In this document: positions 1 to 64,000 of the stretch, one piece after another | How positions within the stretch are numbered: the stretch's first letter is position 1 | Layout of the letters: each line of letters begins with the position of its first letter | NCBI GenBank assembly: GCA_041691295.1 | Contig: JBEPVA010000001.1 | Span: 6,008 to 70,007, forward strand | Length of the DNA stretch: 64,000 bases | From: Gemmatimonadota bacterium | Lineage (GTDB): Bacteria; Gemmatimonadota; Gemmatimonadetes; Gemmatimonadales; GWC2-71-9 | Reading direction: 5' to 3' | Notes under the pieces: generated by a model | Told to the model about the DNA's origin: nothing | The model's input: only the letters and a program-made list of their open reading frames with translations | Databases searched by the model: none | Translations under genes and position numbers: made by a program

Positions 1-264
1 GGAGTATCGTTTCCCTTTGCCGCGACCAAACCGCCATTCACCAGCGTGACCACCGGCCAGGACGGCACCGTCTGGCTGCAGCGGGCCCGCGCCATCGAGG
101 ATTCAGTGCCGGTCTACGACGTGGTGGGGCGGCCAGGCCAGGCGGTCAGGACCTTCCAGCTGCCCAAGGGCACCAGCCTGGCGGGCGTCGGCCGTCACGG
201 CGGGATCTACGTCCTGATCCGGGAGGGGGATTTCCAGAAGGTGGGGAGGTACCAACTCAAGTAG
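1..264 (+). CDS. hypothetical protein, C-terminal fragment (5' end outside window)
   Basis: Frame 1 is open from base 1 to TAG 262-264; the ORF-track 46..264 is its tail. Third codon positions are GC-rich. No motif recognised. Confidence 0.45.
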   Translation, partial: GVSFPFAATKPPFTSVTTGQDGTVWLQRARAIEDSVPVYDVVGRPGQAVRTFQLPKGTSLAGVGRHGGIYVLIREGDFQKVGRYQLK

Positions 265-310
265 ACGGACGGTGGGATCGACGGACCGTTTGACCGACGG
301 GCCGACGGAA
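264..310 (+). repeat. short tandem repeat, 8-nt unit GACGGNCC, starting at the stop codon
   Basis: GACGG recurs at 264, 280, 296 and 304 (8/16-nt spacing). A related CGACGGACC copy lies at 401-432, behind the convergent gene's stop (441-443). Confidence 0.55.
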
Positions 311-440
311 GGATCCTCGATCGAGCGCGCCGTTCGGCGGAAATTCTACTGAATGAATGCCCAAGGGGTCTTTGCTCGAGCACAAATCTCCGCCGAGATC
401 CTAGCGACGGACCAACGTTCCGACGGTCCGACTCATATTG

Positions 441-1187
441 TCAGTCCAGCATCGGACTCGACGCATCGCTGTTCCGGGTCGGCCGCTCGCCGTCGGGGTC
501 CTCGGCATTGCCTTTGAGATCGGTCTTCCGCCGATTTCTGCGGCGCCCCTCCTCGTACCACCGACGGGTGATTTCACCGGCCAGCTCGCGGTTCCCCAGT
601 CCAAAGGCCAGGCTCACGCCGAGTGCGATGGCGCCGAGGATCAGGGTAAAGGCCGCGGTGACGATTTCCTCGGCGACGCCCACCTGCTGCAGCGCCATGA
701 ACACCGCGATCATCACCACCATACCCTTGGCGATCTTGGCCAGCGTCGGCACCCCGCTGACTCCGCCGGCTGACGCCAGGATCAATCCCCGCACGAACTC
801 CCCGACCACGATGCCCAGGATCACGATCACGATGCCGGCGATCAGCGTCGGGATGAAACCGAGCATTCGGCCGAAGACCTGATTGATGTTCTCCAGTCCG
901 AGGGCCGTGCTGGCCAGCAGAATCACGACCAGCATCATCAGCCAGAACACCAGCTTGCCCACCGCGTTAACCGGATCGAGATGCGCCCGTTCGGCGGCCT
1001 CGGTCAGTCCGCCGGCATCGGCCATTTTCTTGAACTGGGTCCGCAGCAGCGCCCGATCGACCCAGCGCTCGAGCTGACGGGCCAGCCAGTAGCCGCTCAG
1101 CAGGATGACCAGGGAGGCGATCATGGCAGGGAGCACGTCGCTCAGTTCGCTGGCGCCGAGCGACAGCCGATCCAGGATTTCATTCAC
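441..1187 (-). CDS. membrane protein with 'conserved TM helix' repeats (MscS-related family)
   Basis: 248-aa ORF with several G/A/I/V-rich hydrophobic helices and a charged R/K/D/E tail. Its start at 1187 overlaps the stop of the upstream ADH gene, so they share an operon. Confidence 0.6.
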   Translation of the reverse strand: MNEILDRLSLGASELSDVLPAMIASLVILLSGYWLARQLERWVDRALLRTQFKKMADAGGLTEAAERAHLDPVNAVGKLVFWLMMLVVILLASTALGLENINQVFGRMLGFIPTLIAGIVIVILGIVVGEFVRGLILASAGGVSGVPTLAKIAKGMVVMIAVFMALQQVGVAEEIVTAAFTLILGAIALGVSLAFGLGNRELAGEITRRWYEEGRRRNRRKTDLKGNAEDPDGERPTRNSDASSPMLD

Positions 1188-2220
1188 GGGTCACCTCGAT
1201 GATGATCTTGCCAGTCTGCGCCGCGGCACTGAGCCGGGCCACTGCAGCGGATGCCTCGGCCAGCGGGTGTATTGAATCGATGACGGGCCGCAGCAGCCCC
1301 TGCCCCGCTAGCTCAACGATGCGCCGGAACTCGCCGTCACTGCCCATGGTCGAGCCCATGATGTTCCACTGATACCAGAACAGCTTGCGGACGTCGGTCA
1401 CGCACATCGGGCCGGTGGTGGCACCACAGGTGACCAGCCGGCCCAGCCGGGCCAGGCAGCGGAGCGACTGCTCCCAGGTCTTTTCGCCGACGTTGTCGAG
1501 GACCACCTCGACGCCCCGCCGGTCCGTCACCTTCCGCACCTCGGCGGGGATGTTCTGCTCGACATGGTTGAGGCAGAGATCGGCGCCGAGCTTCTGGGCC
1601 TGGGCCAGCTTATCGGCGGAGGAACTGGTGGCAAAGACGCGGGCGCCCATCAGCTTGGCGATCTGGATGGCCGCCAGTGACACTCCACCGCCGACTCCCC
1701 AGATCAGGACCGTTTCGCCGGGCTTCAATTGGGCCCGGGTCACCAGCATCCGCCACGCTGTCAGCGTCGCGAGCGAAAAACCCGCCGCTTCGGCCCAGGA
1801 CCATCCCTCCGGCACGACCGCGAGATTGCGCTCCGGCACAGCGACATATTCCGCGATGGTGCCGCTGCAATGCTCCCCGAGCATCCGGAAGGTGGTGCAG
1901 AGCGACTGTTCGCCGTGTCGGCACCACTCACAGCTGCCGCACCAGAGACCGGGGTTGATCATGACCCGGGCGCCAGGGCCAAAGCGGGTGACCTCAGGAC
2001 CGGCCGCCTCGACGATGCCGGCGCCGTCAGCACCCATGATGTGCGGCAGCTCGAGACGGACGCTGGGCAATCCGCCGGCCACGAACAGATCGAGACGATT
2101 GAGAGCCGCCGCCTGGATCCGGATCAGGACCTGATCCGCCGCCGTCAGTCGGGGCGGCTCGACTTCCTGGACCCGCAGGTGCTCCGGTCCCCCCAGCGAG
2201 GTGAGGGTGAGCGCCCTCAC
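1180..2220 (-). CDS. zinc-type alcohol dehydrogenase / quinone oxidoreductase (MDR superfamily)
   Basis: 346 aa. Motifs PHIMGADGAGIVEAAG, Cys cluster CGSCEWCRHGEQSLC and Rossmann VLIWGVGGGVSLAAIQIAK. 4-nt overlap with the upstream gene. Confidence 0.85.
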   Translation of the reverse strand: MRALTLTSLGGPEHLRVQEVEPPRLTAADQVLIRIQAAALNRLDLFVAGGLPSVRLELPHIMGADGAGIVEAAGPEVTRFGPGARVMINPGLWCGSCEWCRHGEQSLCTTFRMLGEHCSGTIAEYVAVPERNLAVVPEGWSWAEAAGFSLATLTAWRMLVTRAQLKPGETVLIWGVGGGVSLAAIQIAKLMGARVFATSSSADKLAQAQKLGADLCLNHVEQNIPAEVRKVTDRRGVEVVLDNVGEKTWEQSLRCLARLGRLVTCGATTGPMCVTDVRKLFWYQWNIMGSTMGSDGEFRRIVELAGQGLLRPVIDSIHPLAEASAAVARLSAAAQTGKIIIEVTRE

Positions 2221-4388
2221 AGCGAGGGACTGGCCAGGTTTTCAGCGGGTTGGCCGGGCAGCGCCGCGAACGGCGCACCGGCGGCGGGGCGGAGATACAG
2301 CGTACCGTTCGGCCTGGTGCGATCACCGACCTGGGTAGTGACGTAGACCAGCTTGCCCCCATCAGGCGCGATCGAGAAGAAGGTGATCGGCTTTTCGCTG
2401 GCGACCACGACCGCGACGCTGTCGCTGCCCGCCGGACGCGTCACGATCTGATACCGGTTGGCGCCGGATTTACGCTCGACCAGATAAGCCACCGATCCGT
2501 CGTGCAGGAAACGCGGCGCGCCTTCCCGCCGGTCGCGGGCCAGCGGCGCGGTGGGCTCACTGGTCTCGGCCATGGCGCGGGTGACCACACCGCTGGTCCC
2601 TTCACGGAATACCACATACGCCAGCTCGGCGCCGTCAGCCGAAATCGCGGGCTCCTGGGTGGCAGCGGTGCCGCCGGTGAGTGCGTGGACGTCGGTGCCC
2701 TGTGTGGTCATGCTGTAGATCTGGCTGTGCCCCGCACGCGACGAGGTGAACACGATCCGCTTGCCATCCGGGGTCCAGACCGGAGTATTGTCGAGACCAG
2801 GTTCGCTGGTCAGCCGCTGCGAATTCAAGCCGTCCGCGTCGGCCACCCAGATATCGAAGTTGCCGGCGCCGCCCTTGTCCGAGCTGTACACGATGCGGGT
2901 CCGATCGGGCGAGTAGGACGCCTGCACGTTGGTCGCACCATCGGCCACGATCGGCACCCACTCACTGGACCGGTCCTGGGCCACGGCGTAGATGCCATAG
3001 CCACCGTGGCGGGACGAAGAGACCAGCAGGTCACCGGTGATATAGATCGTGCTGCTGGCGGACTTTCCTCCGGGCCCCGTGACGGTGACGATCGCGCTGC
3101 CCAGGCCCTGGGCGTGCAGGGTGCCGGTCGAGTCGGCCGTGACCACACTGGTGTCGGAGCTGCGCCAGGCCGGCCGGGGCACCGCACCGAGGCGGGTACC
3201 CTGGTCATCCATCAGCGTCGCGACGAGATGGGTGGTGCTGTCAAATCCAAGCGCCACCCGGGACCGGTCGAGGGCCACGGCGCCAGCCACGACCTCGACA
3301 TTCCAGATGGTGTGTTTGTATCCCGGCGTCGAGGCCTCGAGGGTGGTGCGGCCGATGCCACGGGCGCTGAGCTTTCCGGTGAGGGAGTCAAAGGCCGCTA
3401 CGCTCGAGTCGCCGATGCGCCACGAAAACTGGACTCCGGTGATCGGCGTCGAATCGGCCGCTTCGGCCCGGATCCCGAACTGCCGGGCGGTGCCCAGCGG
3501 AATTCGAATGGCGTCATTGGCCGGCGGACTCAGCACAAACCGGGCAATCTGAGGGCGGACGGTGACAGTTAGCCGGACATCCTGGAGAAAACCCGAGGCC
3601 GAGATCGTGGCCTGACCGGAGCCGACGGCGCGGATCAGGCCGGCCGCCTCGATTGTCACGATGGTGGAATCAGAGGTGTGCCAGACGAGGGTCGAGGCCG
3701 GCAGGCGGCGATTACCCTGGGCGGGAACCAGCACGGCCAGCGAATCGCCGTCGCCGACATTGAGAATCACGCTGGTCTGTTCAAAGGCGAGCGGGGTCAG
3801 CGCCACCGCGACTGGGACCCCGACCACCGGCCCGCTGCTGGCAAAGACTTCTATGGTGCCCTGACCCGCGCCAACGCCGAGGATCGTTCCCAGAGTATCC
3901 GACAGCACCGCTACCTCCGGCTTGGTCGATTTCCAGGTTAGATGCATCGTGGTGACTGGCAGTCCATCCGTCCGGACGCCAGTGACGGTCAGATGACCGA
4001 TTTCAGTGGGCAGGAGCGTGAGGCTGGCCGGCTGAACCGACAAGTCCTTGAGCATCGGCTCAGGAGTTCCCGCCACCAGCACGTCGATGGTCTTGGATTT
4101 CTTGCCGGCCTGGATCACGACCTTGGTGCGGCCCGGCGCCAGCCCGGTGATCGTGCCGCTCGATTCCACCCGGGCAATTCGCTGGTCCCGGACCAGGTAC
4201 TTGATGTCGAGGACCGCATCGCCCTTTTCGTCGTAGGCCTGCACACTCAGTCCGGCCCGCTGTCCCACCTTGAGCAGCACCGAGTCCTGCTGCACGAACA
4301 GCTCGCTGGCGGCCTGAGCCGAAAGGGGCGCCAGCGGCAGGCCGCTGAGCAGCAGCAATGTCAGGAGGGTGCGGACCCGGACCATCAT
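2217..4388 (-). CDS. secreted Ig-like (Big_2-type) repeat protein fused to a PD40/TolB-like beta-propeller
   Basis: Signal peptide MMVRVRTLLTLLLLSGLPLAPLSAQA if the start is 4388 (the ORF opens at 4448). Several Ig-like repeats. C-terminal PD40 repeats (SYSPDRTRIVYSS, PVWTPDGKRIVFTS, PAISADGAELAYV). Confidence 0.8.
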   Translation of the reverse strand: MMVRVRTLLTLLLLSGLPLAPLSAQAASELFVQQDSVLLKVGQRAGLSVQAYDEKGDAVLDIKYLVRDQRIARVESSGTITGLAPGRTKVVIQAGKKSKTIDVLVAGTPEPMLKDLSVQPASLTLLPTEIGHLTVTGVRTDGLPVTTMHLTWKSTKPEVAVLSDTLGTILGVGAGQGTIEVFASSGPVVGVPVAVALTPLAFEQTSVILNVGDGDSLAVLVPAQGNRRLPASTLVWHTSDSTIVTIEAAGLIRAVGSGQATISASGFLQDVRLTVTVRPQIARFVLSPPANDAIRIPLGTARQFGIRAEAADSTPITGVQFSWRIGDSSVAAFDSLTGKLSARGIGRTTLEASTPGYKHTIWNVEVVAGAVALDRSRVALGFDSTTHLVATLMDDQGTRLGAVPRPAWRSSDTSVVTADSTGTLHAQGLGSAIVTVTGPGGKSASSTIYITGDLLVSSSRHGGYGIYAVAQDRSSEWVPIVADGATNVQASYSPDRTRIVYSSDKGGAGNFDIWVADADGLNSQRLTSEPGLDNTPVWTPDGKRIVFTSSRAGHSQIYSMTTQGTDVHALTGGTAATQEPAISADGAELAYVVFREGTSGVVTRAMAETSEPTAPLARDRREGAPRFLHDGSVAYLVERKSGANRYQIVTRPAGSDSVAVVVASEKPITFFSIAPDGGKLVYVTTQVGDRTRPNGTLYLRPAAGAPFAALPGQPAENLASPSL

Positions 4389-4448
4389 TGTCCTGTGGCT
4401 ATGGAAGGCAGGAAGTTTAATCGCGACCGGAGATTTCCCAAGCATCAT

Positions 4449-6554
4449 TCAGTGGGCCTGTCGCGGCAGGCGCTCATCCCAGCTCTTTTCCCGGACTACC
4501 CGACCGCCGCTGCGGATCTGCCGCGTGAAGATGACGTGTAGCTCGGCGCTGTCGGAGACGATTTCGATCCGGGTCCGGAGGTCGAGCATTCGAGTGCCGG
4601 TGGCCAGCCGATGCCATTCCTCGCCGAGGAATCGGGAATGGCCGGGATCGGCATCGGTGGTCTGCCAGGTTTCGTGCTCGGTGTTGGTCAGCCGACGAGC
4701 GCCGACATTGTAGGCCCACGAGGTGAACAGCTGCACCGTGGTGGTCCCGGCCAGCTGATCGTGACTGATTCGGCTGACACCGGGTTCAGGCAGGGGACCA
4801 TCGCGGGAATCGGGCGCGTGTGCCCGTGGTTCCGATGCCGGCAGCGCGGCCAACTGGCCCGGCGCCCCGGGCACAATGGGCAGTTCGATGCCTGTCGCCC
4901 TGGTGCCGACGACCAGCGAAGTGCTCATGGCACGCGGTGAGGGCCACATCATCGGGAACTGGGCATTGGTCACCGCGATCCTGATCCGGTGCCCGGGGTG
5001 GAAGGTCCAGGTGGTAAAATGGAGTTCAAAGGCCAGGTCGTACCATTGGCCCGGCACCAGAGGCGTGCTGACGGTGCTGCTGTCGCGCAGGGTGCCATTG
5101 ATTCCGCCGCCGGTGACAAGGGCGACAGGTCCGTCGGGCCCCACATCCTCCAGCCGCACGATCCAGTTGGCCTGCGGCGCGGTGGCCGATACCCGGAGCC
5201 GCACCAGCGGTGTGCCCACCATCGTGAGGGTGTCCGTCAGCAGCGGCGAGTCAAAGACCAGGCTGCCGGCATCGTCGGGCCGCATATCACCGGTGGTCTC
5301 CCCCCACCAGTCGCCGCCGCGGGTGCCGCTGCCGGCCTGATAGGCCAGGCTGACTATTGACGAGTCGCGCGGCGTTGTGCCAAGTCGTCCTTCGGCCTCC
5401 GGGAAGAAGCTTCGCTTATCGAGGCCCGGAATCGGCCACTGCAAAAAGCGCCACTGCCCGGGCGTCATCTGCCGGCTGGCGTCCGGCGGATGGCCATCCC
5501 GCACGAACGTCATGAACCTCGGCTCCTGAAGCAGCCCGGTGTCCTCGTTCCGGAGCCAGTGATTCCACCAGCGCACCGCGCGGGCACGCCACTCGTAATT
5601 CGGTCCGGGAACGCCGTCATCGGGCCAGGCGTGATTCCACGGCCCGATTTCCACCTTGAGCGGCCCCGGCATCCGGTCGAGCGCCCGGATCGGGGTATCC
5701 CGGTAGCCGTCGAGCAGCCCGCCGATGAGATACGCGGGAATCGTCAGCGCGGCGTAGTTGCCACGGGGAGCGTGCTTGCGCCAGAACCGGCCGTCGATCG
5801 GCTGCTTGAGATAGGTGAGGATCCAGGGATAGGCGGTGAAGCGGTTGGCGAAGTAGGCCGAGTCGAGCGGATAGCCGGGAGTCTGCGGCAAGCCGTTCTC
5901 GTGATCGATCTGCAACAGGTAGGGATCGATGTGCAGTACGCCGTCGACGTAGTGCACATCGTCGTGGAACAGGTCGTCGGAAGCGTGCAGCGCGATGATG
6001 GCCTTGAGCGCCGGGGGATGGCGCATCGAGACCTGCAGCGCGTTGAATCCTCCCCAGCTGATCCCCCACATCCCCACACGGCCGTTACTGGCGGGGGCCA
6101 CGGCCAGCTGCCGGATGATCTCGTCAGCGTCCTCGAGCTCGAGGTCGGAATACTCGCGCGGCGGCAGATGCCCCGTCGATCCGCCGCTGCCGCGGATATC
6201 GACCTTGGCCATGATGAAGCCGCGGCGGGTGAAATAATCGTAGAGCGGAAAGTCGCGCTGATAGAATGAGTCGTCCTTGCGATAGGGCAGGTACTCGAGC
6301 AGCACCGGAAACGTTTCGCCGGGAGTGCGTGGGACTGGCCGCCACCAGGTGATGGCCAGCCTGGTGCCGTCCGGCATCGGCAGAAACGAGTGAGTGGTGG
6401 TGTAGCGGTAATCGCGGGCCACAACCGAGTCGTGCCTCAGCGCGGGGCGCGGTGGCACCGCCAGAGAACCGAGCAGCAACAGTCCGCTCACTACCATAGG
6501 TGTCGATCTCGCTGGGTTGGCTGGACGGGAACGGGGCGCAACCTGGCAAGCCAT
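4449..6554 (-). CDS. CocE/NonD family hydrolase (S15 X-Pro dipeptidyl-peptidase-like)
   Basis: 701 aa. Nucleophile elbow GMWGISWGG. C-terminal domain with GHRIRIAVTNAQFP, typical of the family. The true start may be the internal MVVSGLLLLGS, which would be a signal peptide. Confidence 0.85.
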   Translation of the reverse strand: MACQVAPRSRPANPARSTPMVVSGLLLLGSLAVPPRPALRHDSVVARDYRYTTTHSFLPMPDGTRLAITWWRPVPRTPGETFPVLLEYLPYRKDDSFYQRDFPLYDYFTRRGFIMAKVDIRGSGGSTGHLPPREYSDLELEDADEIIRQLAVAPASNGRVGMWGISWGGFNALQVSMRHPPALKAIIALHASDDLFHDDVHYVDGVLHIDPYLLQIDHENGLPQTPGYPLDSAYFANRFTAYPWILTYLKQPIDGRFWRKHAPRGNYAALTIPAYLIGGLLDGYRDTPIRALDRMPGPLKVEIGPWNHAWPDDGVPGPNYEWRARAVRWWNHWLRNEDTGLLQEPRFMTFVRDGHPPDASRQMTPGQWRFLQWPIPGLDKRSFFPEAEGRLGTTPRDSSIVSLAYQAGSGTRGGDWWGETTGDMRPDDAGSLVFDSPLLTDTLTMVGTPLVRLRVSATAPQANWIVRLEDVGPDGPVALVTGGGINGTLRDSSTVSTPLVPGQWYDLAFELHFTTWTFHPGHRIRIAVTNAQFPMMWPSPRAMSTSLVVGTRATGIELPIVPGAPGQLAALPASEPRAHAPDSRDGPLPEPGVSRISHDQLAGTTTVQLFTSWAYNVGARRLTNTEHETWQTTDADPGHSRFLGEEWHRLATGTRMLDLRTRIEIVSDSAELHVIFTRQIRSGGRVVREKSWDERLPRQAH

Positions 6555-6772
6555 ACTGACGAGGGGCGAAGAGCATGACTTAGTACTGTAAGTTATTATA
6601 TATCAGTCATTTAACAAGATTGACTGAATTCAGGGCAGTGGAGTGACCCGGGTTCTGGCAGCGACCTGTGCCGTCGGGGACTATCCGCCACTCTCTCTTG
6701 CAGAACCACCGAAGCGGTGCATCTTATTCAGCAGTTCAATCGCCGACCCGAATTCCCCCGGAGGAGATCACG

Positions 6773-7198
6773 ATGGCCGAGCTGAGCATGATGGAGATGG
6801 GCTGGTCTGGTTCCGGTTGGATGGATCCCGCCCCGATGCCGCTTGATCCGGAGCCTGTCACCCCGGCGCCGACAATGCCGCCCCGACCGGCGCCGACCAT
6901 GAGCTCGCCACCGGCGGCGGCCGCCCCGAAGAAGCCAGCGGCCAAGAAGGCAGCCGCGAAGAAGCCGGCGAAGAAGAAGCCAGCGGCCAAGAAGGCGGCG
7001 GCCGCGAAGAAACCGGCGAAGAAGAAGCCGGCCAGGAAAGCCGCCAAGAAGAAGATCGTGAAGAAGGTGGCCAGGAAGCCGGCCAGGAAAGCCGCCAAGA
7101 AGGTCAAGAAGCCGGCCAAGAAGGCCGCCCGCAAGGCGGCGAAAAAGGCCGCCAGGAAGAGCGGCAAGAAAAAGGGCGGCAAGAAGAAGAAGCGGTAG
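6773..7198 (+). CDS. histone H1-like / AlgP-like lysine-alanine-proline repeat protein
   Basis: ATG 6773 is preceded by GGAGGAG (6760-6766). The C-terminal ~110 aa are almost only A/K/P in AAKKPA/KKAARK repeats. The ORF-track start at 6668 lacks an RBS. Confidence 0.75.
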   Translation: MAELSMMEMGWSGSGWMDPAPMPLDPEPVTPAPTMPPRPAPTMSSPPAAAAPKKPAAKKAAAKKPAKKKPAAKKAAAAKKPAKKKPARKAAKKKIVKKVARKPARKAAKKVKKPAKKAARKAAKKAARKSGKKKGGKKKKR

Positions 7199-7210
7199 CT
7201 CCGCAGTCTC

Positions 7211-7245
7211 AGGCGCCCCGGTCGCGGACCGGGGCGCCTTCGTTT
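7211..7245 (+). terminator. hairpin terminator after the histone-like gene
   Basis: Perfect 13-bp stem aggcgccccggtc/gaccggggcgcct (7211-7239) with a 3-nt loop, followed by tcgtttat. Confidence 0.6.
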
Positions 7246-7317
7246 ATCCTTCCCCGTTACAGCGCGCGACATCCCGAGCAATTTTCCCTCTTGCCATCCT
7301 GGCAGGGACGCTCATTC

Positions 7318-8685
7318 ATGACCATTCCCCGTCCGATCCGCGGTAACCTCTTCCTGCTGCTGGCCGGCGTGCTGCTGGTGGCTTGCACGGCGGCACCCAA
7401 GGACCGGATTGCCCTGATCGGGGCGACGATCATCGATGGCTCGGGCAGTGAACCCCGGCCAGACATGGTCATCGTGATTCATGGCGGTCGGATCGAATCG
7501 ATCGAACCCAAGGCCGGGTTCAAGCTGCCCAAGACCGCGCGGGCGGTCGATGTCAGCGGCAAGTGGATCATCCCCGGGTTGATCGATGCCCACGCGCACG
7601 TGGCCTCATGGACCCTGCCCAGGTACCTGGCCTACGGGGTCACGTCGGTGCGGGACCTGCACGGCACCGAGGACACGATCCTTGGCCTCAAGGAAGAGGC
7701 CGGGCGCGGGGCCATCCTGTCGCCGCGGATCTACAGCGCCGGAGCCATGATCGACGGCGCGCCCAAGACCTACGCCGATGCGTCGGAAGTAAAGACCGAA
7801 GACGAGGCCCGGCGCGCGGTGGATGCGCGGGTAGTGGCGGGAGTGGACTACCTCAAGGTCTACACCCACATCACCCCGGCCTTGCTGAAAGCCGTGGTCG
7901 GGGAAGCCAGCAACTTTCACGTTCCGGTGGCGGCGCATCTCGGGCTGACCGACGCCCTTACCGCGGCCAAGCTCGGGGTTCGCAGCATCGAACACCTGAG
8001 CGGCATCCCTGAGGCCATCGCCAAGAAGCCGGAGCCGATCTATGCGGCGCACCAGTCCGGGTTCTTTGCCGGATGGACGGCGTTCGAGCATGCCTGGAAC
8101 GATCTCGACAGCACCTCGATTTCGCAGGTGGCCATCGAGCTGGCCAGGAGCGGCGTCATCCTGGTACCAACGCTCACGGTGCACGAGACGTTCAGTCACA
8201 TGGACGATTCGACCGGCCTGGCCTCTCCCGATCTCAAGAGTGTCCCTGATTCCGAGATCAAGCGCTGGGATGTGCCGGGGATGATTGCCCGGGCCGGCTG
8301 GAAGCCGGCCGACTTCGAGGCGTTCCGGAAGGCCCGGTCGCAGCAGGACCTGCTGGTCCGAGAATTCCGCAGCGCTGGCGGGATCATCGCGGTCGGCACC
8401 GATGCGTCCAATCAGCTGCTGGTCCCCGGCGCCAGCGAACACGCCGAGCTGTCACTGCTGGTGGCAGCGGGGCTGACTCCGAACGATGCCCTGATAGCCG
8501 CAACTCGGAATGGCGCCACGCTGCTCAGCGCGGATTCGATCGGCCTGCTGATTCCCGGCAAGGTGGCTGACCTGGTGGTGCTCAACAGCGACCCGCTGGC
8601 CGATATTGCCAACACCCGGCACATCGACCTGGTCATGGTGCGGGGCCTGCTGCTGAAGGCCGATTCGCTCCGCTCGAACTGGTAA
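7318..8685 (+). CDS. secreted amidohydrolase family protein
   Basis: ATG 7318 gives the leader MTIPRPIRGNLFLLLAGVLLVAC. Metal-binding IDAHAH motif plus later amidohydrolase-fold blocks (VAAHLG, GTDAS). Confidence 0.85.
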   Translation: MTIPRPIRGNLFLLLAGVLLVACTAAPKDRIALIGATIIDGSGSEPRPDMVIVIHGGRIESIEPKAGFKLPKTARAVDVSGKWIIPGLIDAHAHVASWTLPRYLAYGVTSVRDLHGTEDTILGLKEEAGRGAILSPRIYSAGAMIDGAPKTYADASEVKTEDEARRAVDARVVAGVDYLKVYTHITPALLKAVVGEASNFHVPVAAHLGLTDALTAAKLGVRSIEHLSGIPEAIAKKPEPIYAAHQSGFFAGWTAFEHAWNDLDSTSISQVAIELARSGVILVPTLTVHETFSHMDDSTGLASPDLKSVPDSEIKRWDVPGMIARAGWKPADFEAFRKARSQQDLLVREFRSAGGIIAVGTDASNQLLVPGASEHAELSLLVAAGLTPNDALIAATRNGATLLSADSIGLLIPGKVADLVVLNSDPLADIANTRHIDLVMVRGLLLKADSLRSNW

Positions 8686-8689
8686 GGGA

Positions 8690-9052
8690 GTGGCCGGTGT
8701 CCAGCTGCTGCTGGCCTGGAGCGCCGTGGGCGCCTGGTTTCTGCTCTGGCGCCTGGCTGGAGCCCGCACCGCTGCTGCCAGCAGCACATCGGCCACCACC
8801 ACTCGCCGGGTCCTCTTCCCGCTCGCCATCGAAGCATTGCTCCTGGTGCTCTTTTCCGCCCTCTGGTTCGGCAGTCTGGGACACGGCGCCTGGTGGCTGC
8901 TGTTCCTCGTCATTGGCCGGCTGATCGAAGTGCCTGCCCGCCTCAAGGCCCGGGCCGCCGATCCCGACCGAACTCCGTTCTCCTGTCCCAACCTGACCGG
9001 GTCGCTGGTCCGGCTGCTCGGCGCGGGCGCACTGCTGGCGTGGCTGCTATGA
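8690..9052 (+). CDS. small hydrophobic membrane protein
   Basis: 120 aa with 3-4 hydrophobic helices. GTG start right after AAGGGAG, which is very short spacing. Its stop overlaps the next ATG. Confidence 0.4.
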   Translation: MAGVQLLLAWSAVGAWFLLWRLAGARTAAASSTSATTTRRVLFPLAIEALLLVLFSALWFGSLGHGAWWLLFLVIGRLIEVPARLKARAADPDRTPFSCPNLTGSLVRLLGAGALLAWLL

Positions 9053-9939
9053 GTCCTGCCGAACCGACGCCGGCTGAAGCCGTCGAGAAGCTGGCCGAGT
9101 ATTTCCGGCCACTGCCCACCCGCCAGGGGGTTTTGGCCCGCCGGCTGCTCCGCCGGCCCGCACCGGGCGATGCGGAGCTGACCGTCAAGTTGCAGCGCCA
9201 GCTGGCGGCGGAGGTCGGCCCCGATGGGATGGTGGCCGGCGGCCTGGCCTTTACCGCGTTCCGCCTGATCGAACTGATCGAACTCGGTTGCGATGAGGAA
9301 ACGCCGGCGGTGCCGCGGTTGATTACCTGGCTGCTGGCCCAGCAGGACCAGCCCGGCGCCTATGGGGAATCCTGCGTCCCGACCCGGCACGAGCAGGGCG
9401 CTTGCGAGCACTACCTTGCTGGATTCCTGAGCCCCGGTCCGCTGATGATCCGGGTGGCACCGGTGACTTTCCCCAATGGCAAGGTCTTCCGGGTCGAGCC
9501 GGCCGCACGGTTTGCGCTGAGCTGCCTCGGGCTCCGTGCCCTGCAGCTCACACCGGCCCGGACCTACGCCGCCGTTCGACGGCACCTGAGCTCACTGGCC
9601 AAACTCAAGAATGCCTGGGTGACGTGGGACGGGTTCTTTCCGCCCGACCTGCTGCTCACCGCCCTCACCGCACTCGGCACCGCCGGCGACCTCGAGCGCA
9701 GCGCCACCGCCGCGGCGACCAGTTTCGTGGTGGCCCACCAGAATAGTGAAGGCGAATGGCCCGGGGCCGACCTGTTCGTGGCGCTCGAGGCATTGCTGGC
9801 CGTGGGCAGTCCGGAGGCGCTGGGCGCCATCCATCGGTCGCTACGGTGTTTGATCGAGCGCCAGCGGGCCGATGGCAGCTTCGGGCCGGCGGCGCAGCAG
9901 GAGCGGGCGCTGATCGCGTTGCGGGGGTTGGTGGCTTAG
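9049..9939 (+). CDS. prenyltransferase / squalene-cyclase-like alpha-alpha toroid repeat protein
   Basis: ATG 9049 overlaps the previous stop. Repeat signatures QDQPGAYG, QNSEGEWPG and RQRADGSFG. Confidence 0.6.
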   Translation: MSPAEPTPAEAVEKLAEYFRPLPTRQGVLARRLLRRPAPGDAELTVKLQRQLAAEVGPDGMVAGGLAFTAFRLIELIELGCDEETPAVPRLITWLLAQQDQPGAYGESCVPTRHEQGACEHYLAGFLSPGPLMIRVAPVTFPNGKVFRVEPAARFALSCLGLRALQLTPARTYAAVRRHLSSLAKLKNAWVTWDGFFPPDLLLTALTALGTAGDLERSATAAATSFVVAHQNSEGEWPGADLFVALEALLAVGSPEALGAIHRSLRCLIERQRADGSFGPAAQQERALIALRGLVA

Positions 9940-10017
9940 GGGATAGCGGACGTAATTTTGAGGATGACAGCATTAAAATGATGATGCAGATGTATGTGCG
10001 CCGGCGATCTTTGGTGA

Positions 10018-10611
10018 ATGAACGATCGATCCCAGCGGATCTTCAGACACGGCGGTGTTTGGTTCGACCGCCAATCCAACCGACATCAGGGCCACGACTA
10101 TACGAAGCCGGGCGCCTATTTCGTCACGATAACGGCAGAGAGTCGAAATCGGGTCTTCGGTGGGATGCTTGATGGCCGACTAGAGCTCAATGATATCGGA
10201 TGGCTGGTCCGTGAGGCCTGGAGCACGCTCCCCGTGCACTGCCCATGGGTAGGGATTGGAGACGCGGTGGTCATGCCAGACCACTTCCATGGCATCGTCC
10301 ATATCCTTGCATCTTCGCCTGTTAGGGAGGGCGATCACAAGGATCGCCCCTACCTTGCTGGCCGACCCAAGGGGACAGTTCCGAATTCGGTCGGGCGTGC
10401 GGTTCAGGCGTTCAAGTCCCTGACGACTCGGAGATACATCGAGAAGGTCCGGGCTGATCGATGGACGAGGTATGAGGGGAGACTGTGGCAGCGGGGATAC
10501 CACGACCGGATCATCCGTGATAACGCCGAACTGGAGCGAGCACAGCAGTACATCAGGGACAACCCTCGTCGATGGATGTCCTGCAGGCCGAGGGTCCAAG
10601 GAGAACGGTAG
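10018..10611 (+). CDS. REP-associated tyrosine transposase (RAYT; IS200/IS605 Y1 transposase-like)
   Basis: 197 aa. Motifs GAYFVTI, HUH motif HFHGIVH, and C-terminal WQRGYHDRIIRD with the Tyr. Confidence 0.85.
   Translation: MNDRSQRIFRHGGVWFDRQSNRHQGHDYTKPGAYFVTITAESRNRVFGGMLDGRLELNDIGWLVREAWSTLPVHCPWVGIGDAVVMPDHFHGIVHILASSPVREGDHKDRPYLAGRPKGTVPNSVGRAVQAFKSLTTRRYIEKVRADRWTRYEGRLWQRGYHDRIIRDNAELERAQQYIRDNPRRWMSCRPRVQGER
10329..10354. repeat. REP-like hairpin H1 (inside the RAYT ORF)
   Basis: gggcgatc-acaag-gatcgccc forms a perfect 8-bp stem and is followed by ctacc. Its reverse complement matches H2 at 24/26 positions. Confidence 0.7.
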
Positions 10612-10632
10612 GGGCGATGCTTGTCATCGCCC
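10607..10632. repeat. REP-like hairpin H2 (overlaps the RAYT stop codon)
   Basis: ggtag-gggcgatg-cttgt-catcgccc. It is the inverted copy of H1, and the only two differences are compensatory in the stem. Confidence 0.7.
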
Positions 10633-10776
10633 GACCGCCTTCCCCCTCGGGCCGGTGAGTGGCCGAACGGCAAGGCAGCCGAACCTCCGCCTGGGGGGCC
10701 AAGGGCCGAACGACAGGCCGCGCGAAGAGGTAGGCAGGGGCCATTCCCCACGGGGCAATGATCGAGGATCTGTTTT

Positions 10777-10810
10777 CGCTTACGGCTTAAGGCTTACGGC
10801 TTATGGCTTC
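10777..10810 (+). repeat. heptamer tandem repeat GCTTANG x ~4.5
   Basis: gcttacg gcttaag gcttacg gcttatg gcttcac. The tract runs into the selD ATG (10803). Confidence 0.7.
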
Positions 10811-11858
10811 ACCAATCCCCTCCCCCATCAAACTCACCGCCTACAGCCACGGCGCGGGCTGCGCCTGCAAACTCGGCCAACTCGACCTGACCGAGATCCT
10901 CCGCAGCCTGCCGGGGATCGAGGACCCGCGGGTGCTGGTGGACGCGGCCACCCGCGACGACGCCGCGGTCTACAAGCTGTCCGCCGAGCGGGCATTGATC
11001 GCCACGGTGGATTTCTTCATGCCGGTGGTCGACGACGCCAGGACCTGGGGGATGATCACCGCGACCAACGCGCTAAGCGATGTCTACGCCATGGGGGGCA
11101 CACCGCTCTTCGGCCTCAACCTGGTGGGCTGGCCGCGCGAGCTGTTGCCGTTCGACCTGCTGGGGCAGGTCATCGAAGGCGGCGCCGAGGTCGCACGGCG
11201 GGCGGGCTGCCTGGTGCTGGGCGGCCACTCGGTGGATAGCCCCGAGCCGCAATTCGGCATGGTCGTCATCGGTGAGGCCCATCCGGACCGGATCTTCACT
11301 CTGGCCAACGGCAAGCCCGGCGACCGGCTGGTGCTCACCAAGCCGCTCGGCACCGGCATCCTCACTACCGCCCTCAAACGCGGCCGGATCGACGAGGCGG
11401 AGCTGGCGGAGGCGGTGGCATCCATGTGCACCCTCAACGACGGAGCGATGCGGGCCGCCCGAACTGCTGGCGTGCGCTGCGCGACCGACGTCACCGGTTT
11501 CGGACTGACCGGTCACCTGGGCAACATGGTCCGGGCCAGCGGGCTGGCAGCCGAAATCAGGATCTCGGCGCTGCCGCTGCTGCAGGGTGTCTGCCAGCTG
11601 GCGAGGGATGGGATGGTTCCCGGTGGCACCAGGCGAAACCTCGAAGCCGCAGCGGAGGTCAAGTGGGGAGCGGATGTGAGTGACGTGGACCGGGTCATCG
11701 TGGGCGACGCTCAGACTTCCGGCGGGCTGCTCATAGCCGTGGCGGAGGAAAAGCTGGCGACGTTGCTGGAGGAGCTCAGGAAGGAGAGGACGCTGGCGGC
11801 GGCAGTTATCGGGAGGCTCACCGCTGGAACGCCAGGCGAAATCCAGATTTCGAACTAA
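10803..11858 (+). CDS. selD: selenide, water dikinase (selenophosphate synthetase), Cys-type
   Basis: 351 aa. N-terminal SHGAGCACKLG active-site loop carries Cys, with no in-frame TGA. AIR-synthase-like fold blocks. Confidence 0.9.
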   Translation: MASPIPSPIKLTAYSHGAGCACKLGQLDLTEILRSLPGIEDPRVLVDAATRDDAAVYKLSAERALIATVDFFMPVVDDARTWGMITATNALSDVYAMGGTPLFGLNLVGWPRELLPFDLLGQVIEGGAEVARRAGCLVLGGHSVDSPEPQFGMVVIGEAHPDRIFTLANGKPGDRLVLTKPLGTGILTTALKRGRIDEAELAEAVASMCTLNDGAMRAARTAGVRCATDVTGFGLTGHLGNMVRASGLAAEIRISALPLLQGVCQLARDGMVPGGTRRNLEAAAEVKWGADVSDVDRVIVGDAQTSGGLLIAVAEEKLATLLEELRKERTLAAAVIGRLTAGTPGEIQISN

Positions 11859-11860
11859 CA

Positions 11861-11925
11861 GCAAAGAGCGATCGGAGAGAGGATCCCGAGCTGCTAGGCT
11901 TTTCCCTCTCCCCTCGCCCTGCTCC
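11861..11925. repeat. purine tract / pyrimidine tract pair between convergent genes
   Basis: gcaaagagcgatcggagagagga ... cttttccctctcccctcgccctgctcc. GGAGAGAGG and CCCTCTCCC are imperfectly complementary. Confidence 0.45.
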
Positions 11926-11930
11926 TACAG

Positions 11931-12092
11931 TTACGCACTCCTGCTTTTCAACATCCGGCGAATCACTACCTGCGCGGCGGCAACCGCGGCCGCCATCGCC
12001 GCAGCCTTCATAGCTTCCTTGCCTACCGCGGCCACCTTGCGGCGGGCGATCCGGCGTTTGGCCTTCTTGACTGCCTTCTTTACGGTACCCAT
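11931..12092 (-). CDS. small basic protein (53 aa), not in the ORF track
   Basis: ATG 12092 lies 6 nt after AGGAGAG. Hand translation: MGTVKKAVKKAKRRIARRKVAAVGKEAMKAAAMAAAVAAAQVVIRRMLKSRSA, ending at TAA 11931-11933. Confidence 0.45.
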   Translation of the reverse strand: MGTVKKAVKKAKRRIARRKVAAVGKEAMKAAAMAAAVAAAQVVIRRMLKSRSA

Positions 12093-12145
12093 GTGATGCT
12101 CTCCTGATTGGGTGGTACCGGTAAGGTAGTCGAGCGCTGTGGGTC

Positions 12146-12250
12146 AGGAGTTGGAGTTTGGAATTGGGGATTCCCATTTCCCATTTCCCATTTCTCCGCT
12201 CTCCCCTCTCTGTTCTCTGTTCTCCTTTCGCCTTTCGCCTTTCGCCTTTC
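12146..12250. repeat. composite heptamer tandem-repeat tract
   Basis: ggagttggagtttggaattgggga, then TCCCATT x3, GTTCTCT x2 and CCTTTCG x4. The tract abuts the minus-strand stop at 12249-12251. On the gene's sense strand it reads GAAAGGC x4 and onward. Confidence 0.75.
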
Positions 12251-13226
12251 AGTCCAGTGACACTTCCCGGCCCACTCCCAACCGCTCTGCCTCCGCCACC
12301 ACGAACCGGGCAGCCGCCACGTCTTCGATGCCGAGTCCGAGGGACTTGAAGAGCGTGATCTCATCGGGGCGGGTCCGGCCCGGATGTTTCCGGGTCAGCA
12401 CCGCTCCCAATTCGGCGGAGATCTTGCCCGGCGCAATGCTGCGCTCGGCCATGGGAATGAGGAGATCACCCGCTTCGTTCAAGGCCGATTCCTTCGAATC
12501 GACGAACAGCGTGGCGGCGCGCACCAGGGCACTGTCGAGTTCCCGAGAGGTGGGTATGGAGGAACCGACGGCGTTGATGTGAGCCCCCGCGGCGATCCAG
12601 GCTCCCTCGACCACCGGGTCACGTGCGGCGGTCGTCGTACAGATGATGGAGGCATCGCGCACGGCGTCACGCGCCGTGTCCATCACCTCGATGGTGATGC
12701 CCCGGCTGGCCGCTTCCGCCGCGAATCGTTCGGCCCGTTCGCGAGTCCGGTTCCAGACCCGGATCCGGCGCAATGATCTCACCGAGTTGATGGCCTGCAG
12801 GTGGGTCCGGGCCTCGAGTCCCGCGCCGATCAGGGCCAGATCGTCGGCATCCTCCCGGGCCAGCCAGTCGGTAGCCACACCCGAGACCGCCGCGGTCCGG
12901 ATGGCGGTGACCGACCCGGCCTCAAGAACCGCGCTGAGCCTGCCGGAAGTTGGATCGACCAGGAGCACGGCGCCCTGATGACTGTCGAGTCCCCGTTGCG
13001 CGTTGCCGGGAAAGATGCTGACGATCTTCACGCCGAGCGACGTTGGGGTCCCGACGCAGGCGGGCATCGTGGCCATGAGACCGGAGCCATCGGGCAATCG
13101 CAGGATATTCCGCAGCGGCTGCTCGGCATTGCCCCGATCTCGCTCTTCGAGTGCTTCGGCCATCAGGCGGATGCAGTCGGTCATGGTGAGCAGTCGTTCG
13201 ACGTCCGACCGATTCAACACCCGCAT
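12249..13226 (-). CDS. ornithine cyclodeaminase / mu-crystallin family protein
   Basis: 325 aa. Rossmann LALIGAGLEARTHL and other family-typical blocks (VWNRTRERAERFA). Confidence 0.85.
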   Translation of the reverse strand: MRVLNRSDVERLLTMTDCIRLMAEALEERDRGNAEQPLRNILRLPDGSGLMATMPACVGTPTSLGVKIVSIFPGNAQRGLDSHQGAVLLVDPTSGRLSAVLEAGSVTAIRTAAVSGVATDWLAREDADDLALIGAGLEARTHLQAINSVRSLRRIRVWNRTRERAERFAAEAASRGITIEVMDTARDAVRDASIICTTTAARDPVVEGAWIAAGAHINAVGSSIPTSRELDSALVRAATLFVDSKESALNEAGDLLIPMAERSIAPGKISAELGAVLTRKHPGRTRPDEITLFKSLGLGIEDVAAARFVVAEAERLGVGREVSLD

Positions 13227-13301
13227 GTCAGCCCTCCCTCGAATGGTGGAGATGGTGGTACTCTTCGGCCAGATTCCAGAACTTCACAAGGCAACGTCCC
13301 G

Positions 13302-13529
13302 ATGGCATTCCGCTGGACCCCCGAACGGCTGGATCAGCTGGAACGCGCCGCACTAGACGGCCGCCGCGTGGCGCTGATGCGGCGAGGCACGGAATACATC
13401 GTACAGGCTTGCCGAGTCGAAAGCGATGGCCGGGGCGACGTGCTGATCGGCCGGCTCCCGATGACCAACGAAGAGATGCGGTTTGCGCTCAACGACCTGG
13501 ATTTCTTTCAGGTCGTGGGCGAGCGATAA
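13302..13529 (+). CDS. small hypothetical protein (75 aa)
   Basis: ATG 13302 within ORF 12801..13529. Divergent from the OCD gene. High GC3. No motif recognised. Confidence 0.4.
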   Translation: MAFRWTPERLDQLERAALDGRRVALMRRGTEYIVQACRVESDGRGDVLIGRLPMTNEEMRFALNDLDFFQVVGER

Positions 13530-13575
13530 CCTCCAGGCGCTTGACCTTTCCCATTCCGGGCCCCACCCTCCAGCC

Positions 13576-14451
13576 ATGTTCACCCGCCTCCTGGTCGGCC
13601 TCGACGGATCTCCGCAGTCCCGGACGGCACTGGCCCAGGCCATCAGCGTCGGCCAGCGATTCCGCTCCGCCCTGGTCCTGATCCACATCCTGCGCCCCGA
13701 GACGGTTGACCCGGTGGTCCTCCGCTCACTCGGCGGGCCGTGGCATGAGGGCCGGTCAGATCCGAAGGAGCCGGTCCCGGAAGCGCTGGCCGGACCTGGT
13801 GCCCGGATTCTCGATGAGGCGGCGGCGCTGGTGGTGGCCGCCAACCTGCCGGTGGAGCGGGTGATCCGCAGTGGTGCAGTGGTGGACGAACTCAATACGA
13901 TGGCCGCCAGCGCCGATGCCGTCTTCATCGGACGGGTGGGCCGGGCCGGCGGCGAAGATCCGCTCGGACCGGATTCTCGCGACTTGATCCGGCGGGCGCT
14001 GACCCCGGTCGTGGTCTGCGGGCTCAACGTCAGTGCCATGAACCGCTGCGCCGTGGCCTATGACGGTGAAGGCCCGAGCATCAAGGCGTTGCAGCTGGCC
14101 GCCCGGTTTGCCCAGGTGGCGGGCGCCCGCCTCGATGTCATTCACGCCGCGATCGACACTCCCCAGGGCCGCGAGATACTGGCCCGCGCCGAAATGGCGC
14201 TGTCGGAATTCCCGCTGGACTTCGAGACTCACCTGGAGGGTCCGGACATCGACCGGACCATCCCGGCCGCGCTGGCGCGACTGGGGTCCGATGCGCTGTT
14301 TGCCGGGGCCCAGCGCCAGGCCGGCAAGGTGCTGGTGCCTTCGCACATCGAAGCTATCTTGCGCGCCACCGATATTCCGGTCGTCGTCCACCACGTGCCA
14401 CAGGAAACCAGTGCCCGCCTCTCCGGTGCCCATCGCCGTCCTTCATCTTGA
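13576..14451 (+). CDS. tandem universal stress protein (UspA) domain protein
   Basis: Starts MFTRLLVGLDGSPQS. Two Usp-like halves, each ending in a ..PVVV(C/H) block. Confidence 0.8.
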   Translation: MFTRLLVGLDGSPQSRTALAQAISVGQRFRSALVLIHILRPETVDPVVLRSLGGPWHEGRSDPKEPVPEALAGPGARILDEAAALVVAANLPVERVIRSGAVVDELNTMAASADAVFIGRVGRAGGEDPLGPDSRDLIRRALTPVVVCGLNVSAMNRCAVAYDGEGPSIKALQLAARFAQVAGARLDVIHAAIDTPQGREILARAEMALSEFPLDFETHLEGPDIDRTIPAALARLGSDALFAGAQRQAGKVLVPSHIEAILRATDIPVVVHHVPQETSARLSGAHRRPSS

Positions 14452-15043
14452 TGAAAGCTGCCTCGGCAATGGCCAAGCCCGCCCCTCGCCCGGCGGCGCC
14501 GGCGGCCTGATCGAGATTCGCACGGTCGGCGCCATTCAGCGCCGCGATTTCTTCCTGCACGCTCCCGACACCACCAACAATCGCATGGCCCTGGCCGGCG
14601 CCATCGCCGCGCTGCAGCTGCTCGGCGCCAACAAGCAGCGCTGCAACATGCTGGTGGTGTCCGATTCGGAGTACCTGATCAAGGGGATGCGCGAGTGGGT
14701 GCAGGGCTGGATGAGACGGGGATGGAAACGGAAAGGCGGGGAGATCGAGAATCTGCAGCTGTGGCAGACCCTGGTGGGGTCGGCGGGCAAGCACGACGTG
14801 CAGTGGACCTGGGTGCGCGGCCATGTCGGTCATGCCAAGAACGAATACGCCAACGACCTTGCGGTCGGTGCGGCCACCCAGCAGGAAACGTCAGCGGGCA
14901 TCGTCGAGTCGGAGTTTCCAGCCTGGCTGGCCGCCAAGCGCGCCAAGGGGCAATACGGCAGTTACGATGAGGACGGGGCGTTCACCGCGTTTGAGCAGCG
15001 GCTGGCCGCCGGAGAGGCAATCCCGGGAGCCGAGGGGAAGTAG
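14426..15043 (+). CDS. rnhA: RNase HI homologue (atypical: conserved Glu replaced by Ala)
   Basis: Aligns by eye to E. coli RNase HI: LDESCLGNG, TTNNRMALAGAIAAL (E. coli has TTNNRMELMAAIVAL), VVSDSEYL, WVRGHVGHAKNEYANDLA. The start is uncertain; GTG 14426 is chosen and overlaps the Usp stop. There is a C-terminal extension. Confidence 0.75.
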   Translation: MPIAVLHLDESCLGNGQARPSPGGAGGLIEIRTVGAIQRRDFFLHAPDTTNNRMALAGAIAALQLLGANKQRCNMLVVSDSEYLIKGMREWVQGWMRRGWKRKGGEIENLQLWQTLVGSAGKHDVQWTWVRGHVGHAKNEYANDLAVGAATQQETSAGIVESEFPAWLAAKRAKGQYGSYDEDGAFTAFEQRLAAGEAIPGAEGK

Positions 15044-15084
15044 CTAGAAGCCCTCAGCCTTAAGCCGAGGCGGACTGAGCAGGA

Positions 15085-15603
15085 TCAGAGCGCGATAGCC
15101 GCCCGCTCTGCCGCACTGCTGTCGGGCCGGTCAACCGGGCGCGACTTGGATATCACGCTGATGGCCCCATTGTTTTCCAGCACCGCCACATGCACCTCGT
15201 CGATGCAGGTGCAGCCGCCCTGGCGCAGGGCCGCCTGGATTTCATGATGACTCAGGTTGGCGTTGGTCACCACTTCCTGGATCAGCTTGCCGTTGTGAAT
15301 CAGCACCTGCGGCCGCCCCTCGATCAGCGATTCCAGCTTCTTGCTGCGGAACGTCGCGTAGCCCACCGCGAAGTTGAGCGCCACCAGCGTCGCCGCCACC
15401 AGCAGCCCGCCGATCAGTGAATTATCCCCGCCATTCATCGAGTTCTGGACCGCGTTGGACAGGACCAGCAGCAGCACCAGGTCGAACGGCGCCAACTGGC
15501 CGACCTGCCGCTTGCCGGTGATCCGGAGCAGGACGAGCAGGAAGACGTAAACCACCAGTGCCCGGACGATCAGTTCCCACCAGGGGACGGCTAGCGAAAA
15601 CAT
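15085..15603 (-). CDS. DUF421 (YetF-like) membrane protein
   Basis: 172 aa. N-terminal TM helices and the LLRITGKRQVGQLAPFD block typical of the family. Confidence 0.8.
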   Translation of the reverse strand: MFSLAVPWWELIVRALVVYVFLLVLLRITGKRQVGQLAPFDLVLLLVLSNAVQNSMNGGDNSLIGGLLVAATLVALNFAVGYATFRSKKLESLIEGRPQVLIHNGKLIQEVVTNANLSHHEIQAALRQGGCTCIDEVHVAVLENNGAISVISKSRPVDRPDSSAAERAAIAL

Positions 15604-15620
15604 GCCTGGAACTCCCGGTT

Positions 15621-15661
15621 AAGGGCGGGAAAAGCGAAAAGAGAAAAGCGAAAGGGAGAGA
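15621..15661 (+). repeat. purine-rich heptamer arm (GAAAAGC family), left arm of 4HB cassette A
   Basis: gggaaaa gcgaaaa gagaaaa gcgaaag ggagaga. Positions 15634-15656 are complementary to 16112-16134. Confidence 0.8.
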
Positions 15662-15745
15662 CTCTGAGATCTATCGCGTCATTCCGACCAGCTCTCGCGT
15701 AATTGCGGTTACCCGAACGAGGTTGTCCGGTCGCATACTGTCCAC

Positions 15746-16102
15746 ATGAAGGACCACCGATCACTCAAGGCCTGGCAGGAAGCCCACCTCGTCGTAGTGG
15801 GCATTCTCAGGATCGCACGAGAATCATGGAGACCATGGGCGAGCGCAGTGTTCAGCCAGGTCCAGCGCGCCTCGTTGTCGGTGCAACTCAACATTGCCGA
15901 AGGCTGGACCTTTGGTGAATCGCCGACATCCACGCGCCACCTGAGTGTTGCCTATGGTTCAGTGGTCGAGACCCTTGACCTGCTGGATCTGATGATCGAG
16001 GCGCAGATTGCTCCGGAGGCCGAGCTTGCAACGCTGAAGAGCAATGCAGCACAATCTCAGCGCCCGCTACTCGGACTTCTCAAGCGGCGTCGACCGCTAT
16101 GA
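15746..16102 (+). CDS. four-helix-bundle protein (23S rRNA intervening-sequence protein / Avd-like family)
   Basis: 118 aa. Family pattern LKAWQEAH..., QVQRASLSVQLNIAEG, GSVVETLDLLDL. Confidence 0.85.
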   Translation: MKDHRSLKAWQEAHLVVVGILRIARESWRPWASAVFSQVQRASLSVQLNIAEGWTFGESPTSTRHLSVAYGSVVETLDLLDLMIEAQIAPEAELATLKSNAAQSQRPLLGLLKRRRPL

Positions 16103-16105
16103 GGT

Positions 16106-16143
16106 GCTTTTCCTTTTCGCATTTCTCTTTTCACTTTTCGCGC
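16106..16143 (+). repeat. pyrimidine-rich heptamer arm, right arm of 4HB cassette A
   Basis: gcttttc cttttcg catttct cttttca cttttcg. It starts 4 nt after the TGA. Confidence 0.8.
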
Positions 16144-16145
16144 TG

Positions 16146-17615
16146 TCAAGGCTTCAGGCTTTTCCCCGCCCTCATCCGGGCCTCGATATCGCTGATTTCC
16201 CGCGGCGCCTGTGACACCCGCTCCACTCCCGTTGGCGTCACGAAGTAATCGTCCTCGATCCGCACCCCGGTGTTCTTGTAGCGGGCCACTGCCACCCCGA
16301 TCTTGGCGATCATCTGCCGGTTCTTCGGCGTATCCGGCAGCCCTTCGAGGGCCGAGGCGCGGACGTAGAGACCGGGTTCGATGGTAAAGGCATCGCCGAG
16401 CTGGAAGGTGCGGGCCTCGAGGTCGCTGAACTGGGCCGGGTCGTGCACGTCGAGACCGAGCCCGTGACTGTAGCCGTGATATGAATACAGGTACCACTGG
16501 GGGCAGGCCTCACCTTCCTTGCGGTACGGCGGCCGGGTCGGACACAGTCCTTCCGGCGCGTCGAAGGTGGCATCGGCGCTCTCGATCAGCCCCAGCTTCA
16601 CCAGCCCGCGCACGATCACCATCCGGGCCGAATCGTAGGCTGCACTGCTCGTCGTACCCGGTTTGATCATCCGTTCCTCGGCCTTCTGGGCATCGAGTAC
16701 GACCTGGTAGACCGCCCGCTGGTCGGCACTGAAGACCCCGTTGACCGGAATAGTGCGGGTGATGTCAGCCGCATATCCGTCGTAGCTGCTGGCCACGTCC
16801 ATCAGGACCACTTCACCGTTCTGCATGATCCGTCGCCCGGCGTCGTAGTGCAGCGAGGTCGAGTTGGGACCCGACCCCACGATCGAGGAATAGGCCGGTC
16901 GGTCTCCGCCCAGGCGGCGAAAGGCGTATTCCGCCGAGGCCTGCACCTCGTACTCCGCCTTGCCAGCCCCGATCATCCGCAGCGCGGCCACGTGGCCCGA
17001 ATCGCTGATCTCGATGGCCTTCCGGAGCAGGGCCAGTTCGGCCGGACTGCGCTTGGCCCGCAACCGGTCGACCAGCGGCGTGCCGCGACGGACATCCAGG
17101 TTCGGGTGCGCCGCCTTGAGCCCGTTGACGATCAGCGAGCCGTAGGAGGCGGTGTCCCGGCGGGCAAACTCGTTGGCCACCGCATCGCTGATCACGTACA
17201 GGGGCAGCCCGCTGCCCGCCAGCGAATCGAGCAGCGGGGCCAGCCCGGCGCTGTACCGAACGTCCAGACCGGTCTCCTGTGCCAGCGCCACCGGATCGGT
17301 AGTCCTGCCACTGTACAGCGCCCCGCGCAGGTCGGTTGGCGGCACAAACAGCACCGCTTGCGAACTGCCGCCACGCTTGACCATGACCAGTGCGGCATCG
17401 GGATCGAGGTAGCCGGTCAGGTATCGGAATCCGGCGAGCTGCACAAAGGCGGGATAGTGAGCCAGCGGCTCCCGGGCCCCGGCGGAGAAGACGATGCCGC
17501 TGTCGACCTGCGCCAGCACCGCAGTGCGACGGGCGGCATAATCGGCCTGCGGAATCTGGGCCTGAAGAGCGGTAGCGGCCACCGCCGCCGCGCCGGCCAG
17601 GAGAGCGAGTCTCAT
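16146..17615 (-). CDS. Xaa-Pro aminopeptidase (M24B family), secreted
   Basis: Pita-bread metal-ligand blocks DVASSYDGYAADITRT, HGYSHGLGLDVHD and GVRIEDD. ATG 17615 forms an ATGA overlap with the upstream stop and gives the signal peptide MRLALLAGAAAVAATALQAQ. Confidence 0.85.
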   Translation of the reverse strand: MRLALLAGAAAVAATALQAQIPQADYAARRTAVLAQVDSGIVFSAGAREPLAHYPAFVQLAGFRYLTGYLDPDAALVMVKRGGSSQAVLFVPPTDLRGALYSGRTTDPVALAQETGLDVRYSAGLAPLLDSLAGSGLPLYVISDAVANEFARRDTASYGSLIVNGLKAAHPNLDVRRGTPLVDRLRAKRSPAELALLRKAIEISDSGHVAALRMIGAGKAEYEVQASAEYAFRRLGGDRPAYSSIVGSGPNSTSLHYDAGRRIMQNGEVVLMDVASSYDGYAADITRTIPVNGVFSADQRAVYQVVLDAQKAEERMIKPGTTSSAAYDSARMVIVRGLVKLGLIESADATFDAPEGLCPTRPPYRKEGEACPQWYLYSYHGYSHGLGLDVHDPAQFSDLEARTFQLGDAFTIEPGLYVRASALEGLPDTPKNRQMIAKIGVAVARYKNTGVRIEDDYFVTPTGVERVSQAPREISDIEARMRAGKSLKP

Positions 17616-18481
17616 CGGCCGGGCTTCCCGGCCTTGAACACCCAACTCAGCATCACCCGGCCGGTGATCGCGTCGGCCGGCGCCGTGTACGCCTCGGCGC
17701 TGATGAGCAGCCGGGGACTCGGCACGAAGCTGAAGCCGCCGTGGGCGGTGAACCGGGTCATGTTTGCCTCGATCTTCGTATTGTCGGTGGTTGAATCGGC
17801 CGTGACGTGACTGACCTGGAACCGCGGCCGGAGGAACGAAATACCGAGGCCCAGGTACGGAATGAAGCGGCCACTGGCCATCGTCCGGGCGACGCTAAAG
17901 TCGCCGCCGAACATCGTCGGCTTGAACTTGTCGTTCGAGACCTGGCTGTTGAAGCACTCGGAATTGGTGGGGCTGGCCACATCACCGGCCGAGCAGGTAA
18001 AGGCCCCTTTGACCGAGCCAAGCACGCCGAACAGCCGCAGGCGGGCCAGCCCGTTCTTGCCGGTCTGGGTGCTGCGACCGATCGCGAAGCTGACCAGATT
18101 CGACTTGACTCCGTTGACCCTGACCGGCGGAATCCAGCTCAGCTCGATGAACAGCCCCCGCTGACCGGACAGCAGCAGCCGGGGCCGGAACAGCACATTT
18201 TCCTGGTTGGTGTTGAGCGGTCCCTGGCCAGGCTGGCAGACGGTGGGGGTTCGACCGGCGGCGTTGAGATCCGGCACGTAGGTGGCCTCGAGCCCGAGTC
18301 GGATGCTGGCCAGCCGGTACGGCGCCGGCGCCTCCGCGGCATCAAAGGCGATCGGCACCATGTAATGGCCGAACAACTTGACCTCGTTCGAATTCTTGGC
18401 CGGTTTGCAGGCGTCTTGTGCCGAGGCGGCAATGGGCCAGGCGGCCGCGCCGACCAGCAGCGCGAGCAGGATCCTTCGCAT
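17612..18481 (-). CDS. secreted hypothetical protein, possible outer-membrane beta-barrel
   Basis: Signal peptide MRRILLALLVGAAAWPIAASAQ. Alternating hydrophobic strands. Family not recognised. Confidence 0.55.
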   Translation of the reverse strand: MRRILLALLVGAAAWPIAASAQDACKPAKNSNEVKLFGHYMVPIAFDAAEAPAPYRLASIRLGLEATYVPDLNAAGRTPTVCQPGQGPLNTNQENVLFRPRLLLSGQRGLFIELSWIPPVRVNGVKSNLVSFAIGRSTQTGKNGLARLRLFGVLGSVKGAFTCSAGDVASPTNSECFNSQVSNDKFKPTMFGGDFSVARTMASGRFIPYLGLGISFLRPRFQVSHVTADSTTDNTKIEANMTRFTAHGGFSFVPSPRLLISAEAYTAPADAITGRVMLSWVFKAGKPGR

Positions 18482-18494
18482 TCGCTCTCCTTGC

Positions 18495-18523
18495 TTGACA
18501 GTGTACGGTGGTACCTCTAACCT
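18495..18523 (+). promoter_or_regulatory. sigma70-like promoter candidate
   Basis: TTGACA (18495-18500), a 17-nt spacer, then TAACCT (18518-18523). It lies ~30 nt upstream of GTG 18555. Confidence 0.35.
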
Positions 18524-18554
18524 GTCACTTCCTTACCATTATTGCGAGAGCCAC

Positions 18555-19355
18555 GTGACCGATCTTGAGCGGCTGTTCCGATTGATGGTGCAGCAGCTCG
18601 CCGCCACCGATCCCGCCCGGCTGCACCGACCCCTGACCGTGGCCGAACTGACCGGTGACGTGGTTCCATACCGCAGCAGCCGCCGGGTGCTGGCCATCGA
18701 GACCGCCGAGGACCACGACGCGCTGCTGCTCCGGTTGCTCTCCGGCGAGGGCAACTTTGTGCACCTGATGCACGACGATGTCCGCCGACGGTTCGAGCTC
18801 GAAGCCAGGAGCGCCAACGCCGAGCTCGACGTGCTCCGCGAGTTCAGCAAGGCCCAGTTCCTGATCACGGCTGAAGCGCTGGCCCGGACCCTGGGAGACG
18901 GCATCATCGTCGCGCCGATCCCCCAGCCACCGGCACCACCGCCAAGACCGCCAGCCCCGCTGCCACCGGCCGCGGCTTTCGTTTCAAGTACCGCAATCAC
19001 TCCCCCAGCCCGGCCCAGCATCCCCAAGCCGGTCATCGGCGCGGTCGTCGACATTCCACTCGACGCCGTCCGGCTTTCGATGCCTGAGCTCGATGACCTT
19101 GTGGCCCGCCATACCAAGCCCCCCACGCCGCCATCACGTCCCAGCCGGCCGGTGGAACGAAACACCCGGCCGGTGGAGCGAATCGTTCCGGCCGCGACCA
19201 GCTGCAGCTATTGCGGTGGCGGCTTGCCTGCAGGACGCGCCGTGCATTTCTGCCCGCACTGCGGCCAGAGCCAGACCGTCACCCTCTGCCCCGGCTGCGG
19301 GTCGGAGGTGGAAATCGGCTGGCGGCACTGCGTGAATTGCGGATCGGCGGTTTGA
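18555..19355 (+). CDS. proline-rich protein with C-terminal double zinc ribbon
   Basis: GTG 18555. Linker PIPQPPAPPPRPPAPLPP. Cys pairs CSYCGG..CPHCG..CPGCG..CVNCG. Confidence 0.65.
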   Translation: MTDLERLFRLMVQQLAATDPARLHRPLTVAELTGDVVPYRSSRRVLAIETAEDHDALLLRLLSGEGNFVHLMHDDVRRRFELEARSANAELDVLREFSKAQFLITAEALARTLGDGIIVAPIPQPPAPPPRPPAPLPPAAAFVSSTAITPPARPSIPKPVIGAVVDIPLDAVRLSMPELDDLVARHTKPPTPPSRPSRPVERNTRPVERIVPAATSCSYCGGGLPAGRAVHFCPHCGQSQTVTLCPGCGSEVEIGWRHCVNCGSAV

Positions 19356-20527
19356 GCAGGGCCTCAGGCGGACAGGCGGACGGGCGGACAGAAACAGCCA
19401 GATCCTACCGTAAGATCGCGGTCATTCCCGGCGACGGGATCGGGCCCGAGGTCATTGGCGCTGCGGTACCCATCATTGCTGCCGCGGCCGATCTGGCCAG
19501 CGCTCGCCTCGATTTCGAATTCCTCCCCTGGTCAGCCGAACACTATCTCCGAACCGGCGAAACACTGCCCGAATCGGGCTTGGTCCATCTCCGCGATGAT
19601 GTCGACGCCATTCTCCTCGGCGCCCTGGGTGATCCGCGGGTGCCGGGCCACGAGCATGCCCGCGACATTCTGCTGAGGCTGCGGCAGCGGCTGGATCTAT
19701 ACGTGAATTTTCGGCCAGTGAAGCTCCTAGCGCCGCAGTTGGCGGCGCTGAGGGGGGGCCCTAAAGGACTTCCTCGCGGCGAGGGCGCCAACAACCGCGC
19801 CCTGATGCCGCTCGGTCGCCGGGGGGCAGCGGGGCAGGAAACCACCGCCATCGACCTGGCAATCTTCCGCGAAAATACCGAGGGCCAGTACGTCGGGCGT
19901 GACCGTGTCGAAAAGGCCGCGACACCTGAGGAACTGCACATTTCAGAGGAGGTCAACTCCATTCGGGGAGTGACCCGCATCATCGAAGCGGCGTTTGACT
20001 GGGCCCGGCTTCACCGCCGCACTCGAGTGACGCTCTGCGACAAGAGCAACGCGATTGCCGCCCAGCGGATCTGGCCCCGAATATTCGAATCGATTGGCTC
20101 GCAATATCCCGCCATCGAGCGCGAGCATCGCTACGTCGATACCCTGGCCATGGAGCTGGTCCAGGACCCTTCACGATTTCAGGTCATCGTCACCACCAAT
20201 CTCTTCGGCGACATTCTGTCCGAGCTGGGCGCCGGCCTGGTAGGAGGGTTGGGCATCGCGGCCAGCGCCAACCTGCATCCGGGGCGGCCGGGACTGTTCG
20301 AACCGGTCCACGGATCGGCGCCGGCGCTGGCCGGCACCGGCAAGGCCAATCCCATAGCGACGATTCTGGCCGGGGCGCTGATGCTGGAAAATCTCGGAAT
20401 CACCGAGGCCGCGGGACGAATTGAAACCGCGGTCGAGCGGGTGCTGAATGACGAAGTGCTGACGCCGGATCTGGGCGGCACCGCGACGACGACGATGGTG
20501 GCAGATTCCATCCTCACGCTTCTCTGA
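19352..20527 (+). CDS. tartrate dehydrogenase / 3-isopropylmalate dehydrogenase family enzyme
   Basis: Motifs KIAVIPGDGIGPEV, DAILLGALGDPRVP, NFRPVK, FRENTEGQY, NLFGDILSELGAGLVGGLG. The only canonical start near the conserved N-terminus is TTG 19352, which makes a TTGA overlap with the upstream stop. Confidence 0.8.
   Translation: MSRASGGQADGRTETARSYRKIAVIPGDGIGPEVIGAAVPIIAAAADLASARLDFEFLPWSAEHYLRTGETLPESGLVHLRDDVDAILLGALGDPRVPGHEHARDILLRLRQRLDLYVNFRPVKLLAPQLAALRGGPKGLPRGEGANNRALMPLGRRGAAGQETTAIDLAIFRENTEGQYVGRDRVEKAATPEELHISEEVNSIRGVTRIIEAAFDWARLHRRTRVTLCDKSNAIAAQRIWPRIFESIGSQYPAIEREHRYVDTLAMELVQDPSRFQVIVTTNLFGDILSELGAGLVGGLGIAASANLHPGRPGLFEPVHGSAPALAGTGKANPIATILAGALMLENLGITEAAGRIETAVERVLNDEVLTPDLGGTATTTMVADSILTLL
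19366..19395 (+). repeat. 8-nt tandem repeat GGCGGACA x3
   Basis: caggcggacaggcggacgggcggacag, 11 nt after the zinc-ribbon gene stop. It would be translated (GGQADGRT) if TTG 19352 is the real start. Confidence 0.6.
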
Positions 20528-20543
20528 TTCTCTCACTGGAACA

Positions 20544-21521
20544 ATGATGAAATTCGCGCTCTTTGTGCTGCTCGGGCTTTCGATGGGCACCCTGGCGGCG
20601 CAGGTGCCGGCCGACAGCACCAGCCCCCCGGCCGACTCGGTCATCCGCCGCAAGGGCGCGACGAACCTTGAGGTGCCGATCCTGGATCACACCTTCAATG
20701 GCGAAGGCGAGTTCGTCCGGTTCAGGATGAGCGGCGGCATTGTGTACCGTGCGGTGGTGGATCGCGAGGATGTGCGCCTCATTGTCGAACCGGTGGAACC
20801 GGAGGGGCCGTCGGTGACGGTGACCGAACTGCAGCGCTTCCACGACGTCAGCGGTGAGCGGCGTTACCTGATCCGGCCGGTCGCTGATGCGGAATATCAG
20901 CTTCGGGTTCCGTTCGTCGGGTCACCGACCGACACGACGACTCGTGGCCTGCCGAACTCCGCTCAGAGCGGTGCCAGCCACTTACGGCTCTATCGCGATG
21001 ACCGGGAAACCGACCGATGGAACGCCACCGGACCGGTGGCCTGGGCTTTCGGCCTGGTGGTCTCCGGCGGCCGAGGCGGGGAATATCCGATTGCCGGTAT
21101 CCCGGCACCCAGTGGTGCATCCAGCGACATCGAGGGCTGCCTGGAGGTGAAGTACGGCCCTGGCTTCGGCGGCTATATCAGTGGATGCGTGCTCGGCATC
21201 AGCCACGAATCCCGGCCAGCCTCCAAAAGCGCCACCTGGGTATTTATCGAACCACGCCTGAGGCTGATCGGCTCCGGCAAGCGCTGGCAGCAGCGGCTTG
21301 ATGCCGGGGTGCTGCTGCGCGCCGGACTGGGCCAGATCGATGGCCTCAATCAGCAGCCCGGTGTGATAGCTCCCGGCGTCTATCTATCCTACCTCCTGAT
21401 CCATCACCAACATTGGCCCCGCCTGGTATTGGAAGGGGCGGTGCGGTACAGCTACGTGGTGCCCAGCGATCAGCCAAGCCAGACCTCGGCCCAGGGCATG
21501 GTCGGACTCGGAATCTTCTGA
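20544..21521 (+). CDS. secreted hypothetical protein, OMP-like C-terminus
   Basis: Signal peptide MMKFALFVLLGLSMGTLAAQ. Ends ..GMVGLGIF with a terminal aromatic residue. Confidence 0.6.
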   Translation: MMKFALFVLLGLSMGTLAAQVPADSTSPPADSVIRRKGATNLEVPILDHTFNGEGEFVRFRMSGGIVYRAVVDREDVRLIVEPVEPEGPSVTVTELQRFHDVSGERRYLIRPVADAEYQLRVPFVGSPTDTTTRGLPNSAQSGASHLRLYRDDRETDRWNATGPVAWAFGLVVSGGRGGEYPIAGIPAPSGASSDIEGCLEVKYGPGFGGYISGCVLGISHESRPASKSATWVFIEPRLRLIGSGKRWQQRLDAGVLLRAGLGQIDGLNQQPGVIAPGVYLSYLLIHHQHWPRLVLEGAVRYSYVVPSDQPSQTSAQGMVGLGIF

Positions 21522-21613
21522 TCGCCAATCCTTGCGCCCCCGCCGTTGGCGGTGAATGATGCGTAAGCCAGCCTGCGGTGCCTCACCGCGCCACCTCGTC
21601 CACCGGTTCCATC

Positions 21614-22402
21614 ATGCAGCAGATCGCCCTGACCCGCCCCGTCAGCCAATCGATCAACCAGTGCGAGTTGAGCTTCATGGCGAGGGACCCGATCGACGTC
21701 GGGCGGGCCCAGCAGCAGCACGACGCCTATAACGCGCAGCTAGTCCGGCTGGGGCTGACGGTGGTGCATCTGCCGGCACTTGACCAGCTCCCCGATGCGG
21801 TGTTCGTGGAAGACACGGCGGTGGTGGTCGACGAAATTGCGGTGGCGGCACACCCCGGCGCCAGGTCCCGTGAGCCGGAGGTCGAAAGCACGGTCGAAGC
21901 TCTCAAGCGCTGGCGGAAGATTGCCCGGCTGCCGGCAGGCGCCACCCTCGACGGCGGCGATGTGCTCCGGATCGGACGCAAGTTTCTCGTCGGTGTCGCC
22001 AAGCGGACCAATCTGGCTGGCGTGGCGGGACTCGGTGCCGCCCTCGCTCCATTCGGCTACACCGTGGCCGCCGTGCCAACCCGCGACTGCCTGCACCTCA
22101 AGACGGCCTGCTCGGCCCTCGATGACCACCGGCTGCTGGTGCACCGGCCATGGGTCGACGTGTCGGCGCTGTCGGGCTACGAACTGATCGACGTTCCGGC
22201 CGGTGAGGCCTGGGCCGCCAATGTCCTGGTGCTCGGACGCGACGTGATCATGCCGCTGGGATTTCCCGAAACCCGGGAACTGCTCGAGCTGCTCGGCTTC
22301 CGGATCCACGCCGTCGACCTGTCTGAACTGCTCAAGGCCGAGTCGGGGGTGACGTGCAGCAGTATCGTCTTCTCGGGGGCCGCCACCGCACCGGTTGCTT
22401 GA
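21614..22402 (+). CDS. dimethylarginine dimethylaminohydrolase-like (amidinotransferase/pentein fold)
   Basis: Motifs FVEDTAVV, LDGGDVLR, HLKTACS, and the C-terminal nucleophile block ESGVTCSSIVF. Confidence 0.8.
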   Translation: MQQIALTRPVSQSINQCELSFMARDPIDVGRAQQQHDAYNAQLVRLGLTVVHLPALDQLPDAVFVEDTAVVVDEIAVAAHPGARSREPEVESTVEALKRWRKIARLPAGATLDGGDVLRIGRKFLVGVAKRTNLAGVAGLGAALAPFGYTVAAVPTRDCLHLKTACSALDDHRLLVHRPWVDVSALSGYELIDVPAGEAWAANVLVLGRDVIMPLGFPETRELLELLGFRIHAVDLSELLKAESGVTCSSIVFSGAATAPVA

Positions 22403-22457
22403 ACCCCCTACTCTCCCGGGCGATATTCCCGGTCCACCCCCGGAGAGTCTCCCGCCG

Positions 22458-23663
22458 ATGAAGACGCAGGGCCAGTCGCAGGATGTCTATTTCCTCTCGG
22501 GAGTCCGAACCGGATTCGGCTCCTTCGGCGGTACCCTCAAGGATCATTCGGCCACCGACCTGGGCGTCATCGCGGCCGGCGGCGCCATCGAGCGCAGCGG
22601 GGCGCCGGCCCAGGCATTCGATCATGTCGTTTTCGGCAACACCCTCCAGACTAGTGCCGACGCCATCTACCTCGCCCGCCACATCGGCCTCAAATCCGGG
22701 CTTCCGGTCGAGACCCCGGCGGTCACCGTGAACCGCCTGTGCGGTTCGGGATTTGAATCGATCATCCAGGGCGCTCAGCAGATCCTGCTCGGCGAATCGA
22801 CTGTCGTGCTGGCAGGCGGCACCGAATCGATGAGCCAGGCGCCTCACGTCCTGCGGGGCGCCCGCTGGGGCCTGCGGCTCGGACCCGCACCGCCGATGGA
22901 AGACCTGTTGTGGGAAGCGCTGCGCGATCCGCAGTGCGGGCTGTCGATGGCGGAGACCGCCGAGAACCTGGCGGACCAGTACAAGCTGAGTCGGAGCGAG
23001 GTGGATGAGGTGGCGCTGTCCAGTCAGCAGCGGGCCCGGGACAGCTGGGCCGCCGGTCATTTCGCGGTTGAGGTCGTGCCAGTCTCCATTCGCAACCGGA
23101 AGACCAAAGCCGACGAGCCCTGGGCCGCCGATGAACACATGCGGCCAGATTCCACTCTGGAAGGTCTTGCGAAGCTGGCGCCCTATTTCAAGAAGGACGG
23201 CGTGGTCACCGCCGGCAACGCATCCGGTATCTGCGATGGCGCCGCCGCGGTCGTACTGGCCGGCGAACAGGCGGTGGCCAAACTCGGACTCAAGCCGATC
23301 GGCCGGCTGGTGGCATGGGCTGTCGTGGGTGTCGATCCGAAATACATGGGTATCGGTCCGGCGCCGGCCGCCCGAAAAGCCCTGGCCAAGGCGGGCATGA
23401 AGCTGGAACAGATGGACCTGGTCGAGATCAACGAGGCCTTTGCGGCCCAGTACCTGGCGGTCGAGCGCGAACTCGGGCTCGATCGCAGCCGCACCAACGT
23501 CGATGGCGGCGCTATTGCCATCGGCCATCCGCTGGGCGCCAGCGGCACCAGGCTCACTCTGCACCTGCTGCACGCGCTCCGGCGGCGCGGCGGTCGATTC
23601 GGGCTGGCCAGCGCCTGTATCGGCGGCGGCCAGGGTGCGGCCGTCATCGTCCAACTGACATGA
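22458..23663 (+). CDS. acetyl-CoA C-acyltransferase (thiolase)
   Basis: Motifs VNRLCGSGFESI, NEAFAAQ, GGAIAIGHPLGASG, CIGGGQG. Confidence 0.9.
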   Translation: MKTQGQSQDVYFLSGVRTGFGSFGGTLKDHSATDLGVIAAGGAIERSGAPAQAFDHVVFGNTLQTSADAIYLARHIGLKSGLPVETPAVTVNRLCGSGFESIIQGAQQILLGESTVVLAGGTESMSQAPHVLRGARWGLRLGPAPPMEDLLWEALRDPQCGLSMAETAENLADQYKLSRSEVDEVALSSQQRARDSWAAGHFAVEVVPVSIRNRKTKADEPWAADEHMRPDSTLEGLAKLAPYFKKDGVVTAGNASGICDGAAAVVLAGEQAVAKLGLKPIGRLVAWAVVGVDPKYMGIGPAPAARKALAKAGMKLEQMDLVEINEAFAAQYLAVERELGLDRSRTNVDGGAIAIGHPLGASGTRLTLHLLHALRRRGGRFGLASACIGGGQGAAVIVQLT

Positions 23664-24508
23664 CCCATCCCCAGGGCGGCTCGGTGCTACCGGCACAGTG
23701 GGACCGCGAGGCGCTCGACCGGATCCTCAAGCGCGCCGCGGAGCTCCAGGCCCATGAGCGGGATACCGGCGAATCGATGACACCGGACGAGGTCCTCAAG
23801 CTGGGCCGCGATGTGGGGATTCCCGGCCAGTATCTCCAGCAGGCCATGCTGGAGGAACGAGTCAGGACCACCGCCGCCACCCCGAACGGAATCCTCGACC
23901 GCTGGGTCGGCGCGGCCGAATGCTCGGCTGGGCGAGTGGTGCGCGGTGAGCCCGCCGTGATCGAGCAGGCCATGGTCGACTGGCTTGAGGCCAATGAACT
24001 GCTGGCCATCGAGCGGCGCCAGCCGGGCCGGATCAGCTGGGAGCCGCTGCGCGGCATGGCCAGCGCCCTGCGCCGTTCCGCCGCCGCACTGGGCCGGACC
24101 CAGCGGCCATTCATGCTGTCCCGGGCCAGCCGAGTCACCGGCGGGGTCATTTCCCTCGAGCCCGGATACTGCCACGTGACCCTGGCGGCGGATCTCGGTC
24201 CGGTACGAAGCGGATACGTCGGGGGCATCGCGGGAATCAGCGCGGCCGGAGTGGCTACCGCGGGCATCCTCACCGTCATGACCCCGTTTCTCGCCATCGC
24301 GCTGGCTCCGATTCCGCTGGTACTCGGACTCGGCTGGATCATCGGACGGCAATACGGCCCGGTGCACGACCGAACCCAGCTCGGCCTCGAGCGGGCGCTC
24401 GACCATCTTGAGCAGCACGGTGGCCTCCAGCGACCGGAGGTCGGCCCCGGCAGGCCGGGAATTGTGGGGATGATTGCGGAGGAACTGAGGAAGGCACTCA
24501 AGCCATGA
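23660..24508 (+). CDS. hypothetical membrane protein
   Basis: ATG 23660 overlaps the thiolase stop (ATGA). Soluble N-domain, then TM helices (GGIAGISAAGVATAGILTVMTPFLAIALAPIPLVLGLGWII). Confidence 0.55.
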   Translation: MTHPQGGSVLPAQWDREALDRILKRAAELQAHERDTGESMTPDEVLKLGRDVGIPGQYLQQAMLEERVRTTAATPNGILDRWVGAAECSAGRVVRGEPAVIEQAMVDWLEANELLAIERRQPGRISWEPLRGMASALRRSAAALGRTQRPFMLSRASRVTGGVISLEPGYCHVTLAADLGPVRSGYVGGIAGISAAGVATAGILTVMTPFLAIALAPIPLVLGLGWIIGRQYGPVHDRTQLGLERALDHLEQHGGLQRPEVGPGRPGIVGMIAEELRKALKP

Positions 24509-24628
24509 AGAGTTGGGAGTTTGGAGGCGGGAGTTGGGAGTTTTCGAGGCAATATAGGACGCCAGACATCCTACTGATTGCTGCGCTTCATTTGCGAGCC
24601 CCTAACTCCACACTCCTGACTCCTAACC
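24509..24628 (+). repeat. gene-less purine arm / pyrimidine arm pair (GAGTTGG family)
   Basis: Arm 24509-24544 reads gagttgg gagtttg gaggcgg gagttgg gagtttt and starts right after the TGA. A 53-nt spacer follows. Arm 24598-24628 reads cctaact ccacact cctgact cctaacc. About 18/25 positions are complementary. Confidence 0.7.
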
Positions 24629-24629
24629 G

Positions 24630-25532
24630 ATGACTGAGGACCGCCCACACGTCGGCATCCTCGGCGCCGGCCTGATGGGCTCAGGCATCGCGCAGGCATG
24701 CGCCGTGGCTGGGTATCAGACCACCGTGCGGGATATTTCCGACGAGCTGCTGGCGCGGGGGCGGGCGGGGATCGTGAAGTCGCTGGGCAAGCTGATCGAG
24801 AAGGGGAAGTTGACCGCGGCCGAGCGGGATGCCGCGCTGGCTCGGCTCAGCTTCACGACCGAACTCTCGGCGCTGGCGGACTCGGGGCTGGTCATCGAAG
24901 CGGTGACCGAAGATCTGGCCGTCAAGAATGAGCTATGGCGGGCACTCGACCGGTTGTGCGGTCCGGAGGCGATCTTCGCCTCCAACACGTCGAGCCTGTC
25001 GATCGCCTCGATGGCGGCGACCACCCGGCGGCCGGATCGATTCGTCGGGCTGCATTTCTTCAATCCAGTCCCGTTGATGCCGCTGGTCGAGGTGGTCCGA
25101 ACCGCCACCACCAGTGACGAGAGCTTTGACCGGGCCATGGCGTTCGGCAGCAGCCTCGACAAGGAGGTCGTGGCGGCCAGGGACACCCCGGGCTTCATCG
25201 TCAACCGGCTGCTGGTGCCCTATCTGCTGGATGCCATGCGCGCCGTTGAACAGGGCACCGCGTCGACCGCCGATATTGATACCGCCATGAAGCTCGGCGC
25301 CGGTCACCCGATGGGGCCGCTCCTCCTGGCCGACCTCGTCGGCCTCGACACCCTGGCCAGGGTCGCCGGGATAATGTTCGCCGAGTATCGGGAAGACCGT
25401 TATGCTCCACCAGCGATACTCGAACGGATGGTCGGGACCGGGATGCTGGGCCGGAAGAGCGGAATGGGATTTTATGACTACGCTACAGATCCGCCCATGC
25501 CCGTCGATCGCAACAAACTGCGTGAGAGGTAA
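24630..25532 (+). CDS. hbd: 3-hydroxybutyryl-CoA dehydrogenase
   Basis: Motifs GILGAGLMGSGIAQ, ASNTSSLSI, HFFNPVPLMPLVEV, PGFIVNRLL. Confidence 0.9.
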   Translation: MTEDRPHVGILGAGLMGSGIAQACAVAGYQTTVRDISDELLARGRAGIVKSLGKLIEKGKLTAAERDAALARLSFTTELSALADSGLVIEAVTEDLAVKNELWRALDRLCGPEAIFASNTSSLSIASMAATTRRPDRFVGLHFFNPVPLMPLVEVVRTATTSDESFDRAMAFGSSLDKEVVAARDTPGFIVNRLLVPYLLDAMRAVEQGTASTADIDTAMKLGAGHPMGPLLLADLVGLDTLARVAGIMFAEYREDRYAPPAILERMVGTGMLGRKSGMGFYDYATDPPMPVDRNKLRER

Positions 25533-25610
25533 GAAGTGAGAGGTGAGAGGGCACTGAGATGAGCCTCCTTTTACCTGTTACCTCTCACCTGTCACCCCTC
25601 ACCTCAACCC
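25521..25610 (+). repeat. gene-less purine arm / pyrimidine arm pair (GTGAGAG family) overlapping the hbd stop
   Basis: Purine arm: cgtgaga ggtaaga agtgaga ggtgaga ggg. Pyrimidine arm: ttacctg ttacctc tcacctg tcacccc tcacctc. Positions 25522-25539 pair with 25571-25588 at 15/18. Confidence 0.75.
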
Positions 25611-25622
25611 GACTCGCACCCC

Positions 25623-26222
25623 ATGCTGCTCCTCCACGGCGATCACCCCTCCGGCTTCTCGATCTTCGGCTACGACCTGCCCCGACTCCATGCGGCGATC
25701 AACGACCTGCCCCCGGCCCTGCTGCTGGCCGCGCTGATCCTGGAGCTGCTCTACCTGCTGCGTCACCGCGAGTCGTTCCGCTCGGCCTCATACTGGACCC
25801 TGATCTTCGGCACCATCGGCACGGCGCTGGCCGTGGGATCGGGACTGCTGGCGGAAGATGCCGCGGCGCATTCCGGTGAGGCTCACGAGCTGATGGAAGT
25901 CCACAAGACGTGGGCCCTGGTCTCGCTGGGGCTGTTCGTGGTGCTGGCCGGATGGCGGATCTGGCGGGAACGGGTCATGGCCCGCGCCGAACGGTGGGGA
26001 GCGCTGGTGGCTACGCTGTTCGCCTTTTCGATTCTGGCCCGGACCGCCGCCCACGGCGGCGAGCTGGTGTTCGGCCACGCCACCGGAATCAGCAGCGACG
26101 TCCTCAAGGACGAGCTCGACGACCGGGCCAAGGGACCACACGATGCAAATGGCATGATCATGGGCGGCGAGCACGACGACCATGCCGATTCGGCCGTAGC
26201 CCACGAGCATGATTCACATTAG
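25623..26222 (+). CDS. DUF2231-like membrane protein
   Basis: 199 aa with 4 TM helices. The GGELVFGHATG block is typical of the family. His-rich tail. Confidence 0.6.
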   Translation: MLLLHGDHPSGFSIFGYDLPRLHAAINDLPPALLLAALILELLYLLRHRESFRSASYWTLIFGTIGTALAVGSGLLAEDAAAHSGEAHELMEVHKTWALVSLGLFVVLAGWRIWRERVMARAERWGALVATLFAFSILARTAAHGGELVFGHATGISSDVLKDELDDRAKGPHDANGMIMGGEHDDHADSAVAHEHDSH

Positions 26223-26733
26223 CACGAGGTGGCGGGTGCTGGGGCTGGTGGCACTCGGCGCCTGTGCGCCGGGTTCAACCAGGCCGCCGTTCAATCCGTC
26301 GCCGGCGTCGCCGTCGATCGAGCTGGGGTTGGTGCGGGCCGATGCGATTGGAAAGGTGGCCGACGCGCTCAAGGCCGACAGCATTCCGCTGGAACGGGTC
26401 GAGACCCGTGATGCCTGGCTCGAAACGCCCTGGTTCAACCAGGCCACCAACAAGCCGGAGGGAAAGCGGGCAGCCGGCTACAACGCCGTCCGGATTCGGG
26501 CCTGGGCCGAGCCGGGCCGGGCACTGCATAGCGAAGTGATCATCGAGGCCGTCTACAAGCCGGCCGCCGATCCTTCAGTGCCCGGGCGTTCGCTCGAGCG
26601 GCTCCTGCCAGCGAGTCATCCCATGGCCGTCCGTCTGGCCGCGATCGTGAAGGAACTGGTCAAGACCTACGGGGATCCGACGGCGGCGGACAGCACGGCG
26701 CCGGGGCTTCCGAGTCGCAAGCCGAAAACTTAG
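26209..26733 (+). CDS. hypothetical lipoprotein
   Basis: Leader ..VLGLVALGAC with a lipobox. No family recognised. Confidence 0.55.
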   Translation: MIHISTRWRVLGLVALGACAPGSTRPPFNPSPASPSIELGLVRADAIGKVADALKADSIPLERVETRDAWLETPWFNQATNKPEGKRAAGYNAVRIRAWAEPGRALHSEVIIEAVYKPAADPSVPGRSLERLLPASHPMAVRLAAIVKELVKTYGDPTAADSTAPGLPSRKPKT

Positions 26734-26760
26734 GAGAGAGGAAAGCAGAGAGGAAAACCT
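26734..26760 (+). repeat. purine-rich heptamer-like tract directly after a stop codon
   Basis: TAG then gagagag gaaagca gagagga aaacc. Confidence 0.5.
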
Positions 26761-26818
26761 GTTCCGCCCTTTTCATTTGTGCAGCTCCTTGAGCTGCGTC
26801 AGTTCAAGCTTTCTGAAG

Positions 26819-28144
26819 TCATTCTGTCAACTCTGGAGGATTGCCGCTTGGGGGCGAATGCGGCGGTCTCTGCACCTCCATGTCAGGCTTATGAACAACC
26901 TGCATTAGTGCGCGGCCCAAGAAGCGGTCGTCAATCCCAAGTTCAAAGCGGTATTGCCCAGCGACCAGAAACCGTGGATTCCCAAGCGGGACCTTAATAA
27001 AATCTGTTGTGTCCATTCCAGAAATGTCGGAAATCACATAATTGCGGTGCGATTCAAAGACGGCAATCAACATGCCTTGGGGGTCAATTATTCGGAGCTG
27101 AACCGTGTGGCTTCCGGTGGAATCCGCAGGGATCGTCAAACGCGCCAAGAAAGACAAGTCTCCCGCTTCGACTGGAAGAAGTATGGTCTCGATTAAGTCA
27201 ATCTCGGAGAAAATAGTCATCGCGCCCCCCGGCTCGTGCCTGAACTTGCGACAGATCACAGCATAAGAGCAGTTTATCCTCAGCGCATTGATGGGCTGTC
27301 CTCCCGCACCGACGAAGTGTACAGGTTGCCCCGCAAACATTTCTATTCGGCTAAGGCTCGGATAGGTTGTAATGGCTTTAACATTTCGACCCGGCAGGTC
27401 ATAGGTGGTCGACCATTGCCCACCGTGGAAGTCCCAGCACCTAATCCGGATCGCGCTGCCGACGCCGACCAACTCGAGATGTTTTTTATCGGCCAAGCCC
27501 AGAAACCTCCCGACCCTTGTTTCACCGCGGGGAATCGCACCAACTGTCCGTTCTGCAATTGTCTCGGACAGAGGGACAACTCCGGTCATATCTCCGCCTA
27601 ACACAATGCCATCACCGGTCGCGGAGGCCGTGAGCTCGATTGGCTCATGACCGGGCGCGAATAGATGACACTCCCATCTGCTCACCGATCCTGTCTCACC
27701 CAGATTGGTTACGGCAACGGTGGCGGCGAGCGCCATGGCTACCCGTCCATCCTGATATACGGCGTGGCCCGGCATAACTCTGTCCGGGAAACTCAGAATG
27801 AGATTCGGGCGTCGGGTTAGCTTCGCCAGCTCGCGCTCCAAGTTCTCGTTTTTCACTTCCGCGGACGTCAGAAGGTTGTACCAGCCGCGGAAGCTCCGTC
27901 CGACCAGCGCAGCAACGATGATTAAACCGGTAATCCAAATGCTATAAGATTGGGCTCTCTGCTCGTCCACTTGGCCATAGTACCTCTTCCAGTTTAGGAG
28001 CCAAATGGCGAGTGCGCAGAGGCCAGCGAACAAGTCGGCAGAGCCGCTTTGAGCGCTAAGTGACGCAGCGATCCATCGTCGTGCAATCGACGGTCTATTA
28101 CTCGTTGGTGGCGTGTCAACGCGACGACTGTTTGTTAGTGGCAA
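26819..28144 (-). CDS. membrane-anchored protein of unknown function (lower-GC gene)
   Basis: TTG 28144 lies 8 nt after GAGGAGG. 441 aa. Two N-terminal TM helices, a short coiled segment EVKNENLERELAKLTRR, then ~330 aa with no motif recognised. Confidence 0.6.
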   Translation of the reverse strand: MPLTNSRRVDTPPTSNRPSIARRWIAASLSAQSGSADLFAGLCALAIWLLNWKRYYGQVDEQRAQSYSIWITGLIIVAALVGRSFRGWYNLLTSAEVKNENLERELAKLTRRPNLILSFPDRVMPGHAVYQDGRVAMALAATVAVTNLGETGSVSRWECHLFAPGHEPIELTASATGDGIVLGGDMTGVVPLSETIAERTVGAIPRGETRVGRFLGLADKKHLELVGVGSAIRIRCWDFHGGQWSTTYDLPGRNVKAITTYPSLSRIEMFAGQPVHFVGAGGQPINALRINCSYAVICRKFRHEPGGAMTIFSEIDLIETILLPVEAGDLSFLARLTIPADSTGSHTVQLRIIDPQGMLIAVFESHRNYVISDISGMDTTDFIKVPLGNPRFLVAGQYRFELGIDDRFLGRALMQVVHKPDMEVQRPPHSPPSGNPPELTE

Positions 28145-28294
28145 GAGCGAGTCCTCCTCTTGTCTCTGCTTTGGGTAGCGAAATGGGCTCCCGAGTGGTG
28201 TGTAGGCTGGATGCGCCGTTGCCGAATTAACCTACACAGTGGTGACCTACCAAGGCTCAGCCTGCCTGATAGCGCATCCTACCACTCTGTGCCT

Positions 28295-29281
28295 TCAGTT
28301 GGTCGCAACCGTGCCCATAGCCACCACCTCGAAGCTGCTCCCCTTCACACCCTTCAATTCGTTGAGCTCGTCGTCGCTCCAGCGGGGATCGGGAGCGCCG
28401 GAGAAATACCAGTTACTGCCGTTGTCGGCCACGATCATCCCGTAGGTCTTCATGGCCTGGAGGATGACCCGGGCGGTCGGCGAAAATCCGCTGATATCGT
28501 AACTGGCCTTGAGCCGGACCCGCATGCCCATCGGCGGCAGGTTGACGCTGGTGGAACTGCTGGCCGCGTGGCGGGCCGGCGCGATGAAGCCGTGGCGTGA
28601 GTGGACCACCGTGAACCGGATGGCGTGGTTGATCGCGCCGGCGGTCACGGCCTCGTCATACCGCACCAGCCCCGGAAAGATCGGCAGCCCGGCGGCATCG
28701 GCCGAGGTCCAGCCGGCCGGGCGGAGGCTGTTGCTGGCGAGGTCGAAGACGGCGCCACTTCCGGCGGTCCAGCCGCCATGCCCGTCCGGGTAGGCGGCGT
28801 ACAATTCGTACAGCTTCCAGGCGTCCCGGTCGATGATCAGGATATGGCGGTCGCCACCGCTCGAGGCGCCCCCTTCGATCGGCGCACCGGCCGGGATCGG
28901 GTACGGCCCGGGATCGCTTTCGTCAGCATAGTCGAAGGACACCGGCACCCAATGGGTCGAGTCGCTGACGACGATATACGGAATGCCGAATGGCGAGCCA
29001 CCCAGATCGGCCCCGAAGTCGGGATGCAGCCCGGTATTGAGCCCGATGCCGGCGATCAGGTTGTCGGAGTTGGGGTCGACGGGCCGGCTGTCGATGGCGG
29101 TGTTCCAGGGATTGTCATCGGGAAAGGGCCGCCGGCCGTTGAGGCTGGCATTGATCCCGATTCCCGTGGTGTCGGTGTCCGGGTGGTGATTGATGCCGGT
29201 GCTGCCGCCGTCCTGCCCGCAGCCGATCAAGCCGAACAGACCCAGAAGCGTCAACAGGCGGTATGGAGTCATGGGGTGCAT
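28295..29281 (-). CDS. conserved-looking secreted lipoprotein, family not recognised
   Basis: Leader MHPMTPYRLLTLLGLFGLIGC. RBS GGAAGG. Conserved-looking blocks GWTSADAAGLPIFPGLVRYDE, HAIRFT and YGMIVADNGSNWY. Confidence 0.7.
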   Translation of the reverse strand: MHPMTPYRLLTLLGLFGLIGCGQDGGSTGINHHPDTDTTGIGINASLNGRRPFPDDNPWNTAIDSRPVDPNSDNLIAGIGLNTGLHPDFGADLGGSPFGIPYIVVSDSTHWVPVSFDYADESDPGPYPIPAGAPIEGGASSGGDRHILIIDRDAWKLYELYAAYPDGHGGWTAGSGAVFDLASNSLRPAGWTSADAAGLPIFPGLVRYDEAVTAGAINHAIRFTVVHSRHGFIAPARHAASSSTSVNLPPMGMRVRLKASYDISGFSPTARVILQAMKTYGMIVADNGSNWYFSGAPDPRWSDDELNELKGVKGSSFEVVAMGTVATN

Positions 29282-29525
29282 TTTGCCTTCCATTGGTCGG
29301 TGATACGATCCCGGCCAGAGGCCCGAAATGGCCCGAAACCTTGCCATTCGGCCTCCGACCGGACAACTTGTAAGCGCGGGTGTAGCAAGTGATTATCCCG
29401 CCTCGCCTTCGCAGTTATGTGGTCGGTTTCCGCATCCTCGAAATCGAGAGTACCTGACCTCCGTTTCAAGACGCGGACCGGTACGGTTCTGCCCGGACGG
29501 AGCGACTTCAGCCCAAGGACCCAGG

Positions 29526-31145
29526 ATGCGCCAACTCCGGATCGGGATTCTCGATCTCGTCACCAAGAGTCCCAACCCGTCGCTGTATGGGCGGATGATG
29601 AATGCCAATCTCGCCAGCATCATGCCGCAGGTCCTGGGCGTCTGGTGCCAGCAAGCCGGTCATAAAGTCACCTTCGTCTGCTATACCGGTCTCGAGAACC
29701 TGCTCGAGGAGCTGCCGGCCAACCTCGACATCCTTTTTATCGGCGCCTTTACGCAGTCGGCCCAGCTGTCGTATGCCCTGAGTAACGTGTTCCGGAAGCG
29801 CGGCGCCATCACCGTGATCGGTGGTCCCCACGCCCGCTGCTACCCCGAGGATGCGGCCAAGTACTTCGACTACGTCCTCGGCTTCACCGACAAGAGCCTG
29901 GTCAACGAAGTCCTGACCGAATGCGCCCAGCACCGGCCGTTCGGACGCCAGATGGCGGCGGCCAACCAGCCAACCGACCTGCCCTCGGTCCAGGAGCGCT
30001 GGGACTTCATCGAACCGACGCTGGCCAAGGCGCCGACGATCAAGATCGTCCCGATGATCGGCAGCCTGGGCTGCCCCTACACCTGCAGTTTCTGCATCGA
30101 TTCCACGGTCGACTACCAGCCGCTCAGCTTCCAGCAGCTGCGGGACGACCTGACCTTCATCCAGACCAAGTTCAAGAACCCGATCCTCGGCTGGCACGAT
30201 CCGAACTTCGGGGTGCGGTTCGAGGACTACATGGATGCTATCGAGGCCACGGTCAAGCCGGGCCGGATCCGGCATATCGCCGAGAGCAGCCTGTCGCTGC
30301 TGTCGGAGCCGCACCTCAAGCGGCTCAAGGCCAATGGCTTTCAGGCCATCCTGCCCGGCATCGAGTCGTGGTACGACCTGGGCAACAAGTCCCGGACCCG
30401 TAACACCGGCATGGACAAGGTCAAACTGGTGTCGGATCATGTGAACATGATCCTGCGCTACATCCCCTATATCCAGACCAACTTCGTGATGGGCCTGGAT
30501 GGAGATATGGGGCCGGAGCCGTTCGAGCTGACCAAGAAGTTCATCGACCTCTCGCCGGGCGCCTTCCCGGCCTACTCGCTGCTCTCGTCCTTCGGGCGGG
30601 CGGCGCCGATGAACCTCGATTACCAGCGGGCCGGACGGGTCATGGCGTTCCCGTTCCACTTCCTGAACAACAACCACGCCATGAACGTCCGGCCCAAGAA
30701 CTACTCCTGGACCGACTTCTACGACGGGTTGATCGACGTGACCCGCTATTCGTTCTCCTGGAAGGCCATTGCCAAGCGGATCCCCGCCACCGACGGCGCC
30801 ATCCCGAAGTGGATGAATGTGGTCCGGGCCATGAGCTCGGAAGGCTTCGGCCGGATCAAGTACCACACCATGCTGCGTAAGCGGCTCGACACCGACAAGG
30901 AGCTGCGCAGCTTCTTCGACGGCGAGACCACCAAAATCCCGCAGTTCTACGTCGACCGGATCAAGGACGACCTCGGGCCGTTGTTCTCCGAGCTGCCGGC
31001 CGGCGCCATCGAGCACGATCCCAACGCCTGGCTCAAGCTGCAGACGCCGGATACCGTCGTACTCAAGGCCGCACCGGGGCGGCGGGCCAATCGGCCGGCG
31101 CCGGAAGCCCAGGTACCGGCGCCGATGTCGCCGAACGACGCCTGA
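29526..31145 (+). CDS. B12-binding-domain radical SAM protein (class B-like)
   Basis: ATG 29526. N-terminal Rossmann-like region. Cluster motif GCPYTCSFC (CxxxCxxC). Long C-terminal region of unknown function. Confidence 0.85.
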   Translation: MRQLRIGILDLVTKSPNPSLYGRMMNANLASIMPQVLGVWCQQAGHKVTFVCYTGLENLLEELPANLDILFIGAFTQSAQLSYALSNVFRKRGAITVIGGPHARCYPEDAAKYFDYVLGFTDKSLVNEVLTECAQHRPFGRQMAAANQPTDLPSVQERWDFIEPTLAKAPTIKIVPMIGSLGCPYTCSFCIDSTVDYQPLSFQQLRDDLTFIQTKFKNPILGWHDPNFGVRFEDYMDAIEATVKPGRIRHIAESSLSLLSEPHLKRLKANGFQAILPGIESWYDLGNKSRTRNTGMDKVKLVSDHVNMILRYIPYIQTNFVMGLDGDMGPEPFELTKKFIDLSPGAFPAYSLLSSFGRAAPMNLDYQRAGRVMAFPFHFLNNNHAMNVRPKNYSWTDFYDGLIDVTRYSFSWKAIAKRIPATDGAIPKWMNVVRAMSSEGFGRIKYHTMLRKRLDTDKELRSFFDGETTKIPQFYVDRIKDDLGPLFSELPAGAIEHDPNAWLKLQTPDTVVLKAAPGRRANRPAPEAQVPAPMSPNDA

Positions 31146-31154
31146 AGGCGTCGT

Positions 31155-31180
31155 GCCGTTAGCCGTTAGCCATTAGCTGA
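31155..31180 (+). repeat. heptamer tandem repeat GCCGTTA x3
   Basis: gccgtta gccgtta gccatta gctga, 10 nt after the rSAM stop. Confidence 0.65.
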
Positions 31181-31193
31181 TCGGATAGAAAAC

Positions 31194-31230
31194 GACCCTC
31201 CGGTGGCTGGTGCCGGAGGGTCGATTTCTT
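31194..31230 (+). terminator. intrinsic terminator after the rSAM gene
   Basis: Stem gaccctccgg/ccggagggtc (10 bp), loop tggctggtg, then gatttctt. Confidence 0.6.
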
Positions 31231-31345
31231 CCAGGATTCGGTATTGGCGTTAGGAGCTGGCTTACTTGACGCGACTGCGGAACAACACAGTAAGTCAGTC
31301 GACTTTCCATGTGGCCCGAGCTCTGTCGACATTCCTGGATAGCAG

Positions 31346-31377
31346 AAACCCGGCGCCGAATGGCGCCGGGTTTTTTT
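31346..31377. terminator. bidirectional intrinsic terminator
   Basis: aaacccggcgcc-gaat-ggcgccgggttt followed by tttt, with an A-tract upstream. It can terminate the minus-strand rhs operon and plus-strand read-through. Confidence 0.7.
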
Positions 31378-31450
31378 ACGGGCCACTGGCCCATCCAGCG
31401 GAAGGTTACGCTTCGTGCTAGGTATCGGCACGGGCCATCGCGAAGCAAGC

Positions 31451-31888
31451 CTACATGTCAGAGGTGATGCTGGCCGCACAAATGGTCCACCGGTCCGCCT
31501 TGCGGACGAAGTTCACGCTCAATTCAGCCCACGCATTCCCGGCCCGCGAATACTGGAAGACCACTGCTGCACTGTCCGGATGCCGCTGGGTTATCTGCTC
31601 CGCAATGAGCTTGGCCAGATTGGGGTGAGCAAGCACAGTATCATTGGCAACCAGGGCGAGCCCTACAGTCATTGCGCGCTCATTGCAGCTTAATTCGAGT
31701 ACAGTCGATGTATCGCGCTTTGCAGATGCATTCAAGAATTGCCCTAACACGAAGGTTAAGGTGACAATCGGCTCTCCGCCTGGAAGCGGGCCTGAGTGTC
31801 GAGTCCTACCACTCGCGCAATCCATCAGAGACAGCCCTATGATCGAGAAGAGGCCGGCAATTCGAAGTCTGGCTCGGCGCCGGCTCAT
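31451..31888 (-). CDS. exported lipoprotein, candidate immunity protein for the orphan rhs toxin
   Basis: The start overlaps the orphan toxin stop by 4 nt. Leader MSRRRARLRIAGLFSIIGLSLMDC. No family recognised. Confidence 0.55.
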   Translation of the reverse strand: MSRRRARLRIAGLFSIIGLSLMDCASGRTRHSGPLPGGEPIVTLTFVLGQFLNASAKRDTSTVLELSCNERAMTVGLALVANDTVLAHPNLAKLIAEQITQRHPDSAAVVFQYSRAGNAWAELSVNFVRKADRWTICAASITSDM

Positions 31889-32715
31889 GGGGTTCCCCTA
31901 TCATCGCAACGCTTGTCCTGGCCCGCAGCAGCGTGATATTGGTTTTCTACGCGGATCGCACGGTTCTGGTAAAGCAGTCTCGCGCGAGGGTCTGATCCGG
32001 TATAGGCTCCGGTCGAGCTTTCCGTCTGGTGACCGAGGAGTTCATGCGCGGCCATTACGCCGAGGTCAAACGTGTGTTGGCCGTTTGGATCCTCGGGACA
32101 TGCCGCGTAATCGACCATTTGCATCATATCGATTGTCGAGGCAAACCCAGCGGATGAGGACCGCCCATTTCCAATGGTCACGGTAAGCGTGTGGTCCTTG
32201 TCGTCGTTGATCAATTCTCTAAGAGTCTCCTGGAGTCTTTCGTACCCCTTCCCCCCTTGGGGGATGGAACCAGTGGCACAGTGATTCTTGTCCACCAAGA
32301 TGATCGTGTTCGTGGCCTTTTCGGCAGCTTTCTGAGCTAGCCGCTGCTCGCCAACGTCTTTTCCAGTAAAGCATAGCTTCAGCCCAAATGGATCAGTCAA
32401 TGAAGACGGATTGTTCCCGTTGAACTGATAGAGGTTGAGGCCTTCGCTAACACCAAGCGGAGCCTCCTGCAGCCAGCGCCCGGTACGGCTGTCGTAGGCC
32501 CGGTTGCGGAACAGGGCGATCTCGGGGGTTTCCGGAACATTCATCCGGCTGCTCTGGAAGCTGGCGGAATTGGCGTTCCCGCCGGTCCACTGCCAGCCGG
32601 TGGTGATCCCGAGGTTGTCGGGATTGCTATCCAGCGAGCCATTGGAGTCGCTCGTCGCCAGCAATCCACCTCGACCGTCGGTGACGTAGAAGTACGAGCG
32701 CCAGGCGGCAAAGCC
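31885..32715 (-). pseudogene. orphan rhs C-terminal cassette (5'-truncated core end plus HELLGH metallopeptidase-like toxin)
   Basis: AWRSYFYVTDGRGGLLATS...RNRAYDSRTGRWLQEAPLGV..LNLYQFNGNNP..DPFGL parallels the end of the full RHS gene. It shares the identical 28-nt cctgcagccagcgcccggtacggctgtc. A unique ~165-aa tail carries AAHELLGHQ. There is no own start; the upstream junction is about 32712-32720. Confidence 0.75.
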
Positions 32716-32894
32716 CCCGCGAGGAGCTGATCCTTCCGCGCGGTGATCTGACCGGGATGGACATCAAAGCGCTTGGCCAACTCGGCCAGCGTGCTTTCCG
32801 CCCGGACGGCGGCCAGGGCCACCTTGGCCTTCAATGCGGGGGCATGGGTACGACGGGGACGTTTCGACTTCAGGAGCTCCTCGGCTATGGGCAT
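32716..32894 (-). mobile_element. IS3-family orfA N-terminal remnant (~60 codons)
   Basis: MPIAEELLKSKRPRRTHAPALKAKVALAAVRAESTLAELAKRFDVHPGQITARKDQLLAG resembles the HTH N-terminus of IS3 OrfA. No orfB and no inverted repeats were seen. Confidence 0.6.
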
Positions 32895-32993
32895 ACTCTC
32901 GCCGGGGGGGGCTCGCGTGTCCACTGATCCCGCCTGTTCAGAATACCGGAGCCACTTCTCTATGTCCTGCACACGACCGAAATGCGGTCACGC

Positions 32994-33677
32994 TTATGGA
33001 GCAAACGGCGGACTTTCTCGATGCGACCAGGCCACGAGTTCGCCATGCGAAAAAGTGAGAGCGTACGCCATGGCGACCCACGATCTCTCAAAACCACCGA
33101 GGTTTCTTGTTAGCACTGTAATGACAGCAGTTGCCCCTTTGTCAGAGTTGTCAAGAGGATGGTCGAATGGCCAGTCCCCGGGACGGGCGAGATCCCACGC
33201 GGCCATGACACCCGGCCGCGTAGTGGAGTCCACACCCGGGAGAACAATCTCAACTGCGCCGAAAGGATCGGCCAAGAGCGCAAGGCATTTCACTTTGTCC
33301 TGGTTCGAACGACACCCGGAGCCGCTCGTGACTATCTTCGCGATTGCTCCAAGGTCTTGCTGCTGAAACCCGCCGGCCCGAAATACTGAATCGCCTGCAT
33401 GGACGAGCAAGAACACTTGATCGCTCGCTCCAATTCGCCAGACAGTAAATTCATTCGAAAGGTGCGGGCCTCGTTCAATCCTCAATCCTGCAGGATCCAC
33501 AACCGCGTCCTGGGTCACGCTAGAAAGCGAAAGCTCATTCGTCGCGTTTTGGCTGACCAGTAGTCTGATACGCTCGATCGTGCCTAGGGACTGTGCCTTC
33601 AACACCGACTGTCCCGGTATAGCAAGTAGAGAGGCGATGGAGAATGCCTGCAGAACACACGATTGCTTTAACATCAA
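32994..33677 (-). CDS. exported protein, candidate cognate immunity for the RHS toxin
   Basis: Its start overlaps the RHS stop by 4 nt. Signal peptide MMLKQSCVLQAFSIASLLAIPGQSVLKAQS. Lower GC. Confidence 0.6.
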   Translation of the reverse strand: MMLKQSCVLQAFSIASLLAIPGQSVLKAQSLGTIERIRLLVSQNATNELSLSSVTQDAVVDPAGLRIERGPHLSNEFTVWRIGASDQVFLLVHAGDSVFRAGGFQQQDLGAIAKIVTSGSGCRSNQDKVKCLALLADPFGAVEIVLPGVDSTTRPGVMAAWDLARPGDWPFDHPLDNSDKGATAVITVLTRNLGGFERSWVAMAYALTFSHGELVAWSHRESPPFAP

Positions 33678-36600
33678 GGCTGCCTTTGCCCGTATTCGGG
33701 TCCGAGTTCCGCACGAATGATATTCTCATTCGCCAATGTACAAGGATCCCCATCTGTACAACCAGTCCCTGCTGATGTCACCGTTAGGGCGTGAGCTGTT
33801 TCATGTCCGAGAACGATTACGCCATCAACCTTAACGTGAATTCGACCCTCCGAACCCGCGAAGTCAGACGGTTTAATCTGGATTTCGACCTGATTGTGCA
33901 CAACTTGTCCAGACGTGGCCCCCGAGAATTTGCCTCGCGGCAATGGATCCTTCGGACCAAGCTCGACGATATGATAGACGATCTTTGATTTTTCGAGCTT
34001 GGCCAAATTGGCGTTACAAGTACCCGACTTTTGTCGGCATAGATCCACATACATCTGTGCTCCTGCTTCGACATCCAATTTTAGACCGAAGGGGTCGGTG
34101 TACATGGCCGGATTGTTCCCATTGAACTGATACAGGTTGAGCCCCCCGCTCACGCCGAGGGGGTCTTCCTGCAGCCAGCGCCCGGTACGGCTGTCATACG
34201 CCCGATTTCTGAACATTGACACCTCGGGCGTCTGCGGAATGTTCATGCGACCAGCCGCAAATGACGTGGAGTTCGACGTACCCCCAGAATACTGCCAGCC
34301 AGATACCGTGCCGTTGTTATCCGGATTGCTCTGAAGATTCCCGGTGGAGTCACTGCTGGCCAGCAGCCGTCCCTGGCCATCGGTGACGAAGTAGTACGTC
34401 CTCCATTCGGGGAAGCTACCGACAACTGGGTACTGGCCGACAGCCATCAGCGGATCGTCGAGGCCTGGACCCTGGATCACCTGGTAGACTCGGGTGGCAA
34501 AGATTCCCGCAACGTTGTCGCCATCATACGCAAGCTTCGGAGCCGCCCCGCACGGATTGGACAATTGGCCGTCCGGGTAATACTGACAGCTGTTCAGACC
34601 AGTAGTGTTGAAAGCTAGATTGGTTTCTGCCCAGGCCATCCCGGACATCCGGCCACTGGCGTCATAGAACTGAATCCTTGAGCGGGTATCGAGCCCGGCC
34701 CCACCACCACCAGCATGGGCGCTGTCGATTTCCCGGGCCCCGTTGGCGTCATAGCTCATCAGGATGAGAGGATAGCGCGGGACCCCTGAGGTGGAATCAG
34801 CCATCGAGAGTACACGGTTATGGCCTGTGGCAACCTGGAAGTTCTTCAGGTCAACGTAGGCCCCACCAGAATCCTTTGACCAGACCATGTTCCCTGACGC
34901 GTCGTATTGCTTCCATTGGCTGACATAGTCGAGCCGGCTCTGCTGCTTGGTCAGCATGTTGCGCCAGTTGTACAAATAGTCGTCATTTTCATTGAGACTT
35001 GATGACGTGTGGCACTCGGAGCCCATCCAGGTCTGAGCGCGATCGCAGGTCATGACTCGATTGGTCAAACGGCCTATTGCGTCGCGATTGTCGCTGAGGC
35101 TGAATTTGAGAATGTCGCCGTGCATGTTGCTGGCCGGGGGTGGATCGCCAGGCAGAGAAACGACACGTCTCACGACCCCTCGAATGTCATGATCATAGGC
35201 CACCACCATGTGCCTGACGGGATAATATATCGAGTCCCGCCTCCCGAGCTCGTCGGGTATGAATGTAAAGGTCTGGCTGGTCGCCCAGGCGGCCGTATTC
35301 CCTCTTACTAGATCGAGAAATGTGGTAATCGTGTATAGGTCGCCTTGCGAATAGTAGCCGTAGGCCAGACTGTCCCGTACCGGGTTGTGGTTATTGAAGT
35401 CGTTCGATTGAATCGCGTGGTACATGGAGGTGCGAGCACCTCCCAGGTCATACGTATAGCGTATCGTATCAATTGGAGCGAACGCGGATGTACTCGCGAT
35501 GATCTTGCTCTTCAACGCACCGTCGGCAAAGTAGGTCTGAATTAGTTTGGCATTCCTATTCTGCGTCGTCAGCACTCGCCCGATCAAGTCATAGGTGTAG
35601 TTAGTTGTATCCCCGGGCGTGGTTAGAGAGTTCCTCGTGACCGATCCAAACCACCTGCTCATCAGACGACCAGAGGCGTCGTAGCTAAAATGGATCACCT
35701 GACCAGTCCGGAGGGTGGTGGTTTGAAGCAACCCATCCGTTGAATAGAATGAGATGTTGGATGCCCCGTAATCGTCCTGTTCGCTGCTCAACAGCGCGCG
35801 GGCATCCCTCCGGTAAGTGCGTGCGACTGCGCGCGGGTCAGATACCTGTGTAATCCCGACCCGGCCCTGAGTGTAGTTGGTTATCAGACTGTCCGGGATC
35901 GTATCTTGTGACCATTCGTTCAGAGTGCAGATGACCTGAGCCGCATTGCAGGTTGACAGACTGGCCAGCGCCGACGGGATGAGGTAGTTGGGCACCGGCT
36001 TGGTAACAGCCCGGGCCTGGGTTACTCGATTTAGTGCATCGTACTTGTACGACGTCCGCATTTCGGCTGGGTCATATATATCAAGAGCGCGACCTACATT
36101 GTCGTTGACGTATCCGGTTGCCATCCCTGCGGCATCCCAGGTCACCTGCAGATTCCCCACTGAGTCGTATCTGAATCTCACGGTCTGGTCGATCACCGAA
36201 GTCGTCCCGAAGTACTGGGACCAGGTGGTCACTGACTTATCAACCACGCTGTCCAAGACACCCCGGTTGAGGCCGGCACCGTGGACGGCGTATTTGGTGA
36301 TGTGAGTTCGCGGGTCGAGCGTGTGCTCCAGAAATCCCAGCGAGTCATAGAAAAAGCTCGTGACCCGCCCCATCGGATCGGTGACGGACTTGGGAGAATC
36401 GGGCACCAGGCTGGTGGAAACAGTGTCATAGGCATAGGTGGAGGTCCGATTGCCACGCCCGTCGAGCGCCTTGGTGCTGTCCTTGACCTGGGTCAAGTTG
36501 CCGCGGGCATTCCACGACATCCGGATGACCCGACCCGTGGCCCCCGCCGTCGTCGGGTGCGGATAGACCACCTTGGTGACGAGGGCAGGGGTCTTGGTAC

Positions 36601-38407
36601 TGTCATGGTAGAACCAGGTCTTGGTGCCCAACCCCAAGTGCATTGACCGAGTGGGCTGCCCGAACCGGTCCACCCAGAAGGTGACGGCATCGGACAGCCC
36701 GCTCAGGGGGCCATCATATTGAGTCGTCAGCCCCAGGCTATCGGTCGTCAGGGCCAGTGCCCCCAGCCCGTTCTCGTCCCAATTCGTGATATACGAGGTC
36801 TGGAACTGAGCCCCGGCTGAATCAGCCTGCACCTCCACCTTGGTCAGTCTGGCGGAGTTGGCATAGGTGAACCTGGTGACTGCGGTATCAGCCAGGGTGG
36901 TATGCGCCTGTCTGGGATAGGACCGCCAGGTCATCCGGCCACCGGCGTCGTACCCGAACCGAGTGGTGTCGGTGGCACCCGGCTGAATCAGGCTGGTCAG
37001 CCGGCCACTTGCGATCGTCGCCTTGAGCTGTCGCCCGGTCGGATCGGTAATCCCCTGGAACACCGCCGTCCCGCTCCATTGCAGCGTGTATTTCAGGGAG
37101 TCGGTGCCGTTCGGCGGCACCACGATCGAAATCAGACGGGTTTGGCCATTGACGGTGCCCCAGTTGAAGGTGGTCACCGCCTTGGCACGATTCGTCGTTG
37201 ACCGGTGACGCCCGGTCGGGTCGAATCGGACCGATGCGCCATGCTTGAGGTTGCGGAGATACCACTTGCCCCCGGTGCCGGTGTAGTAGATCAGGCTATC
37301 GGGCGCATCCCCCGGCGCCGCCTGGAATACGGTGTCCCCCGGCAGTTTCTTGCTGTAGACGCGCAGCGAGCCATCGCCCGCTGCCCAGATGCGCTTCGTC
37401 GAGTCCCCTGGGACGGTCAGGATCTGCTCCACACCCAGGAGCGACCATCCCTGCCCGTACTCGCTGGCCGAGCGATTCAGCACCAGAACTTTGCCGGTGG
37501 CGGTATCGATCCTCGGACCCGACGCATAGGTATTCGTGACGATGAGCGTGTCGGGATAGTAGCCAGTCGCAATCCCCGTCATCGATCGACCGAAGACGAC
37601 CTGTTGGGAATCTGACCACGGCGCGCAAGGCGAGCCGGTGCAATTCGAATTGTAGGCCGGCGGGGCCATGAAGAACGAGTCCTTGAGCCCCGCCAGTTTC
37701 AGCACTCCGATGACATTGGTCGGCAATGCGATGGTGCTGGCCTCCACCACCCGCGCGGGCACCAGCACCAGCCCGACCGCAGCCGCGGAGTTATAGTAGA
37801 GGGTGGGACTCCGGTCCTTGCCGAGAGTCCGGTAGGCTGGCAGGCTGGCGGTCACGAAGAGATCTCCACACGAAATCCCCGCACTCTCCCCGGCGCCGAG
37901 CGTCAGGCAGAGACCCCGATCAACGTTGGCCACATTGGTATCGACCAGCCGGATCGACGCGTACCCGCTCGCGGCCACGACAATGGTCCGCGATCGGTTG
38001 GGCCCGCCGGCATCGTTCACGGAGACCGAGGCACCGGCGTATCCGGAACCCGTGGTCGCTGAGGTGGCATAGGTGATGGTAAGGGTGATGACCTGACCCG
38101 CGGTCAACGTCGCCGTGGCGGGCGTCACCGAGCTGCAGGTCACGGGGCCGCTCTGGACGCAGCTCATATCCACCGACCGGCCGCCGGTCGACACATTCTT
38201 GATCTGTTCCTGAAAGGTGAACGGTCCCGAACTCGGCAGGCGGTTGGGCTCGTATTGCGGCGTGCCACCCACGAAAACCACGTCATCGCCGAGGGCGTTG
38301 GTGTGAACTTGTGCGGCAATCGGTCCTGGCGCCAAGGCAATAAGAAGCCCCAAGAGCCTCAGCGAGACCCCACCAGACCAGACGGGTCCGCCCGCGCGAC
38401 GTGTCAT
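33674..38407 (-). CDS. RHS / YD-repeat polymorphic toxin with C-terminal HExxH metallopeptidase-like domain
   Basis: 1577 aa. Sec signal. Many YD repeats (FGYDAGGRM, YKYDALNRV, FRYDSVGNL, FSYDASGRL, YTYDLIGRV). Core end is RNRAYDSRTGRWLQEDPLGV...DPFGL. The ~135-aa tip contains LGHETAHAL. Confidence 0.9.
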   Translation of the reverse strand: MTRRAGGPVWSGGVSLRLLGLLIALAPGPIAAQVHTNALGDDVVFVGGTPQYEPNRLPSSGPFTFQEQIKNVSTGGRSVDMSCVQSGPVTCSSVTPATATLTAGQVITLTITYATSATTGSGYAGASVSVNDAGGPNRSRTIVVAASGYASIRLVDTNVANVDRGLCLTLGAGESAGISCGDLFVTASLPAYRTLGKDRSPTLYYNSAAAVGLVLVPARVVEASTIALPTNVIGVLKLAGLKDSFFMAPPAYNSNCTGSPCAPWSDSQQVVFGRSMTGIATGYYPDTLIVTNTYASGPRIDTATGKVLVLNRSASEYGQGWSLLGVEQILTVPGDSTKRIWAAGDGSLRVYSKKLPGDTVFQAAPGDAPDSLIYYTGTGGKWYLRNLKHGASVRFDPTGRHRSTTNRAKAVTTFNWGTVNGQTRLISIVVPPNGTDSLKYTLQWSGTAVFQGITDPTGRQLKATIASGRLTSLIQPGATDTTRFGYDAGGRMTWRSYPRQAHTTLADTAVTRFTYANSARLTKVEVQADSAGAQFQTSYITNWDENGLGALALTTDSLGLTTQYDGPLSGLSDAVTFWVDRFGQPTRSMHLGLGTKTWFYHDSTKTPALVTKVVYPHPTTAGATGRVIRMSWNARGNLTQVKDSTKALDGRGNRTSTYAYDTVSTSLVPDSPKSVTDPMGRVTSFFYDSLGFLEHTLDPRTHITKYAVHGAGLNRGVLDSVVDKSVTTWSQYFGTTSVIDQTVRFRYDSVGNLQVTWDAAGMATGYVNDNVGRALDIYDPAEMRTSYKYDALNRVTQARAVTKPVPNYLIPSALASLSTCNAAQVICTLNEWSQDTIPDSLITNYTQGRVGITQVSDPRAVARTYRRDARALLSSEQDDYGASNISFYSTDGLLQTTTLRTGQVIHFSYDASGRLMSRWFGSVTRNSLTTPGDTTNYTYDLIGRVLTTQNRNAKLIQTYFADGALKSKIIASTSAFAPIDTIRYTYDLGGARTSMYHAIQSNDFNNHNPVRDSLAYGYYSQGDLYTITTFLDLVRGNTAAWATSQTFTFIPDELGRRDSIYYPVRHMVVAYDHDIRGVVRRVVSLPGDPPPASNMHGDILKFSLSDNRDAIGRLTNRVMTCDRAQTWMGSECHTSSSLNENDDYLYNWRNMLTKQQSRLDYVSQWKQYDASGNMVWSKDSGGAYVDLKNFQVATGHNRVLSMADSTSGVPRYPLILMSYDANGAREIDSAHAGGGGAGLDTRSRIQFYDASGRMSGMAWAETNLAFNTTGLNSCQYYPDGQLSNPCGAAPKLAYDGDNVAGIFATRVYQVIQGPGLDDPLMAVGQYPVVGSFPEWRTYYFVTDGQGRLLASSDSTGNLQSNPDNNGTVSGWQYSGGTSNSTSFAAGRMNIPQTPEVSMFRNRAYDSRTGRWLQEDPLGVSGGLNLYQFNGNNPAMYTDPFGLKLDVEAGAQMYVDLCRQKSGTCNANLAKLEKSKIVYHIVELGPKDPLPRGKFSGATSGQVVHNQVEIQIKPSDFAGSEGRIHVKVDGVIVLGHETAHALTVTSAGTGCTDGDPCTLANENIIRAELGPEYGQRQP

Positions 38408-38704
38408 AAGGAACTCCGATGGGAGGCGGTGGAGGAACCGGGCCGCTCAGCCACTCATCCGGCCAAGCACGACAGACCGCACATTCAGTTGACTCACGAA
38501 TCGACGCCACGATATTGCGTCGTGAGCCTCCGGAGAACAACTACCGTCGATGGTAGGGAAGAAAAACCGAACAAGATGCCATTCCGAGAACAGCGGCGGG
38601 AGCAGGATTTTTCGTCGTTCCAGGGCTTCCGGGATCAGGCCATCTCACTCTCTGCGAAACCCGGCTGGCGGAATCTGCGCCGATAATCACAGGAGCTCCT
38701 CTTC

Positions 38705-39094
38705 ATGGCAACCACCACCGACCAGAACAAGCAGAACGTCTGGGCCTTCTACGACCTGGCCTTCAACCAGCAGCAGCCCGAGCAGGCGGTCCAGCGCTAC
38801 CTCGGCGCCAGCTACAAGCAGCACAACCCGATGGCCGCCGATGGACCCGAGCCGTTCATCGGCTTCGTCCGCTGGATCACCGGTGAGAATCCCAAGCTGC
38901 GATTCGAGAAAAAGCGGATCATCGCCGAAGGGGATCTGGTCACGGTGCACTCACACCTGGTCCCGGCCCCCGGCGCCCGCGGCACCGCGGTCATGGACAT
39001 CTTCCGGCTGGACGGGGACGGCAAGATCGTGGAGCACTGGGATGTGCTGCAGGAGGTGCCCGAGACGGCCAAGAACGGCAATACGATGTTCTAG
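38705..39094 (+). CDS. SnoaL-like / NTF2-fold protein
   Basis: 129 aa. Pattern ends ..DIFRLDGDGKIVEHWDVLQ. Confidence 0.75.
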   Translation: MATTTDQNKQNVWAFYDLAFNQQQPEQAVQRYLGASYKQHNPMAADGPEPFIGFVRWITGENPKLRFEKKRIIAEGDLVTVHSHLVPAPGARGTAVMDIFRLDGDGKIVEHWDVLQEVPETAKNGNTMF

Positions 39095-39127
39095 GAGCGC
39101 CCGTTAGCGGCAGTTAATCGTGCAGGG

Positions 39128-40285
39128 CTAGTTCGGAGGAAAGGCGAAGGCGCGGATCAGATACTTCGTGAAATAGTCTGTATAGAGGTAGTAAAAACGC
39201 TGCAGCATCGCGAATGCGATGCCGAGGAACAGTGGTGGGATAACAAGAAGCGCGAAACGCTCATCCACTGAAGTCCCACCAAGTAGGTCACCTTGGGAAT
39301 ACCACCAGATGAGTCCGTATAGGAAGGCAAGGTAGAACGCAGTCGCGATGTTCCTGGCAAAGCTGTATAACCGCAACCAGTTCAGCAGCGCCGGTACAGT
39401 TGCCGGATCGGACCGGCGCAAAAATATGAAGGCATTCCAGAAGGCGGAAGAGCCGTCACCGGTCCAGGCCGCACCAAGGAGCTTTGAAAGATTCTCGACA
39501 AATTTCTCCTGCGTGAGAGAATCGATCAAGCGAGTACTTTCTGATGCTGCGCCCAAGATCCTGGTAATCACCCGAGAAGGCCAAGAAAATGCACGTAAGG
39601 CCGTCCGCGCGGCCAATAGGGCCCAGTTCGCGATAGACAACTGAAGAAGCTGCGCCCGCCTATAGGAATCAGCCGTTGAGAAAAGCTTCGTTATCCCCCT
39701 ACACACAATCGCAGCTACAAGGACTATTGCAAGCACGAGAGCGGTCGTTTGAATCGGGTCTCCATTCCAAGTTGGCAGCAAATTCTCAAGGGGCGCCGGG
39801 ATCAGGACCCTAAGCGGCTTGGCACTCGCTGGGCTGAGGTAGCGAACCACAAGATAGAAATTCAACCAGAACATCATCCCACGGTAGAAGTCACGGCCGT
39901 CGAGCTGGTCTTGGCTTGGCTTGTCTCTCCCCAAGAATTGAAGTATCGGGTACCCGTGTCCTTTCGCGATGTACATGCGGTCAATTGTTATTGCGGAAAT
40001 AGATGCAATCACGTGGCCGACGACGTAGGCGAGTAGAAGCAGTGAACCAACGATCAGGGCGTCGGTGAGCCAGGAGCTACTTGTGTTAACTAAGAAAAGC
40101 GCACCAACCGTGGAGTAGAGGGGCGTCTTAGGCGCACAGTGTGCTGCACAGACGTGTGCCGCCGCAAGCCATTCGAAGGCCGTCACACACGCAAGAAAAC
40201 ACGCCCCCGGAACGAAGTATCCAAGGACGTCATACGCGTCAAACGGAGATTTGGCCGCTGAAATAGCCGAGTCGTCTGTACTCAA
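39128..40285 (-). CDS. polytopic membrane protein of unknown function (lower GC)
   Basis: TTG 40285. 385 aa. At least 6 hydrophobic helices. No motif recognised. Confidence 0.6.
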   Translation of the reverse strand: MSTDDSAISAAKSPFDAYDVLGYFVPGACFLACVTAFEWLAAAHVCAAHCAPKTPLYSTVGALFLVNTSSSWLTDALIVGSLLLLAYVVGHVIASISAITIDRMYIAKGHGYPILQFLGRDKPSQDQLDGRDFYRGMMFWLNFYLVVRYLSPASAKPLRVLIPAPLENLLPTWNGDPIQTTALVLAIVLVAAIVCRGITKLFSTADSYRRAQLLQLSIANWALLAARTALRAFSWPSRVITRILGAASESTRLIDSLTQEKFVENLSKLLGAAWTGDGSSAFWNAFIFLRRSDPATVPALLNWLRLYSFARNIATAFYLAFLYGLIWWYSQGDLLGGTSVDERFALLVIPPLFLGIAFAMLQRFYYLYTDYFTKYLIRAFAFPPN

Positions 40286-40342
40286 GCAGGGGTCCTGTTG
40301 ATGACAGCCGAGTGTGATCAGTCTCGGACTTGCTCGATCCGA

Positions 40343-40633
40343 TTACTCGACCTTGGGCACGTTTCCCAAATTGTCATTGGATCGATCGAGAATTCGACGA
40401 TACACATTGTGTGCGATTGGCCAGGACATGCCACCTGTCACGAGTCCTATTGGGCCACTCAACAAGCTGCCAAGCACAGCAAAGAGAAGCGCCCCTCCAG
40501 CGATATCCGCTGCAGAGGACGGGGTGGGGCCCATAAGCGAGCGTTGAGTTTCGATTGGTTTCGAACCAGTACCAGGGCCCGAGGTACTTGCAGTCGAACC
40601 AGTGGAGGGCTTATCGATGAGGCCGGTAGCCAT
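40343..40633 (-). CDS. small protein with glycine-zipper-like TM segment
   Basis: ATG 40633 lies 6 nt after GGGAG. 96 aa. S/T/G/P-rich N-terminus, then IAGGALLFAVLGSLLSGPIGLVTGG. Confidence 0.45.
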   Translation of the reverse strand: MATGLIDKPSTGSTASTSGPGTGSKPIETQRSLMGPTPSSAADIAGGALLFAVLGSLLSGPIGLVTGGMSWPIAHNVYRRILDRSNDNLGNVPKVE

Positions 40634-40819
40634 ACATTGCTCCCGAATGATCCTGTGAGAACGCTCAGAGAAACGCGGGGCCCCCAATAATGGGGTGCCG
40701 GCCAAGATTCCGAAAGGGTAAGGGGGTATCGTCGACACGTCCGGCGATCAAGCGCCCAGGTTGTCCCCAATTTGGGCGCCTTGTAGGTCCCCCATCCCCA
40801 ATTGGGTTTAGGAGTTGGT

Positions 40820-41437
40820 TCAGACCGTGGCCGTCGAATGCCGCCGCCGTGCCACCTGGTCCCCGATGGCCCGCAGATCGACCATGGCTCTGGCATACGG
40901 ACGGAGCTGTTCGGAGACGATGTCCAGGTTGCCGATCAGGAGCACCTTCACGTTGTCATGCTCCACCAGGTGCTGCACCACCTCGGCAAAGTCACCGTCG
41001 CCGGCAGCCAGGAGCAGCGTGGTCCAGCCCCGCCTGGCATGGGACCGCACCAGGTGGAATGCAAAGCCGATATCGGCCGCCTTCTGATGAATGAATTCGT
41101 AGGGCACCCCGGACTGGGGATGCACCACCGTGCCGCCACCCATGCCAAGCGGCCAGTTCAGCCGGCGCTTCTCGGAGGGATACAGCTTGACCCGGAGCCC
41201 TGGCCCGTTGGGCGGCGGAAAGGCCAGGGCGTTGTGAAAGGCGCTCTGCCGGGCGGACAGCGGATCGCCCTCGGCGTGGAAGTAATAGGCATCCTCGATG
41301 CCGTCGGGGGTACCCGCCGCGGCACACTGCGATTCGAGATACTGCCGGAGCTTCAGGTAATCGAGGTGATCATTGCGCTGGAGCCTGCTCCAGCAACGAT
41401 GCACAAAAGCGCCATCGACGAACCATGCCACCGACAT
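40820..41437 (-). CDS. NYN domain (LabA-like, PIN-related) protein
   Basis: ATG 41437 lies 7 nt after AGGGAG. Motifs VAWFVDGAFV, QKAADIGFAFHLV, LLAAGDGDFAEVVQHLVEHDNVKVLLIG. Confidence 0.75.
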   Translation of the reverse strand: MSVAWFVDGAFVHRCWSRLQRNDHLDYLKLRQYLESQCAAAGTPDGIEDAYYFHAEGDPLSARQSAFHNALAFPPPNGPGLRVKLYPSEKRRLNWPLGMGGGTVVHPQSGVPYEFIHQKAADIGFAFHLVRSHARRGWTTLLLAAGDGDFAEVVQHLVEHDNVKVLLIGNLDIVSEQLRPYARAMVDLRAIGDQVARRRHSTATV

Positions 41438-41545
41438 GACGCCGCTCCCTGGGGGGTCGAACCGTCCGACCGGATATGTATACGGGTTATCTAGCTGGTA
41501 CACCGGAGGGAGCTCAACTGCTGGCCGGCAGGGCGCCGGCCCCGA

Positions 41546-42346
41546 TCAGGCGACGTACGACTTGACCCACTGCTCCAGCTGGGCCAGGTCCAGCCCGGCA
41601 TCCTTGCAGGGGCCGCTGGGCAGGGTCATGGTCAGCCCCAGGACCGGCACCTTTCCGGCCACATCGTGCAGACCGCTGACCATATCCCGCTCGCAGGCCA
41701 CGGCCACCACCGCCCGGGGCCGCCGCTCCCGGATAACCCGGCGGGCCAGCTGGCCCCGGGTGGCCACGAAGACCGGCACCTCGTACTTGCCGGCAATGGC
41801 CAGCACCCCATCGAGTGCCGCCTTGGACAGGCAGCGCGGAATCAGCAGCAGCAGTTCCCCCCGTCCCACCTTCCGCCCCCGCTCGGCGGCCAGTGCGTTG
41901 TAGACCTTGACCGAAGCGTTCTCCACCCAGTCTCGACGTCCGAAACGCTCGGCAACCCGCGAGGTGAGCCGCATCAACCGGAGAAAGGGACCACGCTCGG
42001 CCAGCCGCTCGGGCAGCAGCGGATGACGAAACGCAAAGGAGAGCACCAGCAGCAACCACCAGAGCCAGAGCAGTCCGCTGATTACTCCGAGCGAAATCCA
42101 GGCTACCGATGGGAGTATGGGATTGAGGAGCGCCAGCCGAGGGGCGAGCAGGAACAGTACGAGTGCGGCCAGGCCGAGGGCGGTCGCCATGGCGGCGGCG
42201 GACCAGAGGAAGAAGAGAGGCGGCGCCGAATCGTAATTGCCGCCATCGGGAAGGGGCTGACCGTCCCACTCGTCCCATTCGTGGCCGAGCCGGCGGTCAA
42301 CGTCGATATGGATGAGCTGGGCCCGGGGTGCGCTGTCGGTTGTCAC
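41546..42346 (-). CDS. DUF116-like membrane protein
   Basis: N-terminal TM helices, then LLLLIPRCL...AVVAVACERDMVSGL, as in DUF116. GTG start with no clear RBS. Confidence 0.65.
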   Translation of the reverse strand: MTTDSAPRAQLIHIDVDRRLGHEWDEWDGQPLPDGGNYDSAPPLFFLWSAAAMATALGLAALVLFLLAPRLALLNPILPSVAWISLGVISGLLWLWWLLLVLSFAFRHPLLPERLAERGPFLRLMRLTSRVAERFGRRDWVENASVKVYNALAAERGRKVGRGELLLLIPRCLSKAALDGVLAIAGKYEVPVFVATRGQLARRVIRERRPRAVVAVACERDMVSGLHDVAGKVPVLGLTMTLPSGPCKDAGLDLAQLEQWVKSYVA

Positions 42347-42415
42347 AGGGTGAAAGGGTTTCCCCCAAGCCGTTGCTTGTCAAGGGAGAATCGGGCCGCC
42401 TAGCTTTCCTTATAT

Positions 42416-44074
42416 ATGCCGAGACCACCAATACTTCGGGGTTTGTTCCGGAATGACCCCCGGGCCAGGGCCGCGTACTCCGAAGGGGCTGGAATTCACC
42501 GGATCATCCCAGAGGCCATTGCCCGGCCGGCCGACATCGCTGATCTGCAGGCACTGGTGCGCTGGGCGGCCGACCATGCAACCGCGTTGATCCCGCGCGG
42601 CGCCGGCAGCAGCATGGCTGGCGCAGCCATCGGCGAAGGCATCATCGTCGATCTCACGGCCATGGAGCCGCGAGTCCTCACCATCGATCCGATCGCTCGC
42701 CGGGCGCGGAGTTCCGGCGGAATGACCGTGGCCGAACTCAACTCCAGAGCCGCAGAGCACGGATTGCGGATGCCGGTCGAGCCGTCGAGCAGCCGCTGGG
42801 CCACGCTGGCGGGAGTAGTGGGGACCAATGCTGCCGGCGCCCGAAGCCTCCGCCTGGGCAGCGTCCGCCGCTGGGTCAGGAGTCTGGAGCTGGTGACCGC
42901 CGATGGAGCGATCGACCGCACGACTCGCGATGTGACTGACAAGCCGGCGAGTGGAATCGTCAGTCAATTCGAGCGGCAGACCGCACCCGGCCTCAGGGCC
43001 AGCAGCAATCTGATCGGCCACGCCTTTCCTCACACCCACAAGAACTCGGCTGGCTACGCGCTCGATGCCTGGCTCGAGAGCTGGCAGGCCATTGACCTGC
43101 TGGTCGGCAGTGAAGGAACGCTGGCCGTTACTACTGGAATCGAATGGGAACTCGAACCGATTCCTCCCGCCCGCAGCGCGGTCCGTGTCGCCCTCGATGA
43201 CCTGACCACCCTGGGTGACGCCGTCAGCGCCCTGCTGGCGCTCGATCCTTCGGCGATCGAACTGCTCGATCGCACCTTTCTGGACCTGGTTCGGCAGCAC
43301 CGCGGCAGCGCCGCACTGCCTGAGCTTTCAGCCGGCACCGAGGCCATCCTGCTGGTCGAGTTCGAGGGCACGACGGGGGAGGCAGTCCGGCAGCGGGCCC
43401 AATCGGCGGTGGCCCTGGTGGCGCCCTGGTCGCGTGATGTGTCGATCGCGCTCACGCCGGCGGCAGAGGAACAGCTCTGGCACCTGCGCCACGCCGCCAG
43501 TCCGATCCTGGCGGGGCTGTCGGAACGGCGCCGCTCGGTCCAGGTCATCGAGGATGGCTGTGTGCCGGTGGCCAGGCTCGGGGCCTACATCGAAATCGTC
43601 CGTGCCGAGGCGCTGGCTCGCGGGCTGCAGGTGGTTATCTTCGGCCACGCCGGAGACGGCAACATCCACGTCAATCTGCTGCCGGACCTCGACCGGGCCG
43701 ACTGGACCCGGCAGCTCACCAGTCTGTTCGAGGCGGTCAATGCCGCCGTGATCCGCCTCGGCGGTACCGTGAGCGGTGAACATGGCGTTGGCCGGCTCCG
43801 GGCCGGATGGATGGAGCGGCAGTACGGGCCTGAGGTCGTGGCACTGTTCCGACAGATCAAGCAGGGGTTCGATCCGCGGGGAATCCTCAATCCGGGTGTC
43901 ATCCTGCCGGACGGGCAGCCGCCGATTGCCAGGCTCAAGTTCGACCCCGGTGCCCAGCCGATTCCGGCCGATATCGTCCGGGCACTACGCAGCATCGAGC
44001 GGGACGGGGGCTATGCCCTGTCCCGGATGGCCATAGCCGACCAGACCACCGACCCTCACCCAGCCGCGTCATGA
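42416..44074 (+). CDS. FAD-linked oxidase (GlcD / D-lactate dehydrogenase-like)
   Basis: Motifs LIPRGAGSSMAGAAIG, GTVSGEHGVGR, FDPRGILNPG. Confidence 0.85.
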   Translation: MPRPPILRGLFRNDPRARAAYSEGAGIHRIIPEAIARPADIADLQALVRWAADHATALIPRGAGSSMAGAAIGEGIIVDLTAMEPRVLTIDPIARRARSSGGMTVAELNSRAAEHGLRMPVEPSSSRWATLAGVVGTNAAGARSLRLGSVRRWVRSLELVTADGAIDRTTRDVTDKPASGIVSQFERQTAPGLRASSNLIGHAFPHTHKNSAGYALDAWLESWQAIDLLVGSEGTLAVTTGIEWELEPIPPARSAVRVALDDLTTLGDAVSALLALDPSAIELLDRTFLDLVRQHRGSAALPELSAGTEAILLVEFEGTTGEAVRQRAQSAVALVAPWSRDVSIALTPAAEEQLWHLRHAASPILAGLSERRRSVQVIEDGCVPVARLGAYIEIVRAEALARGLQVVIFGHAGDGNIHVNLLPDLDRADWTRQLTSLFEAVNAAVIRLGGTVSGEHGVGRLRAGWMERQYGPEVVALFRQIKQGFDPRGILNPGVILPDGQPPIARLKFDPGAQPIPADIVRALRSIERDGGYALSRMAIADQTTDPHPAAS

Positions 44075-44823
44075 AGATCCTTCGCGATCCCCTGATCACC
44101 CTGCTTGCCCGCCCCCAGTTCATCGAACCGGAGCATCTGCCGGTCCAGTGGAGGGGGGAATCGACCGACGGCGAGCGGCTGGCCGAGTTCGCCGGCCGGC
44201 TCTGCTACATGAGCCAGCACAATCCGGCGGAGCGGACCACCGCGGAGTACCTCGGCAATATCCTCAAGCAGGGGCATGGCTCGGTCTTCGAGCATTCGGT
44301 CTACGTGCTGCTGATCGAGGGGATTTCGAGGTCCTGCAGCCACGAACTGGTCCGCCACCGGGCCGGATTCGGCTATTCGCAGCTCTCCCAGCGGTACGTG
44401 GACGAGTCTGATGCCGCCTTCGTGATGCCGCCGGCCATTCAGGGGGAGGGCACCATGGAAGACGAGTGGCAGCGGCAGGTCGAGTCAGCCCAGGCGGCCT
44501 ATATCCAGGGCGTCGACCGGTTGATGACCAAGTACGAGTGGGTCGAGAGCAAGGTCCATCGCCGGAAGATGGCGCGGGAAGCGGCCAGGAGCGTGCTGCC
44601 CAATGCCACCGAGGTGAAGATCGTGGTCAGCGCCAATGTCCGGGCCTGGCGCACCATGCTCGAACTCCGGCTTGGCGAGGGTGCGGAGCTCGAGATCAGG
44701 CGGATGGCGGTCGCCTGCCTGCGGATGCTGCAGAAGGAGGCGCCTGCCCTGTTTGCCGACTTCGAGATCTACCGGGCGGCGGACGGGACGGAGTGCGGGA
44801 GAGTCGGGTATCACAAAGTCTAG
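44071..44823 (+). CDS. thyX: FAD-dependent thymidylate synthase
   Basis: ThyX signature ELVRHRAGFGYSQLSQRY. ATGA overlap with the upstream gene. Confidence 0.9.
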   Translation: MKILRDPLITLLARPQFIEPEHLPVQWRGESTDGERLAEFAGRLCYMSQHNPAERTTAEYLGNILKQGHGSVFEHSVYVLLIEGISRSCSHELVRHRAGFGYSQLSQRYVDESDAAFVMPPAIQGEGTMEDEWQRQVESAQAAYIQGVDRLMTKYEWVESKVHRRKMAREAARSVLPNATEVKIVVSANVRAWRTMLELRLGEGAELEIRRMAVACLRMLQKEAPALFADFEIYRAADGTECGRVGYHKV

Positions 44824-44880
44824 AGTCGAGGGTCGAGGAGCCTGTCCCGAGCGCAGCGAGGGATCGAGGGTCGAGCGAAA
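44821..44880 (+). repeat. heptamer-periodic tract (GTCGAGG family) beginning at the thyX stop codon
   Basis: tagagtc gagggtc gaggagc ctgtccc gagcgca gcgaggg atcgagg gtcgagc. The first 18 nt are the exact reverse complement of 58020-58037. Confidence 0.75.
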
Positions 44881-45285
44881 AATCGGCGGATTGACTGAGA
44901 AATCACCGCATCGGGGGGCTTCGGAGGTCGAGGTCTCCCGTTTTTTGCATCATTGAGCCTCATCTTGCCGATTTTTCGGAGTTGGAAGCCGTCTTTCAGG
45001 GTGATTCAGGCATTTCGAAGGGTCCGAATCCTACTTTCCCCGATGAAATGATCGATCGCACGACGAAATTTCTTCGAGTTGGAGCCCTGCTTTTCGCTTC
45101 GGACCATCGATTGATCGCCTTTTGAGCGTGAAATGGTCGCAAACTCAACAAAATCAACAACAAAACTATTGTGCGATCAGACACTATTTCTTAAGTTAGT
45201 AGTGCAACAGCTAATGAAGCTCGCGTTCGAGCGCTAACACGCTGATAACTTCGGAACGCGGCGGCCATCCTCAACGAGGGATCGA

Positions 45286-46395
45286 TTGGCAGTTCGCATC
45301 GGACTAGCCTTCAATCTCAAACCCCAGGGCCTGGCGCAGTCAGCCGGGGCAGCTTCCTCCCCCCCACATACCAACTCGACGACCGCAGGCAGGGCGCTCC
45401 GCTACGATCTGGAGCAGCCTGACCTCTATGCCGAGTGGGATGAACCCGAGACCATCGACGCCGTCGAGCATGCGCTCCGGCCGCTGGGCAAGGTCATCCG
45501 TCTCGAGGCCGATCAGGACTTTCCGGCCAGGCTGGCCAAGGCCCGGCCGGATTTCGTGTTCAACATCGCCGAGGGACTGTATGGCCCCAACCGCGAGGGC
45601 CATGTCCCGGCCATCTGCGAATTCCTGGGCATTCCCTACCTGGCTTCCGATCCGCTCACGCTGAGCCTGGCCACCCACAAGGGGCGGGCCAAGGAAATCC
45701 TCCAGATCAACGGCGTTCCAACGGCGGCCTTTGCCATGGTCCGCACTGCCGCCGAGGCCCGGTCCGTCGATCTGCCGTTCCCGTTGTTCTGCAAGCCGGC
45801 CTTTGAAGGCTCCGGCAAGGGCGTCAGCGTCAAGTCGCTCTGCCACAGCCGCAAGGAGCTGGTCAAGCAGTTCGAGTACCTGATGGCCACCTACTCGGAA
45901 CCGGTCCTGGTCGAGACCTACCTGCCCGGGGCCGAGTATACCGTCGCCATCCTGGGCAACGGCAAGGACGCCCGCTGCCTGCCGATCGTCGGAATGTGCT
46001 TCGACGACCTGCCGCAGGGCGCCCCGCCGATCTACGGCTACGAGGCCAAGTGGCTGTGGGACAGCCCGACCGATCCGCTGGAAATCTTCGAATGCCCGGC
46101 CCGGATCCCCCGCGCCCAGGCCCAACTGATCCGGAACGCTGCACTGGGGGCCTTTCATGCCCTGGAGTGCCGCGATTGGTGCCGGGTCGATATCCGCTGC
46201 GATGCGGCAGGACTTCCCATGGTTGTCGAGCTCAACCCGCTGCCCGGCATTCTTCCCGATCCCCGGGACAACAGCTGCTTCCCCAAGGCAGCCAGGGCGG
46301 CCGGTCTGTCATACGATGAGCTGATCCGGAACGTGGCCGATATTGCGTGGCAGCGGATCAGCGGACAGCGGCTCCAGGCCGTGGCGGCCGCATGA
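45286..46395 (+). CDS. ATP-grasp protein, D-alanine--D-alanine ligase-like (paralogue 1)
   Basis: TTG 45286 lies after GAGGGA. Ddl-like blocks FNIAEGLYGPNREGHVPAICEFLGIPY, LFCKPAFEGSGKGV, RVDIRCD, VVELNPLPG. Confidence 0.8.
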   Translation: MAVRIGLAFNLKPQGLAQSAGAASSPPHTNSTTAGRALRYDLEQPDLYAEWDEPETIDAVEHALRPLGKVIRLEADQDFPARLAKARPDFVFNIAEGLYGPNREGHVPAICEFLGIPYLASDPLTLSLATHKGRAKEILQINGVPTAAFAMVRTAAEARSVDLPFPLFCKPAFEGSGKGVSVKSLCHSRKELVKQFEYLMATYSEPVLVETYLPGAEYTVAILGNGKDARCLPIVGMCFDDLPQGAPPIYGYEAKWLWDSPTDPLEIFECPARIPRAQAQLIRNAALGAFHALECRDWCRVDIRCDAAGLPMVVELNPLPGILPDPRDNSCFPKAARAAGLSYDELIRNVADIAWQRISGQRLQAVAAA

Positions 46396-47414
46396 GGGCG
46401 GCCATCCTGTTCGATGCCGGCGCCGATCACTGGGACCAGAAGGACATCGCCAACGTGGTGGACAACGCCCGGGAAATTCAGGCCTGCCTGCAGGCCCGGG
46501 GTTACCAGACCACCCTCATTCCGATCAAGCTGGGCCAGTTCGGATGGCTCAACCGCTGCCGCAAGGCGGACGTGGTCTTCAATCTCTGCGAAGGGATCGA
46601 CGGTCATTCCCGCTATGAGGATTACGTCGTCGGCACCCTCGAACTGACCGATACGCCGTATACCGGCTGCCGCCCCTGGGCGGTGGCCGTGTGCCACAAG
46701 AAGCATGTGGCCAACACCCTGCTGGCCCGCAGTGGCGTGCCGATCCCGACCTTTGCGCTGGCCAACGGCAACAAGGTGCCGGCTGACCTGACCCTGCCGG
46801 TGATCGTGAAGCCCGCGGCGGAGGATGCCAGCCTGGGCATCGATGCCGGCGCGGTGTGCACCACCAAGAAGGCGCTGCGCAAGCGGCTGGCCGAGATGAC
46901 CGAGCAGTACGATGACGTCATCGTGCAGGAGTTCGTGGCTGGCCGGGAGTTCAACGTCGGGTTCGTGGGCAAGCAGGCGCTGCCCATCGCCGAGCTGTGC
47001 TTCGACAACATGCCGGAAGGATCCTGGCCCATCCTGACCTACTCGGCCAAGTGGGATGTGGGCAGCCCCGAGGATCTGGGTTCGGTACCGGTCTGCCCCG
47101 CCGACCTGCCCACCGACCTGGCCAAGCGGATCGTAGCGGTGGCGCGCCAGGCCTGGGACCAGCTCTGCGGCAGCGAAGGGTACGGCCGGGTGGACCTCCG
47201 GGTCGATGCCAATGGCCAGCCCTTCGTGCTCGAGGTCAATCCCAACCCCGACCTGTCGGACTGCGCCGGGCTGAGCCGGATGGCCAAGGTGTATGGCTGG
47301 GACTACGACGAACTGATCGGCCGGATCGTGGATGAGGCACTGAGCCGGAGCAACCGGACCCAGGCCGCCGCTGCCCTGGCCGGCGAGAATACCGAAAAGA
47401 GCACTGCCGCATGA
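46392..47414 (+). CDS. ATP-grasp protein, D-alanine--D-alanine ligase-like (paralogue 2)
   Basis: ATG 46392 overlaps the upstream stop. Blocks FNLCEGIDGHSRYEDYVVGTLELTDTPY, VIVKPAAEDASLGI, RVDLRVD, VLEVNPNPD. Confidence 0.8.
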   Translation: MRAAILFDAGADHWDQKDIANVVDNAREIQACLQARGYQTTLIPIKLGQFGWLNRCRKADVVFNLCEGIDGHSRYEDYVVGTLELTDTPYTGCRPWAVAVCHKKHVANTLLARSGVPIPTFALANGNKVPADLTLPVIVKPAAEDASLGIDAGAVCTTKKALRKRLAEMTEQYDDVIVQEFVAGREFNVGFVGKQALPIAELCFDNMPEGSWPILTYSAKWDVGSPEDLGSVPVCPADLPTDLAKRIVAVARQAWDQLCGSEGYGRVDLRVDANGQPFVLEVNPNPDLSDCAGLSRMAKVYGWDYDELIGRIVDEALSRSNRTQAAAALAGENTEKSTAA

Positions 47415-47911
47415 CCAACGTCGCGCTCCAACCGCTGATCCGGGACCTCGCTCCCCAGGATCGCGGCCGGATCGAGGCGATTACCCGCGCCACCGGTATA
47501 TTCCGCGAAGACGAAGTGGCTGTCGCCCTCGAAGTGTTCGATGCATCCTGCCGCCGTGATCAGACCGACTACTACACCGCGGGCGCCGAGACTGGCGGCC
47601 GGCTGGCGGGATGGATTTGCTGGGGCCAGACGCCCTGCACCGAGGGCACTTGGGACCTGTACTGGATGGCGGTCGATCCGACCGTCCAGGGCAGCGGAAT
47701 CGGGTCGGCACTGGTGGAACGGCTGGAAGCCCGCCTGGCCGGCAAGGCTCGGCTGATCATGATCGACACCTCGGGCCGGTCCGACTATGCCAACACCCGG
47801 GCTTTCTACCAGGCCAGGGGCTACAGCATTGCTGCGGTGGTGCCGGACTTCTACGCCCCGAATGACGACCAGGTCATCCTCTTCAAGAAGCTGGCGGCGC
47901 CGGAGGAATAG
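47411..47911 (+). CDS. GNAT family N-acetyltransferase
   Basis: ATGA overlap with the upstream gene. Acetyl-CoA pocket VDPTVQGSGIGSALV. Confidence 0.8.
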   Translation: MTNVALQPLIRDLAPQDRGRIEAITRATGIFREDEVAVALEVFDASCRRDQTDYYTAGAETGGRLAGWICWGQTPCTEGTWDLYWMAVDPTVQGSGIGSALVERLEARLAGKARLIMIDTSGRSDYANTRAFYQARGYSIAAVVPDFYAPNDDQVILFKKLAAPEE

Positions 47912-48024
47912 CCGGGCCGCCTGAGCGCCATCCCCAACCGCATGCCATTGATCCCACCGTCAGCGCCCTCGGCCCCTGCGGCCTTGATTGCGCCGGCTCC
48001 GTCCGCCAGAATGGGTAACCCTGG

Positions 48025-48396
48025 TCACTGGACCACGAGTGTGGAGTGGGCCAGCGACAGTTCGATAGTCCAGGTAATCACCTGATCGGGCTGGACCAGG
48101 ATCGGATCGGTGGTGACGGGCTGCGAGTTCCCGACCAGGGTGGCGCGCAGCCGCACCGTGGCTCCCGAGGAAAAATTTCGACCCGGCAGCATGAAGGTGG
48201 CCTCGGAGGCGGAGGCGACCAGGCCGAGTCGCTGAGCGATGCCATCGTGCAGCAGGTAGATCCGGGCATCGCTCCAGTTGTGGTTGACGACCGTGAGTCC
48301 GATCTCGGCCTGGCTCCAGGCCGGAGCCGGGACTACGTCAGCCGGATGGCGGCAGGCCACAGCCAGCAGCAGGAGCGCGATCAGGGTTCGAGGCAT
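48025..48396 (-). CDS. small hypothetical lipoprotein
   Basis: An internal start gives MPRTLIALLLLAVAC with a lipobox. No family recognised. Confidence 0.5.
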   Translation of the reverse strand: MPRTLIALLLLAVACRHPADVVPAPAWSQAEIGLTVVNHNWSDARIYLLHDGIAQRLGLVASASEATFMLPGRNFSSGATVRLRATLVGNSQPVTTDPILVQPDQVITWTIELSLAHSTLVVQ

Positions 48397-48504
48397 ATGG
48401 GCAATGGATGTACCATGGCAACCCGCACGACGCCAGATCAGAATTGACAACCGGACCGGCGGGCTGCACATTCGCTTTGATACCACCTTCCTGAGAGCCA
48501 ATTC

Positions 48505-51500
48505 ATGCATTCACTCCATGTTGGCCCGCCGCGGGCTGCCGCGGCCATCGGGCTTTTCTGCCTGGCCATTCCCAGCCTGCTCCTGGCGCAGCAGGGCCGG
48601 CTGAGCGGCCACATCACCGACAAGGAAACCGGCAAGCCGCTGGAAGCGGCCCAGATCCTGGTCGTGGGTACGACGCTGCTCGAGACCTCCGGCGCCGACG
48701 GCCATTACACCTTCCGCAGCATCGCGCCCGGGCATTACCAGGTCCGGGTCATACGGATCAGCTATGCCGCCAGGCTGGATTCGGTCACCGTCGCGCCCGG
48801 TGAGTCCGCGGTGCTCGATTTTGCGATGAGCAGCGCCCCGGTGCAGCTCGATGAGATCGTCTCGACCGCCACTGGTCAGCAGCGCAAGCTTGAGATCGGC
48901 AATGTGGTGTCCAAGATCGACGCCGCTTCGATCACCAAGGAGGCGCCGGTCACCGAAATCGGGAACATCATCTCGGGACGGGTGGCCGGTGTCCAGGTGC
49001 TCAAGAGCGGAGGCACCACCGGCACCGGCACCAGGATCCGGATCCGCGGCTCCAACAGTCTCTCGCTATCCAATGAGCCCCTCTACTATATCGATGGGAT
49101 CCGGATGGAGAGTTCGTCATCCGGGCTCTCGCTGGACATCGGCGGCGGCATCGGTGGCGGCTCGACCTCCCGGATCAACGATATCAATCCCGACGATATC
49201 GAGTCGATCGAAATCGTGAAGGGACCCGCCGCGGCCACCCTGTACGGCATCCAGGCCGCCAATGGCGTGGTCCGGATCACGACCAAGAAGGGGACGGCCG
49301 GCCGGGCCAAATGGAATGTTTCCACGGAGGGGGGCTCGGTCAGCGATCACAATGCCTACCTGCTCAACTATTTCCCGACCTTCGACATCCTGCCTACCGC
49401 CAGCCCCGAATACCTGGCCAACGGCTTTACCTGTACCCTGCAGGATCAGTTCCTGGGCAACTGCAATATCACCGGCCTCACCAAGTACTCCCCGCTGGTC
49501 AACAAGGACACCAAGCCGCTCAAGGCCGGTTTCCGCCAGCAGTACAACACCAGCGTGTCCGGCGGCACCGACCAGGCCAACTACTTTCTGGCGGCTGGCT
49601 ACGAGAGCGAAGATGGTGTGTTCCGCCTGCCTAAAATGGAAGAGGACTCGGTACGCCAGGCCAACGGCGGGATCATGGCCAGCCAGATCCGGCCCAACAC
49701 CCTGCGGAAGCTGTCGGTTCGGGCCAACGTCGGCGCCAACGTTTCCAAGACGGCGGATATCCAGGCCACGATGGCCTATGTCAGCAGCACCACCCGGCTG
49801 GTCGAGAACGACAACAGCTTCCTGACCATTACCGGCAGCGCCGAGGCCAGCGCCAACACCCCGGATATCAACCGGGGATGGTTCTATACCCCGGCGCAGC
49901 TGTTCGCCGAACTGGCGGAGCAGAACATCGGCCGGTTCACCGGCGGATTGACCACCAACTGGCGGCCCCGGACCTGGCTCACTACTCGGGCCACCGTGGG
50001 GTTTGATGCCACGGCGGAGAACGACAAGAATTTCTTCCCGACCGGCCAGGTGGCAGACTATTCCAACAACCTTCGAGGTGTGCTGCGGCTGAACAAGGCG
50101 AACATCACCCAGACCTCGATCGACCTGGCCGGCACGGCCAACTACAAGTTCAGCGAGGCTCTCACCGCCAAGACCTCGGTCGGGGCGCAGTGGTTCCGCA
50201 ACCTGGTCCGCGGCACGCTTGTGACCGGGACCGGATTGTCGCCGGGGCAGGAAAACCTGGCGGGCTCGTCGGTCGAGGCACGGGATACGTCCTTTGAATC
50301 GCGCACCGCCGGCGCCTTTGTCGAGGAAGCGGTGGCCTACAAGGAGCGCCTGTTCCTGACTGCGGCCGCACGGCTCGATGGCGGCAGCTCGTTCGGCAAG
50401 AACTTCCAGGATGCCATCTATCCCAAAACCAGTGTGTCCTGGCTGACCTCCAACGAACCGTTCTGGCACCTGTCGTGGATGAACACCTTCCGGCTCCGGG
50501 CCGCCTTGGGCGCCTCGGGCCAGATTCCCGGCGCCACCGACGGGCTCAAGTCGTATGTCGGCGTGCCCGGGGTGAAGAATGGGCAGGGATTCAGCGGGGT
50601 ACAGCTGTCCAATAGCGGGAACGACAACCTCAAGCCGGAACGGTCCACCGAGTTCGAAGCCGGGTTTGATGCCGGGCTGGCCCACGACAAGGTCACGGTC
50701 GAATTCAGCTACTACACCAAGACCACTTCGGACGCACTGATTGCGGCCGAGGTGGCCGGTTCGGGCGGCACCCAGCAGATCCAGTTCCGCAACCTGGCCC
50801 GGGTCCGCAATCATGGCCTCGAGCTGGCCATCAGCGCGGCCCCGATCAACACCCCGAATTTCAGCATGGATTTCACCATCAGCGGCTCGATCACCAAGAA
50901 CAAGGTGCTGGCCCTCGGCGCCGGCGACACGGCCCTGGTGTTCGGCTTCTACCAGCAGGACCGGCCCGGCTATCCAGCGGGCGGATTCTGGGGTCTGCCG
51001 CTGCTCGGATACAGCGATGCCAACCATGACGGGATCATCGACCAGTCCGAGATCCGGGTCGGTGACCACGCGGTGTACCAGGGCAGCGCGCTGCCGACCC
51101 GGGAGCTGGCGCTCAACAGCGGGTTCAACTTCTTCCACGACCGGATCCGGCTGGCCAGTCAGTGGGACTATCGCGGTGGCAACATGGTCGACAACTCGAT
51201 GGAAAACTTCCGCTGCAGCGCGGTGTTCAACTGCCGGGCCGAGTTCGACCGGACGGCACCGCTCGAGGACCAGGCCAAGGCGCAGGCCGCCCTGGTGTAC
51301 GGTGGCAACCAGTTCGCATTCATCGAACCGGGCTGGTTCATCAAGTTGCGGGAAGTGTCGCTGACCTTCTACGGCACGCCAAAGATTGCCCACGCCCTCG
51401 GGACCTCCAGCATCAGCCTGACGCTGGCCGCCCGGAACCTGCTCACGATCACCAACTACACCGGCGTCGACCCCGAGGTCAACGCCTTTGGCCAGGACAA

Positions 51501-51573
51501 CTTCGCCGCCAGCGATTTCGAGTCCCAGCCGCAGGTGCGGTATTTGATCGCCCGCATCAACGCCAGCTTCTGA
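48505..51573 (+). CDS. SusC/RagA-type TonB-dependent outer-membrane transporter
   Basis: Signal peptide. Carboxypeptidase-regulatory-like N-domain (GHITDKETGKPLEAAQILVVGT). Plug (DIESIEIVKGPAAATLYG). Barrel ends ..ARINASF. Confidence 0.9.
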   Translation: MHSLHVGPPRAAAAIGLFCLAIPSLLLAQQGRLSGHITDKETGKPLEAAQILVVGTTLLETSGADGHYTFRSIAPGHYQVRVIRISYAARLDSVTVAPGESAVLDFAMSSAPVQLDEIVSTATGQQRKLEIGNVVSKIDAASITKEAPVTEIGNIISGRVAGVQVLKSGGTTGTGTRIRIRGSNSLSLSNEPLYYIDGIRMESSSSGLSLDIGGGIGGGSTSRINDINPDDIESIEIVKGPAAATLYGIQAANGVVRITTKKGTAGRAKWNVSTEGGSVSDHNAYLLNYFPTFDILPTASPEYLANGFTCTLQDQFLGNCNITGLTKYSPLVNKDTKPLKAGFRQQYNTSVSGGTDQANYFLAAGYESEDGVFRLPKMEEDSVRQANGGIMASQIRPNTLRKLSVRANVGANVSKTADIQATMAYVSSTTRLVENDNSFLTITGSAEASANTPDINRGWFYTPAQLFAELAEQNIGRFTGGLTTNWRPRTWLTTRATVGFDATAENDKNFFPTGQVADYSNNLRGVLRLNKANITQTSIDLAGTANYKFSEALTAKTSVGAQWFRNLVRGTLVTGTGLSPGQENLAGSSVEARDTSFESRTAGAFVEEAVAYKERLFLTAAARLDGGSSFGKNFQDAIYPKTSVSWLTSNEPFWHLSWMNTFRLRAALGASGQIPGATDGLKSYVGVPGVKNGQGFSGVQLSNSGNDNLKPERSTEFEAGFDAGLAHDKVTVEFSYYTKTTSDALIAAEVAGSGGTQQIQFRNLARVRNHGLELAISAAPINTPNFSMDFTISGSITKNKVLALGAGDTALVFGFYQQDRPGYPAGGFWGLPLLGYSDANHDGIIDQSEIRVGDHAVYQGSALPTRELALNSGFNFFHDRIRLASQWDYRGGNMVDNSMENFRCSAVFNCRAEFDRTAPLEDQAKAQAALVYGGNQFAFIEPGWFIKLREVSLTFYGTPKIAHALGTSSISLTLAARNLLTITNYTGVDPEVNAFGQDNFAASDFESQPQVRYLIARINASF

Positions 51574-51584
51574 GGAACGCGACC

Positions 51585-52916
51585 ATGAAATCCTCCCTGC
51601 TCATGAGCGCGGCCGCCGCCCTGACCCTGTGCGCCTGCGGCCTGCTCGACACCACCCAGCCAGGCGTCATCAAGCCGGGCGACCTCGACAATTACATCGG
51701 GGCCCAGGCCAAGGCCAAGGGCGCCATCGCGGCCTACGGCTTTGCGATCGACGGTGACGGCAACTTCGACACCGACTCGACCGACGGGATGATCCTGAGC
51801 ACCGGATTGATGTCGGATGAGTTTACCTACGTTGGACCGAATCCGACGCCGCAGGAGTTCAACGCCCATGCCGTGTCCTCGATCAACTCCAGCCTGAGCG
51901 TCCTGTATTTCTACGTCCACAAGGCGCGGATCTCGTCGGAGGCCGCCGCCGTAGCACTCGAGCGGTTCACGCCAGACACGGCGAACGAAACACTGATCCC
52001 CGAGGTACTAAGCCTGGCCGGGATGAGCATCATCAGCCTGGAGGAGAATTTCTGCTCCGGGGTGCCGCTCAGCTACCTGCAGGCGGATACGGTGGTGCTG
52101 ACGTCCGGCTCAACCACCGCCGCGGGGCTGGACTCCGCCATCCTCCGGTTCGACGCGGCACTGGCCCACCCGGCCGTGGCTGTTGACCTCAACATCCAGT
52201 ACCTGGCCCAGGTTGGGAAAGGCCGCGCCCTCCTCGACCTCGGCCAATATGCCGCCGCCGCGACCGCGGTCTCGGGTGTGCCAGATGATTTCCAGTACCT
52301 GTCGGAGCACTCCACCTCCCGGAGCCGACTGCAGAATGCGATCTTCGAGTACAGCACCACCAGCACCGGACTGTTCTCAGTGGCGGACAGCAGCGGCAGC
52401 AATGGCATTCCTTACCGAACGCTGAACGACTCCCGAGTGCCATTTGTGGATACCGGAATCAACGGGCTCGACCTCATCACCCCGCTGTTCTCCATCATCA
52501 AGTATCCCGACGCCGGCAGCCCGATCCCGATCGCCAGCGGGATTGAGGCCCGCCTGATCGAAGCCGAAGCGGCGCTCACTGCCGGTGGTCCGGCGGCCAT
52601 GAATACGATCCTGAATAATCTGCGGGCCGAAAGCGCTGACACCGCCATCAGCAACAACCCGCTGCCGGTGCCGGCCGCCGGGGTGGCGGCCCAGGATCAG
52701 CTGTTCAGCGAGCGGGCGCTGTGGCTATATGCCACCGGCCACCGCCTCGGGGACATGCGGCGCCTGGTGCGGCAGTACGGACGGGCCCGGGACAGCGTGT
52801 TCCCGACCGGACCGTTTCCGAAGGGCGGCAACTACGGAACGGATGTGAACTTCGTGATTCCGGAGAGCGAAGATCACAATCCGCACTTCACGGGGTGTGT
52901 GGATCGGCTGCCCTGA
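51585..52916 (+). CDS. SusD/RagB-like lipoprotein
   Basis: Leader MKSSLLMSAAAALTLCAC. It lies immediately downstream of the SusC-type gene. Confidence 0.75.
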   Translation: MKSSLLMSAAAALTLCACGLLDTTQPGVIKPGDLDNYIGAQAKAKGAIAAYGFAIDGDGNFDTDSTDGMILSTGLMSDEFTYVGPNPTPQEFNAHAVSSINSSLSVLYFYVHKARISSEAAAVALERFTPDTANETLIPEVLSLAGMSIISLEENFCSGVPLSYLQADTVVLTSGSTTAAGLDSAILRFDAALAHPAVAVDLNIQYLAQVGKGRALLDLGQYAAAATAVSGVPDDFQYLSEHSTSRSRLQNAIFEYSTTSTGLFSVADSSGSNGIPYRTLNDSRVPFVDTGINGLDLITPLFSIIKYPDAGSPIPIASGIEARLIEAEAALTAGGPAAMNTILNNLRAESADTAISNNPLPVPAAGVAAQDQLFSERALWLYATGHRLGDMRRLVRQYGRARDSVFPTGPFPKGGNYGTDVNFVIPESEDHNPHFTGCVDRLP

Positions 52917-52923
52917 CGGGCTA

Positions 52924-52978
52924 GGCGGGCGGGCGGGCGGGCGGGCGGGCGGGCGGGCGGGCGGGCGGGCGGGCGGGC
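52924..52978. repeat. (GGGC)n tetranucleotide tract, ~13 units; distal arm of 4HB cassette B
   Basis: ggcgggcgggc... spans 55 nt and starts 8 nt after the SusD stop. It is complementary to 53521-53535, allowing one G:U pair. Confidence 0.85.
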
Positions 52979-53005
52979 CGAAGCTGCCTGCACCGCCACA
53001 AACCA

Positions 53006-53437
53006 TCAAGTCATCGATTGGGCAGGTGGAGTCTTCGACTCCCCGGCCCTTTTGGCTACAGCGGCGTAAAGGCCCCAAGTTAGCCGAGTCGCATGATCCC
53101 TGAGCGCCTCAATCTCACCGTATTTCTCGGCACTTGTGTATTCCAAGTCTCTAGAGAGCAAGAGAAGGTAGGAAAGTTCGGACAATGAGCCGAGCGAAAT
53201 ATCCAAGTATCGACGAAACTCTCGGCTCCCGCGTTTGGCGCAACCCTCGGCGATATTGACCACGGCCGAGACTGCGGCACGGCGAGCCTGGGAAGTCAGT
53301 CCGTAGACCTCGAATTTCGGCCACGACTCGGTCGCGCGGTACGTCGCCAGCGCAAGGTCGTGGCAAGCGACCCAGGCAGTGAATCGCTCGTATGGCTTGC
53401 CAGGGCGTTTCTTAGAAGACTTGATCGTATTGAGCAT
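53006..53437 (-). CDS. four-helix-bundle protein (23S rRNA IVS protein / Avd-like family), second copy
   Basis: The start is taken at the internal ATG 53437. Family pattern FTAWVACHDLALATY, SQARRAAVSAVVNIAEG, GSLSELSYLLLLS. Confidence 0.8.
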   Translation of the reverse strand: MLNTIKSSKKRPGKPYERFTAWVACHDLALATYRATESWPKFEVYGLTSQARRAAVSAVVNIAEGCAKRGSREFRRYLDISLGSLSELSYLLLLSRDLEYTSAEKYGEIEALRDHATRLTWGLYAAVAKRAGESKTPPAQSMT

Positions 53438-53518
53438 ACGATACAGTAGGACCGCCGATGACACTCCGCATAACCGAAACTTTGCGCTGATACCCAAAAC
53501 AACGCCGTAGTCGTCTTT

Positions 53519-53544
53519 CTGCCCGCCTGCCCGCCTGCCCCCCC
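53519..53544. repeat. GCCCGCCT repeat; proximal arm of 4HB cassette B
   Basis: ctgcccgcctgcccgcctgccccccc. On the gene's sense strand this is a purine arm ~80 nt upstream of the ATG. Confidence 0.8.
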
Positions 53545-53568
53545 AAGGTATCCGTTCTCGCCGAATGC

Positions 53569-54579
53569 CTAGGTGGCCGCTAGCCACCCCATCCCTCCCG
53601 CCTCCGCCATCCTCGACTGGTGCGGCTGGAACATGTAACGCCCCCGCACCGGCAGCCGGAACTCGAGAATCGCCCGCTCACTCGGACCCAGCGTCACGGT
53701 GTCGGTCCGCTCATCGGGAACGAGCCGAGTGCCGCTGCGGTACAGATCAAACGCCTGGGCGTGCAGATGAAACGACACGGATGGATCGGAGGCGCTGAGG
53801 TTGACCAGGTAGATCCGCACCAGCTCACCGACGGGCACCTTGATCGGATAGCGGGCAAAGAACCCGGCCACCCCATTCCAGGCGTACAGATCGTTTTGAC
53901 CGTCCCCGTCCAAGTCGAAACCGGAGAGTGCCAGCACCAGCTCATGGGCCGCTGGCCGCCCGCCCGGCGGATCGACGATCATGGTGCCGTACAGCCCGTG
54001 CGCCATATGCTCGGACACCGGCAGCGCGTGACAATGATACGGATGCACCCCGAACGGCTCGGCCGTAAACCGATACGTCGTCTCACCGCCGACCGGCACC
54101 GGTTCCCAGCCATCCTGGTTCACATCATGGGTGCCGTGGAAATGAACGTTGTGCGGGTGACTGCCCTTGTTGGTGAAGTGGACCGCCAGCTGATCCCCTT
54201 CGGTGGCCCGGAGAATCGGACCCGGCACCGTCCCGTTGTAGCTCCAGGCCTGGAAGGTCCGGCCTCGGGCCACTTCGATGGGCATTTCGACCGCAGTCAG
54301 TTCGAACTGCCTGGCCCTTCCCCGGGCCCCCGGTTCGAATGGCGGCGGGATGGTCAGCCCATCGAGCGCTTGCGGCCCCAATGACTCGGGTGGCTCGACC
54401 CCATGAGAATAGAGCGAATCGCCGGGCATCATCGCATGAGGATTCGGGCCCATCGGAGTGACCATCTGGTGCCCGCCATTTCCCGCCCGTCCGGCGAGAT
54501 ACCCGCCCAGCGCTCCCGCACCGCCAATCACGCCGAGTCGCAGCAGCTCCCGGCGCGTGATCCCGAAGGAATCGTTCAC
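53569..54579 (-). CDS. Tat-exported multicopper oxidase domain protein
   Basis: GTG 54579 makes a GTGA overlap with the upstream stop. Tat leader RRELLRLGVIGGAG. Copper motifs HPHNVHFHG and HCHALPVSEHMAHGLYG. Confidence 0.8.
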   Translation of the reverse strand: MNDSFGITRRELLRLGVIGGAGALGGYLAGRAGNGGHQMVTPMGPNPHAMMPGDSLYSHGVEPPESLGPQALDGLTIPPPFEPGARGRARQFELTAVEMPIEVARGRTFQAWSYNGTVPGPILRATEGDQLAVHFTNKGSHPHNVHFHGTHDVNQDGWEPVPVGGETTYRFTAEPFGVHPYHCHALPVSEHMAHGLYGTMIVDPPGGRPAAHELVLALSGFDLDGDGQNDLYAWNGVAGFFARYPIKVPVGELVRIYLVNLSASDPSVSFHLHAQAFDLYRSGTRLVPDERTDTVTLGPSERAILEFRLPVRGRYMFQPHQSRMAEAGGMGWLAAT

Positions 54580-56420
54580 CGGTGACCGTAGGTGATGGCA
54601 CCCAGCACCACGGCCCCAGCGTAGAGCAACAGGGGCAGCAGGATGACCGCAAGCCATCCGAGTACTCCCCGGCGCGCTGCCACCTGCGGCTGACCGGCCA
54701 TTCTGGGGCCGCGACTGTGCAACTGGCGGTATATCACGGTCACCCAGAAAATCACGGTCAGGAACAGGATGAAATAACTCCAGCGGCCCAGCACGACTGC
54801 CACAATCCCCGGGCCCATCATCTCTGGTGGCGCCGCCGCCAGGTAGTCCGCCGCCTCGGCCGGCAACTCCGCCTTGGTCACGTCGAAATGGAGGCCGTCG
54901 AAGACATGCATGGCCGGAATGACTGGCGCGGCAATGCCGCCCGGCATCTCGGTCTGGGCTGGTGGCACCGGCTGGGTCTGATAGCTCGGATGGGTGGCCG
55001 GCATTTCGATGGGCGCCCGCACAAACAGGGTACCACCGAGTGCAATGGGATCGAATCCCATCGGCAACCGGAAACCGCCGCATCCCTGGGTCATCTCGAG
55101 GCCGGCCGGCGCCGAGGTGGAGAATTCGTTGCCGGTGAAGCAGTTGCCCCAGCTGCCAGGGCCGCCCAGGTGCAGGTCCGCGCGACCGGAGCGGAACACC
55201 CGGTTGTTGCGGACCACGTTGTTGGTCGCCCGCCAGAAGTTGCGGTCCATCATCGGGATGACCGCGATGCCATCGAGCGGATGATCGGCGACCACGTTGC
55301 GCTCGAAGGTGTCCGCCACCGACCCGACGGCCAGGATGCCGCTACCAAAGGCGATCGACGGCAGCGGTGCCGCGGGCGCATTCCGGTTGGCTTTGTTGAC
55401 GATCAGGTTGGCGGCAAAAACCGCCTCCCGCTGGGGCGGCACCAGCTCGATGTCGAGTGAGCTCGGCACGATCCCGACCCGATTGTTGCGCCAGATCGAA
55501 CTGACCACGTACATCTGGCCGCCCGAATTGGTTCCTGAATACCCCAACGCATTATGCTCCGCCACCACTCGGCGGACCACGATCCGGCAGGGGTAGCACT
55601 CGCCGATGTAGAACCCGGAATCGGGGGAGCCCGACGCGTAGGAGTCCTCGAACAGGCCATCGGTGGCGCCGAAGGCGTACACGCCGTAGTCGCCGTTGTT
55701 GTAGGCGGTGAGCCAGGAACCGCGGAACCCGGTGACCCCGGTCCAGTAGAAGCCGTTGAGCACCGCGTTGCGGGCCGTCATGTTCTCGACCGCCACCGCA
55801 TCGGCGTAGACGGCAATTCCGTTGCCCCGAACAAATTCGCCATCGACGATGGTGGCGTTGCGGCTTTCTCCCCGGATCACGATCGAGGGGGTGGTGACCG
55901 TTACTTCTTCTTTATAGACGCCAGGGGCGATGAGGATGAGGTCGCCGGGGTTGGCGGCGTCCACCGCGGCCTGGATCGTGGGATAGTCCTTCGGTACATG
56001 ACGGGTGATACCACTCGCCACGGCCACCGGCGTGAGAGCGCCACCGCGAGGCCCCGGGTGGTAGGATACGTCGCCCACCACCACGACGCCGGCCATCCCT
56101 TTTCCATCCCTGGTCCCGTGGTAACTGCAGTAGTACTGGTACACCCCCGCCCTGGGAAACCGTGCCGACACCTCGGCGCCGACCGGTATGTCATTGCCGT
56201 TGGCGCCTTCAATGTGCCAGCTGCTGTCCGCCGCCATGACATTGTGAACTACATGACCGACGTGCATCCAGCGGACCAGTCCGTTCTCCGGTATCCGGAT
56301 GACCGAGGCGGAGAAGCTGTTGTCGTAGATCGAGACGAAGTTGCCGCCGCTGCGGTCGGCAGGTGCACCGCAGGATGCGAGCAGGGCCAGCAGAAGGGGC
56401 AGGAATCGACGAACGGTCAT
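54576..56420 (-). CDS. cupredoxin - NosD-like beta-helix - TM fusion lipoprotein
   Basis: Leader MTVRRFLPLLLALLASC. Type-1 Cu ligand pattern (HVVHNV ... YYCSYHG....GM). Central parallel beta-helix repeats. Two C-terminal TM helices. Confidence 0.8.
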   Translation of the reverse strand: MTVRRFLPLLLALLASCGAPADRSGGNFVSIYDNSFSASVIRIPENGLVRWMHVGHVVHNVMAADSSWHIEGANGNDIPVGAEVSARFPRAGVYQYYCSYHGTRDGKGMAGVVVVGDVSYHPGPRGGALTPVAVASGITRHVPKDYPTIQAAVDAANPGDLILIAPGVYKEEVTVTTPSIVIRGESRNATIVDGEFVRGNGIAVYADAVAVENMTARNAVLNGFYWTGVTGFRGSWLTAYNNGDYGVYAFGATDGLFEDSYASGSPDSGFYIGECYPCRIVVRRVVAEHNALGYSGTNSGGQMYVVSSIWRNNRVGIVPSSLDIELVPPQREAVFAANLIVNKANRNAPAAPLPSIAFGSGILAVGSVADTFERNVVADHPLDGIAVIPMMDRNFWRATNNVVRNNRVFRSGRADLHLGGPGSWGNCFTGNEFSTSAPAGLEMTQGCGGFRLPMGFDPIALGGTLFVRAPIEMPATHPSYQTQPVPPAQTEMPGGIAAPVIPAMHVFDGLHFDVTKAELPAEAADYLAAAPPEMMGPGIVAVVLGRWSYFILFLTVIFWVTVIYRQLHSRGPRMAGQPQVAARRGVLGWLAVILLPLLLYAGAVVLGAITYGHR

Positions 56421-56470
56421 GATCATCCTTTCGAGTTCGATTCGATTTGCCGAAGATCAACGCGGTGGCA

Positions 56471-56500
56471 CGCAGTTAAATGCAGTTAAACACAGATAAA
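56471..56500 (-). promoter_or_regulatory. three tandem 10-bp repeats upstream of the cupredoxin/NosD-like operon
   Basis: cgcagttaaa tgcagttaaa cacagataaa, one helical turn apart, 45-75 nt upstream of the start codon. Confidence 0.3.
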
Positions 56501-56527
56501 CGCAGGAACAATTGGCGGCCTGCGTTT
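56498..56527 (-). terminator. hairpin terminator candidate after the amidohydrolase gene
   Basis: Stem aaacgcagg/cctgcgttt (9 bp) with a 12-nt loop. T-rich sequence follows on both strands. Confidence 0.5.
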
Positions 56528-56582
56528 TGTCGGGATTGCTTTCTCCGGAACCATGCTATTGATCCGCCCCCAGCTGGAGGGA

Positions 56583-56665
56583 GCCTTTTCGCTTTTCGCT
56601 TTTCGCTTTTCGCTTTTCGTTGTTCGCCCTCTCACCTCTTACCTCTTACCTCTCACCTTTTACGA
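56583..56665 (-). repeat. composite heptamer tract (GTGAGAG family then GAAAAGC family on the sense strand), overlapping a stop codon
   Basis: The plus strand reads CTTTTCG x4-5, then ccctctc acctctt acctctt acctctc. Positions 56626-56656 are 29/31 identical (as reverse complement) to 25522-25552. Confidence 0.8.
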
Positions 56666-57965
56666 TCACCCCACCCTTCATCACAAACCCCATCCCCATC
56701 ATCCGGTGCAGATCGGCCAGCGCGTCGCCATCGACCGCAATGATGTCAGCAAACTTGCCGGCTGTGATCGAGCCGACCCGGTCATCCCACCTCATCAGAC
56801 GCGCGGCGTCGAGAGTGGCGGACTGGATAGCCTGCATCGGCGTCATGCCGTACTTCACCATGTAGGGCAGCTGCGCCGCGTTGAGCCCGTGGGGATACAC
56901 TCCGCTGTCGGTTCCGTAGGCGATGTGAATGCCCAGCGCCACGGCCTTGCGGAATGCGACACGCTGGGTCTCGGTGGTTTCCCGGTTCTTGCGCAGGATC
57001 TCGGCCGGCCAGTGATCGCGGGTGCCGACCGAATCGATGTAGTCGCCGTTGTAGATATCGGCCACCAGCCAGGTGCCGTGCTCCTTCATCAGGGCCAGCG
57101 CTTCGTCATCGGCCAGTGAGCCGTGTTCGATCGAGCGGACTCCGGCCCGGACCGCCCGCTTGATACCCTCCGGGCCGTGGGCATGGGCCGCCACGAAGGT
57201 TCCGTAGTTGGCCGCTTCATCTACCGCGGCCTTGATCTCTTCTTCGGTGAACTCCGGCGCTCCGGGCTGAGTTCCGGCGGCAAGCACTGCCCCGGTCGCG
57301 ATGACCTTGATGAAATCGGCGCCGCCATTGAGCAGCTCCCTGACCCGCTGCCGCACCTCCGGCACCGAGTTGGCCACCCCTCGTCGCATATCGGCGGGAA
57401 GAATGACATCGGGCGCGAGGCCGGTCACCTCGCCCCCGCCGCTAGAGACCGTGATGTAGGCCCCGGCCACCTTCATCCGTGGTCCGATGACCGTACCGTC
57501 GTTGATCGCATCACGGAGCGCAACGTCGACAAAGGCTCGATAGGTGCCGACATCCCGAACAGTGGTAAACCCGGCCAGCAGTGTGGACCTGGCATGCTGG
57601 ACGCCGAGAAAGGCGTACTGGGCTTCGGAATAGAGCAGCGGGTCGGCCACATTGGAGGTCTCGACGACGTCAGCCAGATGGGTGTGGCAGTCGATCAGCC
57701 CGGGCAAGACCGTGGAGTTGGACAGGTCGATGACCTTGGCGCCCTTCGGAATCGGCGCTGAGCCCGGCTGGACCGATTCGATCCGTTCGCCGCGGATCAG
57801 GATGACCTGGTTCTGAATGACGGTGCCGTGCTCGACATCGACCAGTCGGCCGGCTCTGATCGCGATCAGCGGCTGGGGCGTGGTCTGGGCACCGGCAACT
57901 ACAACAGACAACGCGGAGGCGCTGAGGACGCAGAGGGCGCGGAGGGCAGATTTGATGCGGTTCAT
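56646..57965 (-). CDS. secreted amidohydrolase family protein
   Basis: Signal peptide. Motifs LIDCHTHL, AAHAHG, AYGTDSG, and the amidohydrolase fold. Confidence 0.85.
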   Translation of the reverse strand: MNRIKSALRALCVLSASALSVVVAGAQTTPQPLIAIRAGRLVDVEHGTVIQNQVILIRGERIESVQPGSAPIPKGAKVIDLSNSTVLPGLIDCHTHLADVVETSNVADPLLYSEAQYAFLGVQHARSTLLAGFTTVRDVGTYRAFVDVALRDAINDGTVIGPRMKVAGAYITVSSGGGEVTGLAPDVILPADMRRGVANSVPEVRQRVRELLNGGADFIKVIATGAVLAAGTQPGAPEFTEEEIKAAVDEAANYGTFVAAHAHGPEGIKRAVRAGVRSIEHGSLADDEALALMKEHGTWLVADIYNGDYIDSVGTRDHWPAEILRKNRETTETQRVAFRKAVALGIHIAYGTDSGVYPHGLNAAQLPYMVKYGMTPMQAIQSATLDAARLMRWDDRVGSITAGKFADIIAVDGDALADLHRMMGMGFVMKGGVIVKGER

Positions 57966-58004
57966 GGGCAGATCGGCTTCCCGTGGCTATTCAATAGTCA
58001 GTGA

Positions 58005-58046
58005 CCCTCGACCCTCGACCCTCGACCCTCGACTCTAGACTCTACA
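58005..58046 (-). repeat. heptamer tandem repeat CCCTCGA x4 + CTCTAGA + CTCTACA (GTCGAGG family on the sense strand)
   Basis: Overlaps the TAG stop (58042-58044) of the DUF3565-like gene. Confidence 0.85.
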
Positions 58047-58230
58047 CTCCGCCACAGAGCCGACATTCCAGCTCCATCCCAATCTTGCCGTCGCGCCCAT
58101 CCGGCGTGGTGACCCATTCCCGAACCTGCCACGGCGGATCGTGCCTCACGTGCTGGTTGTGGCCACACTCAAGCTCAGCCACCCACTGTTGCTCGGCATC
58201 GAGATGAAACCCGGTGATTTTCCGGCGCAT
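58042..58230 (-). CDS. DUF3565-like small protein
   Basis: 62 aa from the internal ATG 58230. WVAELECGHNQHVRHDPPWQVREWV...ELECRLCGG matches the family pattern. Confidence 0.6.
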   Translation of the reverse strand: MRRKITGFHLDAEQQWVAELECGHNQHVRHDPPWQVREWVTTPDGRDGKIGMELECRLCGGV

Positions 58231-58236
58231 AGCTAT

Positions 58237-58272
58237 TCGCCCGTCTCGCCCGTCTCGCCCGTCTCGCCTGTC
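58237..58272 (-). repeat. 9-nt tandem repeat TCGCCCGTC x4
   Basis: Fills nearly the whole 49-bp spacer between the upstream stop (58280) and the DUF3565-like start. Confidence 0.8.
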
Positions 58273-58279
58273 CTCCCCC

Positions 58280-60811
58280 TCACTCCGCCCTATCCGCAAA
58301 CACCTTCCGCGCCACCGTCAGCTGGACCTGCACCTTGTCCCGTTCGATCTCGCTATTGAACTCGGGATACCGCTTGACCCCTTCGATCAACCGGTCGATC
58401 CAATCACGAAAAAAGGCCGCGTCAGCCTTTGACCGGATAAGCTGACCGCCGACAAAGAGATAGATTGGACTGGTGGTCCCGTAGGGATAGACATCCAGCA
58501 CTGGAAAGCGAACGCTGTCCCCGATGGCCCGGACCAGGTACCAGCCGCTCCCGGTAACCGGCAGGACCACGGTGCCGCGGAACCGCATCCTGGAACCGGT
58601 GAGTGGAAATGTGGCCACCACCTTCCCGTTCCCCACGATTTCGAGCCGCTCGACCGGGACGTACGACGTCAACGAAACTCGGGCGACGACCGACCTGGTG
58701 CTGGCGTCAACCTTGACATCACTGCCGATCGGCTGACCATTGAGCGCAAAGTCGAGCAACGGCCCATTGGTGGCAAAGGTACGGCCCGCGGTGAGTCCCG
58801 CATAGAACCGGTCCCGATCGAGCCCGCCAGGTCCCGCCTTTACATAAACCCGATCCATCCCGACCGGTCCTCGCATGCTGGCATAGTTGGCCATCGCGTC
58901 GGTACCCGCGCCCGCCGGCAGCTTGAAGCCGCAGTTGAGCGCCTTGTACCAGATCACGGCGTTCGCCATGTAGTCGTCGACGAAGCCCAGGGCCTCGAAA
59001 TAGTCGATCTTGCCGAGGGCCAGGTCGGCCGGGAACTCGTCCTTGAGTGCGACCGTCGTGTCGGCCGGATCGATGGGACCGTCGAACGGATGCACATACC
59101 CCGTGATTCCACCCTGCGCCCTGGCCTGATCATGTACCTCGGCGTTGGTGGGCCAGAGACTCGAAGCGGCGGTATGGGTGTAACCCGCGTAGCCAGGCAG
59201 GATGATGTTGTGGCGCAGGCCGAGCAGGCCGGTGTGTCCCCAGTAGCTGGTGTGGTACTCCTGATCGTGCAGGATCAGCGTCTCAGGATCGGAAACCTTA
59301 TCGGGCTTGCCGGTGAACAGCTCGATGTCCGGCACCCGGCCTTCCTTGTTGACGATCAGGTCCTCGACGACATGGAGATCCTCCGCCTTGGCCTGGAGTG
59401 CCAGGTGGCCAGCCGTATTGTGATACCAGCCGCCGTAGTTCATGTGGACGTGCAGGTCGCCACCATACCACCCGAGGGCGGGAAGGTTGGTGAGGCGGCG
59501 AAGCCGGATCGAAAGCAGCCTGGGGCTGGTACCGATTTCGATTGTGCCGCGCGCGGGGACATACTCCGGGCCGCGCGATATCTCGTACTGATAGTGGCCG
59601 GCCGGCAGGGAAATTCTGGCGGTGCCGGTGGTGTGGAAGTAGCCGTACTCCATCTGCTGGGTCCTGGGGTCGGAACTGTCATCGGCGTGGCGCCAGGCAT
59701 CGTCGGGCACCCAGCTCCGTCCGTTGGCGCCAAGCAATGATACGCGCGCAGGGGTCGGCTTCCCGGTCGCCGCATCCACCACAATAAGCGATAGCAAGGT
59801 GTGCGGCTGCAGGAACCGGCGCTCCTTGATCACGAGCGTGTCGATCCGCCCGCCTGGAACCGTCACGAATCGGAGGGAGGTGTTCCCCTCCTCGTTGCCA
59901 ATGAAGCCGATCTTCGTCCCGTTAGGAGACCAGCGCGGATTCACGGCGTCGAATTCGCCGAAGGTCAGCTGAAACGGGTTGAGGCCCGTGGCAGGCATGA
60001 TCCAGAGCTGGTGCCATTGCCGCCCCTGGTAGGAGGCGTACACAATCCGGCCATCCCGCGCCCAATCGGGATGGGTCCGCCAGTTGGTTTCCTCGTCGTG
60101 GACCAGGCTCAGCTCGGCACCACTATCGGCCTTCATCCGCCAGAGTGCACCGGTGCCCCAGATGTGCCCCTGATTGGAGACGACCAGCAGCTCCTTGCCG
60201 TCGGGCGACCAGGCCGGCGACAGGTAGTGGTCATACACGCTGTAGTAGTACCTGGGCAGGGTGCTGTCATGGCGGTCGGTCAGGCGGACAGGCGGGCGGG
60301 CGGACCGATCGGCCAGGTAGATGTGCCAGCGGCCTTCGAACAGGGTGGAGACGTACACGATCTGCGTGCCATCCGGTGACCAGCGCGGCTCGACATTGAC
60401 CGCGCCGTTCTCAACCAGCGCCGAGTCCTGGCCATTGGTCAGATCGAGCAGCCGGAGACTCATGGTCTTGCCGTCGTATCGCACGAACACCACGCGTCTC
60501 CCGTCGGGTGACCAGTCCGGCTGATAGTCGTAGCCAGGCCCGTCGCTGAGTTGGAGGGCCGTCGTGGTGCCAACCTTCTGCCGCCACAACGTCCCCTGCA
60601 TCGAGTAGATGATCTCGGTCCCGTCCGGCGACCAGGCCAGGGCACTCGGACCACTGGTGGCCTGGGGGAGATACATCTCGCGGAAGTAATAGGGGTGCGG
60701 GACCTTGATTTGCGGAAGCACGTAGGCGCGCTGCCCGTGAGCCACCGCGGGAAACAACCACAGCAGCAGGCCGCAGAAGCACGCGGACGAGCGCGGACCG
60801 ATCAGTCTCAT
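58280..60811 (-). CDS. PD40/TolB-like beta-propeller fused to a PHP/CehA-type metallohydrolase domain
   Basis: Signal peptide MRLIGPRSSACFCGLLLWLFPAVAHG. PD40 repeats (WSPDGTEIIYS, WSPDGRRVVFV, WSPDGTQIVYV, WSPDGKELLVV, WSPNGTKIGFI). GGDLHVHMNYGG block. Confidence 0.8.
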   Translation of the reverse strand: MRLIGPRSSACFCGLLLWLFPAVAHGQRAYVLPQIKVPHPYYFREMYLPQATSGPSALAWSPDGTEIIYSMQGTLWRQKVGTTTALQLSDGPGYDYQPDWSPDGRRVVFVRYDGKTMSLRLLDLTNGQDSALVENGAVNVEPRWSPDGTQIVYVSTLFEGRWHIYLADRSARPPVRLTDRHDSTLPRYYYSVYDHYLSPAWSPDGKELLVVSNQGHIWGTGALWRMKADSGAELSLVHDEETNWRTHPDWARDGRIVYASYQGRQWHQLWIMPATGLNPFQLTFGEFDAVNPRWSPNGTKIGFIGNEEGNTSLRFVTVPGGRIDTLVIKERRFLQPHTLLSLIVVDAATGKPTPARVSLLGANGRSWVPDDAWRHADDSSDPRTQQMEYGYFHTTGTARISLPAGHYQYEISRGPEYVPARGTIEIGTSPRLLSIRLRRLTNLPALGWYGGDLHVHMNYGGWYHNTAGHLALQAKAEDLHVVEDLIVNKEGRVPDIELFTGKPDKVSDPETLILHDQEYHTSYWGHTGLLGLRHNIILPGYAGYTHTAASSLWPTNAEVHDQARAQGGITGYVHPFDGPIDPADTTVALKDEFPADLALGKIDYFEALGFVDDYMANAVIWYKALNCGFKLPAGAGTDAMANYASMRGPVGMDRVYVKAGPGGLDRDRFYAGLTAGRTFATNGPLLDFALNGQPIGSDVKVDASTRSVVARVSLTSYVPVERLEIVGNGKVVATFPLTGSRMRFRGTVVLPVTGSGWYLVRAIGDSVRFPVLDVYPYGTTSPIYLFVGGQLIRSKADAAFFRDWIDRLIEGVKRYPEFNSEIERDKVQVQLTVARKVFADRAE

Positions 60812-60924
60812 GATTTGGCGCCAAACGCCGGTCGTTTCAATGGTTGACAGGTAAATGAACTGGCTTGCCAACTCAGCATGACCAGCCAACCTTCAAGGCC
60901 ACGCCTTCCCACCCTCATATCCAG

Positions 60925-62322
60925 ATGAAAATGCTGACCAGAAAAGTCTCCGCAATCCTCTGCGTCCTTTGCGCCTTGGCGGTGCCGGTTGCCTTTGCCC
61001 AGACCGCAATCGGAACCCAGTACAAGGAAACAGCCGACCGGATCATCAAGGCCGCCCAATCGGATAGCGCGGCCTGGAACCGCCTTGCCCTGATGACTGA
61101 CACCTTCGGTAACCGGATCAGCGGCTCTGTCGCTCTGGAGCGGACCATCGACTGGGTGCTGGCCCAGATGAAAGCGGATGGCCTGGCCAATCCGCGCACT
61201 GAGCCGGTCATGGTCCCCCACTGGGTCCGCGGGCATGAATCCGCCGAACTGATTCAGCCGCGCCCCAAGCCGCTGCCAATGCTGGGACTGGGCGGCAGCG
61301 TGGCTACGCCCAGGCAGGGCATTACCGCCGAGGTGCTGGTGGTCAGCAGCTTCGACGATCTCACCGCTCATGCGGTCGATGCCAGGGGCAAGATCGTGCT
61401 GTTCGATGTGCCCTTCACCGAGTACGAACAGACGGTGGCCTATCGCTGGGGCGGCGCATCCGCTGCCGCCAAGGTGGGTGCCGTGGCCAGCCTGGTCCGC
61501 TCGGTCGGGCCTGCCAGCATAGCGTCACCCCATACCGGCGGCATGGGCTACGATTCCACCGCCGCGAAGATTCCCACCGCCGCACTGACGGTCGAAGACG
61601 CCATGATGCTGCACCGGATGCAGAATCGTGGCGACAAGATCGTGATCCACCTGACCATGGAAGCCCGCACCCTGCCTGATGCCCCGTCACGCAATGTCAT
61701 GGCCGAGCTGGTGGGGCGCGAGCACCCGGATCAAGTCGTGGTGCTGGGCGGTCACATCGACAGCTGGGACGTCGGTCAGGGTGCCATGGACGATGGCGAC
61801 GGGCTCGTGGTCTCCTGGGAGGCCCTCAAGCTGCTCCAGAAACTCGGCCTCCACCCTCGCCGGACCATCCGGGTAGTCGGCTGGACCAACGAGGAGAATG
61901 GCACCCGTGGCGGCACGGCCTATCGCGATGCCCGCGGCGCCGACGTCGACAAACATGTCCTGGCCATCGAATCCGACGGCGGCACCTTCAAGCCCGTGGG
62001 CTTCGACTTCGTCGGCAGCGATTCGGCCTTTGCCATACTGCAGCAGGTCATGCACCTGCTGGCACCAGTCGGCGCCGACAGCATCGTCAAGGGCGGCGGC
62101 GAGGCGGACGTCGGCCCGCTGCTGGAACGGGGCGTACCCGGACTCGGCCTCCGTACCGATCCCACCCGGTACTTCTGGTATCATCACACCAACGGCGACA
62201 CGATGGACAAGCTGGATCCGGCGGACATGGCCAAGGATGTCGCAGTGATGGCCGTCATGGCCTACATCGTGGCCGACCTGCCGGAGGCGCTGCCGCGGGG
62301 AGCACCGCCAGCCTCTCGCTAA
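60925..62322 (+). CDS. M28 family metallopeptidase, secreted
   Basis: Leader MKMLTRKVSAILCVLCALAVPVAFAQ. Zn-ligand blocks GGHIDSWDVGQGAMDDGDG, NEENG, YHHTNGD. Confidence 0.85.
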   Translation: MKMLTRKVSAILCVLCALAVPVAFAQTAIGTQYKETADRIIKAAQSDSAAWNRLALMTDTFGNRISGSVALERTIDWVLAQMKADGLANPRTEPVMVPHWVRGHESAELIQPRPKPLPMLGLGGSVATPRQGITAEVLVVSSFDDLTAHAVDARGKIVLFDVPFTEYEQTVAYRWGGASAAAKVGAVASLVRSVGPASIASPHTGGMGYDSTAAKIPTAALTVEDAMMLHRMQNRGDKIVIHLTMEARTLPDAPSRNVMAELVGREHPDQVVVLGGHIDSWDVGQGAMDDGDGLVVSWEALKLLQKLGLHPRRTIRVVGWTNEENGTRGGTAYRDARGADVDKHVLAIESDGGTFKPVGFDFVGSDSAFAILQQVMHLLAPVGADSIVKGGGEADVGPLLERGVPGLGLRTDPTRYFWYHHTNGDTMDKLDPADMAKDVAVMAVMAYIVADLPEALPRGAPPASR

Positions 62323-62395
62323 CCCGGCGGCGGGCCGTACGGGCATCGGCGCTGGCAGGTCAGCAGGGGCGCAGCCGCGAGGCGTACGGACGGGG

Positions 62396-63850
62396 TCAGC
62401 TGGGGCGTAGCCCCTGTGACCCGCCACTGCCGCCCCGCCGCATCGCCCGCCAATACAACACCCCTCCCAACGCCACGAAAAACAGCGCGCCGCCAGCCAC
62501 CTTGAGCTCGAACAGCACCACGCTCGGCGTATCGGAGGGTGGGACCATCGCCACGACCATGGCCAGGATGGTGAGCAGCAGCCCCGATCCAGCCACCAGC
62601 CAACGCTTGACAGGGCCGGCGGTCGAGCTCGAATGCAGCCGGGTGAACTTGAGGTACGCGAGGAACATGTAGATGTAGGGAATGAAATAGATCAGCAACA
62701 TCGTATCGAGCACGATCAGGTACGCCTTTTCGACCGTCGTTCCCTTCCCCAGCACCGACACGAACAGCACCACGGTCGCAAACAGTGCCTGGATCAGGAT
62801 GGCCATGTACGGCGTCTTCCATTTGGGGTGGATCTTTCCGAACGCCGGCGGGAAATACCGATCGAGCCCGATCATCAGCGCCACCCGAGCCGGGCCGGCC
62901 AGCCAGGCCCCGATTCCCCCGATATTGCCGATCACCACCAGCGCCGCGCACGCCGCCGCCAGCCAGCCGGCCGCGATCCCGACCTTGCTGGCACCGGCAC
63001 CAATCGCCTGTAATGCCCCTGAGACGATATTTACGTCGTGGCTCGGCACCAGAATCAGCACCGATATGGTTCCGGCGATGTACAGCACCAGGATAAAGGG
63101 TGCCGCGATCAGGATCGACCGGCGCAATGTCCTGCTCGGGTCGAGGGTCTCCCCAGCCATGACTCCCGCCAACTCCAGCCCGGCAAACGCAAAGGCGATC
63201 GAGGCCCACAGATTGATCTCGGAGAAGTTGCCGAGGTCAGGCACCAGGTTCTTGAGGTGCAGCGGCGTGGCACTGGGCCCCAGGGTCAGGGCATAGAGGC
63301 CGAGCCCGATCAGGATGAAGCCCGGGATGAAGGTGCCGAATGCGCCGATATTCTGGAGCCATTTGCCAGTGCTGACTCCCACGATGTTGATCGCCACGGC
63401 AAACCAGAGGATGCCAAGCGTCATCGGGAGCACGTAGGACCAGCTGGACGCGAGGGGGCTGTCTCCCTTGCCGATGGCAAAGGTGGCAATGACCGCGGTC
63501 GCCATCAGGATGTTGGGCGGGTACAGGACGTTGTTGACCCAGTAGCACCAGCCGCAGAGAAATCCGTGGCCCTCGCCGTAAGCCCGCTTGGTCCAGGCGT
63601 AGATCCCGCCGGCATCGGGGTAGCGGGTGGAGAGTTCGCTGACCGCCAGCCCCTGGGGAATGAAAAAGAACAGAGCGGCCAGGATCCAGAGCGTAATCGA
63701 ACTCGGTCCCGCCGCCCCGGCCGTCGCCAGCCACCGGAGGCTGACCACGGCAACGATATGGAAGAGAACGAGGTCCCGCAGGGTCAGGCTTCGGATCAGT
63801 CCCGGTGCGGTGATGGCGCCGGTCGGTTGCGGCTCTGCGAGTTGGCTCAT
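62396..63850 (-). CDS. APC superfamily amino-acid permease
   Basis: 484 aa with ~12 TM helices and an APC-like N-terminal block. Confidence 0.8.
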   Translation of the reverse strand: MSQLAEPQPTGAITAPGLIRSLTLRDLVLFHIVAVVSLRWLATAGAAGPSSITLWILAALFFFIPQGLAVSELSTRYPDAGGIYAWTKRAYGEGHGFLCGWCYWVNNVLYPPNILMATAVIATFAIGKGDSPLASSWSYVLPMTLGILWFAVAINIVGVSTGKWLQNIGAFGTFIPGFILIGLGLYALTLGPSATPLHLKNLVPDLGNFSEINLWASIAFAFAGLELAGVMAGETLDPSRTLRRSILIAAPFILVLYIAGTISVLILVPSHDVNIVSGALQAIGAGASKVGIAAGWLAAACAALVVIGNIGGIGAWLAGPARVALMIGLDRYFPPAFGKIHPKWKTPYMAILIQALFATVVLFVSVLGKGTTVEKAYLIVLDTMLLIYFIPYIYMFLAYLKFTRLHSSSTAGPVKRWLVAGSGLLLTILAMVVAMVPPSDTPSVVLFELKVAGGALFFVALGGVLYWRAMRRGGSGGSQGLRPS

Positions 63851-64000
63851 CAGCCCTTGAGGAAGAGGCGATCGGGATCCAGCACCTCGCGCAGCAGCCG
63901 AAGCTCTTCCGGAGAAGGCGGCGTCACGACCGGCCGCAACTCGCGGCGGACCTTGATGGCCCAGCCGACGTTGGCTTTGACATCCTCAAGGGTGACTCCG
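63850..64000 (-). CDS. CoA-transferase subunit B-like protein, C-terminal fragment (rest outside window)
   Basis: Hand translation of the minus strand gives ..GVTLEDVKANVGWAIKVRRELRPVVTPPSPEELRLLREVLDPDRLFLKG then stop. The stop TGA overlaps the permease ATG by 1 nt. Confidence 0.55.
   Translation of the reverse strand, partial: GVTLEDVKANVGWAIKVRRELRPVVTPPSPEELRLLREVLDPDRLFLKG

Follow-up and report, generated by a model that had tools for sequence, protein, structure and literature searches.

Two ORF-less spacers flanking the 3-hydroxyacyl-CoA dehydrogenase gene hbd belong to a family of inserted palindromes whose arms are tandem heptamers, and which in their longer form enclose a gene for a four-helix-bundle (4HB) protein of family PF05635. 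This membership is well supported for both the upstream spacer (IG1) and the downstream spacer (IG2). The spacers lie in a 64,000-nt stretch of the genome of a Gemmatimonadota bacterium (contig JBEPVA010000001.1 of assembly GCA_041691295.1, positions 6,008 to 70,007; hereafter the window). The reading that we favour, and consider rather likely, is that they are ORF-less copies of lineage-wide palindromes inserted into the operon, resembling the intervening sequences (IVSs) of rRNA genes, which probably fold out of the mRNA and serve as substrates of RNase III. The family of heptamer-armed inserted palindromes is widespread and apparently undescribed.

Anatomy of the spacers flanking hbd

A preliminary description of this DNA had reported two gene-less pairs of purine-rich and pyrimidine-rich arms beside hbd, each beginning at or on a stop codon. 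Sequence, TRF and folding bear out both pairs, and the stop codons lie where they were said to: IG1 follows directly on a TGA and IG2 contains a TAA. The region is organised as follows.

23660 to 24508, + strand: upstream gene of 282 aa without a Pfam match; its TGA (24506-24508) abuts IG1
24509 to 24544, + strand: IG1 5' arm, G-rich tandem heptamers of the GAGTTGG/GGGAGTT type, beginning 1 base past the upstream TGA and paired in the minimum-energy fold
24545 to 24597, + strand: IG1 spacer, 53 nt, ORF-free
24598 to 24628, + strand: IG1 3' arm, C-rich complement of the CCTAACT type with one CTGACTC unit
24630 to 25532, + strand: hbd (3-hydroxyacyl-CoA dehydrogenase, by Pfam), C-terminus rewritten by the IG2 element
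25521 to 25553, + strand: IG2 5' arm, GTGAGAG and GTAAGAA heptamers, coding for the final hbd residues ...LRER*
25554 to 25570, + strand: IG2 loop, with register-dependent limits (23-31 nt between arms)
25571 to 25610, + strand: IG2 3' arm, heptamers of the CCTCTCAC and CCTGTCAC types
25623 to 26222, + strand: DUF2231 membrane protein gene, 3' of IG2, with its ATG at 25623

The gene that ends at IG1 is the + strand ORF at 23660-24508 and not the overlapping - strand ORF; its C-terminus (RKALKP*) is kept in relatives when related loci are compared. TRF places GAGTTGG x4.7 at 24510-24542 and CCTAACT x3.9 at 24601-24627, and the 3' arm stops 1 nt short of the hbd ATG (24630). The IG1 5' arm also contains GGAGGCG, which matches exactly the ribosome-binding region at the same site in relative L012. 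In IG2, TRF finds GTGAGAG x4.1 at 25522-25550 and ACCTGTC x4.6 at 25573-25604, with the hbd stop TAA (25530-25532) inside the second heptamer of the 5' arm. The 15/18 pairing first described for IG2 is one of several possible registers; an inverted-repeat search returned a 29-nt pairing with 79% complementarity and, shifted by 7 nt, a 25-nt pairing with 84%. The 21 nt that follow the arm heptamers (25602-25622) are similar to the spacer that relative L017 has natively. IG2 is identical in an independent public assembly (Logan SRR27874556, L167) and is therefore not an assembly artefact.

Both spacers are predicted to form long imperfect hairpins, with z-scores of about -3.7. The RNA fold of 24500-24640, which covers IG1, reaches -52.4 kcal/mol (z = -3.64), a value matched by 0 of 200 dinucleotide shuffles; IG2 reaches -39.3 kcal/mol (z = -3.71), with 1 of 200 shuffles as good. 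For IG2 the antisense strand folds better than the sense strand (-46.5 vs -38.3 kcal/mol), and IG1 and IG2 disagree in this comparison. Neither spacer has a T-run or terminator-like site in a search of 22300-27000, in agreement with the preliminary view that these are not classical intrinsic terminators. IG1 and IG2 matched no Rfam family at gathering score, and at E<=1 gave only sub-threshold matches to generic miRNA hairpins, which are due to hairpin shape alone. Rfam likewise detected no rRNA in the window, and both elements sit between protein-coding genes.

The preliminary description had also drawn attention to an 8-mer, TCCTACTG, shared by the IG1 spacer and the leader of 4HB copy B. 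The sharing is real but at chance level, because 18 of 100 shuffles reach the 2 copies observed in the window (0.78 expected). The anticipated similarity of the spacers to cassette leaders was absent on proper alignment: in local alignments against 132 cassette leaders and trailers, the observed score was reached by 86 of 200 shuffles for the IG1 spacer and by 35 of 200 for the IG2 loop.

A family of heptamer-armed palindromes

The census covered about 1.1 Mb of Gemmatimonadales and Acidobacteriota DNA, and period lengths were counted in an unbiased sample of 862 kb. Among tandem arrays in that sample, period 7 is by far the most frequent with 116 arrays, compared with 56 for period 6, 23 for period 8 and 38 for period 9. 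Across the 1.1 Mb, 124 pairs of an array and a complementary partner were identified, with the G-rich arm first in 108 and the C-rich arm first in 5; 142 of 266 period-7 arrays are without such a partner. Spacer lengths in the 124 pairs are bimodal, with 46 below 100 nt, 70 at 400-600 nt and a single pair at 200-400 nt. The short or "empty" form, to which IG1 and IG2 belong, is a hairpin alone with 7-150 nt between its arms. In the long form, arms like these enclose a promoter-like leader of ~75 nt followed by a PF05635 gene. Short forms outnumber long ones by ~40 to 2 in the unbiased 862 kb.

All PF05635 genes of this clade with detectable arms (66 of 66 non-redundant loci, together with both copies in the window) take the long form, each lying between a G-rich tandem-repeat arm and its complement. 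The 66 non-redundant cassettes have a periodicity of 0.67 at 7 nt, against ~0.3 at other periods, and a unit logo of G-T-R-A-R-C-R. The IG2 unit GTGAGAG fits this logo at 6 of 7 positions and is found, with GTAAGAA, in the arms of 4HB cassette L095, and the IG1 unit GGGAGTT matches at 3-4 of 7. The IG1 arms are also more degenerate. The common arm type, the common orientation rule and the presence of IG2 units in L095 place hairpins and 4HB cassettes in one element family, as had been proposed. Cassette leaders and trailers have no conserved ends that mark an inserted module.

The elements are coupled to stop codons. Of 29 co-directional or convergent cases, 22 have a 5' arm that begins within -23 to +4 nt of the stop codon before it, a rule that IG1 (at +1 after its TGA) and IG2 (which includes the TAA) both follow. 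Further members and related arrays occur within the window.

12147 to 12250, no strand assigned: further member, a GGAGTTGGAGTTTGG arm (the IG1 unit) paired with TTCCCAT repeats
15625 to 16143, + strand: 4HB cassette A (long form), arms at 15625-15657 and 16111-16143, PF05635 ORF at 15746-16102
52924 to 53540, - strand: 4HB cassette B, PF05635 ORF at 53006-53437 (- strand), flanked by (GGCG)n (52924-52978) and (CTGCCCGC)n (53519-53540)
56585 to 56658, - strand: unpaired arrays, reading (TGAGAGG)4(CGAAAAG)6 on the - strand
58003 to 58049, - strand: unpaired array, (GACCCTC)4(GACTCTA)2, between two - strand genes

The arms of cassette A are built from GAAAAGC units (33 nt, 88% complementary) and its leader is 88 nt long. 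Cassette B also has its G-rich arm 5' on the sense strand, with a period of 4/8, not 7. In the element at 12147-12250 the paired arms are followed by additional unpaired TCTCCGC and TTCGCCT arrays. Units recur across the window, with that of IG1 at 12147, that of IG2 at 56628 and that of cassette A at 56585. In parallel to the hbd stop in IG2, an amidohydrolase stop TAA (56646-56648) falls within GGTGAGAGGTAAGAGG.

Sharing of units is more frequent inside one genome (4 of 22) than between genomes (3.8%). There are no near-identical copies of the heptamer elements, and units differ both within the window and between loci. Neither a transposase nor a clear target-site duplication was seen with the elements, and the only conserved terminal feature was a frequent outer 'GCG'.

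Read inwards, the arms close all three frames in 59-62% of cassettes, 7-8% of shuffles and 33-36% of empty hairpins. A "three-frame stop array" was rejected as a feature of the family, given that a random repeated heptamer of like composition would be estimated to do so in ~29% of cases, that the cassettes are phylogenetically non-independent and that IG1 is without stops.

Besides Gemmatimonadales, the family is present in Thermoanaerobaculia, and 4HB genes with heptamer arrays are found on plasmids of Nostocales (Nostoc, Aulosira) and Pseudanabaena. The literature searched yielded no account of heptamer hairpins in Gemmatimonadota, and a link between PF05635 and flanking repeats only in the paper on the Coxiella IVS.

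Orthologous sites in relatives

In most relatives hbd is followed by 'TGAggagacccgATG', and its ancestral C-terminus is ...DLGL*. Judged by this comparison, IG2 is a derived insertion that replaced the ancestral end and changed ...DLGL* to ...RNKLRER*. Other hbd ends also read into an array: next to PVD/RNKLRER* in the window there are DLGL/GKA* in L003 and L020 and ELGL/GGTQSVGGKR* in L007, with L012 and L021 similar. In L002, L008, L040 and L039 the hairpin stands straight after the hbd stop. The genes of the hbd/DUF2231 operon, which is conserved, overlap or stand 9 nt apart in relatives.

A tblastn search of 80 related loci, in which genes were called by a crude ORF/GC3 heuristic, found no 4HB gene within +/-6 kb of hbd in any of them; the same loci contain ~40 hairpins. 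The IG2 hairpin in the nearest hbd relatives and the post-DUF2231 hairpin of another subclade are likewise without a 4HB gene in any relative. The post-DUF2231 hairpins occupy orthologous sites, where the units pass from GCGGAAC/GTTCCGC through GCGGAAT to GCGGATT/AATCCGC around unconserved loops of 8-68 nt. The two arms thus evolve in concert.

For the long form, the most informative site is that of cassette A, between an aminopeptidase and a DUF421 gene. It is filled in the window, in L168 (97%) and in L170/L171 (85%), with ends CAGCGCGAAAAG...CTTTTCGCGCTG. In L173 (78%) it holds just 'TAAggagcacgccATG', a 10-nt spacer with neither arms nor gene. The arms are therefore gained or lost together with their cargo. 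They seem to travel with it rather than to pre-exist, though a two-step history is conceivable and the change at the L173 site may be a gain or a loss. A filled site and an empty hairpin were not found paired at one orthologous site, as the aminopeptidase series gave filled vs nothing, and comparison of the cassette A junctions with the empty L173 site revealed no target-site duplication. Distant homologues of the aminopeptidase locus have a different synteny.

The preliminary description had offered two origins for the gene-less pairs, as decayed 4HB cassettes or as pre-insertion sites. The second finds no support in the form in which it was put, given the 0 of 80 hbd loci with a 4HB gene, the arm-less empty site of L173 and the 4HB genes between equivalent arms that were looked for at related hbd loci and not found. 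More broadly, 4HB cassettes occupy orthologous loci across many genomes and so are stable residents rather than frequent jumpers. Inversions of 4HB modules are seen between orthologous loci, with breakpoints within the arms, and at a given site the unit sequences differ from genome to genome.

Comparison with known elements

The IVSs of rRNA genes fall into two size classes, of which the ORF-less one is Salmonella-type, and IG1 and IG2 may be counterparts of these short IVSs in mRNA spacers. In Coxiella burnetii, the 23S rRNA IVS has its S23p (PF05635) ORF enclosed by a 28-bp stem whose 5' arm contains tandem GACAGAT/GACAGAA heptamers; experiments placed RNase III cleavage at the first repeat, and strains differ in heptamer copy number (PMC4990558). 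The family described here shares with the PF05635 IVSs of C. burnetii and Leptospira (PMC4990558) the terminal inverted repeats, a stem of ~28 bp, purine-rich tandem heptamers in the 5' arm (as in IG1 and IG2), a variable number of heptamer copies, the division into forms with and without an ORF and, in its long form, the PF05635 cargo. GACAGAA, the Coxiella unit, also forms the arms of cassette L088. Unlike these IVSs, IG1 and IG2 do not lie in a 23S rRNA helix (9, 25 or 45) and carry no S23p/PF05635 ORF, and the window cassettes appear to have a promoter-like leader of their own.

REP and BIME elements, which are thought to affect mRNA stability or translation, are also imperfect palindromes found many times per genome just 3' of stop codons inside operons. 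However, the REPs of a genome follow a single consensus; in the present family the heptamer unit is particular to each copy, and the arms are tandem repeats. The IS200-like Y1 transposase in the window (10018-10611) is associated with a different palindrome, GGGCGATC..GATCGCCCC, and not with heptamers, which sets it apart from the RAYT arrangement.

Cyanobacterial STRR heptanucleotide repeats were reportedly described by Mazel in 1990. Intergenic TAACTGA heptanucleotide repeats are also on record (PMC4679880). Such repeats resemble the present arrays in being intergenic tandem heptamers of at least 3 copies with lineage-specific units, and on plasmids of Nostoc, Aulosira and Pseudanabaena such arrays stand next to PF05635 genes. 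The published accounts are of direct repeats, with 1 inverted set in 170 according to MacGregor. In contrast, the present family combines a G-rich array with its complement in fixed orientation and is linked to 4HB genes.

MITEs and Correia elements are short non-coding intergenic insertions with terminal inverted repeats, some of them overlapping gene ends, and some Correia elements are cut by RNase III. They differ from the present family, in which no near-identical copies, target-site duplication or transposase partner were seen. Intrinsic terminators share the stem-loop after a stop codon, but IG1 and IG2 lack a U-tract and have stems of 25-35 bp with large loops at operon-internal positions.

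Proposed model and alternatives

Under the IVS-like reading, elements insert directly on a stop codon or in the gap that separates it from the following ribosome-binding site, and they turn over on the time-scale of genera. On transcription of the operon that includes thiolase, hbd and DUF2231, each would fold into a stem of ~27 base pairs. By joining its flanks, the stem would allow an insertion of 90-120 nt to be tolerated in a tightly packed operon. By analogy with the C. burnetii 23S rRNA IVS it would be an RNase III substrate, and its effect would be to cut or insulate neighbouring cistrons, not to terminate transcription. A wobble-asymmetry test for sense-strand RNA selection was negative both in cassettes (arm mismatches G.U 79 vs A.C 93) and in empty hairpins in co-directional context (G.U 21 vs A.C 17). 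Accordingly, complementarity may be kept up at the DNA level, or the elements may be of recent origin, with the RNA stem perhaps a by-product.

An alternative that we regard as unlikely is that the hairpins are MITE-like and non-autonomous: the 4HB protein, or a partner that it recruits, would act on the heptamer arms, and gene-less hairpins such as IG1 and IG2 would depend on the cassette-encoded protein for their mobilisation, maintenance or inversion in trans. The two size classes do share arms and an orientation rule across a bimodal size range, short forms far exceed long ones in the unbiased sample, units are shared within genomes, and 4HB modules have been inverted with breakpoints in the arms. 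The tie between 4HB genes and heptamers extends to the Coxiella IVS and to Nostocales and Pseudanabaena plasmids, and PF05635 is similar to Avd, a protein that handles nucleic acids as an accessory to diversity-generating retroelements (PMC10053308). Against this, the protein is a 120-aa four-helix bundle without known catalytic activity, its cassettes sit at orthologous loci in many genomes, target-site duplications were not seen, and the 80 hbd loci with their ~40 hairpins have no 4HB gene nearby.

PF05635 four-helix-bundle proteins were discovered in rRNA intervening sequences and are not known to have a function. A broader and equally speculative proposal would make them the trans-acting partner of heptamer-armed palindromes across phyla, uniting rRNA IVSs, STRR arrays and the Gemmatimonadales hairpins in one system with IG1 and IG2 as non-autonomous copies. 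The fixed geometry, in which the G-rich strand runs 5' to 3' inward from either side, would then record how arms are made: an Avd-assisted polymerase or reverse transcriptase might extend both 3' ends at a break along a template, or the arms might be kept up by arm-to-arm recombination, which would invert the cargo too.

The arms could also have arisen in situ as neutral simple repeats, by slippage and intra-strand template switching that copied one arm onto the other, with neither insertion nor function involved. In many prokaryotes, long simple repeats are most often heptanucleotides, and slippage of the polymerase has been put forward as the cause (literature summarised in PMC4679880). The 142 unpartnered arrays, the absent wobble bias of the RNA strand and the differing units at one site in different genomes are consistent with such an origin, for which the GGAGGCG in the IG1 5' arm could be a seed. 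Slippage does not predict the orientation bias of 108 vs 5, however, and the cassette A site, where an entire unit with sharp inverted ends is either present or absent, the persistence of hairpins at orthologous sites with both arms changing together, and the same units at several sites of one genome all argue against it, leaving it distinctly unlikely.

Within 23S rRNA, IVSs are found in loops of the pre-existing helices 25 and 45. Empty hairpins could similarly have come first, as landing pads whose loops a promoter and 4HB module later entered. Bimodal spacers between shared arms would fit, as would the precedent of rRNA IVSs in loops of pre-existing helices (PMC4990558). Yet at the only site that can be compared, that of cassette A, the unfilled state is without a hairpin; none of the relatives carries a 4HB gene within arms that correspond to those of IG1 or IG2; and leaders and trailers have no conserved module ends. 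We therefore consider this order of events very unlikely.

There is still less to be said for factor-independent terminators or attenuators of a type without a U-tract. Their position directly after stop codons is suggestive, and an A-run and T-run flank some members (AAAAGCGTGAAC...GTTTACGCTTTT in L093, ...CACGTTTTTC in L007 and L083). IG1 and IG2 themselves have no T-run, their stems far exceed terminator length, and ordinary terminators are present in the genome, with a classical one at 31190-31232. They are also internal to an operon whose genes overlap or lie 9 nt apart in relatives, where efficient termination would silence hbd and DUF2231.

Least tenable of all, and already largely refuted, is the decay of 4HB cassettes through loss of the ORF: the arm type is shared and TCCTACTG recurs 7-14 nt ahead of the copy B ATG, at a position that in cassettes is taken by a TAnnnT-like box, but this 8-mer is at chance level, the spacers align to leaders and trailers no better than shuffles, intermediate sizes are absent save for the one pair at 200-400 nt, and the same intergenic site is occupied by hairpins across a subclade of relatives, none with a 4HB gene.

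Implications

Some consequences concern annotation, as the elements rewrite the 3' ends of genes, including the last residues of hbd, and remove recognisable ribosome-binding sites before downstream genes. If the IVS-like reading is true, such elements would not be peculiar to rRNA genes; they would be general, foldable insertions that colonise the stop-to-start gaps of operons in soil phyla. This would give a testable handle on the role of PF05635/S23p proteins, on the dominance of heptanucleotide repeats among bacterial intergenic simple repeats, and on how tightly coupled operons tolerate insertions of 100 nt.

Heptamer-armed hairpins on either side of hbd

IG1 (24509-24628) and IG2 (25521-25610), the gene-less hairpins flanking hbd, each consist of a G-rich arm, a spacer and a complementary arm. 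The window has a G+C content of 63.8%, and the closest hbd relatives, at 65-70% amino-acid identity, all come from Gemmatimonadales metagenome-assembled genomes. Genes and TRF arrays at the locus are as follows.

Features of the hbd locus
22395-23663, thiolase gene
23660-24508, gene for a 282-aa protein without a Pfam match
24510-24542, IG1 5' array, 4.7 copies of GAGTTGG (TRF)
24601-24627, IG1 3' array, 3.9 copies of CCTAACT (TRF)
24630-25532, hbd
25522-25550, IG2 5' array, 4.1 copies of GTGAGAG (TRF)
25573-25604, IG2 3' array, 4.6 copies of ACCTGTC (TRF)
25623-26222, DUF2231 membrane protein gene

IG1 runs from the first base after the upstream TGA to 1 nt short of the hbd ATG, and the second heptamer of IG2 holds the hbd stop codon, TAA. 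Sequence and TRF bear out the preliminary description of both spacers, and the RNA-folding check yielded stable hairpins of -52.4 kcal/mol for IG1 (z = -3.64, equalled by 0/200 dinucleotide shuffles) and -39.3 kcal/mol for IG2 (z = -3.71, equalled by 1/200). Because the arms are tandem repeats, each element can pair in several registers, 7 nt apart. The reported lack of a T-run at either pair also stands; no terminator or sigma-70 pattern was found in the IG1 or IG2 spacer, and an Rfam search matched neither element to a family. The IG2 sequence is identical in an independent assembly.

IG1 and IG2 are members of a large class. In 862 kb (the window and 80 related hbd loci), TRF found 116 arrays of period 7, whereas periods 6, 8 and 9 had 56, 23 and 38 arrays, respectively. 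Seeding a search of 1.10 Mb with period-7 arrays and then seeking a complementary partner gave 124 pairs, with the G-rich arm upstream of the C-rich arm in 108 and the reverse in five. This order looks identical from either strand and is therefore a property of the element, not tied to the direction of transcription. Spacers are bimodal: 46 are shorter than 100 nt, 70 measure 400-600 nt and a single one falls at 200-400 nt. Short forms are located at gene ends; with genes called by our crude ORF/GC3 heuristic, the 5' arm starts -23 to +4 nt from the upstream stop codon in 22/29 co-directional or convergent contexts, and the gap from the 3' arm to the next gene is often 1-20 nt.

Insertion at stop codons

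In most relatives the native hbd product ends in ...DLGL-stop, followed by 'ggagacccgATG'. In hairpin-bearing genomes, the reading frame runs into the array.

Ends of hbd running into an array
L003, L020: DLGL/GKA-stop
L007: ELGL/GGTQSVGGKR-stop
L012: MDV/KEVNSEK-stop
L021: VEL/R-stop
Window: PVD/RNKLRER-stop

In four further loci (L002, L008, L040, L039) the hairpin lies directly 3' of the native stop. In a neighbour-joining tree of hbd, the window clusters with L012, L003 and L007, all with a post-hbd hairpin, and the units differ (GTGAGAG in the window; GTGAAAA, GTGAACG and GTAAGCG in the other three). At the IG1 site only L002 has a hairpin, which starts on the TGA and has units (AGCTATT/AGCGATT) quite unlike those of IG1; L027 has a partial array there. 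A second hairpin site, 3' of the DUF2231 gene, is common to the subclade L018, L037, L024, L038 and L028; L047 and L035 have remnants of it. Its loops (8-68 nt) are unrelated to one another. Its unit drifts from GCGGAAC through GCGGAAT to GCGGATT, with matching changes in the 3' arm, so the two arms evolve in concert. On these comparisons, IG1 and IG2 are derived insertions at a stop codon, and hairpin presence turns over at genus scale.

After insertion, both downstream genes (hbd and DUF2231) are without a recognisable Shine-Dalgarno sequence. A GGAGGCG in the IG1 5' arm (24524-24530) equals the ribosome-binding region before hbd in L012 (...caGGAGGCGagctcgGTG); the motif could be what remains of the native spacer or its seed, or else a chance match.

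Relationship to 4HB cassettes

The gene-less pairs had been proposed to be decayed 4HB cassettes or their pre-insertion sites. The first reading is rejected. Against 132 cassette leaders and trailers, Smith-Waterman scores of the IG1 and IG2 spacers were equalled in 86/200 and 35/200 dinucleotide shuffles, spacer sizes are bimodal with one pair at intermediate length, and no 4HB gene, between equivalent arms or elsewhere, was found in any of the 80 related hbd loci. The 8-mer thought to link the IG1 spacer to cassette B is truly common to both, yet at chance level (two in the window vs 0.78 expected; 18/100 shuffles reach two).

Kinship with the cassettes holds at the level of the family, through a common type of arm. 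Both 4HB genes of the window, in cassettes A (15625-16143, +) and B (52924-53540, -), belong to PF05635, the '23S rRNA intervening sequence protein' family, which resembles Avd, an accessory protein of diversity-generating retroelements (PMC10053308). Among copy A homologues and their DNA, 73 loci had sufficient flanking sequence, of which 66 non-redundant ones had a common architecture: a G/A-rich arm (21-137 nt), a leader (~60-100 nt), the ORF, 0-25 nt and a complementary arm. Arm self-similarity has a sharp maximum of 0.67 at a 7-nt shift vs ~0.3 at other shifts, with the consensus unit G-T-R-A-R-C-R. The arms of cassette L095 contain the IG2 units GTGAGAG and GTAAGAA verbatim; the IG1 unit fits the logo less well than the IG2 units do. 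Cassette B has arms of a perfect (GGCG)13.8 tetranucleotide array (52924-52978) and (CTGCCCGC)2.8. These are not of period 7 and are still G-rich 5' on the sense strand, so the arm rule holds beyond period 7.

A TAnnnT or nAnCTTG-like box lies 5-7 nt before 4HB start codons (leaders L081-L166; window 15658-15745 and 53438-53518), suggesting that an internal promoter yields leaderless mRNAs. A ATTGGTAC-like motif recurs ~55 nt upstream in these leaders.

Arms and cargo seem to behave as a single unit. Cassette A lies between aminopeptidase and DUF421 genes, exactly between stop codon and ribosome-binding site. It is also present there in L168 (97% aminopeptidase identity) and L170/L171 (85%), with agreeing outer ends, CAGCGCGAAAAG...CTTTTCGCGCTG; L173 (78%) has only 'TAAggagcacgccATG'. 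The alternative state at this one site is neither arms nor gene, rather than an empty hairpin, which is evidence against required landing pads; the pre-insertion reading could not be demonstrated.

Many cassettes occupy orthologous loci across several genome groups. At least seven pairs of orthologous loci (L106/L133, L106/L137, L099/L115, L112/L147, L153/L159, L146/L164, L126/L120) differ in the orientation of the promoter-plus-ORF module with respect to flanking genes, with breakpoints within the heptamer arms. Cassettes behave as invertible segments, or insert either way round at one site. The breakpoints point to recombination between arms; such exchange would also account for the concerted evolution of the arms.

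Selection on pairing in the sense transcript predicts more G.U than A.C mismatches. Cassette arms have 79 G.U vs 93 A.C mismatches, and short hairpins between co-directional genes have 21 vs 17; neither set shows a sign of such selection. IG1 folds slightly more strongly as sense RNA (-51.5 vs -47.9 kcal/mol antisense) and IG2 as antisense (-46.5 vs -38.3 kcal/mol sense). Given these mismatch counts and an inconsistent strand preference, arm complementarity is best explained by its origin or by DNA-level homogenisation. Regardless, IG1 and IG2 transcripts are predicted to contain a stem of ~27 base pairs.

Other repeats in the window

Further arrays in the window are family members or fragments.

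Family members or fragments
12147-12250, GGAGTTG unit, as in IG1
56585-56658, GTGAGAG unit as in IG2 with a TAA stop inside, then the GAAAAGC unit of cassette A
58003-58049

The element-derived GTGAGAGGTAA (...ER-stop) closes two unrelated genes, an amidohydrolase gene (56628-56658) and hbd (25521-25553); the C-terminal residues and stop codon of both come from heptamer arrays. Unpaired arrays also occur. At 31155-31232, a (GCCGTTA)3.3 array lies directly 3' of a stop codon and is followed by a textbook intrinsic terminator (31190-31232) with a 13-bp G+C-rich stem, then GATTTCTT. Another, (GCTTACG)4.6 at 10778-10809, extends into the start of an AIR-synthase-related (SelD-like) gene at 10803.

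An IS200-like Y1 transposase (10018-10632; PF01797, E = 1.1e-5) has a 31-nt palindrome-forming repeat, GGGCGATCACAAGGATCGCCCC, inside its ORF (10329-10359) and just after it (10602-10632); together they look like a separate REP/RAYT-type system. A 181-aa ORF (6736-7281, -) is packed with 15/30/48-nt tandem repeats that encode Lys/Ala-rich motifs (AAGAAGCCAGCGGCC...); Pfam gave no match, and the product resembles a basic repeat protein of the histone-H1-like kind.

Proposed mechanism and wider distribution

Of the relatives studied by experiment, the closest is Coxiella burnetii's 23S intervening sequence (IVS), which carries PF05635. The 5' arm of its 28-bp stem contains GACAGAT/GACAGAA heptamers in tandem, varying in number among strains; RNase III cuts the stem at the first repeat and the excised RNA is labile (PMC4990558). 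The GACAGAA unit also builds the arms of a Gemmatimonadales cassette (L088, ~2240-2290 and ~2735-2775).

PF05635 genes on cyanobacterial plasmids are likewise bordered by heptamer arrays.

Cyanobacterial plasmid arrays
Nostoc punctiforme, Aulosira: GGAGTCA repeats adjoining the start codon
Pseudanabaena: AAAAGCT/AAAAGCC and AGCGATT/AGCTTTT arrays
Calothrix: AGCGATT/AGCTGTT array
Coordinates: L174 660-700; L176 655-700; L177 500-700 and 1060-1160; L175 ~545-575

The AGCGATT/AGCTGTT-type unit occurs both on the Calothrix plasmid and in the IG1-site hairpin of L002. The recurrence of some units across phyla suggests that the association of PF05635 genes with heptamer arrays is old and general. 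Our literature search found no paper stating this; it yielded the Coxiella observation and accounts of direct heptamer repeats only.

Efficient termination at IG1 and IG2 is unlikely, since they have no U-tract and lie inside a conserved operon, and a classical terminator occurs elsewhere in the window. By analogy with the IVS, their stems would be RNase III substrates, separating or insulating cistrons. More speculatively, the stop and start codons flanking the stem base of IG1 might allow coupling across the stem. IG1 and IG2 are a new variant among known foldable intergenic insertions (IVS, REP, MITE-like). They would fold out of the operon mRNA, which would make an insertion of 90-120 nt tolerable between genes that overlap or lie 9 nt apart in relatives.

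Follow-up and report, generated by a model that had tools for sequence, protein, structure and literature searches.

Heptamers are cited as the most over-represented long simple sequence repeats (SSRs) of prokaryotes, with slippage proposed as their cause (Mrazek, Guo and Shah, 2007, as cited in PMC4692102 and PMC4679880). In Xanthomonas and Nostoc, GGGAATC and GGGGAYT arrays, respectively, lie far nearer to the upstream open reading frame (28 nt on average) than to the downstream one; their positions are conserved between related species, their length and sequence vary, and some Xanthomonas pairs are inverted (Rehm et al., 2015, PMC4692102). For the cyanobacterial STRR heptamers of Calothrix and Nostoc, several tandem intergenic families per genome are mentioned (cited in PMC4692102). 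TAACTGA direct repeats occur in marine Beggiatoaceae, Cyanobacteria and Bacteroidetes, where a role in translation initiation has been proposed (MacGregor, 2015, PMC4679880). REP, BIME and REPIN elements of Enterobacteria and Pseudomonas are extragenic hairpins located 1–20 nt past stop codons, and those within 15 nt stall ribosomes (PMC12306157, PMC3733652).

Literature searches revealed no account of the repeats described here in Gemmatimonadota. The window, a 64-kb stretch of DNA from a Gemmatimonadota bacterium, had received an initial annotation which singled out two pairs of matching sequences at gene 3′ ends. Both are real repeats, and all that was said of their sequence holds, position by position. 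The repeats of the window are a known kind of repeat, unusually organised, and not a proven mobile element. On balance, they are probably heptanucleotide SSRs (long SSRs with a 7-nt unit), whose arrays are spread through the 3′ gene spacers of this Gemmatimonadota lineage.

Heptamer arrays in the window

TRF and our own period-7 scan identified about 12 tandem arrays of 2.7–8 units each (Table 1). All are intergenic, most begin 0–10 nt from a stop codon, and the two cases noted initially are themselves tandem heptamer arrays, two among these ~12. Three unit families recur, GTGAGAG, GGTCGAG and CGAAAAG, and nearly all arrays are members of families present at two or more loci within the 64 kb. 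The arrays consist of head-to-tail 7-nt units in at least about three copies, and the excess is specific to period 7, with nine arrays in the window as compared to 0–3 for periods 4–12 and about none in shuffled sequence. Likewise, 21-mers of each unit have 5–9 matches in the window at up to three mismatches, against 0.00 in 100 dinucleotide-preserving shuffles. Chance matching is therefore excluded. The low-complexity coincidence which had initially been kept as an alternative draws on the shortness (31 and 18 nt) and internal repetitiveness of the matched stretches, but it is refuted by the shuffles together with the period specificity; the same architecture moreover recurs in dozens of independent assemblies, and the probability left to coincidence is negligible.

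Table 1. Genes, heptamer arrays and hairpin arms of the window (positions in nt from the first letter of the window).
Feature	Positions	Strand	Description
GCTTACG array	10778–10809	+	contains ATG (10803) of AIR-synthase-related gene
Composite array after ornithine-cyclodeaminase-family gene	12171–12251	−	TGAAAGG, (CGAAAGG)x3, AGAACAG-type units, (GGAAATG)x3
Inverted heptamer arms	15625–16143	+	33 nt each, 15625–15657 and 16111–16143, 88% complementary
Hairpin upstream of hbd	24510–24627	+	GAGTTGG-type arm 24510–24542, CCTAACT-type arm 24601–24627
hbd (3-hydroxybutyryl-CoA dehydrogenase)	24630–25532	+	Pfam 3HCDH_N and 3HCDH
Purine-rich 5′ arm at hbd 3′ end	25522–25552	+	GTGAGAG GTAAGAA GTGAGAG GTGAGAG, then GGC
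Pyrimidine-rich 3′ arm	25567–25605	+	ACCTGTT ACCTCTC ACCTGTC ACCCCTC ACCTC; complementary to 25522–25550
GCCGTTA array	31155–31177	+	10 nt past stop of radical-SAM gene
thyX gene	44071–44823	+	C-terminus native, invariant (GYHKV)
GGTCGAG-type array	44817–44838	+	begins in thyX codons K-V-TAG; GGTCTAG AGTCGAG GGTCGAG G
Canonical intrinsic terminator	44912–44946	+	13-bp stem and TTTTTT, downstream of thyX array
(CGAAAAG)x5–6 array	56585–56627	−	directly distal to GTRAGAG array
GTRAGAG array	56626–56663	−	periodicity spans amidohydrolase codons K-G-E-R and TAA stop (56646–56648)
Amidohydrolase gene	56646–57965	−	Amidohydro_1
DUF3565 3′ array	58003–58049	−	AGTGTAG AGTCTAG AGTCGAG (GGTCGAG)x3 GGTCAC
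DUF3565 gene	58042–58230	−	likely start Met at 58230; ORF open to 58272

The TGAAAGG unit of the composite array contains the stop codon of the ornithine-cyclodeaminase-family gene, and the GCCGTTA array is followed by a terminator-like hairpin and a T-rich tract, as read by eye. The window contains no match to Rfam 15 at the gathering score and no tRNA or tmRNA gene. A preference for stop-bearing units was dropped, as a hand count of 6 of 14 unit families against ~29% expected is not significant. The 16S 3′ tail is complementary to GAGGTGA, which is GTGAGAG in another rotation, and this gave rise to the idea of a Shine-Dalgarno role; the idea was dropped as well, the longest match averaging 3.8 nt in 29 arrays picked without regard to sequence and 3.2 nt for permuted units. 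Of seven folded hairpins, five have the more stable structure on the antisense strand.

Gene 3′ ends carrying the matched repeats

The hbd gene ends in CTG CGT GAG AGG TAA (L-R-E-R-stop), and its last three codons (R-E-R) and TAA stop (25530–25532) lie within the purine-rich arm GTGAGAGGTAAGAAGTGAGAGGTGAGAGGGC (25522–25552), as initially reported. This array has an inverted partner and hence forms a hairpin, with arms that are 79–84% complementary, occupying the 90-nt spacer before a DUF2231 gene (ATG at 25623) and folding at −38.3 kcal/mol in the sense (z −4.2) and −46.5 kcal/mol in the antisense direction (z −5.1). The inverted partner is absent from the initial annotation. About 60 of 77 hbd orthologues end in LG[LVI]-stop and about 65 of the 77 have no array at this site; deviations from LG[LVI] coincide with heptamer arrays or hairpins. 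The hbd gene of the window ends in RNKLRER-TAA, and both this tail and the 3′ hairpin are missing in the 94%-identical relative L001. The tail has been remodelled, RNKLRER replacing the family-typical LG[LVI] inside a lineage-specific hairpin. The protein of L013 (GFYDY-GEK-TGA) was considered as a truncated hbd product and rejected, being a 42%-identical paralogue with an end of normal length.

The hairpin upstream of hbd begins 2 nt past the stop codon of the preceding gene, finishes 3 nt before the hbd ATG and folds at −51.5 kcal/mol (sense, z −4.1) and −47.9 kcal/mol (antisense, z −5.7). It is 96% identical in L001 with an unchanged unit number, and the arrays are therefore not hypermutable on that timescale. 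No T-run was found after either hbd-flanking hairpin. Neither shows the stem-loop with U-tract of an intrinsic terminator and both are located inside an operon, for which reasons this role was rejected.

The amidohydrolase gene ends in AAA GGT GAG AGG TAA (K-G-E-R-stop), and the reverse complement of 56626–56656, GTGAGAGGTAAGAGGTAAGAGGTGAGAGGGC, matches 25522–25552 at 29 of 31 positions, confirming the reported identity and the location of E-R-stop within the repeat in both genes. The amidohydrolase array has no inverted partner and no structure (z +1.0). The protein core ends in FVMKGGxVVK, followed by the tail GER. An amidohydrolase orthologue (L005) has the same GAG AGG stop followed by an unrelated TGTCAGG array, so that E-R-stop is older than the array and the native end has been kept. 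Since the 31-mer matches arrays of unrelated genomes at 27–28 of 31 positions, the 29/31 identity is no proof of copying between the two loci; it is at the background level of the repeat family, and a recent duplication within the window was rejected on account of these equally good matches. In L005, a composite (TGTCAGG)n-(GGGGTTA)n flanks one gene on both sides. Units of the CGAAAAG family are also present at 15628, 16113 and 12224, a third recurring family that the initial annotation does not contain.

The thyX gene ends in G-Y-H-K-V-TAG, and 44821–44838, TAGAGTCGAGGGTCGAGG, is confirmed as the exact reverse complement of 58020–58037, the exact match reaching 21 nt. A second GGTCGAG-type cluster follows at 44858–44876. 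The thyX array is in the 3′ UTR, unstructured and upstream of the canonical terminator; unpaired arrays as terminators were rejected given this location upstream of separate canonical terminators. The C-terminus is not remodelled, as all 120 homologues examined end in [FY]HKV. The DUF3565 gene ends in C-G-G-V-TAG followed by AGTC, one heptamer earlier (CRLC-GGV-stop), and the first unit of its array contains the V codon and the TAG stop (58042–58044). This end looks native as well, GGV being similar to the GGIDV of one homologue. Thus, the proposal that dispersed elements remodel C-termini stands for hbd and fails for thyX, the amidohydrolase and the DUF3565 gene, three of the four genes.

Position, polarity and pairing across genomes

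A 220-kb sample of Gemmatimonadota DNA contained 70 arrays; in 285 kb, there were 89 with a length of 21 nt or more. The purine-rich strand is the sense strand, and the arrays start at the upstream stop codon or no more than a few bases from it. In 16 of 40 Gemmatimonadota cases, the array contains the stop of the long open reading frame upstream, and in about ten more this stop is within 12 nt; for GTRAGAR arrays, the corresponding counts among the matches listed are 11 of 25 in Gemmatimonadota and 30 of 62 in other phyla, the stops falling at +1, +8 or +15, which is the TGA of unit 1, 2 or 3. These observations support that the repeats can supply the stop and terminal codons of genes, and their extragenic position just 3′ of the stop codon is that of REP and REPIN elements. 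Approximately 70% of the Gemmatimonadota arrays are followed by a complementary pyrimidine-rich array, yielding hairpins of −30 to −60 kcal/mol with fold z-scores of −4 to −12. A new feature is the fixed order of the arms, in which the purine-rich arm comes first and its complement always follows (38 downstream, none upstream, among the GTRAGAR matches listed); in other families, purine-rich 5′ arms prevail by 7:1 and pyrimidine-rich 3′ arms by 7:0. GTRAGAR arrays are present in at least eight phyla, Gemmatimonadota accounting for 22 of the 120 matches listed, a sample in no known order. Within single genomes, GCCGTT-type units occur at four loci in L004 and GAGTGTC at two in L002. The reported recurrence of repeat families in fixed orientation directly after genes is thereby supported.

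Gain, loss and in-place change between relatives

Among relatives of 94–97% identity, entire hairpins are found in some and missing in others, precisely between a stop codon and the next ATG; such presence or absence of a ~75 nt unit is also new. L143 and L153 contain complete two-armed hairpins of ~72–75 nt where these relatives have a spacer of 0–3 nt, and in L143 the stop switches from TGA to TAA with the hairpin. No intermediates were seen in these comparisons and the gain looks like a one-step insertion. No target-site duplication separates the filled from the empty L143 and L153 sites, the 0–3 nt spacer being replaced, unlike the insertion sites of a MITE with its terminal inverted repeats and target-site duplication. 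Read-in after stop loss is seen in L198 (LGL+GRTNVSSKR) and L196, and in L129 the stop has moved by a 34-nt internal deletion. Independent gains at the hbd site carry different units, and hairpins have been gained, partly deleted and lost at a single site.

Change in place is apparent at further loci. The number of units in the thyX 3′ array is 2.5 in the window, 4 in L126 and 6 in L127, and in L002 the array is a hairpin; the GAGTCGA/GGGTCGA/GTGTCGA family and the array position are kept across these relatives of 72–93% identity while the surrounding spacer diverges. L137 (GGTAAGC/GCTTACC) and L148 (GGGAGC/GCTCCC) differ in both arms together at 89% coding nucleotide identity; both arms turn over together, a behavior described here for the first time. 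Both sites show the variation of unit number and unit sequence between relatives that is a sign of slippage. Graded junctions (TGAAAGG/CGAAAGGx3; GGTCTAG/AGTCGAG/GGTCGAG; AGTGTAG/AGTCTAG/AGTCGAG/GGTCGAGx3) are evidence of units that drift by point mutation followed by amplification. Same-family copies in the window and in single MAGs differ in unit order, number, loop and flanks, with no common loop, flanks, fixed length or target duplication found among them.

Origin of the arrays and rival explanations

Slippage combined with template switching inside the hairpin is the most likely origin of the arrays; that a fixed-sequence element transposes is less likely. The initial annotation had ranked slippage as the less likely explanation, yet there is good support for it as the process by which the arrays are shaped. 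Arrays would lengthen and shorten through replication slippage, and the second arm would be made and kept complementary by template switching in the hairpin (quasipalindrome correction). TGA or TAA is present in units like GTGAGAG and GTAAGAG. Because a 7-nt period shifts the reading frame from one unit to the next, every frame meets a stop within three units, so that a gene which loses its own stop or has an unconstrained tail deleted would terminate 1–12 codons into the array. C-terminal remodelling would therefore be a side effect, confined to unconstrained tails. The purine-first polarity may exist because only arms bearing T-purine-purine can safely abut a reading frame. By analogy with E. 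coli REP elements, a stable hairpin that begins within ~15 nt of a stop could alter termination and 3′-end stability and uncouple neighboring cistrons in translation. The small unit repertoire per genome suggests that units are copied between loci, homogenised or selected for their sequence.

The model of the initial annotation, in which non-autonomous mobile hairpins (REPIN/MITE-like) are inserted in trans by an enzyme at gene 3′ ends and bring their own stop, is in keeping with the exact presence or absence of ~72–75 nt hairpins, the TGA to TAA switch in L143, the hbd 3′ hairpin missing from L001, the small unit repertoire, the L005 composite on either side of one gene and the REP-like placement near stop codons (PMC12306157). 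We nevertheless regard it as doubtful: same-family copies in one genome lack a common loop, flank, fixed length and target-site duplication, no two independent gains at the hbd site share a unit, the 29/31 match within the window is no better than to unrelated genomes and phyla, GTRAGAR arrays extend over at least eight phyla, and many arrays have no inverted arm, including three of the four sites discussed above. It is likewise unlikely, if slightly more so, that Gemmatimonadota, and more loosely other phyla, possess an undescribed class of 3′-end element, a purine-first, heptamer-periodic hairpin of ~75 nt whose arms change in concert and which is made or propagated through a dedicated mechanism. 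Candidates would be a nuclease or transposase specific for hairpins, or IVS/Avd-like cassettes with the gene-free hairpins as empty forms. If real, this class would rewrite C-terminal tails and uncouple the translation of adjoining cistrons.

The 23S rRNA IVS is characterized by a long stem of inverted flanks around a PF05635 ORF. The arms at 15625–16143 enclose a 23S-rRNA-IVS-protein gene (15746–16102; PF05635) in a comparable 33-nt, 88%-complementary heptamer stem, outside rRNA and with heptamer arrays as flanks. The hairpins could accordingly be IVS-like cassettes whose full form holds a gene for this Avd-like four-helix-bundle protein in the loop, gene-free hairpins being empty derivatives. 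All three other homologues in 1.35 Mb of DNA adjoin such arrays: the L101 (Prevotella) gene lies between purine and pyrimidine arrays, the L054 stop is in the purine arm and L035 has a (GTGAGAA)6 array upstream. These are, however, four cases, three of them from loci selected for having arrays, at an array density high enough for chance adjacency; the loops of gene-free hairpins are unrelated, a PF05635 gene in L126 has no obvious heptamer flanks, and of the sites considered in the window only 15625–16143 encloses such an ORF, the four matched gene ends carrying none. This origin is thus quite improbable. A possible reading, though not the one favored here, is that the arrays are selected cis-acting RNA or DNA signals, particular heptamers being kept through recognition by a factor; it can coexist with slippage and template switching, as origin and function are separate questions. 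Candidate roles are mRNA 3′-end protection, ribosome stalling at termination, Rho insulation and protein binding every 7 nt. Selection would account for the conserved position and unit family at thyX beside a diverging spacer, a hairpin upstream of hbd conserved as well as coding DNA, the strict 38:0 polarity among the GTRAGAR arrays listed, the fold z-scores and the recurrence of GTRAGAR-type units across phyla; moreover, REP elements at up to 15 nt from the stop are reported to stall ribosomes (PMC12306157), and CspB is reported to bind heptamer repeats with one protein per unit (PMC4679880). Yet orthologous sites have unrelated units (GTGAGAG versus TGTCAGG) or no array, as in ~65 of 77 hbd orthologues, unpaired arrays are unstructured, no Rfam family matches, the likeness to Shine-Dalgarno sequences does not exceed what composition predicts, and of the two RNA strands the antisense one is often the more stable.

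If slippage and template switching do shape these arrays, gene ends in the phylum are bounded by fast-evolving periodic hairpins, and many “variable C-termini” in Gemmatimonadota would be translated repeat arrays and not domain variation. The G/V/S/K/R-rich tails of hbd and the amidohydrolase would be examples of such termini. As the hairpins break stop/start overlaps that probably couple translation, they could alter operon expression. The 38:0 arm polarity and the joint turnover of arms would also offer a natural system for the formation and persistence of quasipalindromes and microsatellites in bacteria.

Comparison with known repeat systems

The arrays resemble prokaryotic heptanucleotide long SSRs, as these are summarized in later papers, in their head-to-tail 7-nt units, period excess, mostly intergenic location and proposed slippage, whereas the large number of unit families, the strict purine-first order of the inverted pairs and the onset at the stop codon are, relative to that summary, particular to the arrays described here. 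With the STRR repeats, in the brief description cited for them, they share several tandem intergenic heptamer families in one genome. To our knowledge, hairpin polarity or placement at stop codons has not been described for STRR repeats. Heptamers close to the upstream ORF, conserved positions and some inverted pairs are common to the Xanthomonas and Nostoc repeats, which however have one G4-forming unit per genome on either strand relative to the gene (PMC4692102), in contrast to the several families without G-tracts, sense-purine orientation and near-obligate hairpins found here. The TAACTGA unit likewise holds stops in each of the three frames, and the stop of the preceding gene is overlapped by 13 repeat sets, the effect to which the initial annotation had drawn attention, but it is a single unit, located mostly just upstream of start codons with essentially one inverted case (PMC4679880). 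REP, BIME and REPIN elements are similar as stop-proximal extragenic hairpins, inverted doublets and genome-specific families; they differ in that their sequence is conserved and not periodic, in many cases bears a GTAG or CGTC tag, and is accompanied by a cognate RAYT transposase (PMC12306157, PMC3733652). The stems described here are periodic, with variable units and no conserved loop, and the many near-identical imperfect palindromes of 20–40 nt that mark REP elements were not found in the window or in single MAGs. A common theme would nevertheless link the reports from Xanthomonas, Nostoc, Beggiatoaceae and REP elements, namely repeats which tolerate or exploit the stop-codon boundary.

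Heptamer Arrays at Gene Ends

Both repeats that the initial annotation had described as dispersed elements are tandem heptamer arrays. The matches themselves were confirmed: the array at the hbd (3-hydroxybutyryl-CoA dehydrogenase) end is identical at 29/31 positions to the reverse complement of the amidohydrolase end, with both E-R-stop ends inside the shared stretch, and the thyX and DUF3565 repeats are exact reverse complements, against a chance expectation of 0.00 in shuffles. Arrays of unrelated genomes match the window 31-mers at 27–28/31 positions, so the 29/31 identity is a property of the repeat family and no proof of copying.

Scanning the window (63.8% G+C) revealed about 12 period-7 arrays, compared with 0–3 for other periods and about 0 in shuffles. 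All are intergenic, the majority begin 0–10 nt from a stop codon, and three families recur within the 64 kb. Units at the junctions are graded (TGAAAGG to CGAAAGG; GGTCTAG to GGTCGAG; AGTGTAG to AGTCTAG to AGTCGAG to GGTCGAG). The hbd array and its inverted partner fold at -38 kcal/mol in sense and -46 kcal/mol in antisense orientation (z -4 to -5); the arrays of the amidohydrolase and thyX lack a partner and show no structure in folding. Canonical terminators are distinct from the arrays, and neither Rfam families nor tRNAs were found in the window.

Arrays, genes and other features of the window
Feature	Position	Strand	Description
Lys/Ala-rich ORF	6668–7198		12–48 nt tandem repeats (AAGAAGCC-type); no Pfam match; product similar to basic repeat proteins such as the histone-H1-like ones
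ORF-poor region	9940–10770		About 850 nt without convincing ORF; inverted repeat of 31 nt, 87%-complementary (10329–10359, 10602–10632); no Rfam match
Start-codon array	10778–10809		GCTTACG GCTTAAG GCTTACG GCTTATG GCTT; includes ATG (10803) of AIR-synthase-related gene
IVS-protein cassette	15625–16143		23S-rRNA-IVS-protein gene (PF05635, Avd-like; 15746–16102) in loop of 33-nt, 88%-complementary stem of GAAAAGC-type heptamer arrays
Second heptamer hairpin	24510–24627		Occupies spacer upstream of hbd
hbd	24630–25532		Pfam 3HCDH_N and 3HCDH; last codons CGT GAG AGG TAA, within the hbd array
hbd array	25522–25552		GTGAGAG GTAAGAA GTGAGAG GTGAGAG GGC
Inverted partner of hbd array	25567–25605		
Block between hbd and thyX clusters	26800–41500		About 16 kb; 1577-aa RHS-repeat protein (33674–38407); long ORFs score poorly (GC3-based gene filter)
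thyX repeat	44821–44838		Gene end GTC TAG
Canonical terminator (example)	44912–44946		
Tetranucleotide repeat	52924–52978		Perfect (GGCG)x13.8
Amidohydrolase-end repeat	56626–56656		Contains amidohydrolase end
Amidohydrolase	56646–57965	minus	Amidohydro_1; last codons GGT GAG AGG TAA
DUF3565 repeat	58020–58037		Gene end GTG TAG, one heptamer earlier than in thyX
9-nt unit array	58237–58272		TCGCCCGTC x4, between Tricorn-like protease stop (58280) and likely DUF3565 start (58230)
GTGAGAG family			3' of hbd; 3' of amidohydrolase
GGTCGAG family			3' of thyX; 3' of DUF3565
CGAAAAG family			3' of OCD (ornithine-cyclodeaminase-family) gene; both flanks of IVS-protein gene; distal part of amidohydrolase array

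A scan for (GTRAGAR)x3 across 185,579 species genomes returned at least 120 loci. Among the matches listed, 22 of 120 belong to Gemmatimonadota and the remainder to Bacteroidota, Verrucomicrobiota, Planctomycetota, Acidobacteriota, Cyanobacteria and others; where a long ORF lies upstream, its stop falls within the array in 11/25 Gemmatimonadota and 30/62 other-phylum cases, at offsets +1, +8 or +15, which correspond to the TGA of units 1–3. When all unit families are taken together, 220 kb of Gemmatimonadota DNA shows the stop inside the array in 16/40 cases and within 12 nt in about 10 more. Furthermore, among the GTRAGAR matches listed, a complementary array follows at most 200 nt downstream in 21/29 Gemmatimonadota cases and downstream in 17/104 from other phyla, never upstream, so that the purine arm comes first 38:0. 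Other unit families show the same bias (7:1 for 5' arms, 7:0 for 3' arms).

Fate of the C-Termini

The proposal that such repeats remodel C-termini holds for hbd and fails for thyX and the amidohydrolase, while DUF3565 displays no clear change. The ancestral hbd end, ...LG[LVI]-stop with the next gene 0–60 nt away, is present in about 60 of 77 usable metagenomic orthologues, and ends that depart from this pattern coincide with heptamer arrays. The closest hbd relative of the window is a Gemmatimonadota MAG (94% identity). As far as the DPP codons, the window and the 94% identical locus L001 do not differ in nucleotide sequence; beyond them identity collapses, and L001 has neither the RNKLRER tail nor the 3' hairpin. 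The hairpin on the 5' side of hbd is 96% identical in the window and L001, its unit number unchanged. Among further orthologues, L194 ends DLQ-TGA, its TGA belonging to unit 1 of a GTGAGAA hairpin, and L198 (LGL+GRTNVSSKR) and L196 (LGL+GGKR) read into the purine arm until an in-frame TAA or TGA. Relative to L198, L129 carries a 34-nt deletion and its stop now lies in the former 3' arm. Arrays also encode the tails of L155, L172 and L176, and array-bearing orthologues are dispersed over the tree.

The thyX C-terminus was not replaced, since homologues end in [FY]HKV in 120/120 cases (exactly 250 aa in 114/120); its 3' array is orthologous in L126, L127 and L002, with the unit family kept and unit number differing. 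In the relative L002 the distance between the hbd and thyX clusters is only about 4 kb. The amidohydrolase family core ends FVMKGGxVVK followed by a tail of 1–12 aa, and the GER of the window is similar to GSER, GAR and GGQ of relatives. An 80% identical homologue (L005) reads AGC GAG AGG TAG before an unrelated (TGTCAGG)n array, so the E-R-stop predates the GTGAGAG array. Heptamer periodicity continues through AAAGGTG AGAGGTA in the window, suggesting a native proto-repeat as the origin of the array. Translated repeats form G/Q/A/R-rich amidohydrolase tails in other relatives (e.g., L003, 8-nt repeat). DUF3565 tails vary after a conserved CxxC, GGV being similar to GGIDV in the homologue P0363.

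Origin of Arrays and Hairpins

The arrays are best read as heptanucleotide simple sequence repeats (SSRs). Slippage would let them expand, contract and drift, and in Gemmatimonadota they would usually be turned into quasipalindromes and upheld as such, presumably by template switching within the hairpin. Units with T-purine-purine would supply stops in all three frames, so that arrays can abut or overlap reading frames; where a native stop or unconstrained tail is lost, the array would take over termination. C-terminal remodelling is thus real, but a by-product restricted to dispensable tails.

A mobile or copy-based mechanism is unlikely, but it is kept alive by two weaknesses of the slippage reading, namely that whole hairpins seem to appear in one step and that each genome has a small unit repertoire. 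In L143 and L153, a complete hairpin of ~72–75 nt occupies precisely the interval from the hbd stop to the next ATG, where relatives at 94–97% identity have 0–3 nt. Both inserts fold strongly, their units differ (GGCGTAG and GTGGGAT), target duplication is absent at either site, and the L143 stop changed from TGA to TAA with the hairpin. L137 and L148 (89% coding nucleotide identity) carry same-site hairpins whose units differ in both arms; both arms were turned over in concert.

The two independently gained hairpins of L143 and L153 both end ...TGAGGT(G/A)T..ATG, with a Shine-Dalgarno-like GAGG 5–7 nt ahead of the downstream start, which overlaps or abuts the hbd stop in relatives. Shine-Dalgarno mimicry by arrays was tested as an idea and dropped. 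Antisense RNA is more stable than gene-sense RNA in 5/7 hairpins folded on both strands (including window 25515–25612, L137, L143, L148, L153 and L198), because most mismatches of the sense strand are A.C. This points either to a structure unselected in mRNA or to G-to-A changes gathering in the gene-proximal arm, e.g., creating TAA.

Other Array Sites

All three further PF05635 homologues detected within 1.35 Mb of retrieved sequence (L101 and L054, both Prevotella; L035, Gemmatimonadota) adjoin purine and pyrimidine arrays, and hairpins without a gene might represent emptied IVS-protein cassettes. Judging from the ATG within the GCTTACG array, arrays may provide start as well as stop codons. 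In the relatives L003 and L004, the Tricorn-like protease gene stops within or at a heptamer array of AGCCGTA/GCCGTTR units; the DUF3565 gene is absent there. In L005, copies of the composite (TGTCAGG)n-(GGGGTTA)n lie on either side of a single amidohydrolase gene (1–60 and 1449–1520), directly repeated at a distance of ~1.4 kb, which hints that arrays are copied between neighbouring spacers. At about 4395–4560 of L074, a GTRAGAA hairpin lies directly 3' of a putative tRNA or tmRNA end (GGTTCAATTCC...); if this RNA gene is true, hairpins are not confined to protein-gene ends.

Comparison With Known Systems

The searchable literature yielded no report of many unit families combined in one genome, obligate purine-first hairpins, whole-hairpin gain or loss at the stop/next-start junction, or joint turnover of the two arms in Gemmatimonadota. 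Over-representation of heptamer SSRs and the slippage hypothesis go back to Mrazek 2007 (cited by PMC4692102 and by PMC4679880). Heptamers of Xanthomonas and Nostoc sit near the end of the preceding ORF and are occasionally paired in inverted orientation (PMC4692102), and in Beggiatoaceae there are 13 cases of TAACTGA repeats that overlap the stop codon of the upstream gene (PMC4679880). E. coli REP elements can lie within 15 nt of stop codons (PMC12306157); by analogy, hairpins near stops might plausibly affect termination or 3'-end stability. Like the arrays described here, REP/REPIN hairpins are found near stop codons, and the central effect proposed by the initial annotation therefore has precedent.

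Follow-up and report, generated by a model that had tools for sequence, protein, structure and literature searches.

The RHS gene of this locus raises two questions: how a toxin with a Sec-type leader leaves a diderm cell, and in which compartment its tip acts. RHS toxins have been studied mostly as T6SS cargo. The source is a Gemmatimonadota MAG from soil, and the window, the whole 64-kb stretch of DNA analysed here, encodes a TonB-dependent receptor, so the host was considered diderm. Pfam and NCBIfam profiles of T6SS and T2SS families matched none of the ~45 window ORFs scanned, in agreement with the preliminary description, which had reported no T6SS genes in the window. The lower GC content described there was also found, at 0.54-0.60 across 31-36 kb vs about 0.65 in the flanks. 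The features of the locus are as follows:

31451..31888, minus strand: partner of the orphan tip, 145 aa, 4-nt overlap, N-terminal signal-like segment (ORF; hydropathy 2.26)
31885..32715, minus strand: displaced orphan rhs-CT (TIGR03696, 43.9 bits; DNA-level core alignment)
32721..32894, minus strand: IS transposase OrfA remnant, ~58 aa, HTH part (IS66-like TnpA; junction read)
32994..33677, minus strand: translationally coupled, putatively exported partner, 227/226 aa, new family (ORF, homologues, signal peptide)
33674..38407, minus strand: rhs gene, 1577-aa RHS/YD-repeat polymorphic toxin with a predicted Sec signal (ORF; RHS_repeat; Rhs_assc_core; orthologue P0008)
33677..34081, minus strand: 135-aa C-terminal toxin tip, K1443-P1577 (family alignments, AF2, BFVD, sub-threshold Peptidase_M91)
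34082..34219, minus strand: RHS-associated core end, aa 1397-1442, with YDSRTGRWLQEDP...DPFGL (TIGR03696)
37787..37921, minus strand: conserved pre-shell 'plug'-like motif DRGLCLTLGAGESAGISCGDL...LPAYRTLGKDRSPTLYYNS, aa 163-207 (N-terminal alignment)
37976..38281, minus strand: Ig-like/Fn3-like β-sandwich, about aa 43-144 (AF2 and Foldseek)
38312..38407, minus strand: signal peptide, aa 1-32, predicted cleavage between IAA and Q33 (hydropathy; conservation pattern)

The architecture proposed earlier for the RHS protein (a 1577-aa YD-repeat protein with a signal peptide, an Ig-like region, no PAAR or VgrG region, and a DPFGL core end followed by a ~135-aa HExxH tip) was borne out in every part. 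The ORF matched Pfam RHS_repeat in four stretches (E 1.1e-17) and TIGR01643, with a faint match to TEN_YD-shell; its orthologue P0008 comprises 1572 aa. The leader has a basic n-region followed by a hydrophobic 12-mer (KD 2.30). Between P0008 and the RHS protein the leader is divergent and the mature part is conserved from Q33 on, and the same layout, a signal peptide ending in A before Q, is common to P0021 and P0022. The signal peptide was called using sequence heuristics and this conservation pattern; a Sec signal peptide, as predicted here, is among the features by which T2SS substrates are recognised. The AF2 model of the whole N-terminus was poor (pLDDT 48.8), and the β-sandwich part alone was used, an all-β segment with pLDDT of 68-88. 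Its Foldseek PDB matches (best E 3e-6) included RbmA Fn3, Caf1M, α2-macroglobulin MG, cucumisin Fn3, and FixG E-set domains. The DRGLCLTLGAGESAGISCGDL...LPAYRTLGKDRSPTLYYNS block showed the highest conservation in the N-terminal alignment and may act as a plug, AF2 confidence in that region being low. TIGR03696 (Rhs_assc_core) scored 49.5 bits (cut-off 32.5) over aa 1397-1442, where the core end reads D1438-P-F-G-L1442 directly before K1443, leaving the 135-aa tip. By analogy with established RHS/TcC biology, autoproteolysis would occur after L1442. No Pfam or NCBIfam match to PAAR, prePAAR, or VgrG was found in the protein at E<=0.1, and neither the protein nor its neighbours gave a Pfam match to SpvB, TcA, TcB N-terminal, or β-propeller domains.

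The tip carries the motif H1535-E-T-A-H1539 together with conserved E1561-N1562, R1565, and the cysteine pairs C1457/C1464 and C1550/C1556; the glutamate lies 22 residues past the second histidine of HExxH. A word-index homologue search with the tip recovered P0001 alone, which is its closest relative (65% identity), an orphan fragment without a promoter and with no partner gene after it. The tip-family search gave 15 matches among 1.84e9 representatives, 12 of them real, and each real relative with upstream sequence sits after a DPxGL-type core end. In the family alignment (13-14 members), H96, E97, H100, E122, R126, C111, and C117 are invariant, and N123 is found in most members. The AF2 model of the tip was confident (pLDDT 93.5, pTM 0.89); in it, HExxH falls within helix 90-101 and E122 within helix 116-129. 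Its fold matches in BFVD were SprT-like, M48, IrrE, lethal-factor, and matrixin zincins (top probability 0.99, TM 0.51). The top PDB fold matches, deuterolysin and MMP-11, were not significant, and PDB sequence and profile searches with the tip and the tip profile gave no match. Among Pfam families, Peptidase_M91 came first for six of the 13 members, all sub-threshold: the gathering threshold of PF14891 is 25 bits and was reached by none of the 13, the best score being 23.1 bits (P0020, spanning profile positions 26-138 of 176). The profile search of the tip called for in the preliminary description thus named M91 as the nearest Pfam family, at 11.9 bits for the window tip, which is below the threshold. 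The tip family nevertheless carries the HExxH and downstream [DE]N of Peptidase_M91/Tox-HopH1, a signature given as 'HExxH, [DE]N' and linked to RHS proteins (PMC3482391). The invariant HExxH and glutamate, the confident model, the zincin fold matches, and the sub-threshold M91 scores all support the zincin-like nature originally ascribed to the tip. It is predicted to be a minimal gluzincin-type metallopeptidase, apparently distantly related to Peptidase_M91/Tox-HopH1. Its cysteine pairs may form disulfides or, alternatively, act as metal ligands.

The partner gene starts either at TTG, giving 227 aa, or at ATG one codon later, giving the 226 aa of public gene calls (P0002). Depending on this start, the overlap with the TGA stop of the RHS gene is 4 nt or 1 nt, so that the 4-nt overlap described previously holds for TTG only, while the downstream gene and its signal peptide stand. 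A word-index search with the partner returned only itself, and its relatives at 30-35% were found later by context. Homologues lie directly after the tip in four of the five complete loci, namely the window, L003, L004, and L006 (29-35% identity for the latter three, E 1e-15 to 1e-33); in L005, a signal-peptide ORF begins after the tip. Every partner homologue examined has a predicted signal peptide, and three of the four partner proteins carry a C-x(8-10)-C pair. Searches of Pfam, NCBIfam, and PDB, the last also with the partner profile, were empty; the suggested search of domain libraries with the 227-aa protein therefore yielded no match. Judged by its sequences, the partner is a new protein family that travels with the tip. 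The exported partner of the preliminary description is accordingly real and conserved, consistently bears a signal peptide, and accompanies the tip at each of four independent loci. A cognate gene immediately 3' and orphan cassettes, by which RHS polymorphic toxins are recognised, were both found here, and a neutralising role is predicted for the partner.

The toxin/partner pair reported earlier was recovered, but it is not a lone pair, as it is directly followed by a displaced orphan rhs-CT with its partner and by an IS remnant. The orphan rhs-CT comprises a core end of ~110 aa without ATG, the DPFGL motif directly before K, and a 164-aa tip with HELLGH...VEN; its core part closely matches the main rhs gene in a DNA-level alignment. 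Membership of the orphan tip in the main tip family was set aside as unproven, the similarity being at motif level only (BLASTP/hhalign E 0.15, then 0.006, probability <=6%), and it had no match in PDB sequence and profile searches. The 145-aa orphan partner had no family match in Pfam or NCBIfam and is unrelated to the 227-aa partner. The IS remnant, whose IS66-like TnpA match was weak (E 8e-4, below the cut-off), abuts the truncated orphan core. The cassette and the IS scar may represent material for tip swapping by recombination.

Relatives of the RHS N-terminus were sought in several ways. A word-index search returned P0021 and P0022 alone, no locus came from an earlier genome-contig scan based on an alignment of two sequences, and a genome-contig profile scan with a four-sequence alignment, in which DRGLCLTLGAGESAGISCGDL...LPAYRTLGKDRSPTLYYNS was the pattern, gave eight loci. 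All eight belong to Gemmatimonadota, and the rhs locus appears to be a member of a Sec-exported family specific to this phylum. The related RHS genes have the core end in common and differ in their tips. A sister RHS with a PD-(D/E)xK-like tip is followed by a partner without a signal peptide, one with a Cys/Gly-rich tip by a 2-TM partner, and L012, with a zincin-like tip, by a signal-bearing partner; the latter was ruled out as a member of the 227-aa family, to which it is unrelated. Partner localisation thus tracks tip type, with cytoplasmic partners for nuclease-like tips and membrane partners for membrane-type tips, a pattern in favour of a zincin that acts in the envelope and of immunity in the periplasm. 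The envelope action suggested earlier is strengthened by this correspondence among the sister loci and by the conserved cysteine pairs of tip and partner.

The delivery route, previously described as unclear, now has a concrete lead in related loci that lie beside T2SS and σ54-activator genes; the statement on missing T6SS genes in the window stands. Within the sequence stretches examined, a T2SS cluster adjoins rhs in two of nine related loci (L003 and L016), which may not be phylogenetically independent. At one of these loci, the P0008 gene is divergent from an adjoining σ54 activator and a gspE-G-F...K...D cluster that is complete, and in L016 a σ54 activator and a gspE homologue are located 4.6-6 kb downstream. 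A small σ54 activator also adjoins RHS in L015 and L012 (four related loci in all). No σ54 activator was found within the 64-kb window, and the σ54 promoter consensus had no match upstream of the rhs gene (38408..38720), its window-wide counts being below chance. The σ70 promoter and terminator scan of the sequence was at chance level. The T2SS and σ54-activator neighbourhoods of the relatives agree with published T2SS-linked Rhs toxins. In X. perforans, the activity of the RHS bacteriocin Bcn-A is lost in an xpsD mutant (PMC7259588), and Rhs families linked to gspG occur in Xanthomonas and Ralstonia (bioRxiv 10.1101/2025.05.08.652813).

Taken together, the locus is an rhs polymorphic-toxin locus whose product is probably Sec-exported rather than T6SS-loaded, with a tip cut off inside the shell and an envelope zincin blocked by a periplasmic partner. 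The RHS aspartyl autoprotease would cut the tip off after L1442, and the tip would stay enclosed in the shell. The RHS protein would then be released or displayed, its Ig-like domain mediating target binding, and the zincin would act on a protein or peptide substrate in the envelope or periplasm of rival bacteria. Binding by the 227-aa periplasmic partner would block the zincin in producer cells and their kin. A more specific version can be put forward tentatively: a σ54-controlled T2SS of Gemmatimonadota might release entire RHS cocoons that serve as bacteriocins, either diffusible or displayed on the surface, with a lineage-specific Ig-like targeting domain, the disulfide-stabilised mini-zincin might cleave an envelope protein or peptide in the competitor periplasm, and a new periplasmic inhibitor family might protect kin. 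Were this so, no T2SS-RHS delivery route would have been defined earlier outside Proteobacteria, and an exported immunity family would be matched with a metallopeptidase RHS tip. The locus and its relatives come from a soil phylum that has been little studied and form a small set in which to test how signal-peptide RHS proteins exit diderms and enter targets, with one conserved Sec/Ig-like scaffold, swappable tips, partner localisation that predicts the compartment of action, and T2SS and σ54-activator genes that recur as neighbours. With the tip, a rare family of zincin toxins would be gained, and with the partner a new family of exported inhibitors.

The same toxin/immunity logic could operate without T2SS release, the RHS protein staying cell-associated and contact-dependent, as WapA does, or leaving in outer-membrane vesicles. 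We consider this rather unlikely, although T2SS genes are absent near rhs in the window, L007, L015, and L017, the N-terminal Ig-like domain would also suit surface display, and WapA, as cited within PMC7259588, is an established Sec-dependent RHS protein acting by contact. The wall anchoring of WapA is, however, a monoderm trait, and a diderm needs some outer-membrane step; T2SS clusters adjoin two related loci in different arrangements, and Bcn-A is a diderm RHS protein that is active in the supernatant and T2SS-dependent (PMC7259588). The role of the 227-aa protein can also be read differently, as an accessory factor (periplasmic chaperone, activator, or co-secreted component) instead of immunity. 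Bcn-A activity requires extra ORFs, one with a signal peptide (PMC7259588), no immunity protein is listed for Tox-HopH1/MPTase tips by Zhang et al. (PMC3482391), the partner matches no known immunity family, and the nearest tip homologue, P0001, has no partner. Against this, the position 3' of the tip, the translational coupling, and the co-variation with tip type form the rhsI signature, and the more divergent zincin tip of L012 has a different exported partner, as expected of fast-diversifying immunity and not of conserved machinery. Partner loss at P0001 would be tolerated, since P0001 is a promoter-less orphan fragment. An accessory role is accordingly judged unlikely.

Two further readings concern other delivery systems and targets. 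An anti-eukaryote, Tc-toxin- or teneurin-like YD protein, whose NleD/HopH1-like zincin cleaves host signalling proteins, would agree with the nearest Pfam family, M91, which comprises T3SS effectors acting in eukaryotic cells. It is very unlikely given the dedicated conserved exported partner gene and the sister nuclease-like and membrane-type tips with matching partners which, with the orphan cassettes, are a hallmark of inter-bacterial polymorphic toxins; TcA, TcB, and SpvB domains are also lacking, and the Tc-toxin reading was dropped as no defining domain occurs in the protein or its neighbours. Hardly any weight is given to T6SS cargo loaded via a cryptic PAAR-less adaptor, the apparent signal peptide being a transmembrane or prePAAR-like helix; there has been a claim of PAAR-less Rhs effectors, but the RhsP paper was retracted. 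PAAR, VgrG, Hcp, and Tss were not found in the protein, the window, or the called genes of L003 and L007, the leader has SPase-I architecture with the A/Q junction conserved in four family members, and the conserved exported partner and cysteine pairs fit Sec export. The T6SS reading was likewise dropped, no defining domain being present in the protein or window.

The locus, in its preferred reading as Sec-exported, can be compared with several known systems. The T6SS PAAR-Rhs effectors (e.g. RhsA, Tse-type Rhs; PMC8636562) likewise have a YD shell, a C-terminal DPxGL motif for autocleavage, a polymorphic tip that is encapsulated (here by prediction), orphan cassettes, and core extensions of low GC, whereas the present protein has a predicted cleavable Sec leader, no PAAR/prePAAR/VgrG-interaction region, and no T6SS genes nearby. 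The C-terminal domain of VgrG2b from P. aeruginosa is, as predicted here, a zinc-metallopeptidase antibacterial toxin acting in the periplasm and neutralised by the cognate immunity protein PA0261 (PMC6899460). VgrG2b is a VgrG fusion delivered via the H2-T6SS with an immunity family unrelated to the 227-aa partner, and it is missing from the 50 best PDB fold matches to the tip. Tox-HopH1/Peptidase_M91 (NleD, HopH1) and Tox-MPTase1-5 are, as the tip is predicted to be, small α+β zincins at the extreme RHS C-terminus with HExxH and [DE]N; the tip differs in falling below the M91 threshold, in its conserved cysteine pairs, and in its dedicated exported partner, no immunity protein being listed for those families in 2012. 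Zhang et al. (2012) included 'T2SS' (signal peptide) among polymorphic-toxin trafficking modes (PMC3482391). WapA/WapI of Bacillus subtilis has the same Sec signal peptide, YD/RHS shell, polymorphic C-terminal toxin, and cognate immunity gene (a candidate here) immediately downstream; WapA is, however, a monoderm protein and cell-wall anchored, with tRNase tips and cytoplasmic immunity, in contrast to the diderm setting, predicted zincin tip, and exported partner here. Bcn-A and the gspG-linked Rhs proteins are also diderm RHS toxins outside the T6SS with a downstream immunity gene (a candidate here), the secretion of the former being tied to T2SS genetically (PMC7259588) and that of the latter by synteny (bioRxiv 10.1101/2025.05.08.652813). 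The present system differs from them in its Gemmatimonadota host, its unrelated Gemmatimonadota-restricted Ig-like N-terminal family, its tip and immunity families, and T2SS adjacency in some relatives only, not in this window. Because Sec/T2SS-type RHS toxins have already been described and relatives adjoin T2SS, the system is less unusual than the preliminary description implied. The RHS locus belongs to an already known class of bacterial weapon and not to a new kind.

The main rhs gene encodes a 1577-aa protein with matches to Pfam RHS_repeat (1.1e-17) and, at aa 1397-1442, to TIGR03696 (Rhs_assc_core). Its core end (...FRNRAYDSRTGRWLQEDPLGVSGGLNLYQFNGNNPAMYTDPFGL1442) is followed from K1443 by a 135-aa C-terminal domain (the tip) containing H1535-E-T-A-H1539. 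The immunity candidate (the partner) is encoded directly 3′ of it.

33674..38407, minus strand: main rhs ORF, 1577 aa (ORF list)
32994..33677, minus strand: partner ORF, 227 aa (ORF list)

The junction reads ...CAG CCT TGA, with TTG ATG in the +2 frame. The 4-nt overlap given in the preliminary description holds for a TTG start of the partner; from the ATG of the public gene calls (226 aa), it shrinks to 1 nt, and translational coupling is implied by either start. The GC content over 31-36 kb (0.54-0.60) was lower than in the flanks (~0.65). The ~45 window ORFs scanned against Pfam include a gene for a TonB-dependent receptor, which indicates a diderm host, besides genes for housekeeping enzymes and peptidases. 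Synteny with the window extends to L011, a closely related MAG contig (92-95% nt identity) that carries the rhs gene at the same position; thus, the window gene is no private recent insertion. Close to rhs on its upstream side, a low-GC stretch (0.54) holds a 385-aa multi-TM ORF without a Pfam match (39128..40285, minus strand); in L011, ~575 bp replaces this 1.7-kb stretch, which marks it as an indel that separates the two close relatives. Another low-GC pocket, at 27-28 kb (GC 0.55) and a few kb away from the rhs locus, contains a 441-aa ORF (26819..28144, minus strand) with a DUF6941 domain.

In the leader of the RHS protein, a hydrophobic core follows a basic n-region, and the predicted cleavage is at IAA/Q33. 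The 1572-aa orthologue P0008 has a divergent leader, whereas from Q33 on the two sequences are highly conserved; the same leader layout was observed in the related proteins P0021 and P0022. AF2 modelled aa 30-340 poorly as a whole (pLDDT 48.8), with an all-β part at ~aa 43-144 reaching pLDDT 68-88, and Foldseek matched the N-terminal model to Fn3/Ig/E-set sandwiches (RbmA, Caf1M, α2-macroglobulin MG, and cucumisin Fn3), none of the matches being PAAR-like. Pfam profiles for PAAR, VgrG, and Tc toxins gave no match to the protein at E<=0.1. The domain architecture initially described, with a signal peptide, an Ig-like region, YD repeats, and a tip but no PAAR or VgrG region, was confirmed. When one genome per species was scanned, the N-terminal architecture was recovered at eight loci, all Gemmatimonadota.

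Nearly all signal peptides predicted in the window end in A/Q, with Gln at +1.

2217..4448, 16146..17645, 17612..18481, 20544..21521, 48505..51573, 56646..57965, 58280..60889, 60865..62322: window genes with A/Q-ending signal peptides

The same junction is present in the RHS protein, its partners, and their homologues in the related loci L003-L006. The pattern resembles the 'Bacteroidetes Q-rule' (pyroglutamate N-termini), which was described as Bacteroidetes-specific, with Gemmatimonadetes not mentioned (PMC5837995); the Gemmatimonadota MAG of the window appears to follow it.

By word-indexed search, P0001 was the sole relative of the tip (65% identity). An exhaustive HMMER search with the tip over 1.84 billion representatives gave 15 matches, of which 12 were real and three were discarded as repeat artefacts. 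Wherever upstream sequence is retained in a real relative, the tip is preceded by a core end of the DPxGL type. A family-level zincin active-site signature is present: in the 13-sequence alignment (residue 1 = aa 1440), C18, S22, C25, G57, H96, E97, H100, C111, C117, E122, and R126 are invariant. The AF2 model of the tip was confident (pLDDT 93.5, pTM 0.89) and comprised β-strands, two N-terminal helices, helix 90-101 with the HExxH, and helix 116-129 with E122, which corresponds in the predicted structure to the gluzincin arrangement. Foldseek found no significant match in PDB (top: deuterolysin and MMP-11), and the leading BFVD matches were almost all zincins (SprT-like, M48, M61, IrrE, lethal factor, and matrixin), the best with a probability of 0.99, TM 0.51, and E 8e-3. 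Pfam Peptidase_M91 (NleD/HopH1 'effector protein') was the top family in 6 of the 13 members, with a best score of 23.1 bits, covering most of the domain, against a cut-off of 25. The zincin-like peptidase proposed at the outset is supported by the invariant residues and the model; the tip is probably a zincin, rare and divergent, that stands near the HopH1/M91 clade but misses the curated threshold for formal membership. Tox-HopH1 was described as a zincin tip linked to RHS proteins, its signature being 'HExxH, [DE]N', together with Tox-MPTase1-5, noted to be Wss1-like in size (Zhang et al. 2012, PMC3482391).

The tip of locus L012 (4761..5228) is a distant family member (hhalign probability 96%, E 4.7e-9, full-length alignment) without the first Cys pair. 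Its motif, HEVYGH, has a one-residue insertion (HExxxH); zinc-motif spacing thus varies inside one tip family. P0001 (L001 331..1275, soil metagenome) is an orphan core-end-plus-tip fragment, and a convergent DUF4331 gene begins ~50 bp past its stop.

By context retrieval, the tip is directly followed by a partner homologue in L003 (33% identity, E 2e-32) as well as in L004 and L006; the L006 tip is only ~35% identical to that of the window. The exported partner is conserved: N-terminal signal peptides, reported earlier for the window gene, were found in 4/4 partners, and a C-x(8-10)-C pair in 3/4; the mature window partner is predicted to start at Q29/S30. In L005, a signal-peptide ORF begins after the tip, where the contig end is reached. 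The exception is L001, with no partner gene after the tip, which is there a promoter-less orphan fragment. Other tips are borne by sister genes that share the Sec/Ig-like scaffold:

L012: zincin-like tip, then a signal-bearing partner unrelated to the 227-aa family
L014: Gly-zipper/TM-like tip
L015: hydrophobic segment and PD-(D/E)xK-like tip, then a 148-aa partner without signal peptide
L016: different tip, cytoplasmic-type partner
L017: Cys/Gly-rich tip, 88-aa two-TM partner

In these sister genes, partner localisation tracks tip type, which is the behaviour of immunity proteins. For a family matching nothing in Pfam, NCBIfam, or PDB, a role as an accessory factor instead of immunity could be considered, and against this pattern it is improbable. 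An anti-eukaryote role of the RHS protein, suggested by M91 as a family of T3SS effectors with eukaryotic targets, is very improbable beside a conserved exported partner. The match of tip and partner compartments is the strongest comparative argument for the envelope or periplasm as the probable site of zincin action, as originally suggested, and the conserved Cys pairs of the tip would fit an oxidising compartment.

The pair itself is real. The preliminary description missed an orphan cassette and an IS remnant directly downstream.

31451..32972, minus strand: whole stretch of orphan tip, 145-aa partner, and IS remnant
from ~32715, minus strand: start-less rhs core-end fragment (TIGR03696, 43.9 bits), its DNA aligning closely with the main core end up to DPFGL
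~32721..32894, minus strand: IS transposase OrfA remnant, ~58 aa, weak IS66-like TnpA match

Past DPFGL, the fragment continues into a different 164-aa tip with HELLGH...VEN, overlapped by 4 nt by the 145-aa ORF, which has a hydrophobic signal-like N-terminal segment. HExxxH is the DPP3/M49-type spacing. The comparison of this tip with the main tip family gave E 0.006 at a probability of only 6% (hhalign), which does not establish kinship. The module is a classic displaced 'orphan' rhs-CT/rhsI cassette, and similar tip/partner cassettes occur in L012 and L015. Orphan cassettes or rearranged stretches of other loci are:

L015 15224..16636
L012 6721..7613
L016 15419..18896

In L016, two IS110-family transposases separate rhs from the σ54-activator and gspE genes. 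The orphan cassettes and IS110 copies point to active rearrangement near rhs genes in the family.

No T6SS or T2SS components were found among the ~45 window ORFs scanned against Pfam, in agreement with the reported lack of T6SS genes, and tblastn of a Gemmatimonadota T2SS cluster gave no match in the window. The P0008 gene (L003) has as its divergent neighbours a small σ54 activator gene and a T2SS cluster that is complete (GspE, GspG, GspF, pseudopilins, GspK, and secretin). The order in L016 is rhs, the two IS110 transposases, an activator of the same type, and, at the locus end, a GspE homologue (47% identity); gspE directly follows the activator in both loci. In L015, the activator is directly upstream of rhs; in L012, it lies 5 kb downstream. 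It is an enhancer-binding protein of ~315-345 aa with AAA+ and HTH_8 only and no sensor domain.

L003 8632..9633: small σ54 activator gene
L015 8612..9646: small σ54 activator gene
L016 19141..20088: small σ54 activator gene
L012 10200..11159: small σ54 activator gene

Neither T2SS genes nor the activator were seen near rhs in the window, L007, and L017, and the region upstream of the window rhs gene gave no match to a σ54 promoter. By a rough estimate, the chance that a random gene falls within ~6 kb of a T2SS cluster, taken as one 12-kb cluster per genome, is <1%; adjacency in 2/9 loci would then be of the order of 1e-3 if independent. This is a suggestive lead on the route, short of proof. 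Cell-associated or vesicle delivery, with which the T2SS-free neighbourhoods are compatible, is unlikely but keeps a real share of the probability beside the L003 and L016 arrangements. Cryptic T6SS loading is scarcely credible for a Sec-leader protein with no PAAR or VgrG profile match. In the favoured T2SS reading, the protein would be exported by Sec and, as a folded cocoon, would pass the T2SS; autoproteolysis would occur after L1442, the Ig-like domain may bind the target, the zincin would act on an envelope substrate, and the periplasmic partner would inhibit it.

The preliminary description was essentially right, and every piece has its place in the framework already known for polymorphic RHS toxins. 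At the family level, the novelty lies in a scaffold confined to Gemmatimonadota, a rare clade of zincin tips, and a family of exported partners; the σ54-activator/T2SS neighbourhood is a useful lead. Signal-peptide RHS toxins have been classed as 'T2SS' (Zhang et al. 2012, PMC3482391), and the RHS bacteriocin Bcn-A of X. perforans is active in the supernatant and lost in an xpsD mutant (PMC7259588). In Xanthomonas and Ralstonia, gspG-linked Rhs families were described, with T2SS secretion putative there (bioRxiv 10.1101/2025.05.08.652813). A zinc-metallopeptidase toxin acting in the periplasm with a cognate immunity protein is known from the T6SS pair VgrG2b/PA0261 (PMC6899460).
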